The notes: generated by a model not told the origin, from the sequence alone. A stretch of 64,000 nucleotides of DNA from Clostridia bacterium (GCA_050950825.1 JBMNIH010000004.1:288001-352000), one strand, 5' to 3'; counted from the first letter of the stretch, positions 1-64,000 are shown. Translations and numbers: made by a program.

Positions 1-155
1 AAATTATCGCAGAAGTGAAAAGAGATTGCGAAATGATCAAAGAGGCAGGAACCAAAGGTTTGAACCTTACGACCGCCGGTTCCATTAACAACGGCAGCTC
101 ATTGGAAAGCATGCGGCTTGTAATGCAGGTTATCCAAAATTACGGAAGATACTAG
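1..155 (+). CDS. 3' end of a probable uroporphyrinogen decarboxylase (UroD/MetE-like) family protein (partial)
   Basis: Frame 3 reads IIAEVKRDCEMIKEAGTKGLNLTTAGSINNGSSLESMRLVMQVIQNYGRY* with TAG at 153-155; resembles the C-terminus of UroD-family TIM barrels. Confidence 0.55.
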   Translation, partial: IIAEVKRDCEMIKEAGTKGLNLTTAGSINNGSSLESMRLVMQVIQNYGRY

Positions 156-188
156 TATGCACGAATGGGGCAAGGAGGCTTAGGGTTT

Positions 189-755
189 ATGATCACCTTT
201 AAAAAGGCGGATTTTGACTGTTTGGAGCTCTATAATCAAATCCCCATGAAAGTTTTGGTTACAAGAATAATCGAAGTAAAAAAGAGTGGAACGGGTCTTG
301 GCGGAATCGCATATGAATTTCATGAAAAGGACGTACGACCGTATATAAAAGACTTTGCAGAAGAAGGAGAGTCCGCCGTAAGATGGAAAAAAGAGTTTGA
401 CATATCGCATTGGGCACTGTTCATGGCGTTTGACACCTTAAAGCCTATCGGCGGGGCCGTCGTAGCGGCAAGAACACCGTCTATTCGGATGTTAGACGGA
501 AGAGACGATATCGCCCTATTATGGGACATCCGTGTTGACGATCATTACAAAAGGCAGGGGATAGGGCACCGGTTGTTTACGATGGCTGTGGATTGGTCGA
601 AAGAGCAGGGGTACCAATATTTAAAGATTGAGTGCCAAAATACAAATCTTCCGGCTTGCAGATTCTATGAAAAGCACGGTGCCGAGCTTATTGTCGTAAA
701 CGAGCATGCCTACGGAAACGGCGAAGTCATGTTTTTATGGTATCTTTCTTTGTGA
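189..755 (+). CDS. GNAT family N-acetyltransferase
   Basis: Acetyl-CoA motif DIRVDDHYKRQGIG and NLPACRFYEKHG; AGGAGG upstream favours the ATG at 189 over 165. Confidence 0.85.
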   Translation: MITFKKADFDCLELYNQIPMKVLVTRIIEVKKSGTGLGGIAYEFHEKDVRPYIKDFAEEGESAVRWKKEFDISHWALFMAFDTLKPIGGAVVAARTPSIRMLDGRDDIALLWDIRVDDHYKRQGIGHRLFTMAVDWSKEQGYQYLKIECQNTNLPACRFYEKHGAELIVVNEHAYGNGEVMFLWYLSL

Positions 756-774
756 TGAAAATAAAAAGAGGGGG

Positions 775-2535
775 CTACCCCTCTTGGTTTTGCTTGAGCT
801 TTTCAATGACCTTGGCATCGGGATTTACATAAAGGGTCTTGTAGTCGGTGTATATGACCATTCCCGGTTTGGCGCCTTTCGGTTTTTTAACGTTTTTTAC
901 CTTCGTATAATCTACCGGAACGTTTCCGGAATGCTTGGCCTTGCTGTGCCAAGCGGCTAACACGGCGGCTTCGTAAACGGTGCTCGAAGGTATTTCTCCG
1001 TAATCTTTTTTGATTATCACGTGAGAGCCCGGTATTTTTTGCGTATGAAGCCAAATATCGTTGGCTTGCGCGGTTTTTAAGGTTAATTGGTCGTTTTGCT
1101 TGTTATTTTTCCCTACATAGATCCTCAACCCGTCGGAAGAAAAAAAGCGGTAGGGCTTGGTTTCCGTTGTTGTTTTGGACTTCTTTTTCGCTTTTGTTTC
1201 TTTGATATATCCGTTCTCGATGAGCTCCCATTGGATTTCGTCGATTACCGCGTCGTCGGTGCTTGCTTCAAGCATTTGTTCTACGCTCTTTAAATATTCC
1301 AGCTCGGATGTTGTTTCTTCCATCTGCTTCAGCGAATATTCGTACTTGGCTTTTTCCTTTTGGTACCTTTTATAATACATCTGCGCGTTGTGAGCGGGAG
1401 ACTTGTTTTCGTCCAAAGGAATTTCCACGTATTGCTCCTCTTCGGCGTAGTAATTAAGCACGCGGGCGGCTTTCATACCGGTTTTCAAAGCATGGATATT
1501 GGCCGTCAGAAGCTCTCCGTACAACCTCCATGTTTCTCTATCGGCGGTGTCGCGGATCTGCTGCTCGTACAAAGCCTGTTTTTTCTCGCAGCGGTCCATG
1601 TTGTTGTGAAGGATTTTTACCAAATGGCTCTTTTTTTGAACCAAACGATTGGATTTGTCCTTGTCGGTAAAAAACTCGTCCAGCATCTCGTTGGCAGAAG
1701 GAAACTCTTTTAACGAAGCCATTTGGGTCAGCAAAAAGCAGTGGAAATCCAAGGGGGAAGGAGGATCGTCGGGCGTATAAGCAATGCAGAAGGCATATTG
1801 TCCTTTTTTAATTTCGTTTTTTATCCTCTCCGCCTCCTCGGCCAAACGAGCTTTCTCCAACGGGGTGCATGCGGAAAAGGGCTTTTTGGGATCGATATTT
1901 CCCCGATAACACACTTCCCTTGAAAGAAGGGGACTAAACCCTTTAATGTATTCCAAAAGGGTCTTTTCGCATGAGAGTTTTCCCTGTTGTTCGGTAAAGG
2001 CTCCGGGATCAAAATCATCGATTAATGTTTTGTTTTGCTGAGGGGGCATCCGGTAAGGACGTGCCGGCATGATTTCCCGAACCCGGTTCACCTCTTCGTC
2101 TACGTGTTTGATGGCATCCAATATGACGTCGTCTTTATTCGTCAATATGATGTTGCTCCATTTTCCCATAATTTCCGCAACCAGCTTTTTCACGACGGTA
2201 TCGCCCATCTCGTCCATGGTTTGTATATGAAGAACAACGATTCTTTCGTAATCGAAGCATGTGACCTCCATTATTCTTCCGCCGATCAGGTGTTTTCTTA
2301 AAAGCATGCAAAACGAAGGAGCGGTTTCGGGGTTCTTCTTGCTTTGTGTCGTCAGGTGGATACGGGGATAAGTGGAGTTGGCACTGATCACCAAGCGTAC
2401 TCTATCCTTTTGCGTTCGCAATTGCATGGTGACTTCATCTTTTTCCGGCTGGTAGACCCGTTCGATTACGGCTCCTTTTAATATGTGATCCAATTCCTTG
2501 GCTATACAATTCGTAAATATTCCGTCAAAGGGCAT
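775..2535 (-). CDS. rqcH: Ribosome quality control protein RqcH/FbpA (NFACT family)
   Basis: MPFDG start, FCMLLRKHL, DYERIV, EIMGKWSNIIL, C-terminal NFACT-R VGKNNKQND..WLHTQKIPGSHV; 586 aa. Confidence 0.93.
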   Translation of the reverse strand: MPFDGIFTNCIAKELDHILKGAVIERVYQPEKDEVTMQLRTQKDRVRLVISANSTYPRIHLTTQSKKNPETAPSFCMLLRKHLIGGRIMEVTCFDYERIVVLHIQTMDEMGDTVVKKLVAEIMGKWSNIILTNKDDVILDAIKHVDEEVNRVREIMPARPYRMPPQQNKTLIDDFDPGAFTEQQGKLSCEKTLLEYIKGFSPLLSREVCYRGNIDPKKPFSACTPLEKARLAEEAERIKNEIKKGQYAFCIAYTPDDPPSPLDFHCFLLTQMASLKEFPSANEMLDEFFTDKDKSNRLVQKKSHLVKILHNNMDRCEKKQALYEQQIRDTADRETWRLYGELLTANIHALKTGMKAARVLNYYAEEEQYVEIPLDENKSPAHNAQMYYKRYQKEKAKYEYSLKQMEETTSELEYLKSVEQMLEASTDDAVIDEIQWELIENGYIKETKAKKKSKTTTETKPYRFFSSDGLRIYVGKNNKQNDQLTLKTAQANDIWLHTQKIPGSHVIIKKDYGEIPSSTVYEAAVLAAWHSKAKHSGNVPVDYTKVKNVKKPKGAKPGMVIYTDYKTLYVNPDAKVIEKLKQNQEG

Positions 2536-2648
2536 ATTTGATCTCCTTTTTGTATTGTATCCTGAAAACAGGTTTATTCTATCATTATACCGGACGAGGG
2601 GTGCTTTTGTGATATAATTGAATTGACCGTTTTCGGGATGGAGGCATC

Positions 2649-3773
2649 ATGTTCATATTATTAACACCGATCGTTGTACTTATAGTATTGCCTTGGCTTT
2701 TTTGGCAAACCGTAAAAGCCGTTAATCGATATATATTCAACCGTTTGGAATACTCCTGCAGGTTTGTTGTGAATAAAGCTCATGAGGGAGACGTAATCTA
2801 CTTAATCGAAGAGATTCACAATAACTGTTTTTTGCCTGCAAAAAGGCTGATGACCTCGATCCATGCATCCCGCTGGCTGGAATTCGCCACCACACAATCC
2901 ACCTTGGTCGGATTGACGCGCGTGGTCACAAGTGAATTTTCCTTGAAGGCTTATGAAAGAATACGAAGGACTTGGTATTTGCGCTGCGCGAAAAGGGGCG
3001 TCTACGAAATCAAGAACAACACATTGACTTTGGCAAGTATTTTCGGGCTGTCGGTACAGTCGGCAGCCATTCCGGTGAATACGAAGCTGATCGTATACCC
3101 CGAGATTGTGGATTTGCGCTATTTAATCTTATCCGGGAACGATTTTTTCGGTGATACGGTGGTACGAAGATGGATTTTGGACGACCCCTTCATAACGGCG
3201 GGAGCAAGGGAATACCTTCCCGGAGATCCCATGAACCGTATTCATTGGGCGGCCACGGCAAGACAAAACACCGTCATGGTCCGGAAGAACGACTATACGG
3301 CAAAGCTGGACATTTTGGTTCTATTAAATATCCAGTCGAGAGACAACGAGTACGAGGATGTCATCGACAAAGACCTGATTGAGTACGGTATAAAAGTGGC
3401 GGCTACGGTGTTCGACTTGGCTTTAAAAAACGGAGCAAGGATTCAATTCGGATGCAATGCAGGGACGGAGGAGGACCGAACCAAAACCGTTTTAACGGAA
3501 AGCGATGCGTCGAGCAACCACATTCAGCATTTATTAACGATTTTATCCGGGCTGGTGCTGAAAAATGTCCGCTATTTCGAAGAGTTTTTAAAAAATGCGA
3601 CGGAGAACAAAAGGGACGCGGAGATCCTTATCCTCACATCCTATATGAATCTCGAAATGACGGACATAGTTCGGGACTTGATAAGGGCACGAAACAGGGT
3701 GAAAATTCTGATGCTGGACCCGTATGCAAGGGCCTTCGCCATGCCGGTAGGAGCGGATTTGTATTATGTTTAG
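2649..3773 (+). CDS. DUF58 domain (VWA-related) protein
   Basis: N-terminal TM helix, KRGVY, REYLPGDPMNRIHWAATAR motif. Confidence 0.88.
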   Translation: MFILLTPIVVLIVLPWLFWQTVKAVNRYIFNRLEYSCRFVVNKAHEGDVIYLIEEIHNNCFLPAKRLMTSIHASRWLEFATTQSTLVGLTRVVTSEFSLKAYERIRRTWYLRCAKRGVYEIKNNTLTLASIFGLSVQSAAIPVNTKLIVYPEIVDLRYLILSGNDFFGDTVVRRWILDDPFITAGAREYLPGDPMNRIHWAATARQNTVMVRKNDYTAKLDILVLLNIQSRDNEYEDVIDKDLIEYGIKVAATVFDLALKNGARIQFGCNAGTEEDRTKTVLTESDASSNHIQHLLTILSGLVLKNVRYFEEFLKNATENKRDAEILILTSYMNLEMTDIVRDLIRARNRVKILMLDPYARAFAMPVGADLYYV

Positions 3774-4959
3774 AGAGCATTTTAAAGATTATCGATTCGC
3801 ATTTTTGCGAGGGCTGTTAACGATCTATCCCTTTATTCTCCTCATTGATGCACGGATTGCCAAACGCAATACATGGTATCCGGAATTCTTGATGTTTTTA
3901 TTCTGCTCTTTATTCGCATTTGTTGCAGGCATTGCTTATGAAGGATACTATTACAACCGCCAAAAACAAAAAGAATACCCGACGCTAAGAAAATTTCGTC
4001 AAACGGCCGCCTTAGGTGCCGTGATTTTTGCCGTTTTGCTGTACGGAATTTTATTGAAGATAGAGGAGCTGCCTCGTGTCACGTACGCCTTGTCTCGAGG
4101 GATGGTAGCGTATCTTTTTATGGGCATCGCTTTTTTTGCACGGGATGCAAAAAAAGAAAAAAAGACGGACTTTCTGCTTGCGGTTCCCTCTTTGATCATA
4201 ACGATTCTGTTGTACTTCATATTTCCGGGAACTCGAAGGATATACGGGAACTTGGCAATGCTTACCCTTGTTTTTCATGGAATCCTGTATACGGTTTGTC
4301 ATACAAGGGTACCTGACCGTATCCGAGAATCCTATAAAAGATTTCAATCGAAGCATCGCATCGGCGCTTTGCTTAAAAAGTGGTCGGCATTTTTTAATAA
4401 AGCGTGGCAATATGCGGTCGAATTATTCAAAAGTATAGGGAAAGCTTTAAAAAGCATTACGGTCAATTTTACCTTGTTTAAAGGGATGAAGCGGTTGATT
4501 GTCGGAATCTATCGATTCTTTCGTAAAGATAAGGGAACCAAGATCTCCAAACACAGCGACTATATTGACGAAATCGACACCTTGTTCGGAGAAGACCGTA
4601 TGAACAACGAGATTCGCTATACCGTGCGAGGCTTGATGAAAATAAAGGATCCGGTAAAAAAGGTTCGGTATGCCTTCGGATTGGTGATGTGGAACCTAAA
4701 AGAAAAAAAGGTAGGAATAAAGTACTACGATACGGTACCTGTCATTGAAGAAAAATCAAAAGTCATCGAGAACCTGGACCCGTATATGAAGCCTCTATGC
4801 GAGCTTTACCAGGATGTTCGGTACGGTGATCGCAAGGTCAATGCCCTTTCTTCGGAACAAGCCGCGGATTTGGCGATTTCCGCCGATGAAACCATCAAAG
4901 CAAGCTATTATCAGCCGAAGACGTATGCGAATTCGGATTTTGACTTTCGAAGGGAGTGA
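3766..4959 (+). CDS. Membrane protein with probable C-terminal DUF4129-like domain
   Basis: About 6 hydrophobic segments then a soluble region ending in LCELYQDVRYG; overlaps the DUF58 stop. Confidence 0.65.
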   Translation: MFREHFKDYRFAFLRGLLTIYPFILLIDARIAKRNTWYPEFLMFLFCSLFAFVAGIAYEGYYYNRQKQKEYPTLRKFRQTAALGAVIFAVLLYGILLKIEELPRVTYALSRGMVAYLFMGIAFFARDAKKEKKTDFLLAVPSLIITILLYFIFPGTRRIYGNLAMLTLVFHGILYTVCHTRVPDRIRESYKRFQSKHRIGALLKKWSAFFNKAWQYAVELFKSIGKALKSITVNFTLFKGMKRLIVGIYRFFRKDKGTKISKHSDYIDEIDTLFGEDRMNNEIRYTVRGLMKIKDPVKKVRYAFGLVMWNLKEKKVGIKYYDTVPVIEEKSKVIENLDPYMKPLCELYQDVRYGDRKVNALSSEQAADLAISADETIKASYYQPKTYANSDFDFRRE

Positions 4960-4965
4960 TGAACG

Positions 4966-5253
4966 TTGGTTTGTACGGTAGGTACGGTTACCATCCATAT
5001 ACCTTATGCCGGTTCATTGAAAGAAAAAAGGCGTGTAATAAAATCCGTAATCAGCCGGACCATCAACAAATTTTCGGTTTCCTGTATTGAAGCCGACTAC
5101 CATGACTTATGGCAAAAAGGAATGATCGGTATCGGATTCGTCGCTTCGGATTATAACCAAGCGGATAAAATCGAAAGCTCGATTCGTTCCTTTTATGAAG
5201 CAAACGAGGATTTTGAAATTATCGACATGAATTTTGAGAAATTTTCCGTGTAG
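4966..5253 (+). CDS. DUF503 (YlxP-like) protein
   Basis: SLKEKRRVIKS..KFSVS..E.DYHDLWQ motif; GGGAG RBS before the TTG start. Confidence 0.88.
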   Translation: MVCTVGTVTIHIPYAGSLKEKRRVIKSVISRTINKFSVSCIEADYHDLWQKGMIGIGFVASDYNQADKIESSIRSFYEANEDFEIIDMNFEKFSV

Positions 5254-5303
5254 GAGCCGTATCGTAAGGATAAAAATACGAATGCATCATTCCATCAAAG
5301 GAG

Positions 5304-6206
5304 TTGTTAAAAATGGTTGCTTCCTTTTCCTCCATTGTAAAGAGTGAAATTTCCGCCCTGGAGCTTGAGGATTCTTGCTGCACCCTTTCCGAAGCGGCGG
5401 GGGCCATTCGTACCGCCGGGCGCATCCGTCCCGACGGTTCCGTGGAATTTTTAACCGAAAATTCCGCCGTAGCCCGCCGATTGTTCAAATTGTTGAAGGA
5501 GCTTTATAAAGAGATTGTAGAAGTCAGCTATATGAACAGCTACAAGTTCAAAAAGCATACGAACTATATCTTGACCATCCCGCCGGACGTGACAAAGGTA
5601 TTGAATAAAGATATGGAAGGATTGGTCTTTGACAGCGAGCATTTTTGCTGCTGCCGCGCTTTCCTTCGAGGAGTGTTTATCGCTTCCGGTTCGGTCAGCG
5701 ATCCGAAAAAATCCTATCATTTGGAATTGGCGGTCCGAAACGAAGAAGCCGTAGAGCTTATCCGGAAGTGCTTTGAGCTGTTCCGATTGGAATTCAGTAT
5801 GATTCAAAGGAAAAACCTCCATGTAGTCTACATTAAAGAAGCGGAGCAGATCGTGGACTTTTTGAACGTAATCGGCGCCCATCGAGCCTTATTAAGCTAT
5901 GAAGACATACGCGTATTAAAAAGCGTAAGAAACGATATCAACCGATTGGTCAACTGCGAAACGGCGAATTTGGATAAAACGGTGGAAGCCGCCGTAAAAC
6001 ATATTCAATACATTGAACAATTGGAGGAATGCGGCCTTCTCGAAACGTTACCCGAACCTTTAAAAGAAACGGCTTTGCTGCGATTGCAGCACCCGGATGC
6101 CTCTTTAAAGGAGCTGGGGGAGATGTCGACGCCTCCCGTGGGGAAATCCGGAATCAACCATCGGTTGAAAAAACTCCAAAGAATTGCGGAGAGCTTGGGG
6201 AAATAA
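5304..6206 (+). CDS. whiA: DNA-binding protein WhiA
   Basis: TENSAVARR, RAFLRGVFIASGSVSDP..YHLE, NRLVNCETANLDKT, SLKELG..KSGINHRL. Confidence 0.95.
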   Translation: MLKMVASFSSIVKSEISALELEDSCCTLSEAAGAIRTAGRIRPDGSVEFLTENSAVARRLFKLLKELYKEIVEVSYMNSYKFKKHTNYILTIPPDVTKVLNKDMEGLVFDSEHFCCCRAFLRGVFIASGSVSDPKKSYHLELAVRNEEAVELIRKCFELFRLEFSMIQRKNLHVVYIKEAEQIVDFLNVIGAHRALLSYEDIRVLKSVRNDINRLVNCETANLDKTVEAAVKHIQYIEQLEECGLLETLPEPLKETALLRLQHPDASLKELGEMSTPPVGKSGINHRLKKLQRIAESLGK

Positions 6207-6218
6207 CCGTCGGCAATA

Positions 6219-6245
6219 GAAGGATATGCAAAAACCCGATAGAAT
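6219..6245 (+). promoter_or_regulatory. sigma-H promoter of the spoIIA operon
   Basis: GAAGGATAT-11 nt-ATAGAAT matches the sigma-H consensus RNAGGAWWW-N11/12-RNNGAAT; spoIIA is sigma-H dependent in Firmicutes. Confidence 0.75.
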
Positions 6246-6292
6246 ATACAGGTGATGACGTTTAGGATCAATTCGAACGGGAGGTTTCAAAC

Positions 6293-6646
6293 TTGAGCAA
6301 AAGCATTAGGCGGTATAAAGAGCATTTGATTGTCAAATTTCCGAAGGAAGCGGACCATCACCACTTGTCCTCTTTCAGCGACAAGATCCGTATGGAAATC
6401 CTAAAAAGAGGCGTTAAAAATATAATTTTTGATTTCAGCGACGTAACGTTTATAGACAGCTCGGCCGTGGGCTTGATCCTGTCAAAAAGCAAAACCGTCG
6501 AATCCTTAGGGGGAAAAGCAGGGCTGTGCTGTGCAAAAGGACACGTACTGAAGGTATTAAATGCTTGTACGGCTGTAGGGCTCAGCAAAATGTTTGACAA
6601 CGTGGAAGAAGCCATCAGCTGCTTTGAGAAAAAACAAGAAGCTTAA
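6293..6646 (+). CDS. spoIIAA: Anti-sigma F factor antagonist (STAS domain)
   Basis: EADHH, FDFSDVTFIDSSAVG phospho-Ser motif; GGAGG RBS, TTG start; upstream of spoIIAB. Confidence 0.9.
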   Translation: MSKSIRRYKEHLIVKFPKEADHHHLSSFSDKIRMEILKRGVKNIIFDFSDVTFIDSSAVGLILSKSKTVESLGGKAGLCCAKGHVLKVLNACTAVGLSKMFDNVEEAISCFEKKQEA

Positions 6647-6673
6647 TGTTCAATGTACGAAGGGAGTATAACC

Positions 6674-7096
6674 ATGGAATTCTATAACGAAATGACCGTT
6701 TCTTTTAAATCCTTATCCATAAACGAATCCTTTGCACGAGTAGTCGTTGCATCTTTTGTAACATCCTTGGATCCTACCTTGGAAGATCTGGCGGATATCA
6801 AAACCGCCGTATCCGAAGCCGTTACCAATGCCATCATACACGGCTATGAAGGAAAAGACGGCATCATCACGATTCACTGTACCATAACGGGAAAAACGGT
6901 AACCATAAAGATCATTGATAAAGGCGTAGGCATTGAAGATATCGAAAAGGCTCGGCAGCCTTTTTATACCTCCAAACCGGAAATGGAACGATCGGGAATG
7001 GGATTCACCGTCATGGAAACCTTCATGGACCGTATGGAAGTGGAATCCCGCCCGGGAGAAGGCACTACGGTTACCTTGATAAAAACCATCGAATAA
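6674..7096 (+). CDS. spoIIAB: Anti-sigma F factor kinase
   Basis: NESFARVVVA..LDPT, SEAVTNAIIHGY, ERSGMGFTVME; GGGAG RBS before the ATG at 6674. Confidence 0.96.
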   Translation: MEFYNEMTVSFKSLSINESFARVVVASFVTSLDPTLEDLADIKTAVSEAVTNAIIHGYEGKDGIITIHCTITGKTVTIKIIDKGVGIEDIEKARQPFYTSKPEMERSGMGFTVMETFMDRMEVESRPGEGTTVTLIKTIE

Positions 7097-7157
7097 GTCC
7101 GTTGTTCTTGCCTTTTGTTTCCTTTCTTTAAATACCGGGAAATTTTACATGGAGTAT

Positions 7158-7187
7158 GTATATTTCCCCTCGAAGAAGGAAAAAATA
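7158..7187 (+). promoter_or_regulatory. Putative sigma-F promoter directly upstream of sigF
   Basis: GTATA-15 nt-GGAAAAAATA fits the consensus GYATA-N15-GGNNANNHTA. Confidence 0.55.
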
Positions 7188-7224
7188 AGCATTAGAAGCA
7201 AATAGTGTTTGGAGAGGTATACAT

Positions 7225-7977
7225 ATGAAACAATCGGATGTTTGTCAATCTCAGAAGGATCAAAAAAATGTAGCACTCATCATACAAGCACAAAAAGGGG
7301 ATGAATCGGCAAAGGATGCCTTGTTTGATTTGAATGCAGGGTTAATTTGGAGTGTGGTAAGAAAGTTCGCGAACAGAGGCTACGAATTGGAGGATCTTTT
7401 TCAGATTGGCTGTATCGGGTTTTTAAAGGCAATCGAAAAGTTTGATACCGGATACGACGTGTGTTTTTCCACCTATGCGGTTCCTATGATTATGGGCGAA
7501 ATCCGAAGGTTTCTAAGAGACGACGGCATCATACGAGTTAGCCGGTCCATGAAGGAAGCCTATTCGAAAATTCGAGCGGCAAGAGAGATCCTGCTGAAGC
7601 AAAACGGGGAGGAGCCCACGATTGCCGAAATTGCAAGCTTTACCGGACTGTCGGACGAGGAAATCGTCACGGCTATGGAAGCCAACGCGTCTCCCGAATC
7701 CTTGTATGCCGACAACAACGAGCAGGATAAATCCGATGGCCGGCAGCTGATCGACAAGCTGGGCAACGACGAGCCGGAGGAGGAGAAGCTGTTAAACAAC
7801 ATCGTCCTTCGAGAGGTATTAAAAACGTTAAACAAAAGAGATAAGAAGATCATCGATTTACGATATTTTGAACATAAAACCCAAGTGGAAACGGCGCAAA
7901 TATTAGGGATATCCCAAGTTCAAATTTCCAGGCTGGAAAAGAGAATTTTAAGTGAATTAAAAGGAAGAATCGGCTGA
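7225..7977 (+). CDS. sigF: RNA polymerase sporulation sigma factor F
   Basis: LIWSVVRKFANRGYE.EDLFQIGCIG, FSTYAVPMIMGEIRRFLRDDG, LGISQVQISRLEK; follows spoIIAA-AB. Confidence 0.95.
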   Translation: MKQSDVCQSQKDQKNVALIIQAQKGDESAKDALFDLNAGLIWSVVRKFANRGYELEDLFQIGCIGFLKAIEKFDTGYDVCFSTYAVPMIMGEIRRFLRDDGIIRVSRSMKEAYSKIRAAREILLKQNGEEPTIAEIASFTGLSDEEIVTAMEANASPESLYADNNEQDKSDGRQLIDKLGNDEPEEEKLLNNIVLREVLKTLNKRDKKIIDLRYFEHKTQVETAQILGISQVQISRLEKRILSELKGRIG

Positions 7978-8010
7978 TCGAATTGGAAAGTTTATATAAA
8001 GGGCGGATAC

Positions 8011-8030
8011 AAGCGGGAAACCGCTTTTTC
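8011..8030 (+). terminator. Intrinsic terminator after sigF
   Basis: AAGCGG-GAAA-CCGCTT followed by a T run. Confidence 0.65.
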
Positions 8031-8042
8031 TTGTTTTGTCGC

Positions 8043-8072
8043 GAATATTTTTTACGAATTGTATTCATAATA
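8043..8072 (+). promoter_or_regulatory. sigma-G promoter of the spoVA operon
   Basis: GAATA-18 nt-CATAATA matches GHATR-N18-CATNNTA; spoVA is a known sigma-G target. Confidence 0.75.
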
Positions 8073-8114
8073 AAAGAAGAAAAGATACGCTCTTTCCAAC
8101 AAGGAAGAATCGAG

Positions 8115-8294
8115 GTGTTTGCTATCACGGATCGTTTATTTAAACTGAAGATTGCGCTTTTGATTTTGCTAATCGCCCTCATATTCGTTTGCATTAGCTT
8201 AATACTTTTGTCCGGAAATAGAAGCCGTTATTACGAATACGGTGTATACGTATATCATAATCAAATAGAGGTAAGTTATGCAGAAGCTATATAG
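8115..8294 (+). CDS. Small single-TM protein preceding spoVAC
   Basis: GTG start downstream of the sigma-G promoter; hydrophobic stretch IALLILLIALIFVCISLILL; overlaps the spoVAC start. The longer 7983 start lies upstream of the terminator and promoter. Confidence 0.55.
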   Translation: MFAITDRLFKLKIALLILLIALIFVCISLILLSGNRSRYYEYGVYVYHNQIEVSYAEAI

Positions 8295-8721
8295 TGCAAA
8301 GGATTATCAAAAATACGTGGATAAAAAATCCCCGAATTCCAAGCTGGGCTTGAACATGTTAAAGGCTTTCTTAACCGGAGGTCTTATTTGTATGTTAGGA
8401 CAGCTTTTGATGAACTACTTTCAATCCCGCAATCTTGACCAAATGGATTATGCCACATTAACGGCTATGTGCCTTATTTTGCTGAGCGTTATTCTTACCG
8501 CCTTGGATATATATATTTATATAGGAAAGTTCGGCGGTGCGGGAGCCAGCATCCCCATCACCGGGTTCGCAAACGCCATCGTTTCGCCGGCCATGGAATT
8601 CAAAACGGAAGGATATGTATTGGGTGTGGGAGCGAAAATGTTTTTAATTGCAGGTCCGGTATTGGTCTACGGAATATCGTCATCCGTCATACTGGGCATC
8701 CTCTATTATATCTTAAAGTAG
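8278..8721 (+). CDS. spoVAC: Stage V sporulation protein AC
   Basis: AFLTGGLIC, GAGASIPITGFANA, EG.VLGVGAKMF.IAGPV. Confidence 0.95.
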   Translation: MQKLYSAKDYQKYVDKKSPNSKLGLNMLKAFLTGGLICMLGQLLMNYFQSRNLDQMDYATLTAMCLILLSVILTALDIYIYIGKFGGAGASIPITGFANAIVSPAMEFKTEGYVLGVGAKMFLIAGPVLVYGISSSVILGILYYILK

Positions 8722-8733
8722 GGAAGTAGAACT

Positions 8734-9735
8734 ATGCGATTGGGAAAACAAACGGTTACATTCGAAAAAATGCCGTATATCACGGCAACGGCGGCCATTG
8801 TCGGCCCCTACGAAGGAGAAGGGCCTTTGAAGGACGGCTTTGACCGAATCATTGAAAACGACGATAACGGTGAAAAAAGCTGGGAGAAGGCCGAAACGAA
8901 ATTGATGCAGGACACGTACCATCTGCTGCTGCAGAAGGGCAATACGACGGAGAAAAACATCCACTACGTTCTTGCGGGAGATTTGTTGAATCAAAATATC
9001 GCATCAAGCTACGCTTTTCGAGATCGTGAATGCTCCTATTTAGGAATCTACGGTGCTTGCTCCACCTTCGGAGAAGCCGTAGGTATCGCTTCCATGATAA
9101 TGGCGGGAGGCTTTGCGGAGCAAATCATTTGTATCACATCCAGCCATTATTGCTCCGCCGAAAGGCAGTATCGATACCCCTTGGAATTTGCCACCCAAAG
9201 ACCGCCTACGTCCCAATGGACGGTAACCGGCAGCGGAGGGCTCTTGCTTCAAAAGGACGGAACCGGTCCCGTGGTGGAGATGTTTACCGCCGGCAAGATC
9301 GTGGACCAAGGTATAAAAGACGCCAACAACATGGGAGCGGCCATGGCTCCCGCCGCAGCGGATACCATCGCTACCCATTTTGTAGAAACCGGGAGAAAAC
9401 CGGAGGATTACGATTTAATCGTTACGGGTGATTTGGGAGCGGTGGGAACCGATATCTGCCGAGAGCTGCTGAAGCAATACGGCTTTGATGTGTTCGAAAG
9501 GCACGAAGACTGCGGCTTGCTGATGTACGATCGATCGAAGCAGGATGCACACAGCGGGGCAAGCGGCTGCGGATGCTGTGCAACGGTATTTTCGGCGTAT
9601 TTTTATCCGAAGCTTCGAAACGGAGAGCTGACCCGTATTTTATTTGTGCCTACCGGAGCTCTTTTAAGCCCCACCATTGTTCAGCAAGGAGAATCCATTG
9701 CGTGTATCGCCCATGCCGTGGCGATCGCCGGTTAA
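8734..9735 (+). CDS. spoVAD: Stage V sporulation protein AD (DPA-binding)
   Basis: EGEGPL, SWEKAE, AGDLLNQ, GACST, SAERQYRYPLE, NNMGAAMAPAA. Confidence 0.96.
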   Translation: MRLGKQTVTFEKMPYITATAAIVGPYEGEGPLKDGFDRIIENDDNGEKSWEKAETKLMQDTYHLLLQKGNTTEKNIHYVLAGDLLNQNIASSYAFRDRECSYLGIYGACSTFGEAVGIASMIMAGGFAEQIICITSSHYCSAERQYRYPLEFATQRPPTSQWTVTGSGGLLLQKDGTGPVVEMFTAGKIVDQGIKDANNMGAAMAPAAADTIATHFVETGRKPEDYDLIVTGDLGAVGTDICRELLKQYGFDVFERHEDCGLLMYDRSKQDAHSGASGCGCCATVFSAYFYPKLRNGELTRILFVPTGALLSPTIVQQGESIACIAHAVAIAG

Positions 9736-9764
9736 CAACCGACGCCGAAAGGAGAAATCGACTG

Positions 9765-10127
9765 ATGGGAGATAAATTGTTAAATGCATTTTTGGTAGGC
9801 GGCGCCCTTTGCGCCATTGGACAGCTGTTGATTGACAAAACAAAACTGACGTCCGCACGAATCATGGTGATGTATGTTACCTTAGGTGTGTTTTTGGGCG
9901 GACTGGGTATTTATCAAAAGCTGGTGGATATCGGAGGTGCGGGAGCTACCGTTCCCTTGATGGGATTCGGCTACAGCTTGGCGAAAGGAGTTATGAAGGA
10001 AGTGGACCAAAACGGTTTGTTAGGAGCTTTTACCGGCGGCATTAAAGCGACGGCCGGGGGAATCACCGCCGCCATTATTTTCGGATATATTGCTTCTTTG
10101 ATTGCCAAACCCCAAGGAAGGCGATGA
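9765..10127 (+). CDS. spoVAE: Stage V sporulation protein AE (SpoVAEb)
   Basis: AFLVGGALCAIGQLLID.T, GAGATVP..GFG; AAGGAG RBS before the ATG at 9765. Confidence 0.93.
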   Translation: MGDKLLNAFLVGGALCAIGQLLIDKTKLTSARIMVMYVTLGVFLGGLGIYQKLVDIGGAGATVPLMGFGYSLAKGVMKEVDQNGLLGAFTGGIKATAGGITAAIIFGYIASLIAKPQGRR

Positions 10128-10164
10128 TGGGAAAAGACGTCATTGAATAAAGCATGGAACGACG

Positions 10165-10197
10165 AAGCACGAAAATTTTGTTCGTGCTTGTTTTTTT
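10165..10197 (+). terminator. Intrinsic terminator of the spoVA operon
   Basis: AAGCACGAA-7 nt-TTCGTGCTT then GTTTTTTT. Confidence 0.8.
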
Positions 10198-10229
10198 GTT
10201 CGGATATTTATTCATTTATGGGCGGTTGA

Positions 10230-10258
10230 TTGACACAAAATGCCAAGTAAAGTATGAT
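10230..10258 (+). promoter_or_regulatory. sigma-A promoter at the left island junction
   Basis: TTGACA-17 nt-TATGAT, immediately followed by mid-gene addA sequence. Confidence 0.7.
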
Positions 10259-10760
10259 GCAAACCTGAGAGTTTTATATGACAGAGCGAGACAATTTGAG
10301 GAAACCGGCTATAAAGGCCTGTTTAACTTTATTAACTTCGTGGATAAATTAAAAAGCAGCCGGGGTGATATGGGAAGCGCGAAAATACTCGGCGAGAACG
10401 ATAATGTTGTGCGTATAATGAGCATTCATAAAAGCAAAGGCCTTGAGTTTCCTGTTGTTATTCTGGCAGGCTGCGGAAAACGGTTTAATCTTATGGATAT
10501 GAACAGTAGTATTCTTTTGCATCAGGAACCGGGATTCGGTCCTGATGTAGTTGACTGTTCAAAGAGAATCTCGTGGCCGTCTGCCGCGAAGCTTGGCATC
10601 AGAGAGAAGATAAAGACTGAAAATCTGTCGGAGGAGATGCGGATTCTGTATGTCGCAATGACCGGAGCCCGTGAAAAGCTTATAATAACAGGTTCTGTCC
10701 GGAATATAGAAAAGTCGGCTGCCAGGTGGAGCAGAACAGCTTCGGTTCAGGACGATAAAA
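10259..10760 (+). pseudogene. addA: Internal fragment of helicase-nuclease AddA (SF1 motifs V-VI)
   Basis: [41 protein letters not shown](G)AREKL. About 170 aa of a ~1200 aa protein, no real start, and the invariant Arg of motif VI is Gly. Confidence 0.85.
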
Positions 10761-11077
10761 AGCAATTTGAGAGAATCGAAGAAAAGAGGCCGGCTCTATT
10801 GTTTTCCGGAGAAATGTTGGGGAAATATGTAAACTTAAATGGACAATCCGATATATCTGCAAAGCTACATTTCCAAAAGGGCAACTATGTAAAATCTCCT
10901 GTAAGTTTATTTACTTATTATAGGAACAGTAGGGTTATGGAGTTCAGAGAGTTGAGATGACAGAAGCTGAAAAACCTTTATCTGAATGTAAGATTCCGGA
11001 GAGCATGATAAACATGTGTCACTATTTTATTTTAGCAAGCTTACGTAATAAATAAGTAAATACTCGGAAAGACAGGC

Positions 11078-11950
11078 TCAGGGGGTCCCGTAAAGCTTGT
11101 TTTTATACTCTGTGGGAGACACCCCGGTCTTCTTCCTGAACACACACGAGAAGTGACTAAGACTGCCGAAAGCACATAGATCACAAATCTGCGACATTGT
11201 ACAGTCGGTTTTTATTAACATATCCTTGGCTTTCTCTATTCTCACATTAAGCAAATATTCAAACGGAGTTATCCCTGTATGGCGTTTAAACAGCCTGAGA
11301 AAATGGTAAGGGCTGTAATGCGTTACATTCGCTATCTCAGCAAGGGTTAAATTATTCTGGTAATTATCGGTAATATATTCAATAGCTTTTTTAACAGCCG
11401 CATCATCGTAATAAGTAGCAGACCGAAAAGCTGAACCGGACAGATCGAGGCAACTCTCACGAAGAAGCATAACCGCGACCTGCAGCGCAATGCTTTCCTG
11501 CATCAGGGAAACTCCGGGCAGATCGGCGCTGCATTCCCGTATAAAAATATTCAAAAGCTCCCTCAGTGCAGGTGTTAACGCAAAGCAGCAGTTTTTCAGT
11601 AACGGTTCACTTATGCCGAATAATTCCTCCGCTGTTGATCGGATAAGCGTATTGTCCATATAAACAACCAAAGATTTAAAATCGGTGACTGCCATTTTTT
11701 CACCCCTGTAGGACTGCCCGGGATTACAGGGGAAAATGCTCATTTTCTTCAGAGCGCACCGTTTATTTTGAGTTATAACTACAGGCGCCTGTTTTAACGG
11801 AATCAGGAAGTAGTACTGTCCGCACGAAAATTCATCAAACATTAAATATGAGGTTTCAACTATCACCATTTTATCGCTTGGATATAAATAGGATTTAAGC
11901 ATATGACGGTCTGGAAATGTAGGTTTCAGCACAGATAACATATTTTCCAT
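11078..11950 (-). CDS. AraC family transcriptional regulator
   Basis: C-terminal double HTH LTLAEIA..SPYHFLRLFK..G.TP..RIEKAK..ICDLCAF.S.SHF..VFRKKTGVSP; GGAGG RBS. Confidence 0.92.
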   Translation of the reverse strand: MENMLSVLKPTFPDRHMLKSYLYPSDKMVIVETSYLMFDEFSCGQYYFLIPLKQAPVVITQNKRCALKKMSIFPCNPGQSYRGEKMAVTDFKSLVVYMDNTLIRSTAEELFGISEPLLKNCCFALTPALRELLNIFIRECSADLPGVSLMQESIALQVAVMLLRESCLDLSGSAFRSATYYDDAAVKKAIEYITDNYQNNLTLAEIANVTHYSPYHFLRLFKRHTGITPFEYLLNVRIEKAKDMLIKTDCTMSQICDLCAFGSLSHFSCVFRKKTGVSPTEYKNKLYGTP

Positions 11951-12113
11951 GATACTACCTCCGACGCAGCTTGCTTTTAAATATATTCTGCATTTGCTGC
12001 AGCCTGCTTTAAATATACCATAAAATACTATCAGTTGTCATTACTCAGCATGTGATTTTGTGGAAAAAACCGGTGATTATTTAAAATTCATTCCTGAAAA
12101 AACAAATAAAGTT

Positions 12114-12177
12114 CGCAATCATAATAAAACATTTGAGCAACTTTATGAAAATCATTCCATTATAGCTAACGTATAAT
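12114..12177 (+). promoter_or_regulatory. Putative AraC-activated promoter of the lipoprotein-giant protein operon
   Basis: Direct repeats CGCAATCATAATAAAA / AGCAACTTTATGAAAA 22 bp apart in place of a good -35, then TATAAT at 12172-12177; divergent from the AraC gene. Confidence 0.5.
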
Positions 12178-12360
12178 AATCAGGAAAACATGGGAATGTG
12201 TACGGGAGGCACCCCTATGAAAAACGTACAAATGGCTGATAACGAGGCGGAACAAGTGGCCGGTTTTGTGAAAAAAGCAGGCAGGGCTGCGAATATTCAT
12301 CAATCAGCAGATGCCGGCGAAGGAAATATTCTGCTTCGGCTAAGGATAGGCGGAATATAT

Positions 12361-12903
12361 ATGCCTCGAGCATTAATTCTTATAATGTTGCTTGCAGCAT
12401 TTATGCTTTCAGCCTGCGGGAAAACAGCGTCAAACAATGAAGGCGCGCCTGTTCGTTCGTCAATCATCGAACCCGAGCAGCTCATTTCCAAACAGGAAGC
12501 CGAAGATTTGCTAGGAGAGGCTGTCAAAGACGGCGAAAAGCGCGAACAGCCTGAAGTTGGGCAGAAAATATGCTTCTATGACATGCCATACAGAGATTCG
12601 GCTTATTTTGTTCAGATATCCATTACTCAGGCAGCGCTTATGCCTGCCTCCGGACAGACAGTTGAGGACATTTATAAAACGCTGAAAGAAGCGTTAATCG
12701 AAACGGCGGAGCAAAAAAAGATCGATGGAACAGGAGACGAATACTTCCTCGGAACCCCCGGTCTGCACATATTGAAAGAAGGGTACTATATTTGCATTGC
12801 TGCAGGCAACCTGAATGACGACAGGGTTCTCGGCATACCGGAGCAGGCCGGTGTACCGGCAGTTAATAATTTAGAAAAAATTCTAAGCGAGGTAAGAGAA
12901 TGA
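12361..12903 (+). CDS. Lipoprotein (resembles DUF3558-like sensor fold)
   Basis: Signal peptide with lipobox LSAC from the ATG at 12361; LISKQEAEDLLG..C.Y..IDGTGDE pattern; stop overlaps the start of the giant gene (ATGA). Confidence 0.7.
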   Translation: MPRALILIMLLAAFMLSACGKTASNNEGAPVRSSIIEPEQLISKQEAEDLLGEAVKDGEKREQPEVGQKICFYDMPYRDSAYFVQISITQAALMPASGQTVEDIYKTLKEALIETAEQKKIDGTGDEYFLGTPGLHILKEGYYICIAAGNLNDDRVLGIPEQAGVPAVNNLEKILSEVRE

Positions 12904-13337
12904 AAATTATTAAAAGTATTGTAAAATGGATTGGAACACAATTTCAGGTGCATACCGTCTATTCACTGCTTATAACGATAACGGCCGCCGCACTCGTCAC
13001 AGCGGGAATCCTTTGGATTCCCGGATTATTCAAGTCAGCCGAAACATCTGCTTACCTGCCCGATCGCGAGTATATTCTTGCCCCGGTTGAATATAAAGAG
13101 CCTCAAACCCTTGAAGAACTCCTTCACGTCAGGATATCAGAGCCGGATGTGGACACGTTGCTGCGCAATCCGGCGATTGCAGAAGAACTTATGAAAGCTG
13201 AAAAGCTGACTGATGTTGTAGATTCACGGCTTGCTCTGAACAACCTGCGCAACCTTGATCAGCAGCTCGCTGAGCGGATTGAACAGATGCAGAAATCCTT
13301 TGGTAAAAGCAATAAACCTGATGTTACGAACATTGAG

Positions 13338-13526
13338 CTTGCCGGAATGAGCAGTGAGACTGCCGAAACCGGCAATAGGCCTGCCGGGGCGGGCAGTAAA
13401 CCTGCCGGAACAAGCAATGAGGTTGATAGAGTGGGCAGTGAACCTGCCGGAACGAGCAATGAGGTTGCCGGAGTGAGCAGTGACCTTGCCGGAACCGGCG
13501 GAGAGCATGCCGGAACAAACGGTGAG
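13338..13526 (+). repeat. Nine in-frame 21 bp tandem repeats (7 aa units such as PAGTSNE)
   Basis: Units such as cctgccggaacaagcaatgag, cctgccggaacgagcaatgag, gttgccggagtgagcagtgac. Confidence 0.85.
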
Positions 13527-16500
13527 TCTTCCAAAGCATCGGCGGATACCATCAGCGCAGCAATAGACAATACGGCGGATCCGGCGAATGCCCCCTCTGC
13601 ACAGGAGGAGCAGATGCTTTCTGTCAAATCGGCAAATGCCCCGGCTGCACCGGCCAATCTGTCCGGTATATCGACCAATCTGCAGGAAATGTCATCATTT
13701 TCCCATGGCATTGCCATACAGGCAACAGGCGAGCTTGCAGTACCGGAAAAGGAGCTGGAACAGCTGAACCAACTCCTTTCAGGGCTGAAAAATGCGACAG
13801 GACGGCTGCTTGAACCAAAGGAGTACAGCGATGACCTTGTGTCAATTCCGTCTGCAATGAATATGAAGGCTATATGGCAATCACCGGACGAGGCGCTTGT
13901 CCATATGACCCCATCGGGAGACTGGATCCCCGAGCAGGGCTACAAGCTTTACAGGAAAGTTGAAGGTCAGGAAGTTCTGATCAACGAGAGTGCTTTGTCG
14001 CCGGTACCCATCCTGTCCGGAGAAATTCAGATTGCCGATGCTGATATGATAAAGGCACTTTACAAGCAAGCGGAGCTGACGCCGGAAAAACTGAAAGTCC
14101 TGGATATGACCGCTGAAGAGTTCAGGGATAAGGCCTACCGCGTTGATTCCCTCACGCCGAAGGAACGCATAGGCGGCAAAGTGGACTTCCTCGCAATGAA
14201 AGAGGCGCTTATTACAGTTCCCGCAAGCATGGAGCAGAAAATTCCCCAAACAGACATTATGTTTGGTTTTCCTATATACATTCAGGATAACATTTCGATT
14301 TATCAACATAATTTCTCTGAATTGAAAATTAATCTTATGCAGAAGTTTTCACTTGTTCATGCTGCGCAGCCGACCGGTATCAGAGGATTTACACAGCTTC
14401 CTGACGGCGCAAAAAAAGTGAAGCTGACCAAAGATATCATGTCAGCCCGGCAGCAGATTTCCACGCTCGCTTTCGTTGATGATGAGTTTGCGGAAAAAGC
14501 CGGATTCTTAGTCCGCGATGATCTCTCAGCGCTTAACCTGTCAAATGGTACGAGGGTTCAGTATATCGTCGAAATGCCTGACGGCAGTCGGTCATTCGTT
14601 AACATTACCCACGGAGAGGAGAAAAACCTTACAAAACCGCAGGAGCTGATGGGTTACGGCATTGACGGTAAGGTGATGCTACGCTGGGATGTGCCGCAGG
14701 ACGAGGAAGAAAGAAGCATTGTAAGCGGTTATCATATTGAGCGCAAGCTCGAAGATGAAACATCGTTTACTAAAATTACGGAGCAGCCCGTTGCAATTTC
14801 TTACATACTTGACGAACACGATATGTATTTTGAGTTGCCGGTATTCTTTGAAGACGAGGTCGAGGACGGCCTTACGGCTGAATACCGTATTTATTCGATT
14901 GATGTATTCGGCCGGAGCAGCGAGTATTCGGATGCTGCCAGCGTAACAGTCTATCGCGTTACGCCACCGAACGCGCCCGTTATAGAGTCACCTGCGTTAT
15001 CGGGCAAACCGGAACCGGTTGTGAATTCGACACAGATGCAAGGTACTTCAGCGAATACCGGTGAGAGTTCGGTCAGTGCAGTTTCCTGGTCAGGTGTTGT
15101 ACATTTGCCCGGGTCAGTCCTTCAGGATGCAATGGAACTGAATAAATATAAACCCGGTATCGTTCTGCCGATTTTTACCGATACGCCCGATACTGTGCGC
15201 TTCACGATATACCGTGCCAAAGCAGTCGGCGCGGAAAGTTTCGGACCTCCGGAGATCCTCGCTGACATCTCCTATGATAACCCGCGTCCGCCGAAGCCTC
15301 AAAGTTTTGTAGACGAAGGCGAAGACGACGAATTTGATGCCGGGCCGTCTCAAATTGAAATGCTGGATACTGCCGCCTCTTCCTCTTCCCAAAAAGAGCT
15401 TAAAAGATCTGAAGACGACGGCGATGGCGGTACTGTTGACAGCCGGCCGGATCAAATGAAAACGCTGAATAAGCCTGCCTCTCCCAAAACAATGCAAAAA
15501 AAGAGCAATAAAGGAATACATGTCGTGTTGGCTGAGTACAGTCCTCACCAACCCGATCTGGTCTATTTTGACTCAGATGTTGAAGAAGGTTGTACATATA
15601 AATACTGGGTCTCGGCCTGGGATAAATGGAATAATGAAAGCGCATGGTCACAATCGGTCACAATGGGCATTCCCACCAAGAAAGAGCCTGAGATTCCGAA
15701 AGAGATTGATATAGCGATGCATGTACGCAGGCTTCCTGATCGCTCGTTTGCCCCTCCCGGGATGCTCGTCAACGGTCCGATCCAATATGCCAAACTCCCG
15801 AACTCCGGCGCAAAGACACTTATGTCCGGTAACATTGAATGGAGCTATGCCGGAGTAGACTTCCCCGACCGGAATTACCCGGACGGGGCTGTCCTCGGCA
15901 CGGTTGAAAATGCTATCGCCGACAAAGCCCGAATAGGAGGATTTTTACTGGATGACCGTGTTCCGGCAGTGATCGATGCGGAGTATGACAACCTGCCTGA
16001 TCGCAAGTATATCCATAAGTTTGTAGGAGTGAAAGGTGAGGATGTGCTGTCCGGCGGCATTGCTGTCCTCAGATGGCCGGCCTATACGGGAGAAGGTCTC
16101 GAAGGCTACGCCGTCTACCGTCCGCTGTTTACCCCGAAAGCCTTGGAGGAAATGCAGCAGATGTCCTACAGTGAGCTCGTGGCTATGGGCAGATGGCAAC
16201 TCGTGAATGATGAGGTAATCAAGCAGAATCAGCTTATGCTGAGCGGGCTTGACGATACACCCGGAAGTCTGTCGCTGTTCCTTGTCTGTACTCGAGCCCG
16301 AAAAAGAGCCGGAGGATACATCCGCTGTATCCGATGATGAAAGCCTCAGCGCGGACCTTCCCGAGGGTGGTCATGTCTTTCTAAGCTGGGATAAACCCGA
16401 CGACCCGCAGGTGCAGTATTACCGCGTCTACCGCAGCGAGGTGCCCTCGTTTAAAGAGCCTGTTGACGAATCAAAGCTCGATTGGACTCTGGTCGGTGAC

Positions 16501-17832
16501 CGCATTGAACACAACCGGTTCACACACCGTGTGGAGCAGAGCTTTGCGCACTATTACTATTACAAAATCACATCGGTGTCCCCATGGGGCGTTGAATCGA
16601 TGGAAGGCCGGATACAGCGCTTCCGCGTACCCGCCACAAAGCCCCCGGATACTCCCAACCTGCTTTTGCCGCTCTCGACGAAGGACGGCGTGAAGATAAA
16701 TTTCTCGGCGGTACGGCATTGCGACCGCTATGAAATATGGCGTACACCGATACCAATACATTCGATGGAGGAAGTCAAAGAATTGGCAAAGACGCATCCG
16801 GAACTGTACGAGGCTCTGTTCGGGTCTCCTGATACGTCTAATGAGGATTTCATCAATAACTATTTTGACACGCTGAGCAAAGAACGCGAATCAGCCCAGT
16901 CGCAGTATGTACCCATGCAGTTCGCCTCCAGGTCCGGCGAGTCTGTACCGATGCAGCTCACCTCAGGCTCACCGGAAGGACTTGGGTTTATGTCAATGCC
17001 GTTTACGGTAGGTCTTTCAAATCAGGAGCCTGCAATGTCAACGGCGGCTAAACCGGGACTATCGAATCCGTCCCGGGTCAGAACGCTAAATCCTGTCGGC
17101 AAATTCAAGACGCTTTCGATTTTCAACATCTCCTCGGTTAAGAGGAATCTCGAAGCTCTCTCCTTGGAGAAGAAACTGAATGTCTATAATATAATTCTCG
17201 ACAAATACGGCCCCCTTGCGATTGCCGATTACTCACAGCTAAGCTGGGAGATGAGCAGGCGGGTTAATTGGGAAAAGATAGGTGAAATTCTCGCTGACTA
17301 CACCACGACCGAAACAGTCGATCCGGCCACCGGGCTTTTAAAGCCGCTGTCGTTCACCGACAAAACCGCGCAGTACGGCGTCCTCTATCTTTATACCGTC
17401 CAGGCATGGAACGACGACAACCTCGGTTCCACGCGGCCTGAGCCGGTGATAGCCACGCCGCGCAGAAATGGTCCGTTTGACCCCATCGACGGTCTAAAAG
17501 GGGAAATTGTCAATGGAGTTCCGACGCTCGTATGGAATACGCCAAAAATGAAAAATGTTTTGCCCGAAAAGTGTCTTGAGGATACGGTAGGTTATATCGT
17601 ATACCGCTCGGACACGAGGGATGGCACATACTATCAGGCAAGCCCGCTGCTCTTCGAGAATAGATGGGTCGACACCGAAGCTGACAGGAACGCCTTCAAC
17701 TGGTATAAGGTCAAAGTTCTTGATACGGGCGGATATCTCTCGGATTTCTCCGAGCCGGTACTCATTCAGCAGACCTTCATAACCGATATGGTGACCGTTA
17801 TTCCCAAGTTTGATCTGCCCGACAACATAGTC

Positions 17833-18425
17833 ATAGCGCCGAGAATAAGCTTTGACGGCAGCAATTTTACGGCAGACGAAGGCATGGTGTTTGAAACCTC
17901 ATACAGCCTTTCGGGCACCGATCCAATTACCGTTACTCTTAAGGCTGCTGACAGTAAAGGCGCCGAGGTAGACGGATTTGCGGTGAATGCTGCTTCACGC
18001 AGGGTAACGGCTTCATCAAAACTCGGAGCAGGAACTTATACAGTTACGGTAACGGCAACAAACAGCGCAGGAGAAAGCAAGGCTTCGTTCACACTTACGG
18101 TAAAGCCCAAAATAGTAATTACAGAGCCCAATATAACGGATATACCTCTTGTTGTGAAACCTAAAATCACATTTGACAAAAGCAGCTACAATGCCGTTGA
18201 GGGTACAGCGTTTGAAACCTCATACAACCTTACGGGCACCGAGCCCATTACAGTTACTTTGAAGGCTGTCAACGCCAAAGGCAGCATAATCCGCACCATT
18301 AGGGCGGATGCGGACTCACGGAAGGTAATCGCTCCGTCGACGCTTCCCCCTGATACCTATACAGTGACGGTGACGGCAAAAAACAGTGCCGGAGAAAGCT
18401 CAGCTTCGTTTATGCTAACGGTAGT
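17833..18425 (+). repeat. Two duplicated Ig-like domains in the giant protein
   Basis: P.I.FD.S...A.EG..FETSY.L.GT.PITVTLKA ... TYTVTVTA.NSAGES.ASF.LTV occurs twice, with DNA similarity (tttgaaacctcatac...cctt.cgggcaccga). Confidence 0.8.
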
Positions 18426-21400
18426 GCCATCGGGTGAGCCCCCGAAGCTTTCCGAACGCGATGACGGTTACCGGTTTAAGATGTACCTGGCACTATTCGG
18501 ATCGAATGATTTCACGGTACAGTTCTCCGCGTCGGGTACCGAGCCCCTCGAATGGTCGCTTGAGCCTTATAAGGAAATAAGTATTCCTGATGAGATAACG
18601 ATAAACGACAGGGGGCTTTTAACTGTTAAAAACACTGTAAAAAAGGGTACTTACCGGTTTGTTGTAAAAGTCGGCAACAAATTCGGATCAGATGAAAAGA
18701 CCGTTTTTCCGGATGTTATGCCCCTGCTTCAACCGGATGTCACGAAGAAGCCGGATAACTCGATTATACCGAGGGATTCTCTTCCACCGATTGTCACGGT
18801 CGCATCCACGCCCACGCCCGGCCCGTTTATAATAAAGTCTATAGGCTTTCTCGACACAGTTTCGGTAAGCGGTGCGGGTACCGTGCATACAAACGGAAAC
18901 ATCAATGCGGCGTCAGAACTCCCACAGGTTGAAATATTCGATTATACGAGTAACTATGTGAAATGCATGAGCTTTACTCTGAGCGATGTGAAGCTGAATG
19001 GCGGGCAAAACGCTTATTACGGCACGGCAATGCTGAATCTCGGCGGAGCAACCGTACCGGTATATATTATACGGGCCGGTATCTCACATCTAGGCGGAGA
19101 GGATATCATGACCGATGGCTCTGTTTTTATCGAACAGCCTTTCGAACTATCGGCTGTCGGCCTGACGCTCGTATCTCTCGACATCTCGCCTCATGCAAAT
19201 TATGCGAAGGTCTCCGGATATATAAAAAGCACGGTCACGGGCAGCAACCTTGCCGGTGATTTATATTCGCTAAAATTTGAAGATGCGAACCTTACCCCGG
19301 GTACAATCACAATAAGTAAAAATCTGCCCGATATTCGCTACAGGCAGTTAAAAATATACAATATAAAAACCATTGTTATAAACCTTAATGCCGCACAACA
19401 ACAGGGAAAGGATTTGCTCTCGCTGCAGGAACCTGACGTTGCTATGAAATTCCACCTCGAAACGCTCAGCAACGAAGGACTGGAGTTTGAGACAGACAAT
19501 TCGCTTTCATTTGATACACAGGGCAGGCTTAGCGGTCGCATTTTTACGAATAAAGAACAATTCCTGCAACTGCTCGTACCGGGCGGTGCAGGACTTAGGG
19601 CAGGCGCTGCCGAGCTTGAGATTGCCGACGGAGAGTTTAAATCAAACGGCAAGCTTATAGGCAAGCTCGTGATACCGTTTGAAAAGACAACCACACAGGG
19701 TCCTCTTGTACCGGCTATTTATGCGGGCGCGCATCCGGCGCACAGCGAGCTGGACGACCTGGCGTCCGGCAGCGGAGTTCTTTCGCAGGAGCATCAGGAT
19801 GCGCTGAATAATTCGCTCGTACACTATGGTCAAAAGGTGCAGCAAAACAGTCTCCTTATCCTGCCTAAATCCTTTGAGCTGCAGGATAAATGCGCATCGG
19901 CCTCTATCTACCTCGTTGACTGGAGCGGAGAGGGTTTTGTGATTAAATCGGCGACCATGGATAATGTAAGGGTGACCAACCGAAACTTATCCGGTATAGA
20001 TAAGCTGGGCGATTTTGAGGTGGGTGACTATTATCAGCGCGAACAGGCTCTTATCCTCAGTGGGGGCAGCGATAAGCTCGGATATGATGTGTCCATAGAT
20101 CTCAGCCGGGAAGATAGTCTGCCGAAAACGGGAAATACGCAGGGTCAAAACAATGATACGGAGATATTGACTCCGAAGGAAACCGAAAAACCATTTTGGG
20201 TAGGCATTGTTGTCGGGAAAGCAGAATTGGAGCTGCCGTCGAAATATCTCCGGCAGGCCGACGGCAGTATTATTCGGTTCAACCTGGCAGAGGGCGAAAT
20301 GCTCTATGACCTTAACGGATTCAACTACCAGACCTATCTGTACGGCAGCGACCCGGAGGGTGTGCCGGCACAGTTCGGGGATAACCTGGGCGGTTTTAAG
20401 GATGTTCGTATCAAGGACTGTCTGCTCGACCTTTATGCCAACACAGTCAATCTCGAAATAAACGCGACGGTCAGGGTTGAAATCCTTCAGAACGAAAAGA
20501 TGGAAGCTAAACTCTACACCGACAAAAGCGGAGAATTCATCTGCTCGGTGGCGCCAACGAATGTTGCGCTGGCAAAGGGCATCAATATGAAAATAGCCGG
20601 GGGTTTTTTTGAAAAAGAAGGGATGCGTATAAGCGGCGAGATGATGCTGCCTGCTGAAGGATTCGATGCAGTCACGAAAGACCCGCCGGGCTTCACTGAT
20701 CTGACCATTCCAAGCAGTCTTGACGCGGTAACGCCTGGAATTGCTGCAAAAAGCGCAGCCGCCGTTGTGCTTGACAAGCCGGTGAACATCAACTTTAAAG
20801 GTTTCCCGATGGAGGTGCGCGAATTTGAGCTGAGATACAGGAAAAAACCGGCTGCTGTTTTTCAGTTTCCGGGAGATACGAAGAGATACGATTCGATACA
20901 AATAACGCTGCGAGGCGCCACACGGCTTTCCGATAATATTGCGCTCTCACGCGATACGACTGACTCTCTTGCAATAAAATGCAGCTTTGCGGACCGTGGT
21001 GCTCCTCCGGACGCGATGCCGGAACCGGTTTTGCTGTATGAAGAATCCAAATCCGAGCTTAACACATCCTTTGACGGCTGCATCGACATTACGGCAAAGA
21101 AGCTAATCCCGAAGAAATTGCCGCAAGGCAGCCAAACGGGAGGCCTTGTGGAGTTTGAAACAGACGGGCTCGACCTGAATTTCCTCGGTCAAAGCCTTAA
21201 GAGCCTGCCGGTAACAGCTAAAACCCGATTCGGCAAGCAGCCGGACGGCAAATTCTATTACGCTGTCGGGCTGACGCCTCAAAATGGGCAACCCATCAAT
21301 TTCGGCGCCGGTGATGTGGATAACTTTACGGGACTGGTTGCGTATAATATGGCTGTTGGCACCGATGAACAGGGAAGGTACCGGTTCCCTGACAATCCCG

Positions 21401-22581
21401 GCCAGATGAGTGCATACATTGATAATCTGGCGGTAGGCGGCGGTAAATTTGTGGGCGGTATCAAGGGTGAGATGAATGTCACCGGCCTGTGTAAAATCAA
21501 AAACCTGTATTTCGGCTTTGAGTCCGGACCATCAGTCAGGGCAGAGGGTGACCTGTACCTGCCGCTCAGCATAAGGTCCATCGTTGAGGGACAGCCTGAT
21601 AAATTCATGGGCAAGGCATCCATCTGTTACCGACACCAGGATCGCTACCTCTCTTTCAGCATGACCCTTGAAAGAATAAATGTAGTTTTGGCCGAACTCG
21701 GCGGAAGTCTGGGCTTTGAATACAGCCCCAGCCTGTTTGGGGTTTACCTTGGCTATCCCGAGACGCTTGCAGGCAATATTGGCATATTCCATGTCGGAGC
21801 CGGAGTAGGATTCCGTTACGATTGGGATGAGGAAGCAGGCATGATTCAGGCCAAGATTGAATTCGGCCTTGAAAAGAACCTGAATATTGCTATTGTTTAT
21901 CTCAGAGGCTATCTCTATGCAGGTGCCGATGGGGCATATTACTGGAGCCATGACGGCAGCAGTATTACGCTGACGCTCTATCTGAAGGGAGGCATTGAAG
22001 GCGGTGTCAAGATCGGAGGTAAACGGTTCAAGGTTATAGGCTTTTATCTGGATGCCCAGGGTACTTTGGTATCAAGTCCGGGATTTGACAAATGGAATCT
22101 CGCATGTTCTGCAACCGTTGCTTACAGCGTCGATGTATTCCTGTTCGAGGTCGAAGGCTCGGTCACTGCCGATTTCGCAACTACAATAGGCTGACGCCAG
22201 GCGTATCGATATTGCAGACTGTCTGTTCAGATGTGTAATGAAGAACTATTGTACGATAACGGAAACAAAAGCTTCATTTGCGAAGTATATATAATTTCCT
22301 AATATTGTACAGTAGTTTTTCACATGTATAGTACTGCTCATGTGGATTCATAACGCTCATTTCCTAATATAACCTTATTTTGAATGAGTTTTTACTCTTT
22401 ATTATATCTGATATACTAGCCAAACCCTCAATTTTTCAGTATAGGAAGCGCAGGAAGTCCACCCGGTACAGCGTATAATTTTCCGAACGATGATTTCCAG
22501 TCTTTTTATCCAGGGATTGAGTAACGGTTGCAATGCAATATTTTTTTGACTCCCCTTAACAAAAAAATCCGGGTAAATTTT

Positions 22582-22732
22582 ACAAGTAAAGGCTTACGGG
22601 GATTCTACCTGTTATCAGGAAAATGCATATGTTGGTATTCAAAAATGAATTGACGTATAAATTCGTCAATTTGGGTGGTACCGCAGAAGCTATGGCTTTT
22701 GTCCCATATTTTGATGGGATGAAGGCTTTTTT
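22582..22732 (+). promoter_or_regulatory. T-box riboswitch, 3' half only (stem I/specifier missing)
   Basis: AGTA box, CCTGTTATCAGG stem IIA/B, stem III TTGACG..CGTCAA, T-box AATTTGGGTGGTACCGCAG (22668-22686), antiterminator partner GTCCCA, terminator hairpin plus T6. Confidence 0.8.
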
Positions 22733-22784
22733 ATACATTTTTTTGTTATACCGAAAACGCCAAAGGTGAGTGACATTAGTACAT

Positions 22785-24220
22785 CGCCGGCGTATGATAG
22801 CCGAAATGGACGAAGGCCGAATCGGCACGATTATTGTAAAAGACATGTCGAGGCCGGGGCGAGATTATCTGAAGGTCGGCTATTACACCGAAGTCGCATT
22901 CCCCGATGCCGATGTGCGCTTCATTGCCGTCAACAACGGCGTGGACAGCGCAAACCAGCAGAAAAGTGATTTTACTCCTTTTTTGAACATCATAAACGAA
23001 TGGTATGCTAAGGATACGAGCAAGAAAATACGCGCTGTGTTTAAAGCTAAGGGAGAGTCCGGTAAGCCACTCTGCACCAATCCGCCCTACGGATACATAA
23101 AAGACCCGGAGGACAAAATGCGCTGGATAGTGGACGAAAAAGCCGCTGAGGTGGTCAGGGTGTTTTTCAAAATGTATATGGAGGGCTTCGGACCCACGCA
23201 GATAGCGAAAACCTTGAGAAGAATCAAATTGAAACACCGACGGTTCACCTGAACAGTATGGGCATTAAGACTCCCGCCAAGCAGACGGAAACGCCTTATG
23301 CATGGTCAGCGCGTACGGTAGCAGACATTCTCGCAAAAGTCGAGTATCCGGGACACACGGTGAATTTCAAGACTCGCAAAAAATCTTACAAGAGCAAGGA
23401 GAAGATTTGGAACAATCCCGAAGACTGGATGGTGTTTGAAAACACACATGAAGCCATCATCGACGAACATGTCTGGGAAACCGTCCGGAAAATACGAGAT
23501 GGTAAACGCAGACCATCTCGCATGGGTGAAATGGGTGTATTCTCCGGCATGATGTTCTGTGCGGACTGCGGGGCGAAGCTGTATCAGGTCAGAGCCAATG
23601 GCCGGACGCATGACAAGGAATACTTCGTCTGTGCTACCTATCGCAAAAAGAAGGGTCTGTGCAGTTCGCACCAAATACGCAATGTGATAATTGAGGAACC
23701 GGTACTTGATTATTTGCAGCAGATCATAACCTTTGTGAAGGAACACGAGCGAGATTTCATCACAGCCGCCATGAAAAGTTCAGAAAGGCGGATTACTGAA
23801 GACCTGCGCATGGCACAGAAGGAATATGAGCAGGGACAGGTGAGAATTTCCACACCGGATAAAATCCTGAGGAAACTGTATGAAGACCGTGTAATGGAGA
23901 GAATTTCGGAGGAACGTTACTATAAAATATCATCGGACTATGAAGCCGAACAGAGAAGCCTCGTGGAGAGAGCCACGGTATTGAAACAGACGCTAGATGC
24001 CGCAAAGGAGGAGAATCTGAACATCGACCGTTTTCTCAAAATCGTACGCAAGTACACGGAAATTACAGAGTTAAGTGCTGAAATTATTCGGGACTTCATC
24101 GAGAAGATAATCGTGTATAAGGCTGAAAAGGTAGATGGTGTTCGAACCCCGCGAATTCGAATCATTTACAATTGCATCGGAGCAATAGATTTTCCGAAAA
24201 TGGACGAAAAAACGGCATAG
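22785..24220 (+). pseudogene. Large serine recombinase (TnpX/TndX-like; recombinase, zinc ribbon, DUF4368-like C-terminus), 5'-truncated and frameshifted
   Basis: IVKDMSR.GRDY, PPYGY.KDP, ENTHEAII, CADCG..YFVC..C.SH, IEKI.V...IRIIYNCIG. The catalytic Y.R.S N-terminus is absent; frameshift near 23212 (the other frame restores EKNQIETPTVHLNSMG). Confidence 0.88.
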
Positions 24221-24267
24221 CCGCTATTCACGACTATGCCGGAACTTTTCAGGGATATAAAATCCCT
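24213..24267. repeat. Two inverted repeats at the probable right end of the element
   Basis: CGGCATAGCCG-7-CGACTATGCCG overlapping the recombinase stop, then AGGGAT-5-ATCCCT. Confidence 0.55.
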
Positions 24268-24285
24268 ATGTGAGGACAGCTTTCC

Positions 24286-25545
24286 ATGTCTTTTTATCTT
24301 TCCTCGCTTAACGGTCTTGAAAAAGAAATCATTCGGGAGCTTGAAAAGCTCTACATTTACGATTGTCACGAGCATCTGCCGCCGGAAAAAGGGCGCCTTA
24401 AACAAAAGCCCGACGCCTTTACGCTGTTTTCCCACTACTGCCAACACGAGCTCTACACCGGAGGAATGGACAAAGAAATCATGGCCAAAATCCTTTGGCA
24501 GCCGGGCGATATCGATTGGAAGTGGAAAACCTTCGAACCTTTTTACAAGCAAATGAAGCACACGAGCTATTGCCGAGCGGCTCATATCACCATGGAAAAG
24601 TACTACGGCGAAAAAGAGCTGACCGCGAAAAACGTACATGCCGTCAGTGAACGTATACAAAAAGCCAATACGCAAGGTCTTTACGACTGCGTACTTCGAG
24701 AAGACTGCAAAATCATCGCTTCCATTAACTGCGACGGTCCCTTAGACGATACCCATTCGGGATTGATTCGCCAAACCGTAAGAGCCATCGACTATATTTA
24801 CTCCTACAAGGACGTTTTGAAAAAGTTTGGCGACGGCGAAACGTCTATCGATTCCGTGGACGATATATTAAAAGCGTGCGAAGGCTACATCGTAAATGTC
24901 AAAGAAAAAGGTGCCGTCGGCGTTAAATACATGTCCTTCTACATCGATGGGGCGACAAGAGAAGATGCGCAAAACACCCTTAAAAGGCTTAAGAACGATC
25001 CTTCTTTGGTTTTACCTCGAAGAAATCCTTTGAATGAATTCGTTTTGACGTCCCGGCTTCGCATGACGCATGATAAGGGTCTTGTCAACTGCATGCATAC
25101 CGGCTATCGGAACGATTATCGGGAGCTTTCTCCCGCCAATCTACTCCCCTTTATCATGAAAAACCAAGACGTGAAAATCGACATCTACCACGCAGGCTAC
25201 CCTTACGTAAGAGAAGCCATTATGCTAGGCAAGGTTTGGCCGAATATTCGAATGAATATGTGCCGGACCTACTTGATCAGCCAACGATTTGCATTCGACG
25301 CTTTGGACGAAATGCTCGAAATGCTGCCGGATAACAAGATCATCGGTTTCGGCGGTGACTATTATGTCGTGGAAAAGGTATTCGGGCATCTTGTTATGGC
25401 CAGAGAAACCATTGCTCGCGTTCTTGCGAAGAAAATACAAGACGGGTACTTGTCTTTAGATAGAGCCTTGGAAATCGGAAGAAAAATGCTGTACGACAAT
25501 CCGAAGGAATTTTACGGATTCAAAGACGTGGGTTTCAACGTGTAA
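24286..25545 (+). CDS. Amidohydrolase-superfamily protein (uronate isomerase-like), possibly decaying
   Basis: DCHEH metal motif, MHTG, YHAGYPY, KIIGFGGDY; two Arg at positions expected to be Trp (GYRND, NMCRT). Confidence 0.7.
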   Translation: MSFYLSSLNGLEKEIIRELEKLYIYDCHEHLPPEKGRLKQKPDAFTLFSHYCQHELYTGGMDKEIMAKILWQPGDIDWKWKTFEPFYKQMKHTSYCRAAHITMEKYYGEKELTAKNVHAVSERIQKANTQGLYDCVLREDCKIIASINCDGPLDDTHSGLIRQTVRAIDYIYSYKDVLKKFGDGETSIDSVDDILKACEGYIVNVKEKGAVGVKYMSFYIDGATREDAQNTLKRLKNDPSLVLPRRNPLNEFVLTSRLRMTHDKGLVNCMHTGYRNDYRELSPANLLPFIMKNQDVKIDIYHAGYPYVREAIMLGKVWPNIRMNMCRTYLISQRFAFDALDEMLEMLPDNKIIGFGGDYYVVEKVFGHLVMARETIARVLAKKIQDGYLSLDRALEIGRKMLYDNPKEFYGFKDVGFNV

Positions 25546-25596
25546 ATCCTTTTCTTGTGATATAATTTGTTCAAATGAAAAGAACGGAGAGATACA

Positions 25597-26430
25597 ATGA
25601 GCAAAGCGGATCGAATCTTCATTGATATGTGTCAAGATATTTTAGAAAACGGGTACAGCTCCATAGGGGAGAAGGTGCGCCCCGTATGGACGGACACCGG
25701 GGAGCCGGCCCATACCCTAAAAAAGTTCGGCGTTGTGAATCGCTATGATTTATCCGAAGAATTCCCGATTCTGACTTTACGTCCTACTCGATTGGACAAG
25801 GCCGTAGACGAGCTTCTGTGGATCTGGCAGAAAAAATCCAATAACGTGAAGGATTTAAACAGCCGGATATGGGATGCGTGGGCGGATGAAAACGGATCCA
25901 TCGGAAAAGCATACGGATACCAATTGGGTATCAAGCACAAGTACAAGGAAGGGGAATTCGACCAAGTGGACCGGGTTCTTTACGATTTGAAGCACAATAA
26001 ATACAGCAGAAGAATCATTGTAAACATGTACAATCATGCGGACCTTCATGAAATGAACCTTTATCCTTGCGCATACTCCGTCACCTTTAACGTGACGGGA
26101 AATCGCTTAAACGCCATTTTGAACCAGCGGTCGCAAGACATCTTGGTAGCGAACAACTGGAATGTATGCCAGTATGCCGTATTGGTCCACATGTTCGCCC
26201 AAGTCAGCGATCTTGAGCCGGGAGAATTGGTTCATGTAATTGCCGATGCCCATATTTACGATCGGCATATCCCCATCATCGAAGAATTGATCAAGCGTCC
26301 CGTTTACGATGCGCCTCGGTTTGAGATCAACAAGGATATCAAGGATTTTTATCAATTCAAGCCGGAGGATTTTAAATTGATTGACTACAAAGCCGGTGTT
26401 CAAATTAAAAACATTCCGGTAGCGGTATAG
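25597..26430 (+). CDS. thyA: Thymidylate synthase
   Basis: ELLWIW, IWDAWADE.GSIGKAYG, SRR, LYPC, NQRSQD, HIYDRH, C-terminal PVAV; extended -10 TGATATAAT upstream. Confidence 0.96.
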   Translation: MSKADRIFIDMCQDILENGYSSIGEKVRPVWTDTGEPAHTLKKFGVVNRYDLSEEFPILTLRPTRLDKAVDELLWIWQKKSNNVKDLNSRIWDAWADENGSIGKAYGYQLGIKHKYKEGEFDQVDRVLYDLKHNKYSRRIIVNMYNHADLHEMNLYPCAYSVTFNVTGNRLNAILNQRSQDILVANNWNVCQYAVLVHMFAQVSDLEPGELVHVIADAHIYDRHIPIIEELIKRPVYDAPRFEINKDIKDFYQFKPEDFKLIDYKAGVQIKNIPVAV

Positions 26431-26446
26431 GCAAAGGAGGTATGAA

Positions 26447-28969
26447 ATGGGCGACCTTTTTGTAACAAGCGATCGGAAGGCATTGGACTACCCTTATTTC
26501 CCCGATAAATTCATCGCCGTCATATGGCGAAATTGGGAAACGGTGCCCGTTGAAAACATTGCCAAGGCCTTGGATACTACGGTTGGTAATATCGTGGAAA
26601 CGGCAGGTCTCATGGGATTGGATACCAAGGCTTCTCCGAATCCTTCTTTTTTGAAAAGAGGGTATCTTACCGTCATTCGCAGGAACTGGCACCTTTTGGA
26701 TTACGATCAAATCTGCACCCTTTTGGATATAACAAAAGACGAATTGTTTTTTATTTTAAAAGAAGACGATTTTATGTGGCATAAAATGGGCAACATGAAA
26801 CCGAATACCGGTCATACGGTTTATCGGCCGCTGACGGAAGAAGAAAAGGTAATTTTACGAAAAAACGCATACGTATTGGCCGAAATTCACGGGGAGCGGT
26901 ATAAGGAAAATGCGTTTTCCTTTTTAGAGCCCTATTACGCCTATGACATGACTCCCATTGAAAAAGGCGACGGGAAGGGATTTGAAATTGTTTTGCCGGA
27001 TACCGTCGGATATATTTACCCCGAAGACAATCCTTGGATCGACCTTTATGTGAAGGACTTTTGCCGCTTGATGGAAAAGAGAATGGGAATCAAGGCGAAG
27101 CTTCACGAAAGTGCAGACTTTACCGTACATATTGCAATAAAGGACTTCGCTTCAAAAAAGAGCGGAAGTTATCGAATGGATATTTCCTCGTCCTCGATAC
27201 GAATCGAGTGCAAGGATGAAAAAGCCGTTTATCGGGCATTATTGGAGCTTGACAAGAAATTTCGTTCCGGTAAGGGGCCTTACCTTCATCCGGAAACAAT
27301 CGAAAAGAATACGGTATTTGATATTCGGTACATCTATTCCTACTTCGCCCTCTACGGCGATGCTCTTTTAGATCCTTCGTTGGATCCTTACCCGGAAGGA
27401 CTTTTGCGAAGGCTTTCCGAATGCGGTGTAAACGGCATATGGATGCAGGGTATTTTGTATCAATTGACGCCTTTTCCCTTTGAGCCTTCTCTTTCAAAGG
27501 GCTATGAAAAAAGAAGGGAATCCCTAAAGCGCTTGGTGGAAAAGGCGAAGCGGTTCGGCATCGACATTTATATGTACTTTAACGAACCGAGAGCCATGAG
27601 CGATGCTTTTTACCGAAAATATCCCGAGCTGCGGGGAACGAGAGAAGGAGACTTTTATGCCCTTTGTACCTCCGATGACAGGGTAAAAGAATATTTGTAT
27701 AGCGGAATGAAGGATCTTTTTTCCGATATTCCGGATTTGGCCGGGTTCTTTACCATAACCATGTCGGAAAATCTGACCAACTGTTATTCTCGTTTGGGAC
27801 GGCGTGAGCAAGAATGTCCCCGCTGCAAGCTAAGAAAACCGGAAGAGGTTGTTGCGGAAGTAAACAATTTAATGGCGCGGGGCGCCAAAGCGGGAAATCC
27901 CGATGCAAAAGCCATAGCATGGACTTGGGGATGGAACCCTTCTTGGACGGAAAACGTCATTCGGTCGTTGGATGAAGGCATTATGCTGATGTGCGTCAAT
28001 GAAGAGGGAATGGAATTGGATATCGCAGGGTATCATCCGGTCGTTATCGACTATACCATGACGGTACCGGGTCCTTCCCAAAGAGCGATAAACAATTGGA
28101 CGATCGCCAAGCAAACCGGCAGAAAAACGCTGTCAAAGGTACAGCTGAACTGTACGTGGGAGCTTTCCGCACTGCCCTTTTTACCTTTAGCCCAAATATG
28201 CGATGAAAGAATTCGAAACATCAAAAAACAAGGCGTGGAAGGCTTGATGCTCAGTTGGACATTAGGCGGATGCGACTCCCAAAACCTTGATATCGCCTCT
28301 CTTTATTACGAGGAACCGACGGAAGAAAATCCTTTGGAAAGGTATATGGAAAAAACTTACGAGAATACCGCCCAAAGAGTGATGAAAGCACAAGAAATCT
28401 TTAGCGAAGCCATGAGGATGTTTCCTTTCCATTTAACCGTTTTGTACACCGCTCCGCAGAATTATGCACCGGCGGCGCCTTTTTATGAATACAAAACCGG
28501 ATATACCGCCAGTATGATCGGTTTTCCTCATGACGATTTACAAACATGGAAAGCCATCTACAGTGAAGAGGATTTTCAAAAGCAATTTCATAAGCTGGTA
28601 TCGAAATGGAAAGAGGGAGTGAATCTTTTGGAAGAGGCAACGGAAGTTCGCAACTCCAAGTTCGCCGAGCTGCTGCGTATGGCCAAAGGCGCTTATTACC
28701 ATTTCAAAAGCACTTTGAATCATATTCGGTTTGTTATGGAGAGAAATAAATTGCTTTCGGATACCTTAACAATGGAAGAACAGATCCAAGCGAAAAAGAC
28801 GATTCGGTCGATTTTAGATGACGAAACCGAAACGGTTTTGAATGTATTAAAAATCCGTTCGGAGGATTCGAGAATCGGGTTTGAAGCAAGCAACCACTAC
28901 TTCTATACGGTACAGGATTTGAAAGAAAAAATCATCAATTTGCACTACTTGAAAGAATATTATGCATAA
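26447..28969 (+). CDS. Uncharacterised 840 aa glycoside-hydrolase-like protein (GH20 domain-2-like region plus TIM barrel)
   Basis: SYRMDIS...IRIEC.DEKAVYRAL (GH20b-like), YGDALLD...PEGLLRRL..GVNGIW, FNEP, ITMSENLTNC; strong AGGAGG RBS. Confidence 0.6.
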   Translation: MGDLFVTSDRKALDYPYFPDKFIAVIWRNWETVPVENIAKALDTTVGNIVETAGLMGLDTKASPNPSFLKRGYLTVIRRNWHLLDYDQICTLLDITKDELFFILKEDDFMWHKMGNMKPNTGHTVYRPLTEEEKVILRKNAYVLAEIHGERYKENAFSFLEPYYAYDMTPIEKGDGKGFEIVLPDTVGYIYPEDNPWIDLYVKDFCRLMEKRMGIKAKLHESADFTVHIAIKDFASKKSGSYRMDISSSSIRIECKDEKAVYRALLELDKKFRSGKGPYLHPETIEKNTVFDIRYIYSYFALYGDALLDPSLDPYPEGLLRRLSECGVNGIWMQGILYQLTPFPFEPSLSKGYEKRRESLKRLVEKAKRFGIDIYMYFNEPRAMSDAFYRKYPELRGTREGDFYALCTSDDRVKEYLYSGMKDLFSDIPDLAGFFTITMSENLTNCYSRLGRREQECPRCKLRKPEEVVAEVNNLMARGAKAGNPDAKAIAWTWGWNPSWTENVIRSLDEGIMLMCVNEEGMELDIAGYHPVVIDYTMTVPGPSQRAINNWTIAKQTGRKTLSKVQLNCTWELSALPFLPLAQICDERIRNIKKQGVEGLMLSWTLGGCDSQNLDIASLYYEEPTEENPLERYMEKTYENTAQRVMKAQEIFSEAMRMFPFHLTVLYTAPQNYAPAAPFYEYKTGYTASMIGFPHDDLQTWKAIYSEEDFQKQFHKLVSKWKEGVNLLEEATEVRNSKFAELLRMAKGAYYHFKSTLNHIRFVMERNKLLSDTLTMEEQIQAKKTIRSILDDETETVLNVLKIRSEDSRIGFEASNHYFYTVQDLKEKIINLHYLKEYYA

Positions 28970-28974
28970 CGGAT

Positions 28975-29003
28975 AAAAGGACACAAGACTTAGTCTTGTG
29001 TCC
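28975..29003 (-). terminator. Intrinsic terminator with the U-tract on the minus strand
   Basis: GGACACAAGAC-TTA-GTCTTGTGTCC perfect 11 bp stem with AAAA on its left side. Confidence 0.8.
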
Positions 29004-29011
29004 TATATGAT

Positions 29012-29250
29012 CATCGATGATATGGAGTCAAGCGCCTAAAAAATGTTAAAACATTCTTCTTCTGCAACGGTGCAGTATTCGGTTATCCGCAAGATCTGTC
29101 AAACATTCGAGATGCTTGCAGGTTTTCCGGCCGTATCACTACAACCTGAATGCCCGTATTTCCATACAGACACTTGCATCAATCGAATCGGCTCGATAAC
29201 GGTTCTAATTATTGATTAGCCTTTTATCGTTGACTGTATCACCGATGTAC
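29012..29250 (-). ncRNA. Structured ncRNA with a Clostridiales-1-like core
   Basis: Minus strand core GAUGC-AAGUGUCUGUAU GGAA AUACGGGCAUU-CAGGUU..AACCUG-CAA-GCAUC; 5' and 3' ends pair (CAUCGGUGAUA/UAUCAUCGAUG); own promoter and terminator; no ORF of 60 aa or more. Family assignment is from recall. Confidence 0.65.
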
Positions 29251-29255
29251 ACTTT

Positions 29256-29284
29256 TATTATGTGTCGAATTTTCGATATTATTC
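29256..29284 (-). promoter_or_regulatory. Putative sigma-G (or sigma-E) promoter of the ncRNA
   Basis: Minus strand GAATA-17 nt-CATAATA; same boxes as the spoVA promoter at 8043-8072. Confidence 0.6.
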
Positions 29285-29335
29285 ATTGTCGAAACAAAAA
29301 AAGATTGTTTTATTTGACATAATCGAAGAAGACAT

Positions 29336-29377
29336 AAAAAAAGACCGGTTAATAATTTTCGATACCGGTCTTCTTTT
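29336..29377 (-). terminator. Terminator after the tRNA
   Basis: AAGACCGGT...ACCGGTCTT stem flanked by A and T runs. Confidence 0.7.
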
Positions 29378-29454
29378 TGGTGCGCCCAAAGGGATTCGAA
29401 CCCCCGACCCAAGGTTTAGGAAACCTTTGCTCTATCCTTCTGAGCTATGAGCGC
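29378..29454 (-). tRNA. tRNA-Arg (anticodon CCT)
   Basis: GCGCTCA TA GCTC AGAAGGATA GAGC A AAGGT TT-CCT-AA ACCTT GGGTC GGGGG TTCGAAT CCCTT TGGGCGC A CCA; 77 nt cloverleaf with encoded CCA. Confidence 0.97.
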
Positions 29455-29472
29455 ATATCAAGGACAGAAGTA

Positions 29473-29501
29473 ATATTACTATGAAAAGACCTTTTTGTCA
29501 A
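29473..29501 (-). promoter_or_regulatory. sigma-A promoter of tRNA-Arg
   Basis: Minus strand TTGACA-17 nt-TAATAT. Confidence 0.75.
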
Positions 29502-29597
29502 ATGTTTATGGCACGATATAACAAAGAGGTAGGGTATGGAAAGTAACAAAAAAGGCATCATGCCCATAGGACATCATGCCTTTTGTATTCCGATTTT

Positions 29598-30299
29598 TTA
29601 CATCCAAAAATCCTCATATTCGTTGTACATCGGCATCTTAATCTTGTTTTCACGAGGTTCGAATGCAGGACGATTTGACGGTTTGGTATAAGGGTCAATT
29701 TTCTTTGTTCCCTTTTTATTTAAGTTCACGGTTAATCTTCCGTTAATGTATACTTCGCAAATGTAATCGCCGTTCTCGTTATATACTTCTTCTACATCGT
29801 TGTCTTTTACGACCAACCCGGCAAATTCCCCGGAATATTTCCAAAGCTCGTCCCTGTCGATGTATCCGAAGCATTTCCCGGACCAGTTCCAAACCCAGTT
29901 CAGGTTTTCATACTGGGTTGTATATATTGCATAACCCGATATATCTTTTGCGATGAAAGGATATACGGCGATTGCCAGTTGAATTAATAGCAGCAGGGCT
30001 ATAATCACGATTTGTGCCGTTACAAGCTGCGAATTGATTGCAATTAACAAAGCAACGTTTATTCCGACGGTAATAACGAACATGGAACCGATTAAAAACC
30101 TTGCAAAGCTTTTGCCATTGTACATTAAAGCTAAAGCCAACAATTCAACGATAGCTCGGCCTATCATCGCCAACCAAGCGATATCCGTCAGCCTTTTTGA
30201 ATACAATGCCAAAGCAAATGTTATGATTTCGAAAATAAATGTAAAGTATGCAATAAGAGCAATACTCCGCTTTCCTTTTATAACGGAAGCTTTTTGCAT
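29598..30299 (-). CDS. 4-TM membrane protein with a C-terminal 4-fold beta-flower-like domain
   Basis: Four hydrophobic helices then repeated W/Y-N-x-x-G-x-x-x-G units (WNWSGKCFG, WKYSGEFAG, YNENGDYIC); AGGAGG RBS. Confidence 0.6.
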   Translation of the reverse strand: MQKASVIKGKRSIALIAYFTFIFEIITFALALYSKRLTDIAWLAMIGRAIVELLALALMYNGKSFARFLIGSMFVITVGINVALLIAINSQLVTAQIVIIALLLLIQLAIAVYPFIAKDISGYAIYTTQYENLNWVWNWSGKCFGYIDRDELWKYSGEFAGLVVKDNDVEEVYNENGDYICEVYINGRLTVNLNKKGTKKIDPYTKPSNRPAFEPRENKIKMPMYNEYEDFWM

Positions 30300-30437
30300 T
30301 TCGTGTGAACCTCCTTTAGGCGTCTCCTGTTTTCCGTATAAGTTCTATGCCATAACTCATTATACCGGAAATCCGAAGGATTTAAGATATGAAAAGTAAA
30401 CAAATTGTTAATATTTTGGTTTTCGGTCATGAAAAAT

Positions 30438-30506
30438 AAAAAAAGAGGTTAGCCTTTATAAAAGGACTAACCGTGTAAAGGGGGTCAAAATGTATTTTGT
30501 GAGGTC
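30438..30506 (-). ncRNA. Candidate small RNA with C-rich anti-SD motifs
   Basis: Minus strand: GAATA-14-GGTAAGAATA (sigma-F-like, 30513-30541), ACCUCAC, a short hairpin, ACCCCCUUU, then a terminator GGUUAG..CUAACC followed by a U7 run. Confidence 0.45.
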
Positions 30507-30772
30507 ATTCGATATTCTTACCCGTGTTTCATTTTTTATTCATTTTTTTAAAAAATTTTTGCAATTTTTTTGATGATATAAAGCAAGAAATGCAATAATA
30601 CTAGCAATAAGAAGGTGGAAAAACCTTGACTTTTATTATATAATCAATAGGAAGATTGTACCGATTTATGTCATCCGGTATGATGGTATAAAAATGCGAT
30701 TCCAATAGCCAATCAAGCGGAATGACTGAAAATGAATATGAAAAAAAAAGAAATATAATGGAGGTATACTAC

Positions 30773-32245
30773 ATGGGTTGCTGTGATTGCAAGTGTTGTA
30801 AAGCGGATATCGGCCTGATCGGTTTGGCCGTCATGGGTGAAAATTTGGTATTGAATATGGAAAGCAAAGGCTTTACCGTAGCCGTATATAACAGGACAGT
30901 ATCAAAGGTAGACAGCTTTGTAGAAGGAAGAGGCAAGGATAAGAATATTATCGGAACGCACTCAATCGAAGAATTGGTAGCTTCTTTGAAAAAACCGAGA
31001 AAAATTATGCTGATGGTGAAAGCCGGCAAACCTGTAGATGATTTTATCGATCTGTTAATTCCTCATTTAGACCAAGGCGATATCATTATCGACGGCGGAA
31101 ACTCTCATTTCCCCGATACCATCAGAAGAACAAAGTATTTGGAAGAAAAAGGCTTACTGTATATCGGAACCGGAGTTTCCGGCGGTGAAGAAGGCGCATT
31201 AACCGGACCGAGCATCATGCCCGGCGGATCTCCCGCAGCTTGGGAACACGTAAAACCGATTTTCCAAGCCATCGCCGCTAAAGTTGAGGACGGAAGTCCT
31301 TGTTGCGATTGGGTCGGAGAAGACGGTGCCGGCCACTTCGTTAAAATGGTTCACAACGGAATCGAATACGGCGATATGCAGTTGATCTGCGAAGCTTACG
31401 ATTTGATGAAATCCTTGTTAGGCATGAGTGCAGATGAAATGCACGAAGTGTTTAAAGAATGGAACGAAGGCGAGCTGAACAGCTATTTGATCGAAATTAC
31501 CCGTGACATTCTCGGATTCAAGGACGAAGACGGACAACCTTTGGTAGAAAAGATTCTGGATACCGCAGGACAAAAAGGTACCGGTAAATGGACCGCTATC
31601 GCCGCGTTGGACGAAGGTATTCCCTTGACCATGATCGGCGAAGCCGTATTTGCACGTTGCTTGTCCGCAATGAAGGACGAACGTGTTGCGGCGTCCAAGG
31701 TGCTGACGGGACCGAAGCCCGTATTTGAAGGCGACAAGAAGGCCTTTATCGAAGACATCCGTAAAGCTTTGTATGCATCGAAGATTATTTCCTACGCACA
31801 AGGCTACACCTTAATGGCGGCTGCCGCAAAGACCTACGGCTGGAACCTGAACTACGGCGGAATCGCTTTGATGTGGAGAGGCGGATGCATCATTCGTTCG
31901 GTATTCTTAGGCAAGATTAAGGAAGCATTCGACAAGAATCCGAGCTTAACCAACTTGTTACTGGATCCCTTCTTTAAAGAAAAGGTATTGGCGGCACAAG
32001 AAAGCTGGAGAAGAGTCGTATCGGCTGCGATTATAAACGGTATCCCGGTACCCGGATTCACCTCGGCTTTATCTTACTTCGACGGATATCGGAAAGAAGT
32101 ACTTCCCGCAAACTTACTGCAAGCACAACGCGACTACTTCGGTGCTCATACCTATGAAAGAGTCGATAAGCCCAGAGGAGAGTTCTTCCATACCAATTGG
32201 ACCGGAAGAGGCGGAGAAACATCGGCGACACAATACAATGTATAA
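30773..32245 (+). CDS. gndA: NADP-dependent 6-phosphogluconate dehydrogenase
   Basis: [57 protein letters not shown]; GGAGG RBS before the ATG at 30773. Confidence 0.96.
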
Positions 32246-32271
32246 AAGAACGAACAAAGTTGGCGAAGAAT

Positions 32272-32300
32272 ATGAGGATGTTTTTCAAAAACATCCTCAT
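32272..32300. other. Perfect intergenic palindrome (14 bp arms) inside the operon
   Basis: ATGAGGATGTTTTT-C-AAAAACATCCTCAT, with no following T-tract. Confidence 0.75.
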
Positions 32301-32329
32301 GACATATAATCAAAGAAAGTGGAAGAGGA

Positions 32330-33196
32330 GTGAATACAGTGAATTTACCGTTTAAAATTGATTTGACGAATAAAGTTGCAGTTATAACCGGTGGCGGAGG
32401 AATTTTATGCGGCGCTTTCGCAAAAGCGTTGGCGGCTTGCGGTGCCAAGGTAGCCGTATTGGATTTAAGAAAACCCAATGCCGATAAAGTGGCCGATGAA
32501 ATTGTACAGAACGGCGGAATTGCTATCGGCGTAGAATGCAATGTTTTGGAAAAAGAAAGCGTTGAAAATGCAAGAAAGGTCGTAACCGAAGGCTTGGGAA
32601 CCTGCGACATCCTCATCAACGGAGCAGGCGGAAACCATCCGAAGGGAACAACCACAAAAGAATACTTGTTTAAAGAAGACTTGCTTAATAAAGAAGAAGG
32701 CGTAATTACATTCTTTGATTTGGACCAAAAAGGAATCGAATTCGTATTTAATTTAAACTTTATCGGAACCTTGATTCCCACCCAAGTCTTTGCAAAAGAC
32801 ATGATCGACAAGAAGGATGCGGTGGTCATTAACATATCTTCCATGAATGCCTTTACACCGCTGACCAAGATCCCGGCATACAGCGGCGCGAAAGCGGCCG
32901 TATCCAACTTTACCCAATGGTTAGCCGTTCATTTATCGAAGGTCGGCATCCGTGTTAACGCCATTGCTCCGGGATTCTTCCTGACGGATCAAAACAGAAG
33001 CCTGTTAATCAATCCGGACGGAACCTACACCGATCGTTCGAAGAAGATTTTAAGCCAGACTCCCATGGAACGCTTCGGAGATCCGGAAGATTTGATCGGT
33101 ACCCTGCTGTGGTTAGTGGATGCAAAGGCCTCCGGATTTGTTAACGGTACGGTAATACCGGTTGACGGCGGATTCTCTGCTTATTCCGGTGTGTAA
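32330..33196 (+). CDS. SDR oxidoreductase, D-mannonate oxidoreductase (UxuB-like)
   Basis: TGGGGIL, INGAGGNHP, SSMNAFTPLTKIPAYSGAKAA, AIAPGFF, VDGGFSAYSGV typical of the Bacillus/Thermotoga UxuB SDR subfamily. Confidence 0.85.
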   Translation: MNTVNLPFKIDLTNKVAVITGGGGILCGAFAKALAACGAKVAVLDLRKPNADKVADEIVQNGGIAIGVECNVLEKESVENARKVVTEGLGTCDILINGAGGNHPKGTTTKEYLFKEDLLNKEEGVITFFDLDQKGIEFVFNLNFIGTLIPTQVFAKDMIDKKDAVVINISSMNAFTPLTKIPAYSGAKAAVSNFTQWLAVHLSKVGIRVNAIAPGFFLTDQNRSLLINPDGTYTDRSKKILSQTPMERFGDPEDLIGTLLWLVDAKASGFVNGTVIPVDGGFSAYSGV

Positions 33197-33237
33197 GGAG
33201 GCGGTTTGACGAACCGTAAAAACGGAGGTGAATTGTT

Positions 33238-34512
33238 ATGAAAAGTATCTTTGTGAAGCCCGATAAGGGATTCGTTACCGATGAAATGTTGAATGATGCG
33301 ATAAAACAATCTTTGGAGGGTCGTATAGAAAGCTTGAAAAAAGTTTTGATCATACCTCCGGATTTTACTCGTTTTCATTCTTTAGCGGGAAAAATCACCG
33401 CAATATATTACAATTTATTAAAGAATAGCTGCGAGATTGACATACTGCCGGCATTGGGAACCCATGATCCCATGACAAAGGAGCAGGTTTTGGAAATGTT
33501 CGGACCGGACGTTCCCTTTGATCGTTTTATCCATCATAATTGGAAAAAAGACGTTATCAAAATCGGAGAAGTGCCTGCGGAATTTGTAGCCGAAGTATCC
33601 GAAGGTCTCGTTACAAACGCCATTGCCGTGGAGGTAAACAAGCTCATCATGGACAAATCCTATGACTTGGTTCTTTCCATCGGGCAAGTGGTTCCTCACG
33701 AGGTCGTGGGAATGGCCAACTACAGCAAGAACATCTTTGTAGGCTGCGGTGGCAATACCATGATCAACCAATCCCATATGTTAGGTGCCTTCTACGGAAT
33801 GGAAAGAATGATGGGTCGAGATCATACCCCGGTAAGAAAAGTGTTCGACTATGCCGAGCAAAACTTCTTGAAGGACGTTCCGTTGATGTATGTTTTGACC
33901 GTTACCACGGCGGTTCTGGACGAAGTGACCCTTCACGGTTTGTTCATTGGACGTGAACGGAAAGTTTTCGAAGAAGCCGTCGCTTTGGCTCAACAAAAGA
34001 ACTTAACGTACGTAGATGAACCCTTAAAGAAAGTCGTCGTATACTTGGACGAAAGGGAGTTCAAGAGCACTTGGTTAGGAAATAAATCGATCTACCGCAC
34101 CCGTATGGCCATTGCCGACGGCGGCGAACTTATCGTTCTTGCACCCGGCGTCCATAAGTTCGGGGAAGACGAAAGAAATGACGAATTAATCCGTAAATAC
34201 GGATATGTAGGCCGTGACAGAGTATTGGAGCTGACCAAGACCGAAGAAGACCTGCAAAACAACTTGTCCGTTGCCGCGCATTTGATTCACGGGTCATCCG
34301 ACGGCAGATTCTCCATCACCTATGCGGTGGACAAGCTGACCAAGGAAGAAACGGAGCAAGTCAACTTCATTTACGCGGACTACAACGAGATCATTAAAAA
34401 ATACGATCCGAAAAAATTGAAAGACGGATTTAACACGCTCCCGGACGGAGAAGAGATTTACTACATCAGCAACCCGGCATTAGGCTTGTGGGCGGATAAA
34501 AACAAGTTTTAA
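33238..34512 (+). CDS. LarA-superfamily (DUF2088) epimerase, probable D-mannonate/D-gluconate 2-epimerase
   Basis: PPDFTR.HS, PALGTH, HNW, GQVVPHEVVGMANY.K, STWLGNK.IYRTR.AIADGG; directly follows the UxuB-like SDR. Confidence 0.8.
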   Translation: MKSIFVKPDKGFVTDEMLNDAIKQSLEGRIESLKKVLIIPPDFTRFHSLAGKITAIYYNLLKNSCEIDILPALGTHDPMTKEQVLEMFGPDVPFDRFIHHNWKKDVIKIGEVPAEFVAEVSEGLVTNAIAVEVNKLIMDKSYDLVLSIGQVVPHEVVGMANYSKNIFVGCGGNTMINQSHMLGAFYGMERMMGRDHTPVRKVFDYAEQNFLKDVPLMYVLTVTTAVLDEVTLHGLFIGRERKVFEEAVALAQQKNLTYVDEPLKKVVVYLDEREFKSTWLGNKSIYRTRMAIADGGELIVLAPGVHKFGEDERNDELIRKYGYVGRDRVLELTKTEEDLQNNLSVAAHLIHGSSDGRFSITYAVDKLTKEETEQVNFIYADYNEIIKKYDPKKLKDGFNTLPDGEEIYYISNPALGLWADKNKF

Positions 34513-34521
34513 ATGAAAATG

Positions 34522-34559
34522 AAAACCTTCGAAATGATTTTGAGTTCGAAGGTTTTTTT
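34522..34559 (+). terminator. Terminator of the gnd operon
   Basis: AAAACCTTCGAA...TTCGAAGGTTTTTTT. Confidence 0.8.
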
Positions 34560-34649
34560 GTAACCTTTTGCTTCATGAAACGGGTGCCATAGGATAGAAT
34601 AAGGAAAAGTCGTTACGGTTGTGATTTTGAACAATAAAGAATAGGAGAG

Positions 34650-35867
34650 GTGAGCAATATGAGTGAAATCATCAACAACAGAGAATATCGTCAAAAGGTT
34701 CTGAAGGAATTGATTGGAGAGCTCCATGCGGGAAAAACCGTGGAAGAAGTAAAGCCTCGTTTTGAAGAGCTGATAAAAGGTGTTTCCGTTAAAGAAATAT
34801 CCGAAATGGAGCAGGCTTTAATCAAGGAAGGATTGGCCGTCAAAGAGATTCAACGGTTGTGCGATGTACATGCGGCTGTTTTCAAAGGATCCATTGAAGA
34901 GATCCATAGGGAAACAAAGCCCGAAGAAACCGTAGGCCACCCGGTTCATACATTCAAGGAGGAAAACAAGTTCATAAAAGAGTTGATCGACGAAAAAATC
35001 ATACCGGGCATGAAACGGTATAAGGAGGAGGGGGACAAGGATGCTTTGCTCAAGCCTCTGCAGCAGCTGTTGGAAATCGACAAACACTATTCAAGAAAAG
35101 AGAATTTGCTGTTTCCCTATCTTGAAAAATACAATATTACGGCTCCGCCAAAAGTGATGTGGGGTGTAGACGACCAAATTCGAGACGCTTTGAAGGAATG
35201 TGTTCGGTTGCTAATGGATGATACGGATGCGGATACGGTGATTGCGAAAACCGAAACAGCCGTGAATAAAGTAAATGAGATGATATATAAAGAGGAAAAC
35301 ATACTGTTCCCCATGGCGTTAGATACTTTGTCGGAGGACGAATGGCTGAAGATTGCCAAAGAAAGCTCCGAAATCGGATTTTTCTTCTACGAACCGAAAG
35401 AAGAATGGGTGCCCGAGCGTCAGCCCGAAGTAAGCGGACCGAAAGCCGATATCGGACCCCGGGACCATATCGAATTCGATGCAGGACACATGACTCCGGA
35501 AGAAATCAACGCTCTTTTGAATACATTGCCGTTAGACATTACTTTTGTAGGTAAAGACGGCAGAGTGAAGTATTTCTCCCAAGGCAAGGAGCGTATTTTT
35601 GCTCGTCCTAAAACCGTTCTCGGAAGGACCGTTCAAAATTGCCATCCGCCTGCAAGCGTTCATGTGGTGGAAAAAGTGGTGGAAAATCTCATGAGCGGGA
35701 AAAAGGACCGGGAAGATTTTTGGATCAAGATGGGAGACAAGTTCGTTTTAATACAATATTTTGCCGTAAGAAATGCAAAAGGAGAATTCCTCGGCATCAT
35801 GGAATGCTCGAGAGACATTAAACCGTTACAAGAAATAACCGGAGAAAAAAGACTTCTTTCGGACTAA
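34650..35867 (+). CDS. DUF438 / hemerythrin / PAS domain protein
   Basis: EISEMEQALI..G...EIQRLCDVHA, GHPVHTFKEEN, HYSRKENLLFP, VMWGVDD, C-terminal PAS LPLDITFV..NCHPP.S. Confidence 0.9.
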   Translation: MSNMSEIINNREYRQKVLKELIGELHAGKTVEEVKPRFEELIKGVSVKEISEMEQALIKEGLAVKEIQRLCDVHAAVFKGSIEEIHRETKPEETVGHPVHTFKEENKFIKELIDEKIIPGMKRYKEEGDKDALLKPLQQLLEIDKHYSRKENLLFPYLEKYNITAPPKVMWGVDDQIRDALKECVRLLMDDTDADTVIAKTETAVNKVNEMIYKEENILFPMALDTLSEDEWLKIAKESSEIGFFFYEPKEEWVPERQPEVSGPKADIGPRDHIEFDAGHMTPEEINALLNTLPLDITFVGKDGRVKYFSQGKERIFARPKTVLGRTVQNCHPPASVHVVEKVVENLMSGKKDREDFWIKMGDKFVLIQYFAVRNAKGEFLGIMECSRDIKPLQEITGEKRLLSD

Positions 35868-36063
35868 ATGCATAAAGGTATATAAAAAGGCTGTTCGCAA
35901 CAGCCTTTTTTACGCGCATTCCATTCGTTTAATGTCCCTGTATTTGGAAGGAGAAATACCCATAAAGTGAACAAAGTTTCGATAGAATGTACTAAATAAT
36001 CAAAAAGAGGCCTGTACATAGCCTTACGGTGTACAGGCCTCTTGAACTTACCTGTAAATTTTA

Positions 36064-36930
36064 TTAAACCCAGCCGAGATCCTTCATGACGGATTTAAAG
36101 TAAGCCAAGTCAACCTGTGCATACCATTCGCGGTCACCGGCACGAGGAGCTTCGATGCAAATGGGACCGTTAAACCCGGTTTCTTTCAAGGTTCTCAAAT
36201 ATTCGCGGTGATTGATTTCCCCGTCGGCTAGCGAGGTGGCAACACGTTTGCCGCCCACATTGATGCTGTTCTTCAAGTGAGCATAGAACAGTTTGTCTCC
36301 TAAATTCTTAATGGTTTCTTTGATGCTCGGATTTTTCGGGAAATAAACGGCATTGCCGTAATCCAAGTTGACGCCTACGGAAGGTTCGTCAATCAAGTCC
36401 GCCAATTTCTTCGCGGCGGCAGGCGTATCATGAATGTAATTCATATGGGTTTCAAATGCAAAACGGAATCCCAATTCGTTCGCCAATTTTCCCAATTCTT
36501 TAAACTCGGTCGCCCATTTCCATTGATCTTCCGTAGCAATAAACGAACCGTGCTTGTCGTATTCGGAGTAGGGAGTTCCCGGAGTAGGGTTCATTAAGCT
36601 ACCCGTGAAAGTGTTGACAACCGTTAATTTGAATCTTTCGGATGCAAGACGGAAAAAGTTAATAGCCCATTGAATTTCCGCTTCTCTTGCGCTTTTATCG
36701 GGTTTGTTAAGATTAGGTCCCGGTCCTCCGAAAAGAACATACTTCAAACCGCTTTTCCGAACGCCTTCCGCAATACTGTCCAGATATTCTTCGGTGGTTT
36801 CTTCGACACCGGTTCTTTTGCTTCTGAATTCGACGCCGTCATATCCCCAAGAAACTGCCTTTTCACATATTTCCAATATGGTTTGTCCTTGCTCGCAGTA
36901 ATTAACGTGCATAATAATAGGTATCGACAT
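36064..36930 (-). CDS. Sugar phosphate isomerase/epimerase (xylose-isomerase-like TIM barrel)
   Basis: GYDGVEF, FETH, NLDYGN, HLKN, GEIN, GFNGPICIE. Confidence 0.85.
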   Translation of the reverse strand: MSIPIIMHVNYCEQGQTILEICEKAVSWGYDGVEFRSKRTGVEETTEEYLDSIAEGVRKSGLKYVLFGGPGPNLNKPDKSAREAEIQWAINFFRLASERFKLTVVNTFTGSLMNPTPGTPYSEYDKHGSFIATEDQWKWATEFKELGKLANELGFRFAFETHMNYIHDTPAAAKKLADLIDEPSVGVNLDYGNAVYFPKNPSIKETIKNLGDKLFYAHLKNSINVGGKRVATSLADGEINHREYLRTLKETGFNGPICIEAPRAGDREWYAQVDLAYFKSVMKDLGWV

Positions 36931-37093
36931 ATGACTACCTCCTCGTATATTGTATGCTATATGCCATTGAATCTATTGTATAATCATTATCTTTTGAAGT
37001 CAACGAAACCGCAGTGAAAAACACAGACCGAATATGGAACATTTTGTGATGAGCGTAAATAGAATAATGATATAAGTCAAAAAGGGTGGTTGT

Positions 37094-38365
37094 ATGGAAA
37101 CATTACGAATCGGTTCTACGGGTCCGTATGTGAAACTGATACAGAGTCTTTTGCGGAGAATCGGTTACGACCCCGGTCCGGTGGACGGGGTTTTCGGTAA
37201 TCGTACGCGTCAAGCGGTAGCCGCGTACCAAAGAGACAACGGTCTGGCCTCCGACGGTATTGTAGGACCTCGAACCTGGGAAAGCTTTATGAATATATTA
37301 AGAGGATACGACAGCTATATGATCCGCCCGGGAGATACGCTGTATAACATTGCGAGACGATATTACACGACGGTAAACGCCATTTTGACGGCGAATCCCG
37401 GCATCGACCCCGACAATTTGATCGTCGGCGAATTGCTGATCGTACCTTACGGAATCGATGTGGTCTTTACCGATATTGATTATACATATACCATTTTGGA
37501 AATGAATATAATGGCTCTTCAATCAAGGTATCCTTTTTTGGAAACCGGCACCATTGGTAACAGCGTGTTAGGCAAAAACCTTTATTACATCCGTATCGGA
37601 AACGGACCGACGGAGGTTTCCTATAACGGGGCGCACCATGCTTTGGAATGGATCACGTCTCCGCTATTGATGAAATTTATAGAGGAGTTCAGTAAAGCCT
37701 ATTCGAACGGCACGGCGTTAAGAGGATACGACCCACGGGAAATATTCGAAAGCAGCAGCATCTATATCGTCCCCATGGTAAATCCGGATGGGGTAGACCT
37801 TGTTTTGGAAGGCTTGGAGCCCGACAATCCCTATTACGACGAATTGCTGCAGTGGAACGATACGGGAAGGCCTTTCTCCGCCGTATGGAATGCCAATATT
37901 CGAGGGGTGGATTTAAACCGAAACTATCCTGCCAGCTGGGAAGAGGCGAAAGCCCAAGAAGAACAATTGGGCATCACGGGGCCGGGTCCCACAAGGTACG
38001 GCGGTCCTGCTCCGCTGTCGGAGCCGGAAACCCGGGCCATGGTTCGATTTACACGGGATCACGACTTTAAACTGGTGATCGCTTATCATACCCAAGGCCG
38101 GGTTATCTATTGGAAGTATAAGGACATTCGAACGCCTAGAGATTTGGAGATCGCTAACATCTTCGCCGAAGCGACCGGATATACCGTATCCGATACGCCG
38201 TACGAAGCGGCATTTGCAGGATACAAGGATTGGTTCATTGAAGAATTTCGAAGGCCGGGATATACCTTTGAGGTGGGCTTAGGCGTCAATCCGCTGCCCA
38301 TATCCCAATTCGACACGATTTACCGCAACAACGAGGAAGCGATGCTGTTAGCGCCAATTGTGTAA
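37094..38365 (+). CDS. gamma-D-glutamyl-diamino acid endopeptidase (M14) with PG-binding and LysM domains (YqgT-like)
   Basis: PG_binding_1 (DGVFG..T..AV..YQ..GL..DGIVG..TW), LysM (GDTLYNIARRY), HHALEW, NPDG, N.RGVDLNRNY, AYHTQG. Confidence 0.9.
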   Translation: METLRIGSTGPYVKLIQSLLRRIGYDPGPVDGVFGNRTRQAVAAYQRDNGLASDGIVGPRTWESFMNILRGYDSYMIRPGDTLYNIARRYYTTVNAILTANPGIDPDNLIVGELLIVPYGIDVVFTDIDYTYTILEMNIMALQSRYPFLETGTIGNSVLGKNLYYIRIGNGPTEVSYNGAHHALEWITSPLLMKFIEEFSKAYSNGTALRGYDPREIFESSSIYIVPMVNPDGVDLVLEGLEPDNPYYDELLQWNDTGRPFSAVWNANIRGVDLNRNYPASWEEAKAQEEQLGITGPGPTRYGGPAPLSEPETRAMVRFTRDHDFKLVIAYHTQGRVIYWKYKDIRTPRDLEIANIFAEATGYTVSDTPYEAAFAGYKDWFIEEFRRPGYTFEVGLGVNPLPISQFDTIYRNNEEAMLLAPIV

Positions 38366-38422
38366 AGAAAAAACATGAAAAACACCGCAACCCGCCGGAT
38401 TTATGGCGGGTTGCGATGAGAA

Positions 38423-38794
38423 TTATTTACTCTTTATGATTTCCAACCAGTAGCCGTCCGGATCTTCGATAAAATAGAAGCGGCCGTTGCTTTCTTGGCA
38501 AACGCAGCCCATTTCTTGGTGCTTTTTGTACGATTCTTCGTACTCGTCGGTTACAAAGGCCAGGTGAAATTCATTGTCTCCCAAATTGTAAGGCCTGTCC
38601 CAATCCTTAAGCCAAGTTAACTCCAATTGATGTTGACTCGATCCGTCTTCCAAAAAGACCAGAATGAATTTTCCTTCCGGTTGTTCGTAGCGGCGAACTT
38701 CCTTTAAACCTAACGCTTCTTTGTAAAAGGCCAAGCTTTTTTCAAGATCGAATACATTAAAATTGTTATGCACCATCTTAAACTTCATATCCAT
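38423..38794 (-). CDS. Glyoxalase/VOC family (lactoylglutathione lyase-like)
   Basis: H.N.NV.DLEKSLAFY..ALG, LELTW, HLAF, FIEDPDGYWLE. Confidence 0.88.
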   Translation of the reverse strand: MDMKFKMVHNNFNVFDLEKSLAFYKEALGLKEVRRYEQPEGKFILVFLEDGSSQHQLELTWLKDWDRPYNLGDNEFHLAFVTDEYEESYKKHQEMGCVCQESNGRFYFIEDPDGYWLEIIKSK

Positions 38795-38831
38795 TATCTC
38801 CTTTATTTATAGATCTTTTTTATGAAAAGCT

Positions 38832-39587
38832 TTATACGTTTTCTTTTTCGTACTTTATAGTTTGCCCTTTACGGTCAATTACGGCAATCTCAACGGGCAA
38901 TCGGCTGCAAATCTGCTTGAAATCCTTCGTTACCCGATAATTGTCGCCAAAATGCATGGGGACAAACAGATCGGGTTTCATCAATTCAATAAAGTATTTT
39001 CCCCCGAGATAATAATATTCTTTTAATCGGGGATCCACCGGGAAAAACGCCACGTCAACAGGCTCGTCTTTCATTTTCTCCATTTCGTCGATGAATTTTT
39101 GACGGTCTTCGATCAATTCTTCTTCCGTGGATTCGTAGTACCAATACCACATATTCAGATCTCCGGCGTGGAAAATATTCAATCGATCCGTTTGCACGAA
39201 AAAGGATACGCCCAAATCCGTGGAGCCGTATGTCTTTACCGTTAAATCGCCCTTCATATATGTCTCGTAGGGACTCATCAATTTCATGTTGCCGATTCCT
39301 TTGTCAACCTTAATATCGTCGCTTAAAATGTAGTGAATATCGGGAACCTTATCCGCCCATTCCCATATGACGGGGTCATAATGATCCGGATGGCTGTGGC
39401 TGGAGAAAACGATCGTTTCTTTTTCTTTCGGGAACCGGTCGGGATCTAAAAACTCGTCCCGAGACAAGGAGGGTTTTTTGCTTCGTTTGAATCTTTCCCA
39501 ATAGTCGAACACCAGAAACCGCGTCGGTGTTTCTACGGAAAAACCGCTGTGGTACAAATACCGTACAATAGCTTCGGAACGAGTCAT
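38832..39587 (-). CDS. MBL-fold metallohydrolase
   Basis: YLYHSGF, SHSHPDH, STDLGVSF, FHAGDLN, PMH; AGGAGG RBS. Confidence 0.88.
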   Translation of the reverse strand: MTRSEAIVRYLYHSGFSVETPTRFLVFDYWERFKRSKKPSLSRDEFLDPDRFPKEKETIVFSSHSHPDHYDPVIWEWADKVPDIHYILSDDIKVDKGIGNMKLMSPYETYMKGDLTVKTYGSTDLGVSFFVQTDRLNIFHAGDLNMWYWYYESTEEELIEDRQKFIDEMEKMKDEPVDVAFFPVDPRLKEYYYLGGKYFIELMKPDLFVPMHFGDNYRVTKDFKQICSRLPVEIAVIDRKGQTIKYEKENV

Positions 39588-39852
39588 AATGAACCTCCTT
39601 TGCATATGCGAACCGTAGGGTTTCACGATTTATCTGTTTTCATTATACAAAACCTTTCGCGACAACTCAATAAAAAACCGTTTTTCCCGTTCTGCAACCG
39701 TACAATTTACGATATAGCAAATTATTACCGGAATTTGGGTTTCTTTTTGTAAGCGGTTATGGTATAAACGAGCTTGTGCTCTTTCCGTGGATTCCTTCTT
39801 TTTACCTAAGGTCGGTTGTATAAAAGAGACGATAAAAAATAATTAAAGTTCG

Positions 39853-39935
39853 AATTAATAATATTAAAAATTTATCAAATTCTAATTAAAAATATTAAAA
39901 TTATAATTGACATATTTAATAGGGGAGAATATAAT
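39853..39935 (+). promoter_or_regulatory. Consensus sigma-A promoter preceded by phased AT-rich direct repeats
   Basis: TTGACA(39907)-17-TATAAT(39930); AATTAATAATATTAAAA (39853) and AATTAAAAATATTAAAA (39884), 31 bp apart. Confidence 0.75.
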
Positions 39936-39997
39936 GATGCTGTGAGTCAGATGTCCGGCATCTCGCAAGAAAAATACTGTTGTAGCAGAATGGAGAT

Positions 39998-40258
39998 GTG
40001 TATAATATGAATAACCGTATTTATTTAAAAGAACATGAAAATTACAAGCGCATAAAAGAGGATGATATTAAGCGGTTTTGTGCTTATGAAAATTTGAACG
40101 AAGACTACATAAAAAGCACCTTAAGAAGATCGAGACCCTTGCTTTCTTTATGGAAAGCGTTGAAAAAGAGGTTGGCCCGCAAAAATTCGGCGACAGAGAA
40201 AACAGTGTTGCCTGCGGCGGAGAAACGTTCAATTAGGGTTTTGAAAACGGTAAAATGA
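39998..40258 (+). CDS. Small basic hypothetical protein
   Basis: 86 aa ORF between the promoter and the DUF2089 gene; GGAG upstream; start uncertain (39998 or 40007). Confidence 0.5.
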   Translation: MYNMNNRIYLKEHENYKRIKEDDIKRFCAYENLNEDYIKSTLRRSRPLLSLWKALKKRLARKNSATEKTVLPAAEKRSIRVLKTVK

Positions 40259-40274
40259 AAGGAAAGGGATATAT

Positions 40275-40667
40275 ATGAAATATGAAGTTCTCCACAAATG
40301 TCCGGTTTGCAGCAGCTCCCTCGTGATTACTTCGCTTGCTTGTGACAAGTGCAATACAAGAATAGAGGGACGGTTTGAACCAAATATCTTTTCCGTATTG
40401 GATGACAGCGATATGGAATTTCTCTTGGTTTTTCTTCGCTGCAGAGGAAGCATCAAAGATGTGGAAAAAGAACTGGGTGTTTCTTATCCGACGGTTCGAG
40501 GAAAGCTGGACCGATTAATACAAAACTTAGGTCTCAATCCGATTCAAACGCTAGAAGAGGATAATAAGGAAAGAGGGAAGAAACGAAAAGAAATCCTGGA
40601 GGCATTGGAGAAGGGCGAGATTTCACCGAAGGAAGCGATTGATTTGATGAAAAACGTGAAGGAGTAA
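40275..40667 (+). CDS. DUF2089 family regulator (zinc ribbon, HTH, SHOCT-like)
   Basis: CPVC..C..C.T.IEG.F, RGSIKDVEKELGVSYPTVRGKLD, ILEALEKGEIS..EA. Confidence 0.9.
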   Translation: MKYEVLHKCPVCSSSLVITSLACDKCNTRIEGRFEPNIFSVLDDSDMEFLLVFLRCRGSIKDVEKELGVSYPTVRGKLDRLIQNLGLNPIQTLEEDNKERGKKRKEILEALEKGEISPKEAIDLMKNVKE

Positions 40668-40685
40668 AAAAAGGAGGGTATAGAG

Positions 40686-41093
40686 ATGGATGAAAAACTG
40701 AAAATTCTGGAGATGATCGAAAGCGGAAAAATTTCGGCAAAGGAAGGGTTGGATTTACTGAAGGCGTTGGAAGGAGAAACTCATACCGAAGTAAAAAAGA
40801 TCCAAGGCCCCTCTTCCGGTTCAACAAAGAAGTATTTGAGGATTCGCGTAAGAAGCGAAGTGGAAGACGTTAAAAACGTCAATATCAACATCCCCTTGAA
40901 ATTGGCGAGATTGGCATCGAAGTTTGTAAATTTGGTGCCCAAGACCGCACGAGATGAAATGGAAGAACAGGGTATTCGTTTGGAGGACTTAAAATTAGAT
41001 GAGATCATCGATACCTTGGAAGAAGATGCGGAGCCTCTTCAGCTGGTGGATGTGAAGGGTGACGGGGTTAACGTGGATATTTCCATCGAGTAG
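40686..41093 (+). CDS. SHOCT-like (YvlB/LiaX N-terminal) domain protein
   Basis: MDEKLKILEMIESGKISAKEGLDLLKAL then LRIRV..VNINIPL. Confidence 0.8.
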   Translation: MDEKLKILEMIESGKISAKEGLDLLKALEGETHTEVKKIQGPSSGSTKKYLRIRVRSEVEDVKNVNINIPLKLARLASKFVNLVPKTARDEMEEQGIRLEDLKLDEIIDTLEEDAEPLQLVDVKGDGVNVDISIE

Positions 41094-41101
41094 GTAGCGT
41101 C

Positions 41102-41416
41102 ATGAGAGAAAATAAAGGTTGGTTTTTTCGAATAAAGGTGGATACCGGTAAGAAGTTCAAGATCAATATTCCGCTCCCCATCTATGTTTTCACCGAATGC
41201 TTCTACTCTCTGGAGGGTTGGTCTTTGATACTCGATTGGGCCCTACCTCGGTTGATGACCAAAAAAGCTTATGACGAAACCTTCGGAAGCTCCTTCGGCT
41301 TCTACAATTTGGTTCAACTGATAACAGGTGTATTTGAAACGCTGCAAGATTGCGGTAGATTTTCTTTAGTGGAAGTGGATTCCGGCGATGCGAAAGTATC
41401 CATTCAAATCTTTTAA
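41102..41416 (+). CDS. Hypothetical protein related to the C-terminal domain of the preceding gene
   Basis: FRIKV..KINIPLP ... LVEVDS..AKVSIQI parallels LRIRV..NINIPL ... LVDVKG..VDISIE. Confidence 0.65.
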   Translation: MRENKGWFFRIKVDTGKKFKINIPLPIYVFTECFYSLEGWSLILDWALPRLMTKKAYDETFGSSFGFYNLVQLITGVFETLQDCGRFSLVEVDSGDAKVSIQIF

Positions 41417-41432
41417 ATAGGAGGTAATTCTC

Positions 41433-41795
41433 GTGAGAAAACAGTTGATTATTATGCTTTGCTATGTTGCCGTCATTTTCTTATCCGTACTTATCTTTCC
41501 CGGAGTCGAGTTTCGATCCTTGTCCGCCATTGTCGGAATGGGAATTTTGTTGTGGCTGGTGAATTTGATTATCAAGCCCTTGCTGCTACTGATAACGTTG
41601 CCTTTAAATATCATCACGTTCGGTTTGATGAGCTTGTTCGTGAACACATGGACGATACGAATCGCAGACCGATTGGCCAAAGGATTTTCCTATCCGAATT
41701 TCGGAACCGCTTTTGTTACGGCCCTTATACTCATGGCGGTCCATTTGGTTTTGATTGACAACAAAGAATCCGTATTAATGAAGAAGCTGTCTTAA
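41433..41795 (+). CDS. YvlD-like membrane protein (phage holin family 4)
   Basis: LVNLIIKPLLLLITLPLNIITFGL..LFVN motif; 4 TM. Confidence 0.85.
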   Translation: MRKQLIIMLCYVAVIFLSVLIFPGVEFRSLSAIVGMGILLWLVNLIIKPLLLLITLPLNIITFGLMSLFVNTWTIRIADRLAKGFSYPNFGTAFVTALILMAVHLVLIDNKESVLMKKLS

Positions 41796-42604
41796 TCTTT
41801 GAAGAACAGCTTTCTTCTGTTTGCACAGCACTTGCAATCCTCGTGACGGCACAGCGCCAGTACCGGATATTTTTTAAAACAAGGGATTAAGGTTTTCATC
41901 ATACGATAAGAATCGATCAAGTACGATTCGGAAGGACCGATACTGCACTTCTTCATAATGTTTTTTTCCAGTAGCAAAGGGTCGAATATATCGAAGTTCT
42001 TACTGCAGCCCGGAATATATCTTGTCAAAGGATATTCTCTGACGGATCCGTCATCCTGTTCCGTCAAATAGACCGTTCCCTCGGGTAAGGGATAGGACGC
42101 TTCCAAATAAGGAGCATCGGCCAAATGCTCGACTACATGGATGCTCGAATTTCTCGTATTCTTCACGCCTAAAAGCAGAATTTTTCCGCCCATTAACGCC
42201 GCTTTATGAAAAGGAGTATTTTCTTCGAATGCATAGATAAAAGGGGAATGGTGCTCGATGAGCCAATCGGCTTTTTCACCCCATGCCGCCGCCGAATGGG
42301 TAGGATGCAAGCTTCTTTTGACGCCCTCCATTCTCCAAAAGGTGTCGGGAATGACGCCCGTATGTTTTTTGCATCCGGATTTTTTCGGATGAAAAGGTCC
42401 GTTGTCATTGCACGATAAGCTTGAGGTATGGGTAGGCATAATCAAAGCGCCTTTTTCCGTTATGATTTCCTGCAATGCGCGTATCACCGTTAACGCTCCG
42501 CCTTCCACATGGCCAAGACTAGACAAAGAGCTGTGAAGTGCCAAAACATCCCCTTTTTTTATACCGATAGAAGAAAATTCTTGTACCAGACGGTCAAAAT
42601 TCAT
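41792..42604 (-). CDS. AAC(3)-family (YokD-like) N-acetyltransferase
   Basis: GD...LHSSLSSLG.VEGG, LIMPTH, RSLHPTHS..AWG, GGKILLLGV...NSSIH..E. Confidence 0.9.
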   Translation of the reverse strand: MNFDRLVQEFSSIGIKKGDVLALHSSLSSLGHVEGGALTVIRALQEIITEKGALIMPTHTSSLSCNDNGPFHPKKSGCKKHTGVIPDTFWRMEGVKRSLHPTHSAAAWGEKADWLIEHHSPFIYAFEENTPFHKAALMGGKILLLGVKNTRNSSIHVVEHLADAPYLEASYPLPEGTVYLTEQDDGSVREYPLTRYIPGCSKNFDIFDPLLLEKNIMKKCSIGPSESYLIDSYRMMKTLIPCFKKYPVLALCRHEDCKCCANRRKLFFKD

Positions 42605-42749
42605 GCGTTCTCACCTTTTGCGGTTAATTTTAAATCAGTTTACCATAAAAAAAGAATAACGGCTATACGGATATAAGGTTAAGCGTTCCGGATAATGAAA
42701 AACGCAAGGACTAAAAAATACGAAGTCCTTGCGTTTTTTGTGCTATGCT

Positions 42750-44261
42750 CTAAACGCCCCAAGAAAATTGTGCGGTGGCACCGATACCTAAGTGGAACAT
42801 GAGGGGATGGTAGTTGTACCATGCGGTGGTAATCATTCCTAACGTTCCGGCCACCGCGCATCTTTCCGCGGCGGTTTTGATGTTGGGTATAAACCGCCAA
42901 TAATTAGGCAGCGTGTGGAAGTCGTCGCCGTTTCCAAGGCAGGTAGGTGCTCCGATGACTTGGAATCCTTTGTCCATGTAAAATTCGATATAGGGGTAGG
43001 CTTTGACACGTTTTGGGAACTCGTCGCCGAAATAGCCGCCGTATAAGTCCATGAATTTTTTGCTTAAGCTTTCTTTTAGATTCACGGGACGTATGAAGGT
43101 TTTCATGACGGATGCTTCCAAATCGGACAGCTCGTCTTTCCACAAGTCCTTCCATCTTTCGTCCGCCACTTGAACCGGTTTGCCGTTACGGTCATATCGG
43201 GCAATAAAATAGGGGCTCGGATTGCCGACGGTCCAATAATCCCAATACATAATGACCGTTCTTTTGTCCAACATATCCAAAGCTTCCGGATGAGCGCACA
43301 GCATATCGTCCCATATGATAGGCGTTAATCCTCTTGACAGGACATATTCGCATAACGAGTTCATATAGTCCACGTATAGCCTGCTGATGCCAAGGTTTTT
43401 CACTTTTTCCTTGCAAGCGGGGCATCGCCCTAAGCTTCGGGCCTCGTCTCCGCCTAAGTGTATGTATCGTATGCCGGGATGAGCTTCGATCATTTGATCC
43501 AATAACCCGGTTACAACGCGGAAGGATTCCGGATTTAAAGGACATATTTGCGCCGGGGAATCTCCGTTCTCCCGGATGCTTTGATATCCGTCCAATGTCA
43601 CCATGTATTCAAGATGGCCGATGGTTTGCTGAAGGGGTATAATTTCCATGTCCAATTCCTTGGCTTTTCGGTTGATTTTTTGAATGTCTTCTTCTTTCAA
43701 TGTGGTATTTACCGCCAAGTCCTTGTTTTTCGCAAAGGGGAATCGATTGGAGTATTCGATCAATAGGGTATTCAATTTCATTTCGGCGGCTTTTTCCATG
43801 GCGTATAACGCTTCGCCGATATCCATTTGGCGATAGCTGTCGAAATTGATATGGAATCCTCTCATACCCAACGAAGGCCGGTCTTCCACGATCCCTTGGG
43901 GCGGTTTGCCGTCGGGAGACAGTTGCCACAAGGTCTGCATACCGTATTGAATTCCTCTTATGGAGCCTGCCGTTAAAGCAATTTGCCCTTCGCGTATTCG
44001 AATGGTATAGGCTTCCTTCTCCAGTTTCGAATCGATGCTCCAAAGGATCCTGCCGCCGTCATTTGCGGGTTCGGAAGATAAACGATATTTTTCTTTCCAT
44101 ACTCGGGAAAGCTCTTGAACCTTCGGTTCGTTTGCATCGGAGAGGTTGTCGAGCTTTAGAGTCCAATTTCGGGTCAGACTTATCAAACCGCCGTCAAATA
44201 CGGCTTTTTTGGGCATGGGCATAACCCTTTTATGTCGGTCGGCAATGCTTCCGGTAATCAT
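42750..44261 (-). CDS. GH20 family hexosaminidase-like protein
   Basis: EAYTIRI..G..YG.QTL.Q domain 2, D.P....RGFH, IIPLQQTIGHLE, catalytic HLGGDEA. Confidence 0.8.
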   Translation of the reverse strand: MITGSIADRHKRVMPMPKKAVFDGGLISLTRNWTLKLDNLSDANEPKVQELSRVWKEKYRLSSEPANDGGRILWSIDSKLEKEAYTIRIREGQIALTAGSIRGIQYGMQTLWQLSPDGKPPQGIVEDRPSLGMRGFHINFDSYRQMDIGEALYAMEKAAEMKLNTLLIEYSNRFPFAKNKDLAVNTTLKEEDIQKINRKAKELDMEIIPLQQTIGHLEYMVTLDGYQSIRENGDSPAQICPLNPESFRVVTGLLDQMIEAHPGIRYIHLGGDEARSLGRCPACKEKVKNLGISRLYVDYMNSLCEYVLSRGLTPIIWDDMLCAHPEALDMLDKRTVIMYWDYWTVGNPSPYFIARYDRNGKPVQVADERWKDLWKDELSDLEASVMKTFIRPVNLKESLSKKFMDLYGGYFGDEFPKRVKAYPYIEFYMDKGFQVIGAPTCLGNGDDFHTLPNYWRFIPNIKTAAERCAVAGTLGMITTAWYNYHPLMFHLGIGATAQFSWGV

Positions 44262-44288
44262 AACGAAATCCTCCTATTCGAATTCAAT

Positions 44289-45746
44289 CTATTCCGTAAA
44301 CAAGCTTTTGTAAAAATCACTTTCCTTGTTCATATAGTTCGAAAGCTTATCATAAGGAATCAAGGCGGTAGGAAATCCGGCAGCATAAGGCGCAATGTCG
44401 TACTGCTGGTAATAAATCTTCAAGCCATCTGCCGTTACGGCGGCATAGTATTCCTCACGGTAGAACTCTTCCAACCTTTCTTCCTCGGGAGCGTCGTCGC
44501 CGATATACAAAAAGATATCGGGCGTTTCCAAAAACACTTGGTTTACAAGCTTGGCTATGGCCATTCTCCAATCCGTATCTTCTTTAAACAAATCCTCCAA
44601 TCGATATTGCTTGCCCGTTGTCTTGTCCAAATAATAGGAGAGGATATAGGAGTTAGGGTGGGCGGCTCCGAACCCGTACCAATAACCTTCAAAATCCAAA
44701 TTCAAGATATTGTTGACGGTTTGAATGCCGTAGCTTACCGACAGCGTTCTCGTAATTTCCGCTGCAGGAGGATCGCCGTGAAGAGGGGTGTCAAGCGCCG
44801 ATTCATCTCCGATAATTCCGTCTAAAATATTGGCCATGCTTTGATTCAATTCATCGGCAAGAGCATTGTCGTCTCCATGGAAGACAGGATAAAAGTAGCT
44901 AGTACCGATGTAGGGAGAGTAGATTTCCGTGGTGTAGAATAAAGAATCGGATATTTTTTCTTCACCCATATATTGATCGATTACTTTCCCCTCCGGCGAT
45001 ACGGTAATAACGATGCGGTCGTTCATGCCTTCGTAAGGCTTTAAAACGATATTGCCGTCTTTGACGGATACATCGGCATAAAACCGAAATACGGGGCTGT
45101 TTTCAATGTATTGTCCCTTCGAATCGATAAACAGGGTGTATCGGCCGTTGTTGGCGACAAAAAGATCCTCCGTTATTTCCTTCGCATCGTAGAATTCCGG
45201 CTCCGTCAGATGATTGCCGTTTTCATCGGTAAAGCGGTATTTGATCATGTTCCAACCGCTGGGGCCGTACTGAGGAAACAGTTCTTTCGGCTCGGATGTT
45301 AAATAGCGGTATTTCCCGGCTCGTAAAATAATGCCTTCCGGCGGAATCACATAATTTCCTTCGGGATCGATCAATCCGAACAATCCTTCGTTGAGCAGGC
45401 CGTAAGAATCCTCATCGGGATTCGGTATTCGGACGATACCGCGATTACCCTCGAAATCTTCCGCATAAGAAAATTGTGGTTTGATAACCGTGTTGTTTTC
45501 GGAATCCTTGTAACCGTACAATTCTCCTTCTTTATAAGCAATAAGGCGAACCTCTTTTTTCGTTTCTTCCTTTGATGTCTCCGGAACGCCGGTCGTTTCT
45601 TTCGTTGTTGTTTCTTTAACCGATTCCGTACCGACGGTAGCGGTTGTGTTCCCTTTTGTTTCTTGAGCAGGTCTGCATCCTGCAAAAAGAAGCAGTAAGC
45701 TTAGTATCCATGTTAAAATAGCAGCTGTTTTTCCTCGGTTTTTCAT
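44289..45746 (-). CDS. Lipoprotein with WG repeats and RsiV/DUF3298-like C-terminus
   Basis: Lipobox FAGC, Thr/Glu linker, LYGY.D...VIKPQF..A.DF and FGLID..G..VIPP repeats, GAAHPN, YDIAPYAAG. Confidence 0.8.
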   Translation of the reverse strand: MKNRGKTAAILTWILSLLLLFAGCRPAQETKGNTTATVGTESVKETTTKETTGVPETSKEETKKEVRLIAYKEGELYGYKDSENNTVIKPQFSYAEDFEGNRGIVRIPNPDEDSYGLLNEGLFGLIDPEGNYVIPPEGIILRAGKYRYLTSEPKELFPQYGPSGWNMIKYRFTDENGNHLTEPEFYDAKEITEDLFVANNGRYTLFIDSKGQYIENSPVFRFYADVSVKDGNIVLKPYEGMNDRIVITVSPEGKVIDQYMGEEKISDSLFYTTEIYSPYIGTSYFYPVFHGDDNALADELNQSMANILDGIIGDESALDTPLHGDPPAAEITRTLSVSYGIQTVNNILNLDFEGYWYGFGAAHPNSYILSYYLDKTTGKQYRLEDLFKEDTDWRMAIAKLVNQVFLETPDIFLYIGDDAPEEERLEEFYREEYYAAVTADGLKIYYQQYDIAPYAAGFPTALIPYDKLSNYMNKESDFYKSLFTE

Positions 45747-45783
45747 ATGTCCTTTTTAACCTTCTTTTCGCTTTTCGTTTATT

Positions 45784-46650
45784 TTATACGAGAGATAAGC
45801 AATACATACCGATATCGTAGCCGATTTTGGCAATGGAATCTCTCAATCGGTCCGGTAAACGGTTGAATTCGTTGTGGGTTTCGTATACGAAATCGCCTTC
45901 GTACCCGATTTCCTTTAAAACCGGCATCACGGAGTGCCAATCGATGGTGCCGTGGAAGGGAAACAGGTGGTCGTCGCCCGAACCGCGGTTGTCGTTTACG
46001 TGGGTAGCTTTTAAATGGGATCCGAGAGTGCGGAGTGCAAAGGTTTGATCCGGGTAAAGCAGGTTTCCGTGGCCGAAATCCCAGCATGCGCCTACAAGAG
46101 GATCATTGTAGGACTCGACCAATGCTTTCAGCTCTTGTGCCGTGCATGCAAATCTTCTTTTTCGAGATCCTTCCACCATGTTCTCAAAAGCGATTCCTAC
46201 CCCGTGCTTTATGGCAAGCTCCACATAAGAATCAAAGTATTCCCGATTCTTTTTGATGCTTGCCTCCGTATCAAAAAAGGCTCTTTGTTTTTCATCGACA
46301 GGATGCATAATTGCCCATTTTACGCCTAATATGGCGCTGGCCATTATCGACCTTTTCATCATTTCATCGTAGATCTCCTGCACCTCGGGCGAAGCTTCCC
46401 GAATATCGCCTACGAAAACGGGATGGGATTGGACGAAGTCTACGTTCAGCTTTTCTCCTGTGTTTCGCAAATCATACATGATGGATTCCCAGTTATCGGC
46501 GGCCAAATCCCCCGCCGGTCGCAAAGCGTGGCAAAAGTTAACGTCAATAACATAAAATCCGGCATCTACACATCTTCGGACGGATTCCGCATACGGTATA
46601 TAACCTTGTTCATTAACGGTGAAAAAATTAGTGGATGTGCCTAGTCTCAT
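45784..46650 (-). CDS. Sugar phosphate isomerase/epimerase (TIM barrel)
   Basis: QSHP, IAFENM, CWDFGH, HVNDN.G..DDHL.PF.GTIDW, GYEG...YE. Confidence 0.85.
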   Translation of the reverse strand: MRLGTSTNFFTVNEQGYIPYAESVRRCVDAGFYVIDVNFCHALRPAGDLAADNWESIMYDLRNTGEKLNVDFVQSHPVFVGDIREASPEVQEIYDEMMKRSIMASAILGVKWAIMHPVDEKQRAFFDTEASIKKNREYFDSYVELAIKHGVGIAFENMVEGSRKRRFACTAQELKALVESYNDPLVGACWDFGHGNLLYPDQTFALRTLGSHLKATHVNDNRGSGDDHLFPFHGTIDWHSVMPVLKEIGYEGDFVYETHNEFNRLPDRLRDSIAKIGYDIGMYCLSLV

Positions 46651-46828
46651 GATCGTATCCCCCCGTATATTTATATTCTTAGAATATAGCAAGCAATGGC
46701 TTTGGTCAAGTAAAGAAATTTAACGTAAAAAGCCGCCATGACCGGAAAAGAATATGATAAAATGGTGCATAAGCAAAAGCGGCACCGAAAACGGTTTTAT
46801 ACGAAGAAAAGAGAAAGGAGCAAATCGG

Positions 46829-47569
46829 ATGAATATCGTTATTTCCAAAAATCCGCAAGAATTAGGTAAAAAAGCGGCGAAGCATACGGCGGAGTTATTG
46901 AATAAAGCCATTAGCGAGAAAGGCAGTGCAAGAATCGTTTTGTCTACGGGAGCATCCCAGTTTGACACCCTCAAAGAATTGGTGAAACAGGATGTAGATT
47001 GGAGCAAGGTGGAAATGTTCCACTTGGACGAGTATGTGAACCTTTCCGAAAGCCATCCTGCAAGCTTTCGTAAATACTTGAAAGAGCGCTTTGTACAGCA
47101 GGTTCCTTTGAAAAAAGCATGGTTTGTGAACGGGGAGGGAGACGTTCAAAAAAATATTCAAGAGCTGACCGATGCCATACGACAAGCGCCAATCGACGTG
47201 GCTTTAATCGGAATCGGAGAGAACGCCCATATTGCCTTCAACGATCCTCCGGCGGATTTTGATACGAAAGAAGCCTATATCGTAGTCACCTTGGACGACG
47301 ATTGCAAAAAGCAACAGGTAAGAGAAGGCTGGTTCCCGACCACGGACGATGTGCCGAAGCAAGCCATATCCATGTCCGTATACCAAATCATGCAAAGCAA
47401 GGTCATCATCTCCTGCGTTCCTTATGAGGTAAAAGCGAAAGCCGTGAAAGCAACTCTTGAGAACGATACCACCAATCGAATACCGGCTACCATCTTGAAG
47501 GAACACCCCGATTTTACCCTATATATTGACGAAGATTCGGCTTCCTTACTGCCGAAAGACAAATATTAA
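46829..47569 (+). CDS. Glucosamine-6-phosphate deaminase family protein
   Basis: STGASQ, FHLDEY, HPASFR.YL, GIGENAHIAFNDP, PATIL..H; AAGGAG RBS. Confidence 0.88.
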   Translation: MNIVISKNPQELGKKAAKHTAELLNKAISEKGSARIVLSTGASQFDTLKELVKQDVDWSKVEMFHLDEYVNLSESHPASFRKYLKERFVQQVPLKKAWFVNGEGDVQKNIQELTDAIRQAPIDVALIGIGENAHIAFNDPPADFDTKEAYIVVTLDDDCKKQQVREGWFPTTDDVPKQAISMSVYQIMQSKVIISCVPYEVKAKAVKATLENDTTNRIPATILKEHPDFTLYIDEDSASLLPKDKY

Positions 47570-47626
47570 AAATGATTGCTGATAACTGCGGGATTTTCCC
47601 GCAGTAATTTTTCAAAGGGAAAAATT

Positions 47627-48571
47627 ATGCCTAGACCCCGAAGAGAATACGTTTTATCCAATCCCGTCGGGATTGTTCATATCGGAGATCCTTTCGTTTT
47701 GTACGATAACGGAACCTTCTACTTATACGCCACCTCGTCAAAAATCGGATTCAAGGTGTGGAGCTCCGTCGACCTAAAAAATTGGATGGAGCATCCGGAA
47801 TGCTACGAAAGAACGGAAAACTCATTCGGCTACAAAGATTTTTGGGCTCCCGAGGTTCTTTTCCATAAGGGTCGATACATCATGCACTATACCGCCCGCC
47901 GAAAGCGGGACGACCGTTTATGCATCGGTGTTGCCGTCTCCGAATCTCCGTTAGGTCCTTTTTCGGACCTTCGAAACGAACCCATTGCGGATTTCGGATA
48001 TGCCGCTATCGACGGACATGTTTTTATGGACGATGACGGTAAGAATTATTTGTATTTCTCCAAGGACTGCTCGGAGAATATTACGGATAACAGGCACGAA
48101 AGCCGGATTTATGCGGCCTTATTAAACGATGATTTGGACCGTATCGTATCCGAACCGATTCTTTTGACAAAGCCTGAAAAACCGTGGGAAACGCTTTCCG
48201 GACCGGATTGGCTGTGGAACGAAGGCCCTTTCGTATTAAAAAGAAACAACCGGTATTACCTCATGTATTCGGCCAATTGCTATGCTACCAAGGAATACTG
48301 TATCTGCTATGCCGTTTCGGATCGGCCTTTAGGCCCGTTTGTAAAAAGCGAGGACAATCCCATTCTAAAGTACAGGGAAGGGGTGTCCGGACCGGGACAC
48401 AACAGCGTTTTTCGAATCGGAGAAAGCTTGGTATGTGCATACCATGTACACACCGATTGCAATAAGCCCGGCGGGGACAGGCAGGTGTTCTTTGACAAAA
48501 TATATTTCGAAGGTGACAAGCTGCGGATCGAAGGGCCGACAATCGGAAAAGAAACGATTTATCGTGTATAG
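47627..48571 (+). CDS. GH43 family glycoside hydrolase
   Basis: GDPFV, FWAPEV, AIDGHVF.DDDG, NEGPFV, GPGHNS five-blade propeller motifs. Confidence 0.9.
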   Translation: MPRPRREYVLSNPVGIVHIGDPFVLYDNGTFYLYATSSKIGFKVWSSVDLKNWMEHPECYERTENSFGYKDFWAPEVLFHKGRYIMHYTARRKRDDRLCIGVAVSESPLGPFSDLRNEPIADFGYAAIDGHVFMDDDGKNYLYFSKDCSENITDNRHESRIYAALLNDDLDRIVSEPILLTKPEKPWETLSGPDWLWNEGPFVLKRNNRYYLMYSANCYATKEYCICYAVSDRPLGPFVKSEDNPILKYREGVSGPGHNSVFRIGESLVCAYHVHTDCNKPGGDRQVFFDKIYFEGDKLRIEGPTIGKETIYRV

Positions 48572-48578
48572 CGATTTT

Positions 48579-49445
48579 TCAGAATAGAGGCAATTGGGTA
48601 AAGGAGGGCTCGGGAAATTCGCTTAAAAAACGAAAAATTTGATCGACATCGTGCATCACGCCGTGAGCTTCGCATTTTTCATGGAATATTTTCATTAACG
48701 AAGGGTGGTTGTCGCTTAAGCAGACGTAAGATGTACCGAATTTTCGTATGTATTTTTGCTTTAACCCGGGAAACCGAAGGTCTAACGCTTGGTAAAAATA
48801 CTCACGATTGCCTTCTCTTAACGTAAGCCCCATACCGAAATTCAATATTCCTTTTACTCCAACGTCGAAGCAGTAATCCAATAATTTTATCAGATTTTCT
48901 TCGGTATCATTTATAAAGGGCAAAATCGGAGAAAGCCACACCACGGTGTCGATCCCGTTTTCCCGCATGATTTTTAACGTTTCGACTCTTTTTTGGGTGT
49001 TGCATACGTTCGGTTCGAGGATTTCACACAAATGAGGGTCTGCCGTTGTCAGAGTCATCTCCACTACACACTTGGCTTGTTTTTGGATGCTTATCAAAAG
49101 GTCCAAATCTCTTAAGATTCGATCGGATTTGGTTTGGATGGAAAGACCGAAGCCGTAGCGATCAATGATTTCCAAACACTTTCGTGTAAGCTTTAACTCC
49201 TCTTCGCAGTGCATGTAGGGGTCGCACATGGCACCGGTTTTGATCATGCAGCGCTTTCTTTTTTTGCTCAAGGCTTTTTCCAACAACCCGGGAGCGTTTT
49301 GCTTGACTTCGATGTCTTCGAAATCATGCTTCATTTGGTAGCATAGGCTTCGGCTGTCGCAATAGATGCAGCCGTGGGTGCAGCCACGGTAGATATTCAT
49401 ACCGTTTTGAGGAGATAAAATTCCTTTGGCATTGACAAAATGCAT
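48579..49445 (-). CDS. Radical SAM protein, SPL/Rv2578c-like
   Basis: NIYRGCTHGCIYCD CxxxCxxC motif, DPY..E, TKS..ILRD.D, LEPN. Confidence 0.88.
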   Translation of the reverse strand: MHFVNAKGILSPQNGMNIYRGCTHGCIYCDSRSLCYQMKHDFEDIEVKQNAPGLLEKALSKKRKRCMIKTGAMCDPYMHCEEELKLTRKCLEIIDRYGFGLSIQTKSDRILRDLDLLISIQKQAKCVVEMTLTTADPHLCEILEPNVCNTQKRVETLKIMRENGIDTVVWLSPILPFINDTEENLIKLLDYCFDVGVKGILNFGMGLTLREGNREYFYQALDLRFPGLKQKYIRKFGTSYVCLSDNHPSLMKIFHEKCEAHGVMHDVDQIFRFLSEFPEPSFTQLPLF

Positions 49446-49523
49446 AGATTTCGTAATCTCCTTACTATGAAATAGTAAAAAAGCCGATTACAAGGAGTTT
49501 GTAACCGGCTCCGTCTTTATTTT

Positions 49524-50555
49524 TTAACCTTCCAAAGGCAATCGAACCGGTTTGCCCGTTTCGATGGATTTTGCTATGGCGAAGCAAACCTCCATGGTTT
49601 TCGCCGCATCGGATAAATTGGCGATGGGCTGTTCGCCCTTCAAAATGCAGTCTACGAAGTGATTAATTTCTTCCGCAAAAGGATGGTGAGTAACGTCTCC
49701 GGAATCCGGCAGTATCACGGGATACTCGAAATATCCTTTTTGGCCCGGGAATTTATGTGAATAGACCTTGTTGTTTAATACGGTTCCCTTTTGCCCGACG
49801 ATATGCAAATTGAAGATGTAGGGGGTTTTGCATTCTAACAAGGAGGACACTTTCCCGATGGCTCCGTTTTGAAACTTCAGCACGGCAACTACATTAGGAT
49901 CAAATTCGTAATCCGATCCGTCGAATCCGGGTGCGGAATAACCGAAGACTTCCGTGACTTCTCCGCAGAACCAGCGCAAGGCATCAACCGCATGGCATCC
50001 GGCGGACAACAGGCTGTCCCCGCCGCTTTGCTTTGTTTTGGACCATCGGTATTGCACATAATGGGGGCCGATCCAATGCCAATAATCCGTTTCCATATAC
50101 ATAATCTTGCCTACGGTATCGTCTTCCAATAGTTTTTTCGTGGTTACAAACATGGGATTCCACCGAAGAACGAAGCTGACGACGGTGGAAACGCCGGCCT
50201 TTTCAACGGCATTTTTCATCTTTAAAACATCCTCGTAGGTCATCGCCAGAGGCTTTTCCACCACCAGATGTTTTCCCGCTTCCGCACCTTTGACCACCTG
50301 TTCGCAATGAACGTCAGGGGGCGTGCAAATGGAAATGATATCGATAGCGGGATCCTGTAGCATCTCGTCGTAAGAGGAATATATTTTCCCGGATATACCG
50401 CATTCCGCTAATTTTTCTTGGGCCTTTTGAGCCGTGCGGCTGTAAATGCCTATGACATCCGTATACGGGTTGCTTATGTACGCTTTAATATGCTCTCCCG
50501 AAACCCATCCTGCACCTACAATACCTACGCCGAATCGTTCTTTCGTAATGCTCAT
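49524..50555 (-). CDS. Gfo/Idh/MocA oxidoreductase
   Basis: GIVGAG, ICTP...H, GKH..VEKP, GCHAVD; GGAGG RBS. Confidence 0.9.
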   Translation of the reverse strand: MSITKERFGVGIVGAGWVSGEHIKAYISNPYTDVIGIYSRTAQKAQEKLAECGISGKIYSSYDEMLQDPAIDIISICTPPDVHCEQVVKGAEAGKHLVVEKPLAMTYEDVLKMKNAVEKAGVSTVVSFVLRWNPMFVTTKKLLEDDTVGKIMYMETDYWHWIGPHYVQYRWSKTKQSGGDSLLSAGCHAVDALRWFCGEVTEVFGYSAPGFDGSDYEFDPNVVAVLKFQNGAIGKVSSLLECKTPYIFNLHIVGQKGTVLNNKVYSHKFPGQKGYFEYPVILPDSGDVTHHPFAEEINHFVDCILKGEQPIANLSDAAKTMEVCFAIAKSIETGKPVRLPLEG

Positions 50556-50636
50556 GTTGAGACCTCCTTCTATTGAAAGATTGGGATTTTCTCTTTTATT
50601 ATACAACATTTCCTTACCTTTGTCCCGGTATTTGCC

Positions 50637-51329
50637 CTATTTATAGGGACAGACCTTGATGCAGATACCGCAAACAGACCCTCGGCCGATATGCTTGAAG
50701 TGTTTGTTCATGTAGACGGAGCAAGCTTGGGGATCCAAAAGCTTTTCTCTTTCCATTCCGTATTCCCACAAGGTCCCTTTCAAGGCTTTTGCAGGGCATG
50801 CGTCCACGCACTTTGTGCAGGATCCGCAAAGGCTTTCCCTCATCGGGTTTCCCGTTTGAAGCTTCATATCCGTCAAAACGGTGCCTAAACGCACGCGGGG
50901 ACCGAAATCCTTATGAATAAACAAACCGTTTTTTCCGATCCATCCCAATCCGGAAGCTACCGCTCCGGTCTTGTGGGGGAAGATACCGCTGAAGGGTATT
51001 TCGGAATCCGGTATGCTTTGGGAAGCCGCGATGGTGTAGGCGTTGTATCCTCGCTTTTGCAGTGTCAGCAATATTTGCAGATTGATTTGATCGATAAGAA
51101 AATTGACGGATCGATAATGGTTGAAATAGTTGTGGGTCGGTTTTTCCAAGTCGATTTCATCGATGATGGCATCGGACAGCTTTATACCGAAGGTGATAGC
51201 ATAAGGATAAGGCTTTAAGTATTCCGGCAAAAGGTCCCGAACATAGGAGAATCCCGTAAAGGATCCTCCCATATTCGTGATTAGCTCGGTTATTTCCTTT
51301 TGAACGGCAATCGTGTCTTGATCATTCAT
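50637..51329 (-). CDS. Epoxyqueuosine-reductase-like 4Fe-4S/cobalamin protein
   Basis: HKT.AV.SGLGWIGKN.L, FGPRVRL..VLTD, CGSCTKCVDACP and CGICIKVCP. Confidence 0.8.
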   Translation of the reverse strand: MNDQDTIAVQKEITELITNMGGSFTGFSYVRDLLPEYLKPYPYAITFGIKLSDAIIDEIDLEKPTHNYFNHYRSVNFLIDQINLQILLTLQKRGYNAYTIAASQSIPDSEIPFSGIFPHKTGAVASGLGWIGKNGLFIHKDFGPRVRLGTVLTDMKLQTGNPMRESLCGSCTKCVDACPAKALKGTLWEYGMEREKLLDPQACSVYMNKHFKHIGRGSVCGICIKVCPYK

Positions 51330-51347
51330 CCTGATCGCCCTTCCTTT

Positions 51348-53264
51348 TTATGCTCTCGGTGCAATTCGGCTGGGCGAAACGACGGCATCATAGAAGTTGG
51401 CATAGGAGATCAAGCCTTCCGTGGGCTTGAAAGGCAATCTTTCTTGCTCCAGCTCTTCCAAACGGTCCAACGTACCGTTTAAATAATCGCCGATTTGCTC
51501 GATGGCGCTTTCGATACGTACCAAAAGAGATCCGTAGCGCATGTCCAAAACATCCCAACCGAGAGGCTTGTTGTTAGCGAACCAAACCTTTTTATGCGTT
51601 TTGCGTAAAACGATGACCCGTTTCTTCAATTCCGGCAGCAGCTCTTCGGCATATTTTCTCAAGGTTTCCTTGTCGCCTTCCCTGTATGCTTTTGTGATAC
51701 GGACTCCCGCTTCGGCTTTGATGGCCAAAACGTTGCTGACATCGTACAGAAGCTCGAAAATGTGGTTGTATTCGCCGTTGCGGCTCCTTGCGGCATCCAA
51801 TACCGCAGTCATTTTTTCATAATGCTCCTGCAAGGGAAGACCCTTGATATGGTAGTCGATGAGTCCCGTTAAGATGTCTTGCCACATCAGGTACTTGGAG
51901 GGGTTGCATTCTCTCGGATTGTCTTTTTCCACGCCCGGCACTTCGTCCAAGTATTTAATGGATATAAAGTCGTCGTAATTGCATCCGGTGCAGAACTCGA
52001 ATCGTTCCTTCAGCTTTTGAAGATCGAGTTCTTTTGCGTAGCCGTGTTCGGCATACAGCTGCAAGCCCAAAAGGTTCATGAACACATCGCCTTCGGTGCC
52101 GTTATCTCCCCAGATGGTGACGAATACTTCTTTAATGCCTTCTTTCTTGCATGCGGAAAGGGCGGGGTTTGTATTATTAAACGTTTTACCCCAGTTGGCG
52201 GTATAGCCGGTCCATGTCCATATGCCTCCTGCGAAGATGGGGTCGGAACCGAACATACGGTGTCTTTTGATCATTTCGTAATAGAACTCTTCGTTGTCAT
52301 GGTAATAATCCCAGTAAACCAATTGGGCGCCTTTCGGTACGGTATCCACCAATTCTTGGGTTAATTCTCCGCCCAAATCGTAATAGTCGCCTCTTTTGGA
52401 TGCCGCTCTGAAATACATATCGCTCCAGTACATGGGGATCAAATCGTACTTTTTTACGATCTCCAGAACACGGGCCATATGGTCGTTCATAATATCGAAT
52501 TTTTTCTTGTAGCCGTATTTATTGAAGTATTGGCCCATTCCCAAATGCCAAGCCTCGTCCATACCGATATGGATTCGTTTGGTGCGGAAGGGAGCGCTAG
52601 CGGCTCGAATATACTCTTCGACAATTTGGTATGTCTTTTCCGAACCTACCAAAAGGGTTTCCTGGTCGTCTCGAGTATCGTGATACACGTACCATTTCAA
52701 CACTTCGTAAAGGTGAGCCAAGGTTTGGATACAGGGAATCATTTCGATTCCGAACATATAGGCGTAATCGTCCAGCTCCTTCATGTCGTCGTAGGTATAT
52801 TTTCCTCGCATGTAGCCGAAATAGGGCTGTTCTTTCACGACATAGCTGTCTTCGCAGTACAGCATCAGCATGTTGAGCCCCATAATCGCCATTCTTCTTA
52901 AAATGTTTTTCACCGATGCCACGTTGATAACGGCGTTCCCTTGGGATACGTCGAACATGGCACCGTTCATGGTAAACTGAGGCGTTTCCATGATTTCGAA
53001 GGATTCATTGCCTTTTTTAAGCTGCTCCAGCAGCAAACCTAAGGCTCTGAAAAAGTGAATCCTTTCGGAATACCGAAGGGTAATGTCCGACCCTTTTTTT
53101 GAAACCATTACGTCGCCGCCTTGGACTTTTTGGACCTTTACCAAAAAGCCGTCGGAGCAGCAGCAGGTATCGTCGCAAAAAACGGGAATAAAGTCAAAAT
53201 CCTTCGATAAAATTTCGATTCCTTGGATACAGTCTTTTACATCACCGAAAAAACAAAGTTTCAT
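51348..53264 (-). CDS. GH20 beta-N-acetylhexosaminidase (GcnA-like)
   Basis: PYFGYMRG.Y, IPCIQTLAHL, IHIGMDEA, WSDMYF, YWDYY, FAGGIW.W, T.WGDNG.E. Confidence 0.9.
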   Translation of the reverse strand: MKLCFFGDVKDCIQGIEILSKDFDFIPVFCDDTCCCSDGFLVKVQKVQGGDVMVSKKGSDITLRYSERIHFFRALGLLLEQLKKGNESFEIMETPQFTMNGAMFDVSQGNAVINVASVKNILRRMAIMGLNMLMLYCEDSYVVKEQPYFGYMRGKYTYDDMKELDDYAYMFGIEMIPCIQTLAHLYEVLKWYVYHDTRDDQETLLVGSEKTYQIVEEYIRAASAPFRTKRIHIGMDEAWHLGMGQYFNKYGYKKKFDIMNDHMARVLEIVKKYDLIPMYWSDMYFRAASKRGDYYDLGGELTQELVDTVPKGAQLVYWDYYHDNEEFYYEMIKRHRMFGSDPIFAGGIWTWTGYTANWGKTFNNTNPALSACKKEGIKEVFVTIWGDNGTEGDVFMNLLGLQLYAEHGYAKELDLQKLKERFEFCTGCNYDDFISIKYLDEVPGVEKDNPRECNPSKYLMWQDILTGLIDYHIKGLPLQEHYEKMTAVLDAARSRNGEYNHIFELLYDVSNVLAIKAEAGVRITKAYREGDKETLRKYAEELLPELKKRVIVLRKTHKKVWFANNKPLGWDVLDMRYGSLLVRIESAIEQIGDYLNGTLDRLEELEQERLPFKPTEGLISYANFYDAVVSPSRIAPRA

Positions 53265-53354
53265 AGCGTTAACGAACTCCCTTTTTGTTATATTTTAATT
53301 GTAAACCAAGATTCATTGTATCATAATCTCGGATGAAAGAAACCGGGTATAAGG

Positions 53355-54113
53355 TTAACGGGAGGATTTTTTATTCGTCGAAAGCTTGTACCCGCTTAAA
53401 GCGATCAAGGTCAATGCCGGGGCATAGAAAACCCATATGAATGCGTAAGCGAGGGACCTTTCCATGCCCTTCGGTAAGATCCACGATAATCCGACATTGA
53501 TATCGCAGAAAAGAAAGCAGATCATCCCTATAAATACCAAAAGCCCGTTTTTTTTCGGCAACAGTCTTAATATATAGGCGGAAGCGGCGGCCCAAAGGGA
53601 CAATGAAACGGTACAGGCATAGATCGCCATAAAAACCAAAAGATGCGGCCGGGAAGACAAGGAACGAATAAAGAACAGCAAGGCGGTCGGGAGGATGAAA
53701 CCGACCGAAAGGGAGGGAAGTAAAAGCTTGATAAAATTTCGTTTTAACTTTTCTTTCATTCCCGCGGAGTTCCTTAAAATCAGCCCGGATTGGACCCAAA
53801 TGAAGAAAAAGATACCTACGGTTTGGCTTTCGAAGTATACCAAAGAAAAATCGGCTATGATGATGAGAACATAGATGACCTTCATAAGGAAAGCATCTCT
53901 TTTGTTCAACCCGTCATTTCCCGTTATGAAAACAAGAAGTGTCGTGAGAAAAACAACGAAAGCTTTTAAGGTGTTCGAATCCAAACCGGTACGAAAGGGC
54001 TTTGAATATAGCAGAGCCGTAAAATCCTGCAGCACGAACAAAAGCCATGTTACGATAAGAAGAATAACAACGACGGCAACCGTATATTTTTTATGCGATG
54101 CTATTGCGACCAC
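53355..54113 (-). CDS. YhhN/lysoplasmalogenase-like membrane protein
   Basis: 8 TM; IAD..L, GM..FL.CDINVG, W.FY.PA...IALS; start uncertain. Confidence 0.7.
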   Translation of the reverse strand: MVAIASHKKYTVAVVVILLIVTWLLFVLQDFTALLYSKPFRTGLDSNTLKAFVVFLTTLLVFITGNDGLNKRDAFLMKVIYVLIIIADFSLVYFESQTVGIFFFIWVQSGLILRNSAGMKEKLKRNFIKLLLPSLSVGFILPTALLFFIRSLSSRPHLLVFMAIYACTVSLSLWAAASAYILRLLPKKNGLLVFIGMICFLFCDINVGLSWILPKGMERSLAYAFIWVFYAPALTLIALSGYKLSTNKKSSR

Positions 54114-54198
54114 CTTCTTTTTTTATCCGAGGTTAGATTTATAATATCACAGGAGAAAGAATCAATTGTGAAATTACCGGTAAAATTGTTATTGATGT

Positions 54199-54227
54199 TT
54201 GAAAAATCGGGATGTTTCGGTTATAAT
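54199..54227 (+). promoter_or_regulatory. sigma-A promoter of trpS
   Basis: TTGAAA-17 nt-TATAAT. Confidence 0.7.
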
Positions 54228-54294
54228 ACAAAAAGTTATAGGAATTTGAGTAATAAACAAGACGATTTGCCGTTAGAAAGGAGAAGCGGCTTTT

Positions 54295-55413
54295 TTGGGT
54301 ATAAATGCTTTGAAGCCGCGATACTTTATGACAATAGAAGAAAAACTCAATTACGGTACTTTTGAAGCCACGGTAGAACGAAGCTTGAAGCTGGAAGAGG
54401 ACCTAATTAAAAACCCCCAAAAATACAGAGTTTTAACGGGAGACCGTCCTACCGGGCGTCTTCATATCGGCCATTTATTCGGCTCTTTGCAAAATCGCGT
54501 TCGGCTTCACCGTTTAGGTGTTCAAACCTTTATCGTTATTGCCGATTACCAAGTGTTAACCGACAGAGACACATTCGAACATATTTCCGAAAACATTAAG
54601 CAATTGACCATTGACTATATAGCCGCCGGGATTGATCCGGAATCCGACAATGTATGTATTTTTCCCCACAGCCACGTACCGGAGCTCAACCAACTGCTGC
54701 TTCCTTTCTTGACGTTGGTGACCATGGCGGAATTGGACCGAAACCCCACCGTGAAGGAGGAAATCGCCGCAGCCGGACTCAAACGCATTAATGCCGGTAT
54801 GTATACGTACCCCGTGCATCAGGCGGCCGATATTTTGTTCTGCAAAGGAAACGTGGTTCCGGTCGGGAAGGACCAATTGCCTCACTTGGAATTGACCCGC
54901 ACCATCGCACGACGCTTCAACGAAAGATTTGCGCAAAATATGGCGGTATTTCCCGAGCCACAGCCCCTTTTGAGCAAAGCTCCCTTGATTTTAGGGCTGG
55001 ACGGCAGCCAAAAAATGAGTAAAAGTCGAAACAACGCCATCATGCTCAGTGCAACGGAAGACGAAACCGCCCAACTCATTAAAAAAGCGAAAACCGATGC
55101 CCAAAGACAAATCACCTACGATCCGGAAAACCGACCGGAGGTTTCGAATTTGTTGACGTTGATTTCTCTTTCCACCGGAGAGGCGCCGGAAGCCATTGCG
55201 GAAAGAATAGGGGACGGGGGCGGAGCGCAGCTGAAAAGAATGCTGACCGAATCCTTGAATGACTACCTCAGACCCTTGAGAGCGAAAAGAAAAGAATTGG
55301 AAGCCAACATGGATTATGTAAGGGACGTATTGAAGCGAGGAGTTAACAAGGCTCGTGAAATAGCGGAAGCGACGTTAGACGAAGTGCGAAGCGTCATGAA
55401 CATGGAAATCTGA
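54295..55413 (+). CDS. trpS: Tryptophanyl-tRNA synthetase
   Basis: TGDRPTG.LHIGH, YPVHQAADIL, VPVG.DQ.PH.E, KMSKS; start is TTG 54295 or ATG 54328. Confidence 0.95.
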   Translation: MGINALKPRYFMTIEEKLNYGTFEATVERSLKLEEDLIKNPQKYRVLTGDRPTGRLHIGHLFGSLQNRVRLHRLGVQTFIVIADYQVLTDRDTFEHISENIKQLTIDYIAAGIDPESDNVCIFPHSHVPELNQLLLPFLTLVTMAELDRNPTVKEEIAAAGLKRINAGMYTYPVHQAADILFCKGNVVPVGKDQLPHLELTRTIARRFNERFAQNMAVFPEPQPLLSKAPLILGLDGSQKMSKSRNNAIMLSATEDETAQLIKKAKTDAQRQITYDPENRPEVSNLLTLISLSTGEAPEAIAERIGDGGGAQLKRMLTESLNDYLRPLRAKRKELEANMDYVRDVLKRGVNKAREIAEATLDEVRSVMNMEI

Positions 55414-55515
55414 CTTTCGTAAGCAACGTAACGACTAAACATCGTTATTGTCTCCAAATTTACCCGCAAAGCTCTTCATAGAGCTCTGCGGGCTTTTTTT
55501 ACGGTATTATCGGTA

Positions 55516-57186
55516 TTACAATCCGTATCCGTAGGAATATTTATCGGAGATGGTAACCGGCAGCTTTCCTTGTGCATTTTTTATGCCGTATAGGATATCC
55601 GCCGCCGTATCCAGAGAATAAATATTATCGGAGTAGGTGCACAAAAGATTGTCCGTTTCGGGCATCTTGCTTGCCACGTAAGGATTTCCTGCGATAACGG
55701 CGGAAACGGAGCGGTTCTTTTCTTTAAGAATGTTCAAAAGCTTCACTTGGGATTCGGGAATGGTACCGCTTCCTTCCTTGTAGCTTAATATTCTTACGAA
55801 GGTAATAAAGATGATGTCGTCGTATCGGCTGCAGTTTTGATCAATATAGGTTAATTGCTCCTTTGTCGGATCTTCGTTTACCAAATACAATTCCGCTTGC
55901 TCCGCATATTTTTTGACGGAGTTGTAGAAATGATAGAATTTTTGGGTAATCAACGTGGCCATATCCTTTGCAGCCGTTAAACCGGCATCGCTCGCGGTGG
56001 CGATCACCAAGGTTTTTCTTCCGCCGTCCGTTGCTTTCAAGGGCAGCGTACGGTTTTCCAAAAGAGTAACGGATTTGTCGGCGATTTTCTTGGAAAGCTC
56101 GATGTGTTCTTTTACGGACATCAGCTTTTCCGTTGTGTCGTAGGATATTTCTTTTCTTTCATGTACCAAAGCCCATTCTTTGTACTTGAGTATTTTCATA
56201 ACGGCGGCATCGACCTGTTTCATATCGATGTCTCCTTCTTTTACGGCTTTGAGCAATGCATTGAAGGTAATCATAGGATCCGAGTTATAGTCTTGAAGGA
56301 TCATGTCGTTGCCCGCTTTAAAAGCAAGAACGGCGGCTTGTTCAATGCCGTAACGGTCCTTTATCGCCCTCATGGTCAGGCTATCGGTAATGCTTAAGCC
56401 TTGAAAGCCCCATTCTTCTTTTAGCAATCCGGTCATGATTTTTCTTGACAAAGTGGCGGGCGTTCCCGGCTCTTCTCCTTCCTGAAGAGCGGGGAAATAG
56501 ATATGAGCGGTCATAAGACCTTTCATTCCTTTTTTAATCAATTCACGGAAAGGTCTTAACTCCATATTGTCCAATATTTCACGAGAGCGATCGACAATCG
56601 GCATGGCAATGTGAGAATCGACGGCCGTATCGCCGTGTCCGGGGAAGTGTTTCCCGTTCGGTATGATCCTTTGGCTCTGCATACCGTCGATGTAGCTTTC
56701 TCCGAAACGAATAACGGTATCCGTATTGTCGCCGAAGGATCGAGTCCCGATAATGGGGTTATTGGGATTGGAATTTATATCCAGTACCGGATTGGAGATG
56801 ATATCAAAGCCTAAGGCCTTGGCTTCTTTGGCGATCGCCTTGGCTACATCGTAAGAAAGCTCCGGATCCCCGGTTGCCGCTATGGCCATTTGGGTGGGGA
56901 AAGAGGTTCCTACATCGTAAAACATATCGCAAATCCCGGTTTCGGCATCCAAGTACATAAAGGGAGGTATTTTGGATATCCTGTACAGCTTGTTCAAATA
57001 CTCGGTAAGCTTTACGGGATCCTTTTTGCATACTTGCCGGACCACCACGGCGCCGATTCCGCCTAACAGGCCTTCCTTCAGCATTTCTTCCATGGAATCA
57101 ATGAAATACAAGCCTCTGGTGATAATCAATTGACCGACTTTTTGCTCCAATGTCAGTTCTTTAAACGTTTGCTCAGCCCAAGACAT
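55516..57186 (-). CDS. GH3 beta-N-acetylglucosaminidase (NagZ-like)
   Basis: KHFPGHGDTAVDSH signature, MTAH, ITDSL.M, C-terminal GKLPV. Confidence 0.9.
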   Translation of the reverse strand: MSWAEQTFKELTLEQKVGQLIITRGLYFIDSMEEMLKEGLLGGIGAVVVRQVCKKDPVKLTEYLNKLYRISKIPPFMYLDAETGICDMFYDVGTSFPTQMAIAATGDPELSYDVAKAIAKEAKALGFDIISNPVLDINSNPNNPIIGTRSFGDNTDTVIRFGESYIDGMQSQRIIPNGKHFPGHGDTAVDSHIAMPIVDRSREILDNMELRPFRELIKKGMKGLMTAHIYFPALQEGEEPGTPATLSRKIMTGLLKEEWGFQGLSITDSLTMRAIKDRYGIEQAAVLAFKAGNDMILQDYNSDPMITFNALLKAVKEGDIDMKQVDAAVMKILKYKEWALVHERKEISYDTTEKLMSVKEHIELSKKIADKSVTLLENRTLPLKATDGGRKTLVIATASDAGLTAAKDMATLITQKFYHFYNSVKKYAEQAELYLVNEDPTKEQLTYIDQNCSRYDDIIFITFVRILSYKEGSGTIPESQVKLLNILKEKNRSVSAVIAGNPYVASKMPETDNLLCTYSDNIYSLDTAADILYGIKNAQGKLPVTISDKYSYGYGL

Positions 57187-57376
57187 GTTTTTTTCTCCTT
57201 TAATGATTTTTCAATATTTTAAAAAGGTCGAATGTCCGTTTTCCACCTGTTTACCATTATATACGAAGGAGGGGAGGAAACAAATACTTACAAAAAACTT
57301 TTCAGTGAATCCGAAACGGTTCGAAAATATCACTCAAGCGGCGCTTGAGTTTATTTTTAACGGCTATAAAATGATT

Positions 57377-57420
57377 TCAATAAACGGTTGATTGTCCGAA
57401 TCTTACGGTTGGTTTACAAT
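57377..57420 (+). promoter_or_regulatory. Promoter with repeated operator-like motif upstream of the XRE regulator
   Basis: TTGTCC-17-TACAAT overlapped by ACGGTTG at 57384 and 57405 (21 bp apart); the first copy sits in the palindrome TCAA-N7-TTGA. Confidence 0.5.
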
Positions 57421-57455
57421 GATATTAAACGAGAGTACGGATCGGAGGAATAGCG

Positions 57456-58952
57456 ATGTTGGATGCAGGAAAAATTGGACGGTATATATCCTTTTTAAGA
57501 AAAAACAACGGTATGACGCAGGCACAACTGGCGGATAGGCTGAATGTCAGCCACCAAGCGGTTTCAAACTGGGAGCGAGGAGAAACGCTGCCGGATATTG
57601 AACAGCTCATCGGACTGGCTAAAGTTCTGAATACTACTACGGACCGCATTCTTTTAGCCGGAGCATCCGATGCGCCTGAAGCTGAAGCATTGCCGGCGGA
57701 AGAAATGCCGATTGCCGAGGGAATGGACGAGGAAGCAACGGATTTTTCTCCAAGGGACGATTTCACATCCGACACCGGATTCGGAATAAAAGATAAGGAA
57801 GACGGAATCCGTGAAATCAAAGACAGGATAAATGAGCTTCATGATCGAATCCGCGAGCAAAGCAACGCTATGTCGGAGCTTGACGAGAAATATCGAAGGG
57901 CAAAATCCGATAAAGCAATCGACAAAATGCAGGATTATTTGGATGAAGCGCTGGACAGAATCGACGATTTACAGGACGAAGCGGACAAATTGCAGGATAA
58001 AATGGACGAATTGCAAGACGAGGCGGACGAGCTTCAAGATAAAGCGGACGAATACTCGGATGACGAGATTGAAGATTTTCAGGATGAAATAGAAGAGCTG
58101 CAGGATCAAGTGGAAGAACTCCATGATGAAATTGAAGAATTGTATGACGAAATCGAAGAATTGCAAGACGAGCTCGAAGACTTAATCGACGACGAGGACG
58201 ATGCCGATGGGGAAGATGATAAAGAATACACGATTCCTTTGACCTCATCGATGCAGGATCCGAACGATTGGCAGAAAATCATATCCATGGCTCCTTTTGC
58301 ATCTTCCGAAACCCTCGAAAGACTCCTCGAGGAGCTTGATCTGAAAAAGGATATCAACAAGATTGTGCAGCTTGCACCCTTTTTAAAATCTCATACCATT
58401 GAGGATTTGATCATGAAGGCAATGCATGACGAAGATCATCCCGACTGGGATATTATCCGAAAGCTTGCACCCTTTGCACCGGGCGGCGTTTTAGACAAGC
58501 TTGTACCTGTACTGAAGGAGAAAGCGTCCTTTAAAGAAATTTGCCATATCAGTCCTTTTATGAGTAGGTCCGCGTTGGAAAAGCTGTTAATTGACATTTA
58601 CAAGGACTACGGCTTTTCCAAATGGGAAATCATTATGAAGCTGGTACCTTTTGCAGGCGGCTCGGCTCTTGATCAATTGGTTTCCGAAATGGAGACGAAA
58701 GAGGAAATAAAAAGAATACTTCGATTCGCCATGTTTTTAAACCGGGAGACCGTTGATAAACTGATACGGAAAATTGAGGATTTCCTTGATGACGATGCCG
58801 ACAATTGGGATATGATTATGAAGCTGGCGCCTTATGCTTCAAAGGCTTCTCTTGACCGGCTCCTAATGAAGATGGACCCAAAAAGAATAGGAAAGATAGC
58901 GCCGTTTTTGGATAAGAATACCATAGACAGGTTCATCAACCGGAATGATTAG
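57456..58952 (+). CDS. XRE-HTH protein with an acidic coiled coil and C-terminal helical repeats
   Basis: MTQAQLADRLNVSHQAVSNWERGETLPD; DEL-QDE heptads; about 8 [LIM]APF-type repeats. Confidence 0.85.
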   Translation: MLDAGKIGRYISFLRKNNGMTQAQLADRLNVSHQAVSNWERGETLPDIEQLIGLAKVLNTTTDRILLAGASDAPEAEALPAEEMPIAEGMDEEATDFSPRDDFTSDTGFGIKDKEDGIREIKDRINELHDRIREQSNAMSELDEKYRRAKSDKAIDKMQDYLDEALDRIDDLQDEADKLQDKMDELQDEADELQDKADEYSDDEIEDFQDEIEELQDQVEELHDEIEELYDEIEELQDELEDLIDDEDDADGEDDKEYTIPLTSSMQDPNDWQKIISMAPFASSETLERLLEELDLKKDINKIVQLAPFLKSHTIEDLIMKAMHDEDHPDWDIIRKLAPFAPGGVLDKLVPVLKEKASFKEICHISPFMSRSALEKLLIDIYKDYGFSKWEIIMKLVPFAGGSALDQLVSEMETKEEIKRILRFAMFLNRETVDKLIRKIEDFLDDDADNWDMIMKLAPYASKASLDRLLMKMDPKRIGKIAPFLDKNTIDRFINRND

Positions 58953-59058
58953 CGGCACGATAAAAATCATTGATTCCGTAAATCGGGAATGATATTATAT
59001 TGAAGAATTGTATCTTAGGTTTTGATAAAAGTTTACGACCCGGTTGGAGGATTCGACA

Positions 59059-60087
59059 ATGAAGTATGAATATAACGGAGTTCAGATACGCCCTTCGGTG
59101 GAAATTTATCATGACTCCATTCCCTACTTAAGCGGCATCACATTAAAAGAGTTCTTTTTGGACAAAGTCAAATGCGCCCAAGCATGGCGGATCGGAAATC
59201 AAAAGATTTACGAATATTTCGGCGATATGCTCCCCTTAAGGCCGATAGCAGGACCGCCCATTTCCTACGGCCATCTGATTTGCATAGGAGCGCCGGTAAC
59301 CTTTCCCGAGGATTCGGAACCGAATGTGAAGCCATTTGTCGATAGTATCGACGAGGGTATTCAAGTCTTGCAGGAAAAGAAAGATATCGATTTTTCGAAG
59401 CAGCCCCTTTTTCAACACTACAAGGAGCTGTGCGATTATCTGCAGGAGCAATTTCCGGAGCAAAAGATTCCGTTTTCCGGTATGGGTTCCCAAGGCCCGT
59501 TAACTTCGGCGATTCTTATGAGAGGTCAAGACTTCATTTTTGACGTTTATGATTATCCCGAAAAAGCAAAAGAATTCTTGCGCCTATTAACCGACAGCAT
59601 TATCGAATTCAGGCGCTTTACGAATCGAGTAAACGGCGCACCCGAAATCAGCCCGTGGGGAACAGGTCTTGCCGATGATTTCGCAAGCCTCATCGCACCG
59701 GATATGTGGGAGGATTTTGTTATCCCCTATTGGAATCAATTCTACGAAGGCTTGACGACGGGTAGAAGATCGCTTCATTGTGAGAATTTATCTCCGAAGC
59801 ATTTGAAGCATTTAAAAGCGACGGGCTTGAGCCATTTCCAACCATCGGTTTCCGATATGTTAACCATTGATAACATTAAAGCCAATACGGACATTCCTTT
59901 CGATTGGCTGTTATACGCTTTCAACATCACCCATATGAGCGACCAAGAGATTCAAGAATGGGTGGATCGCACGGTGGCGAAGGGAATTACATTGATTCGT
60001 ACCCAGTTCGGAAGATTCACCATCGAAGAAGGAAAATTGGACCGAATTAAAGCCTTTTATAAAGCCTTTGAAAAATACAAAGTGTGA
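59059..60087 (+). CDS. Uroporphyrinogen decarboxylase-like TIM barrel protein
   Basis: QGPLTSA.LMRG.DF..D.YD.PE, LADD....I.P..WE.FV.PY, LHCE; GGAGG RBS. Confidence 0.75.
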   Translation: MKYEYNGVQIRPSVEIYHDSIPYLSGITLKEFFLDKVKCAQAWRIGNQKIYEYFGDMLPLRPIAGPPISYGHLICIGAPVTFPEDSEPNVKPFVDSIDEGIQVLQEKKDIDFSKQPLFQHYKELCDYLQEQFPEQKIPFSGMGSQGPLTSAILMRGQDFIFDVYDYPEKAKEFLRLLTDSIIEFRRFTNRVNGAPEISPWGTGLADDFASLIAPDMWEDFVIPYWNQFYEGLTTGRRSLHCENLSPKHLKHLKATGLSHFQPSVSDMLTIDNIKANTDIPFDWLLYAFNITHMSDQEIQEWVDRTVAKGITLIRTQFGRFTIEEGKLDRIKAFYKAFEKYKV

Positions 60088-60207
60088 AGTGAACGAAAAG
60101 TAAAAATCGAAAAAAGCCTTCCTTTACACGATGTATCGTAAAAAGGAAGGTTTTATTTATTGCGATTTTAACATAAAGATTTTGCATCGAGAAAAGGATA
60201 ACAACGT

Positions 60208-61344
60208 ATGGGACATCAAAAATTGAATACGGTTAAAATATGCATTTCCTTTGTTAAAAGGAATGCGGTTATGTTTATTGCCTTTTTAGCGGCACTCGTA
60301 ACAAGCTTCGTTATACCGATCGACGAAGCTTATTTCAATTATTTCGACTACAAAACCTTAACCTGTTTGTTTTGTGTTTTGGCCGTCGTGTGCGCATTGA
60401 AAAACATCAATTTTTTCTATATCTTAGCCCGAAAGATCGTGCACCGATTTAATACGGCAAGAATATGTATTTTGGCCTTGGTGTATATCACCTTTATCGG
60501 CTCCATGCTCATCGCCAACGACATGGCATTGATGACCTTTTTGCCCCTCGGCTATTTCGTTTTGACCACCACCGAAAAGCAAAAATACATGGCTTTTACG
60601 TTCATTATGCAAAATATTGCGGCCAATTTGGGAGGGATGCTGACGCCCTTTGGCAATCCCCAAAATTTGTATCTTTATTCCAAGTTTAACATTCCCAATT
60701 TGGAATTCATGTCCATCATGTTTATACCCTTTATCGCTTCGGTGGCGATCATTACCTTGTGCTGCATCGTCTTTGTCAAGCCGGAGAAGCTGAAGCTGGA
60801 TGATATCAAATTGATATTGGATCCCGTTCGAACCGTCGTATACTTGCTTCTTTTTGCCCTGTCCATCGCCATCGTTTTTCGAGGTATACCCTACGTGGTC
60901 GGTTTGGTTGTCATTCCCTTGGCGCTTCTTGTTCTGGACCGCAAAGCGTTAAAAATGGTGGATTATCCCCTTTTGTTTACCTTTGTTTTCTTCTTTGTTT
61001 TTGCCGGAAATATGAGCCGAATCGATTTTGTCAGAGAATTCTTTTCTTCCTTGTTGGATAAAAATACGCTGTTGTTCAGCATACTTTCCTGCCAGTTCAT
61101 AAGCAACGTTCCTTCGGCCATATTGCTGTCTCAATTCACATCCAACTATGCGGACTTGTTAGTGGGAGTGAATATAGGCGGGGTAGGGACCTTAATATCG
61201 TCGCTTGCAAGCTTAATTACCTTTCGTGAGTATACGAGAATTTATCCCGAAAAAACCCGTTACTATTTGGTTATGTTTTCGACCTTTAATTTCAGCTTTC
61301 TCATACTGCTGACCGCTCTTTCCATGTTCTTGAAAACATTGTAG
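60208..61344 (+). CDS. ArsB/NhaD (citrate transporter-like) permease
   Basis: SMLIANDMAL.TF.P, AANLGGMLTPFGNPQNLYL, QFISNVPSA, GVNIGG.GTLI.SLA. Confidence 0.88.
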   Translation: MGHQKLNTVKICISFVKRNAVMFIAFLAALVTSFVIPIDEAYFNYFDYKTLTCLFCVLAVVCALKNINFFYILARKIVHRFNTARICILALVYITFIGSMLIANDMALMTFLPLGYFVLTTTEKQKYMAFTFIMQNIAANLGGMLTPFGNPQNLYLYSKFNIPNLEFMSIMFIPFIASVAIITLCCIVFVKPEKLKLDDIKLILDPVRTVVYLLLFALSIAIVFRGIPYVVGLVVIPLALLVLDRKALKMVDYPLLFTFVFFFVFAGNMSRIDFVREFFSSLLDKNTLLFSILSCQFISNVPSAILLSQFTSNYADLLVGVNIGGVGTLISSLASLITFREYTRIYPEKTRYYLVMFSTFNFSFLILLTALSMFLKTL

Positions 61345-61436
61345 AAAAGCGTTGAACTCGAAGGTTACGGAAGATATAATGACAGTGTATTCCGGTGAAT
61401 TCGGCAACGAATCCATCATTTGTGAAGGAGTTTAAT

Positions 61437-61922
61437 ATGGTCATTGTTTACGAATCGAAAACCGGCTTTACCAAAAAGTATGCCGAAATGTTAGGAAAAA
61501 AGACGAATTTGAAGGTTTATCACGTCAGCGAGGTCTCTCGGATCGACCAAGCGGAAGAAATTCTTTTTCTCGGGTGGGTCAAGGTAGGGAAAATACAGGG
61601 GCTTAATAAAGTGAGAAAACGGAATCTCGTCGCCGTCTGCGGGTCCGGTACCGGAGAAACCGCCGAGCCTAACCCGGAAACGATGATTGCACGGAACCGG
61701 ATCAACGGGTTGCCCTTTTTTTATCTTCGGGGAGGATGTCTTCCGTTAAAAGAAATCAAAGGATTTGACGGGTTCATGCTGTCCATGTTCGTTAAAATGC
61801 TGAAAAATCGCAAGAAACAAGACGGAAAAACCAAAGAATCCATTGAAATCATAGAGAACGGCTTTGACGGTGTCAAAGAGGAAAATCTCGAACCCGTTCT
61901 TCATTGGCTGAAGGAAAGGTAG
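61437..61922 (+). CDS. Flavodoxin-domain protein
   Basis: IVYESKTGFTKKYAE FMN loop, FFYLRGG; AAGGAG RBS. Confidence 0.8.
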   Translation: MVIVYESKTGFTKKYAEMLGKKTNLKVYHVSEVSRIDQAEEILFLGWVKVGKIQGLNKVRKRNLVAVCGSGTGETAEPNPETMIARNRINGLPFFYLRGGCLPLKEIKGFDGFMLSMFVKMLKNRKKQDGKTKESIEIIENGFDGVKEENLEPVLHWLKER

Positions 61923-61931
61923 TTCGGGCCG

Positions 61932-62165
61932 TTACATTCCGGCACCGTCAACGATACGACGGGTTTTTGCCGTCTGCTCGATGATTTCTTCTTTTATATC
62001 CTTCCATCCCGGACCGGGCGTTACGAGAGGAATGTCCGCGTTCGTTTTAATGTTGTCTTGTCCGTACTTGTCGGCGATGATCTTCGGGCTGCAAAATCCG
62101 ATAGAGGATAGGGAATTTAAAATAGTCGATAGTATGGAAATATCATAACTTGATTTCTTGAACAT
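61932..62165 (-). CDS. Small hypothetical protein
   Basis: 77 aa ORF with no clear RBS or motif; may be a gene remnant. Confidence 0.3.
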   Translation of the reverse strand: MFKKSSYDISILSTILNSLSSIGFCSPKIIADKYGQDNIKTNADIPLVTPGPGWKDIKEEIIEQTAKTRRIVDGAGM

Positions 62166-62236
62166 AGCAAAAAAGTATTTTTTACTTTATTAAAGCTTTT
62201 CGTAACAAATGCTACCGATTCTTTCTCGTTACTGTA

Positions 62237-62357
62237 TTTACATATTCTACAATTCGGTATATAATTACTTCGGAGTTTACGTTAACGTTAACGGAGTAAT
62301 CCGTCTCATTATTCTATTCCGTATACAGTCTCATACGTCGTTTCGTTAACGTTAACG
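62237..62357 (+). promoter_or_regulatory. sigma-A promoter and two identical LacI-type palindromic operators
   Basis: TTTACA-17-TATAAT (62237-62265); CGTTAACGTTAACG at 62280-62293 and 62344-62357. Confidence 0.75.
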
Positions 62358-62388
62358 GATAAGCCTACTTGTATGGGAGGTTATCGCT

Positions 62389-63528
62389 ATGATAAAAGTC
62401 GGTATTGCAGGTGCCAGAGGGTTAAGCACCATCAAAGGCTTTCAAGCCAATCCGAATGTGGAGGTTACGGCTCTTTGTGATTTGGACGAGGATTTTGCCA
62501 AGAAGAGGGCTGCGGATCTCAATATTCCCAAACACTATCGAGTATTTGAAGATATGTTGGAAAGCGACATTGATGCGGTCGTTATTGCGACTCCCATGCA
62601 GTGTCACGTGCCCCAAGCTTTGGCGGCGCTGGAGGCGGGAAAGCATGTGTTAAGCGAAGTTACCGCCGGGGTAACCATGGATGAGCTTTTTTGGCTGTGT
62701 GAAAAGGTGGAGGAAACCCAAAAAGTCTATATGATGGCGGAAAACTACATCTATATGCAGGAGATTCAGGTTGTAAAAGGCATGGTGGAGGCCGGCGTTT
62801 TCGGCGAAGTATATTTCGGGGAAGGGGAGTACATTCACGACATTAAAAACATGGTTACATACAGCTATGGGCGGTTTACGAGCGGAAAAACGTCCTGGAG
62901 AAAATATTGGCAATTCGGACGGAGAGGCTCCTTTTATCCCACCCACAGTTTAGGCCCCGTTATGAAGTGGCTCCATGGAGATCGGATCAAAACCGTTCGT
63001 ACGGTAGGTACGGGACAGTGGACCGCTCCTCATTTGCGCAACGACGACTTGGCTTTGACCTTGTGTACTACCGAAAAGGGTAAGCTGATTAAAATCCGGG
63101 TGGATTGTGTATCCAATCGACCTCACTGCGCCACCTATTATTCTTGCCAAGGAACGAAAGGATGCTACGAAGCGGCAAGAGGGTTGGGGGACCAAGCCAA
63201 GGTTTGGTTTGAAGGAATCGACGACAAACAAGAAAAGACATGGTACCCGCTGAAGGATTTCTATGATCAATATTTGCCGGAAAGATACAAAAAGGCCTCG
63301 GAGGATCAAAAGAAATCGGGACACGGCGGAGGTGACTTTTTCATCGTGGAGGATTTTGTCAACGCCATCCTCTACGGCAACCCGCCCGGAGTGGACGTGT
63401 ATGAGGCTTGCGAATGGACGGCGGTGGCTTTCTTGTCGGAGCTATCCGTTATGAACGGCGGGCGTGAGATGGAAATGCCGAAATTCCGAAAGAACATGCC
63501 TTGGGAAGAAAAGATTATCAAAATTTAA
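62389..63528 (+). CDS. Gfo/Idh/MocA oxidoreductase (GH109-like)
   Basis: IATP...H, GKHVLSEV, YMMAENY, EGEYIH, YPTHSLGP, GHGGGD. Confidence 0.88.
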   Translation: MIKVGIAGARGLSTIKGFQANPNVEVTALCDLDEDFAKKRAADLNIPKHYRVFEDMLESDIDAVVIATPMQCHVPQALAALEAGKHVLSEVTAGVTMDELFWLCEKVEETQKVYMMAENYIYMQEIQVVKGMVEAGVFGEVYFGEGEYIHDIKNMVTYSYGRFTSGKTSWRKYWQFGRRGSFYPTHSLGPVMKWLHGDRIKTVRTVGTGQWTAPHLRNDDLALTLCTTEKGKLIKIRVDCVSNRPHCATYYSCQGTKGCYEAARGLGDQAKVWFEGIDDKQEKTWYPLKDFYDQYLPERYKKASEDQKKSGHGGGDFFIVEDFVNAILYGNPPGVDVYEACEWTAVAFLSELSVMNGGREMEMPKFRKNMPWEEKIIKI

Positions 63529-63549
63529 TCGGAACCGGAGGAAAAGGAT

Positions 63550-64000
63550 ATGACATTCCAATTGAACGCGACGGATGAACGGTTTTACAATACTTACATA
63601 AAGGATTTTATACCGGATAAAATCATCGATGTGCATACCCATGTTTGGCTTACGGAGTTTAAGCGTAAGAAGGAAATTCAACCGCGCCGCACCGTCACTT
63701 GGCCTTCCATGGTCGCCAAAGATAATTCCATCGAAGATCATATGAATTCCTATCGCATCATGTTTCCCGAAAAAAAGGTGATTCCCGTTATTTTCTCCAA
63801 TCTTTCGCCGGGAGACGATTTGGATGCCGGCAACGGATACATCCGTAGCTGTGCGGAGCAATATAAATTGCCGAGCCTGATGTACGCAACCCCCGAAATG
63901 AAAGGGGAGGTATTGGAAAGAGCGGTAAACGAGGGCGGTTTTCTCGGTATCAAGGTCTATCTGGATTTTTCATCTCCTCAAATACCGAAAAATGAAATTT
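63550..64000 (+). CDS. Amidohydrolase family protein (partial, runs off the window)
   Basis: MTFQLNATDERFYNTYIKDFIPDKIIDVHTHVW... with the D.HTH motif and later GFLGIKVY; absent from the ORF track because it has no stop in the window. Confidence 0.8.
   Translation, partial: MTFQLNATDERFYNTYIKDFIPDKIIDVHTHVWLTEFKRKKEIQPRRTVTWPSMVAKDNSIEDHMNSYRIMFPEKKVIPVIFSNLSPGDDLDAGNGYIRSCAEQYKLPSLMYATPEMKGEVLERAVNEGGFLGIKVYLDFSSPQIPKNEI

Follow-up and report, generated by a model that had tools for sequence, protein, structure and literature searches.

The locus analyzed here raises the question of why conserved residues in apparently unselected genes are replaced by proline, arginine or glycine exactly where the DNA spells CCGG. 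The window, i.e. the whole stretch of 64,000 nucleotides that was analyzed, belongs to G000, the genome of a digester bacterium (Clostridia; 97% complete, 11 contigs). The initial annotation listed 11 such sites and proposed that a CCGG-specific methylase together with T:G repair over-corrects CTGG and CCAG to CCGG and thereby rapidly erodes incoming genes. All 11 coordinates read CCGG in the window sequence, and the inferred ancestral residue is present in homologues at 10 of them, 12856 being weak; the deviations are therefore real.

One-way conversion to CCGG in a recombinase remnant

The recombinase features, all placed by alignment to homologues, are:
22787..24290, + strand: large serine recombinase remnant, 5'-truncated and frame-broken
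22789, 22855, 23349, 23487, 23603, 23700, 23856: the seven changed bases, CTGG/CCAG to CCGG
22905: TTGG to TCGG, opposite strand
22955, 23123, 23473: surviving CTGG/CCAG

By profile search, the remnant contains Resolvase (from position 53 of 145), Recombinase, Zn_ribbon_recom and DUF4368 domains. Its catalytic domain is incomplete, with homology to intact genes beginning at 22787 and the frame broken near 23207-23257. In 11 aligned homologous loci of 87-96% nucleotide identity, the base changed at sites 22854, 23348, 23485, 23602, 23699 and 23855 is T or A in all 11, and site 22787, which was absent from the initial list, is a seventh of the same pattern. Overall, 7 of the 11 ancestral CTGG/CCAG words became CCGG, three were kept and one became CCCG, while AT>GC transitions are found at 2 of the 730 other A/T sites (Fisher p=5e-13). 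Because of this difference, chance is excluded as the cause of the pattern, and CTGG-to-CCGG change is commoner than other transitions. Among neighbouring contexts, conversions number 0/16 for [AGT]TGG, 1/12 for CCA[ACT], 0/15 for CTG[ACT] and 0/23 for [AGT]CAG. Ancestral CCGG was kept at 3/3 sites (losses 0/3), making the record one-way. In other words, 64% of the ancestral words were converted at a background change of ~0.8%; the relative rate is ~370x that of other T>C changes and ~125x that of all substitutions. The remnant also carries 12 further substitutions and two indels unrelated to the word, although the G inserted at 24241 also yields a CCGG.

The signature in other genes of the window

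Beyond the recombinase, the relevant features are:
10154..10960, + strand: fragment of a second, foreign addA (helicase 2A region), with 46% identity to the resident addA of contig C2; CCGG is created three times, by 10307 A>G (S>G), by 10530 T>C (L>P) and, in motif VI, by 10664 A>G (R>G)
12361..12903, + strand: lipoprotein ORF; 12839 T>C (L>P, strong) and 12857 possible L>P (weak)
15605..15608, + strand: surviving CTGG, a Trp codon in a giant surface-protein ORF; CCGG in two other runs
24286..25545, + strand: amidohydrolase (PF04909), frame open; invariant Trp>Arg at 25264 (CTGG>CCGG) and 25108 (TTGG>TCGG)

In the alignable core of the AddA fragment (aa 36-200), five residues depart from the consensus of at least 80% among 12 homologues, three of them at CCGG. 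These homologues have L at 10529 in 11/12 cases, R at 10664 in 12/12 and, at the CCAG>CCGG site 10307 that the initial annotation overlooked, S in 10/12. In the lipoprotein, L160P is the sole departure from the consensus of at least 80% among 40 homologues; at 12838 these homologues, of at most 56% identity, have L in 38 cases and M in two. The column at 12856 is variable (L14, K12, T7, I5, M1), and because of this variability the change at that site is weakly supported. In the amidohydrolase, W is found in 12/12 homologues at both 25264 and 25108 (W275R), and all cluster members read have R at both. Two conversions, the TTGG>TCGG changes at 25108 in this gene and at 22905 in the recombinase, lie off the word. 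Together, our data support a true, directional and word-specific substitution process that, in unselected DNA, turns Leu, Trp, Gln, Arg and Ser codons into Pro, Arg and Gly codons. The erosion of foreign genes proposed initially is seen for remnants, whose death it may have either caused or followed.

Strain variation was found at 15606, which reads T>C in the run contigs X8 and X14 and not in X9 or X10. Among ~31 variable sites checked as protein polymorphisms in five ORF clusters, where few CTGG sites remain, one is of this type, i.e. lipoprotein G191S (CCGG/CCAG), a count too limited to carry weight.

The substitutions are not an assembly artefact

Alternatively, the signature could reflect a systematic base-calling error at the methylated word in a long-read assembly. 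The assembly does have indel noise, rRNA and IS copies differing by many gaps, and the window carries one extra base at 16288 relative to the contigs of all four other runs compared. However, RpoB, RpoC, S12, S7, EF-G and EF-Tu together have four unique departures at columns invariant in relatives, all conservative and none at CCGG, and the 20 kb with the genes of these six essential proteins contains 48 CTGG/CCAG and 140 CCGG. Moreover, the exact ORF sequences are present on 28, 16, 2, 28 and 3 contigs (NCBI, JGI/IMG, Logan), and independent contigs of JGI, Logan and ENA contain the same ORFs; at the sites in AddA, the lipoprotein and the amidohydrolase, the X8, X9, X10 and X14 contigs, from four studies, all agree with the window wherever they cover them; and the fragmented assemblies G001 and G002 have the same bias. 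For the recombinase, other organisms contribute so many intact homologues to the other runs that contigs over the interval 22820-24255 show their letters alone and are uninformative on the window's allele. The pattern is neither confined to one assembly or technology nor blind to selection. An assembly or long-read artefact is already contradicted by these data and is excluded, in line with the initial preference for stochastic mutation over base-calling error.

Genome-wide footprint

Because the nearest genome, G001, is 73-80% identical and too distant to polarise DNA changes, amino-acid and codon-context tests were used; a metagenome population scan yielded one conspecific contig (1.9 kb) among seven loci, which is too little. 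The impression that host genes are rich in CCGG was confirmed: the genome has 21,108 sites, 2.6x the zero-order expectation, with CTGG/CCAG at 0.39x. By a maximal-order Markov model the value for CCGG is 0.85, i.e. there is no over-representation, since its component words CCG and CGG have a 2x enrichment of their own. In 2188 long ORFs, counts in synonymous frames are 119 xCT·GG vs 8190 xCC·GG and 92 CCA·G vs 7327 CCG·G (dots mark codon boundaries), a ratio of ~70-80:1 (69:1 and 80:1) in favor of CCGG. Where conversion alters the protein, surviving words number 3469 (CTG·G), 1398 (C·TGG), 884 (xCC·AGx) and 942 (C·CAG). Short intergenic DNA has 689 CCGG vs 106 CTGG/CCAG, with an expected ratio of 0.28, and CCA makes up 3.1% of Pro codons. 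For xCN, the ratio of C to T falls from 68.8 before GG to ~8 before GA or GT and to ~1 if C or T follows, a hierarchy that resembles relaxed Vsr specificity.

The repeat survey covered 29 families with at least three copies and 340 singleton substitutions, most of them from nine divergent families that possibly diverged before arrival; since singletons do not reveal the direction of change unambiguously and the many columns with gaps point to assembly noise, only the zero count of the young families was used. In these, 0/741 sites were converted, with ~22 expected, and for this reason the mutator may be extinct, having ended recently, rather than currently active. Of the rapid, ongoing conversion envisaged initially, the rapidity agrees with the rates in the recombinase, but the continued activity does not agree with the young repeats.

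An orphan methylase, an endonuclease relic and the search for vsr

G000 has one intact orphan C5-methylase (PF00145, 329.8 bits), located on contig C10, in which motifs I, IV, VI, VIII and X are conserved. Over its full length it is 58-74% identical to the methylases adjoining RE_HpaII in 8/10 full loci, with vsr adjacent in 7/10, and from this homology its specificity is predicted to be CCGG. Comparison with PDB structures was also tried as a route to specificity and was set aside, as the match is limited to the catalytic half of M.HhaI and does not give it. On contig C4, a 59-codon ORF (G000:C4:37398-37574) matches the last 40 positions of the RE_HpaII profile (320-359 of 359, 45.5 bits). 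This relic abuts an IS256-family element whose seven copies are 99.6-100% identical, i.e. a young IS. The methylase is solitary, lies on a different contig from the relic and has no intact RE_HpaII beside it.

In G000, no Vsr was matched by the Pfam profiles for Vsr (PF03852) and DUF559/MTES_1575 (PF04480, PF18741), by tblastn with the Vsr of six relatives or by a custom HMM of 12 Vsr searched against 66,428 six-frame ORFs (best E 0.36). In G002, vsr adjoins a gene whose orthologue in G000 has thrS beside it, and a synteny search there revealed no vsr remnant. The function of DUF1848, which adjoins the methylase, is not addressed in the titles and abstract openings of the papers listed for it. 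G000 also encodes DNA glycosylases: Nth, MutY, a protein resembling Ogg and three UDG paralogues of family-4 type, of which one scores under the cut-off of the family. Thus, of the elements of a VSP system, the genome has a C5-methylase (specificity by homology) and the one-way T>C record, and a Vsr gene was not found by these searches; the methylase half of the initial proposal is borne out by an apparently intact, HpaII-like enzyme, but for its repair half the expected gene was not found.

Among relatives, the association between cassette and footprint is not clean. G013, which has Vsr, methylase (M) and R.HpaII, shows a CCGG/(CTGG+CCAG) ratio of 3.1, and in genus g9 two cassette genomes have 3 CTGG-type of 37 synonymous-frame pairs vs 17/49 in one genome without the cassette (p=0.004). 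The synonymous-frame CCGG:CTGG ratio is 49:0 in G000 and 44:1 in its congener G001 (control before GA/GT, 50:59), which has no Vsr match yet the same footprint. Avoidance of xCT·GG extends to several relatives that have neither Vsr nor HpaII (G011, 44:6; G008, 33:0; G004, 10:7, with 9:86 before GA/GT), and among genomes with M and R and no Vsr, G399 has 5:0 and 7:0 and G344 has CCGG 0 vs 40.

Proposed mechanism and alternatives

Given substitutions that are directional and word-specific, a footprint across the genome, a methylase of HpaII kinship and the endonuclease relic, we suggest, with moderate confidence, that the best reading is a VSP-type (Vsr-type) bias in which T:G is over-corrected to C:G in connection with predicted HpaII-type CCGG cytosine methylation. 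In this model, the HpaII-like C5-methylase would methylate CCGG in this lineage, and a T:G-nicking activity would normally restore deaminated 5-methylcytosine by returning the CTGG/CCGG mismatch to CCGG. The same activity would also act on replication errors at true CTGG/CCAG sites, always toward C:G, and these sites would then mutate near the pre-mismatch-repair error rate, ~100-400x other sites. In selected genes, synonymous conversions alone would reach fixation; in unselected DNA, i.e. gene remnants and recent arrivals, all conversions would fix, with L>P, W>R, Q>R, R>G and S>G as the outcome. The vsr gene would have been lost with most of the HpaII cassette in a recent IS-linked deletion. 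For E. coli, the accessible part of one paper states that Vsr stimulates CTAGG-to-CCAGG mutation (PMC2715241, citing Doiron 1996). What speaks against this reading is that neither G000 nor G001, with its shared footprint, has a vsr-like gene that we could find, that cassette and footprint are not cleanly associated among relatives, that relic and methylase lie on different contigs and that the maximal-order Markov model gives no excess of CCGG.

The missing gene would be accounted for if the same correction were made by an enzyme not recognizable as Vsr, such as a mismatch glycosylase or a nuclease of a new kind, whose gene is still present in genus g1. G000 and G001 have almost no synonymous-frame CTGG, a skew that should decay fast under methylation without repair, and the glycosylases of G000, the CTGG/CCGG strain polymorphism at 15606 and the divergent, unlinked Vsr-like protein that the available sections of a Caulobacter paper describe (PMC12907096) would all fit such an enzyme. 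However, the methylase neighbours differ between G000, G001 and G002 and include no candidate T:G-repair gene, the young repeats lack the conversions that an encoded enzyme should leave, and with assemblies that are 97% complete vsr may simply be unassembled. We regard such an enzyme as unlikely, if a serious contender. Its fullest form, in which a Vsr-unrelated, CCGG-directed enzyme acts throughout genus g1 at ~100-400x background as a standing word-specific mutator that rapidly inactivates any incoming CTGG/CCAG-rich gene, strikes us as quite improbable; if true, bacteria would have a counterpart of fungal RIP that does not depend on repeats, and it would be a dominant driver of codon usage (Pro CCA 3%).

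In 1995, Yang et al. reportedly observed mismatch binding and blocking of repair by the methylases HhaI and HpaII. A present and intact methylase might accordingly act with no dedicated repair at all, binding T:G at its site and shielding errors from mismatch repair. Such shielding would be symmetrical, fixing C>T at CCGG and T>C at CTGG equally often, whereas the record is one-way (7 gains vs 0/3 losses, and the strong skew at synonymous sites), and we give it very little credence. Even less plausible is sequence-specific deamination of adenine to inosine in CCAG on DNA, or other base editing, in place of mismatch repair: A>G in CCAG and T>C in CTGG are one event read on opposite strands, and editing would go with the failure to find Vsr, but the word that is hit coincides with the one recognized by the resident methylase family, a match expected from the repair model and not from the editing model.

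Significance and relation to known systems

At the level of substitutions, these observations are direct evidence, drawn from natural populations, that the neutral evolution of a bacterial genome can be dominated by a site-specific repair bias, with one tetranucleotide fixed at 2.6x expectation, one proline codon nearly abolished and conserved Leu, Trp, Gln and Arg destroyed in unselected genes within ~1% background divergence. The old idea of VSP mutagenesis thereby becomes quantitatively testable beyond E. coli, and the converted fraction of CTGG could serve as a fast clock for dating gene arrival. For annotators, Pro, Arg or Gly at conserved positions in such lineages is a sign of decay, not of sequencing error. 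The missing vsr is itself a lead, pointing either to a loss driven very recently by an IS or to a T:G repair enzyme not yet described. The case looks like a very strong instance of a known repair side-effect without the expected repair gene found. In the open-access literature, with subscription papers and supplements outside the scope, we found no described CCGG/Vsr compositional effect.

Classic papers on composition under VSP repair are said to be those of Bhagwat and McClelland in 1992, Merkl in 1992 and Glasner in 1995. The E. coli Dcm/Vsr system, which converts CTWGG to CCWGG and skews oligonucleotide abundances, shares with the present case, according to the accessible part of its description (PMC2715241), the T:G to C:G direction, a hit word equal to the methylase word with T for the methylated C, weaker effects on related words and a composition footprint. 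It differs in that the word here is CCGG and not CCWGG, the effect is far larger, radical residue changes are directly visible in remnants and no vsr was found in the genome. With the HpaII-type V-M-R cassette, in which vsr occurs in 7/10 full loci of the class sample, G000 shares the methylase and the RE_HpaII relic; unlike in the cassette, the methylase stands alone, 59 codons beside an IS on another contig are what is left of the endonuclease, and no vsr was found. Kulakauskas et al. in 1994 reportedly described a vsr homologue adjacent to the original HpaII system. In Caulobacter, ScmA and the unlinked, Vsr-like VsrA likewise combine a solitary C5-methylase, CCGG within its motif and an unlinked gene for a T:G endonuclease; in contrast to G000, the motif is 8 bp long (YGCCGGCR), the Vsr-like gene is detectable and the topic is fitness and SOS induction, with no account of compositional or pseudogene erosion in the available sections (PMC12907096). 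Finally, aberrant repair by thymine-DNA-glycosylase at mammalian CpG islands, from TpG/CpA to CpG, is similarly T:G-directed, creates CpG in a context-dependent manner and shapes composition; as far as the accessible part of that work goes (PMC4041421), it differs in being eukaryotic, in using a glycosylase opposite damaged adenine, in its dinucleotide context and in its far weaker skew.

Results

Decaying genes carry a directional substitution

The initial annotation had proposed that genes decaying in the window depart from their families through changes of CTGG or CCAG to CCGG. CCGG is present at all 11 coordinates it named, in four unselected or odd genes; at each, a residue of the family consensus is replaced and one T>C change on either strand accounts for the difference. 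The ancestral states it assumed were tested gene by gene against actual homologues. For the recombinase remnant, scanning a single genome of each species yielded 80 loci, of which 11 have 87-96% DNA identity and are alignable over window positions 22787 to ~24290. Against these, the window has 21 unique differences (19 substitutions and two indels) where all or nearly all homologues agree. Seven of the substitutions, including all six proposed for this gene, convert CTGG/CCAG to CCGG. These changes and those in the AddA fragment are:

22789, 22855, 23349, 23487, 23603, 23700 and 23856: recombinase remnant, CTGG/CCAG to CCGG
10307: AddA fragment, S52G, CCGG-making
10529: AddA fragment, L126P, CCGG-making
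10664: AddA fragment, R171G in motif VI, CCGG-making

With the five closest loci as ancestral state, the 11 ancestral CTGG/CCAG words of the recombinase have become CCGG in seven cases and CCCG in one, and three are kept. This spectrum bears out the proposed bias: at the remaining A/T positions only 2/730 underwent AT>GC transitions (Fisher p=5e-13). Neighbouring contexts are unaffected ([AGT]TGG 0/16, CCA[ACT] 1/12, CTG[ACT] 0/15, [AGT]CAG 0/23) and ancestral CCGG is retained in 3/3 cases; a G insertion at 24241 likewise makes CCGG. CTGG/CCAG is thus converted to CCGG at ~370x the rate of other T>C changes and ~125x that of all substitutions. Because the remnant is only ~4% diverged from homologues in other taxa, its conversions are younger than the split from the congener G001. 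Contig depths show this element family to be very common in digester communities: in sequencing runs X8, X9, X10 and X14, intact homologues over 22500-24300 have a summed depth of 500-1000, compared with ~5-16 for the host stretch.

In the alignable core of the AddA fragment, five residues deviate from the consensus (at least 80%) of 12 homologues, and the three listed make CCGG, among them the predicted L126P and R171G. The fragment (10154-10960) has only 46% identity to the genome's own addA (C2:126055-126510) and is therefore what remains of a second addA, of foreign origin; ~35 codons at its start and ~65 at its end do not align in register with AddA. In the lipoprotein, the proposed L>P at 12838 is the sole deviation from the consensus (at least 80%) of 40 distant homologues, while L>P at 12856 is weakly supported, the column being variable. 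The amidohydrolase has nine deviations, two of which replace an invariant Trp by Arg, at 25264 (CCGG, as proposed) and at 25108 (TTGG>TCGG). A second TTGG>TCGG change lies at 22905, and CTGG is therefore the main target of the process, with slight leakage to related words.

The footprint is genome-wide and old

The expected skew in composition extends to the whole host genome (G000), in which CCGG occurs 21,108 times, 2.6x the zero-order expectation, and CTGG/CCAG is at 0.39x; CCG/CGG is at 2.0x and CpG at 1.29x. A maximal-order Markov model gives 0.85 for CCGG because the constituent trinucleotides are themselves enriched. In 2188 long ORFs, only 0.8% of xCN codons preceding GG end in T (C/T 68.8); the C/T ratio is ~8 before GA/GT, 2.5 before GC and ~1 before C/T. 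The proline codon CCA makes up 3.1% of Pro codons, and CCG/CCA is 80 before G. Surviving CTGG/CCAG lies in frames where conversion alters the protein (a dot marks the codon boundary: CTG·G 3469, C·TGG 1398, xCC·AGx 884, C·CAG 942), and the counts in the two synonymous frames are 119 and 92 CTGG/CCAG versus 8190 and 7327 CCGG. Short intergenic DNA (GC 0.357) has 689 CCGG and 106 CTGG/CCAG, against an expected ratio of 0.28. This pattern is a mutation-selection balance under strong one-way pressure. The two other family members have CCGG/(CTGG+CCAG) ratios of 2.0 and 2.5, compared with 0.0-1.5 in most other families, and xCC·GG:xCT·GG counts of 44:1 and 40:1 with balanced controls; thus, the pressure is old as well as recent.

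The changes are not a sequencing artefact

A base-calling error that rewrites half of all CTGG would ignore selection. Comparison of the rpoB-rpoC-rpsL-rpsG-fusA-tuf region with that of 18 relatives showed that, where every other genome agrees, G000 has only four residues of its own (N>S, T>S, A>S, I>L), none of which lies at CCGG; each of the other genomes has between 6 and 75 such deviations. The 20 kb rpoB-to-tuf stretch of G000 holds 48 CTGG/CCAG and 140 CCGG. Proteins identical to those of the five odd ORFs are encoded on 28, 16, 2, 28 and 3 contigs in NCBI, JGI/IMG and Logan assemblies, and the window stretch is present in 18 runs from 17 studies of bioreactor, digester and sludge metagenomes. 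Contigs of four runs differ from the window at 0-7 positions over 9500-22819 and 24256-26500, none of them affecting the sites in AddA, lipoprotein and amidohydrolase; inside the recombinase, they carry only the abundant intact homologues of other organisms, which do not bear on the window's allele. The assembly is not free of errors, as an extra base at 16288 relative to all four runs indicates, and this base reflects an indel made in assembly or else a frameshift specific to the strain. Essential genes, independent contigs and the agreement of four runs nevertheless uphold the initial preference for mutation over base-calling error, and the changes are not an artefact.

Without the base at 16288, the giant surface-protein ORFs at 12900-16337 and 16249-22194 would probably form one. 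Across the genome, near-identical repeat copies, rRNA operons included, differ by many single-copy gaps and few substitutions, which points to the kind of indel noise that long-read assemblies usually have. Other length differences are variation among strains: 14 window bases at 17855 are missing in X8, X9 and X14, the first giant ORF of X8 lacks 84 bases (13402-13487) inside its Ala/Gly/Ser-rich repeat, and 6 extra bases follow 15289 in X10.

A cassette-type methylase, a truncated HpaII gene and no detectable vsr

G000 encodes one C5-methylase (C10:25427-26398), with all catalytic motifs kept and no adjoining restriction gene. On the opposite strand upstream (C10:23927-25217), its neighbours are a GNAT-like ORF and a DUF1848 protein (337 bits); a BNR/sialidase-like protein follows downstream. 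No one of the three is a conserved neighbour in G001 or in G002, another genome compared. Among 399 genomes of the class, RE_HpaII was found in 13. All 10 full-length loci have an adjoining methylase and seven an adjoining vsr, and genome G013 has the textbook order Vsr-methylase-RE_HpaII. The G000 methylase is 58-74% identical over its full length to the methylases of eight of these loci and 39-40% to those of two. This kinship places it in the HpaII-cassette type, and from its sequence it most likely methylates CCGG. The thirteenth match is in G000 itself:

C4:37398-37574 (outside the window): C-terminal relic of an HpaII-type endonuclease, 59-codon ORF whose profile match (45.5 bits) is confined to the last 40 positions

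The start of the relic coincides with the end of an IS256-family element (C4:36064-37574 region), one of seven copies with 99.6-100% identity; thus, an HpaII cassette was probably cut down by a young IS. The left flank is likewise repeated, at C4:457660 and C5:141096.

Of the enzymes anticipated initially, the methylase was found, together with generic glycosylases (three family-4-like UDGs, Nth, MutY and an Ogg-like protein), while a search of G000 detected no vsr. UDG paralogues lie at C2:528704-529883 and C2:277428-278027; two are in tandem and one falls under the family cut-off (109.8 versus 125.3 bits). No vsr was found in a search of G001, and G002 has one.

Twenty young repeat families (226,813 site-copies) include 741 site-copies of CTGG/CCAG, and conversion to CCGG was seen at 0 of them, compared with ~22 expected at the recombinase-derived rate from a clock of 54 singleton substitutions, some of which may be assembly errors that would shorten it. 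Together with the IS-truncated relic, this suggests that the activity was lost recently. Position 15606, CTGG in the window and CCGG in X8 and X14 (Trp/Arg in a giant surface protein), is evidence of at least one conversion event within the species.

Discussion

Within the word of the methylase, Vsr cuts one strand on the 5' side of a T mispaired with G, after which repair returns the pair to C:G; where T was the correct parental base, a T>C mutation is fixed. In E. coli, Vsr raises CTAGG-to-CCAGG mutation (PMC2715241). The substitutions reported here most likely reflect over-correction of this type, from T:G to C:G, at CCGG. A Vsr-like activity would catch T:G replication errors ahead of general mismatch repair, and mutation at such sites would then run at the rate of uncorrected errors, higher by two to three orders of magnitude, which agrees with the observed 125-370x. 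A symmetric process, such as shielding of mismatches by the methylase, does not fit the one-way direction of change, the identity of the hit word with the methylase's site or the weaker effect on words that differ at an outer position. That an unrecognised enzyme other than Vsr does the correction is in play, since G001 lacks vsr and yet has the full footprint.

Across genomes, a link between cassette and footprint is only suggestive. In genus g9, CTGG-type words make up 3/37 synonymous-frame pairs in two genomes with Vsr, methylase and RE_HpaII and 17/49 in a genome without the cassette (p=0.004). The 6.6 kb rpoB locus of G344, with methylase and RE_HpaII and no Vsr, has 0 CCGG versus 40 CTGG/CCAG and counts of 0:12 and 0:16 in its synonymous frames, a mirror image of G000. 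Against the link, G399, with the same two genes and no Vsr, also avoids xCT·GG, as do several genomes with neither gene.

Over-correction by very-short-patch repair that skews oligonucleotide abundance in E. coli is a known kind of effect. The new elements here are the word CCGG and the effect size, the direct sight of amino-acid erosion in gene remnants, a codon nearly lost and the absence of vsr. We found no published description of such a CCGG effect in the open literature. A related idea connects TDG and CpG islands (PMC4041421), and in Caulobacter a Vsr-like gene unlinked to a solitary methylase has been described (PMC12907096).
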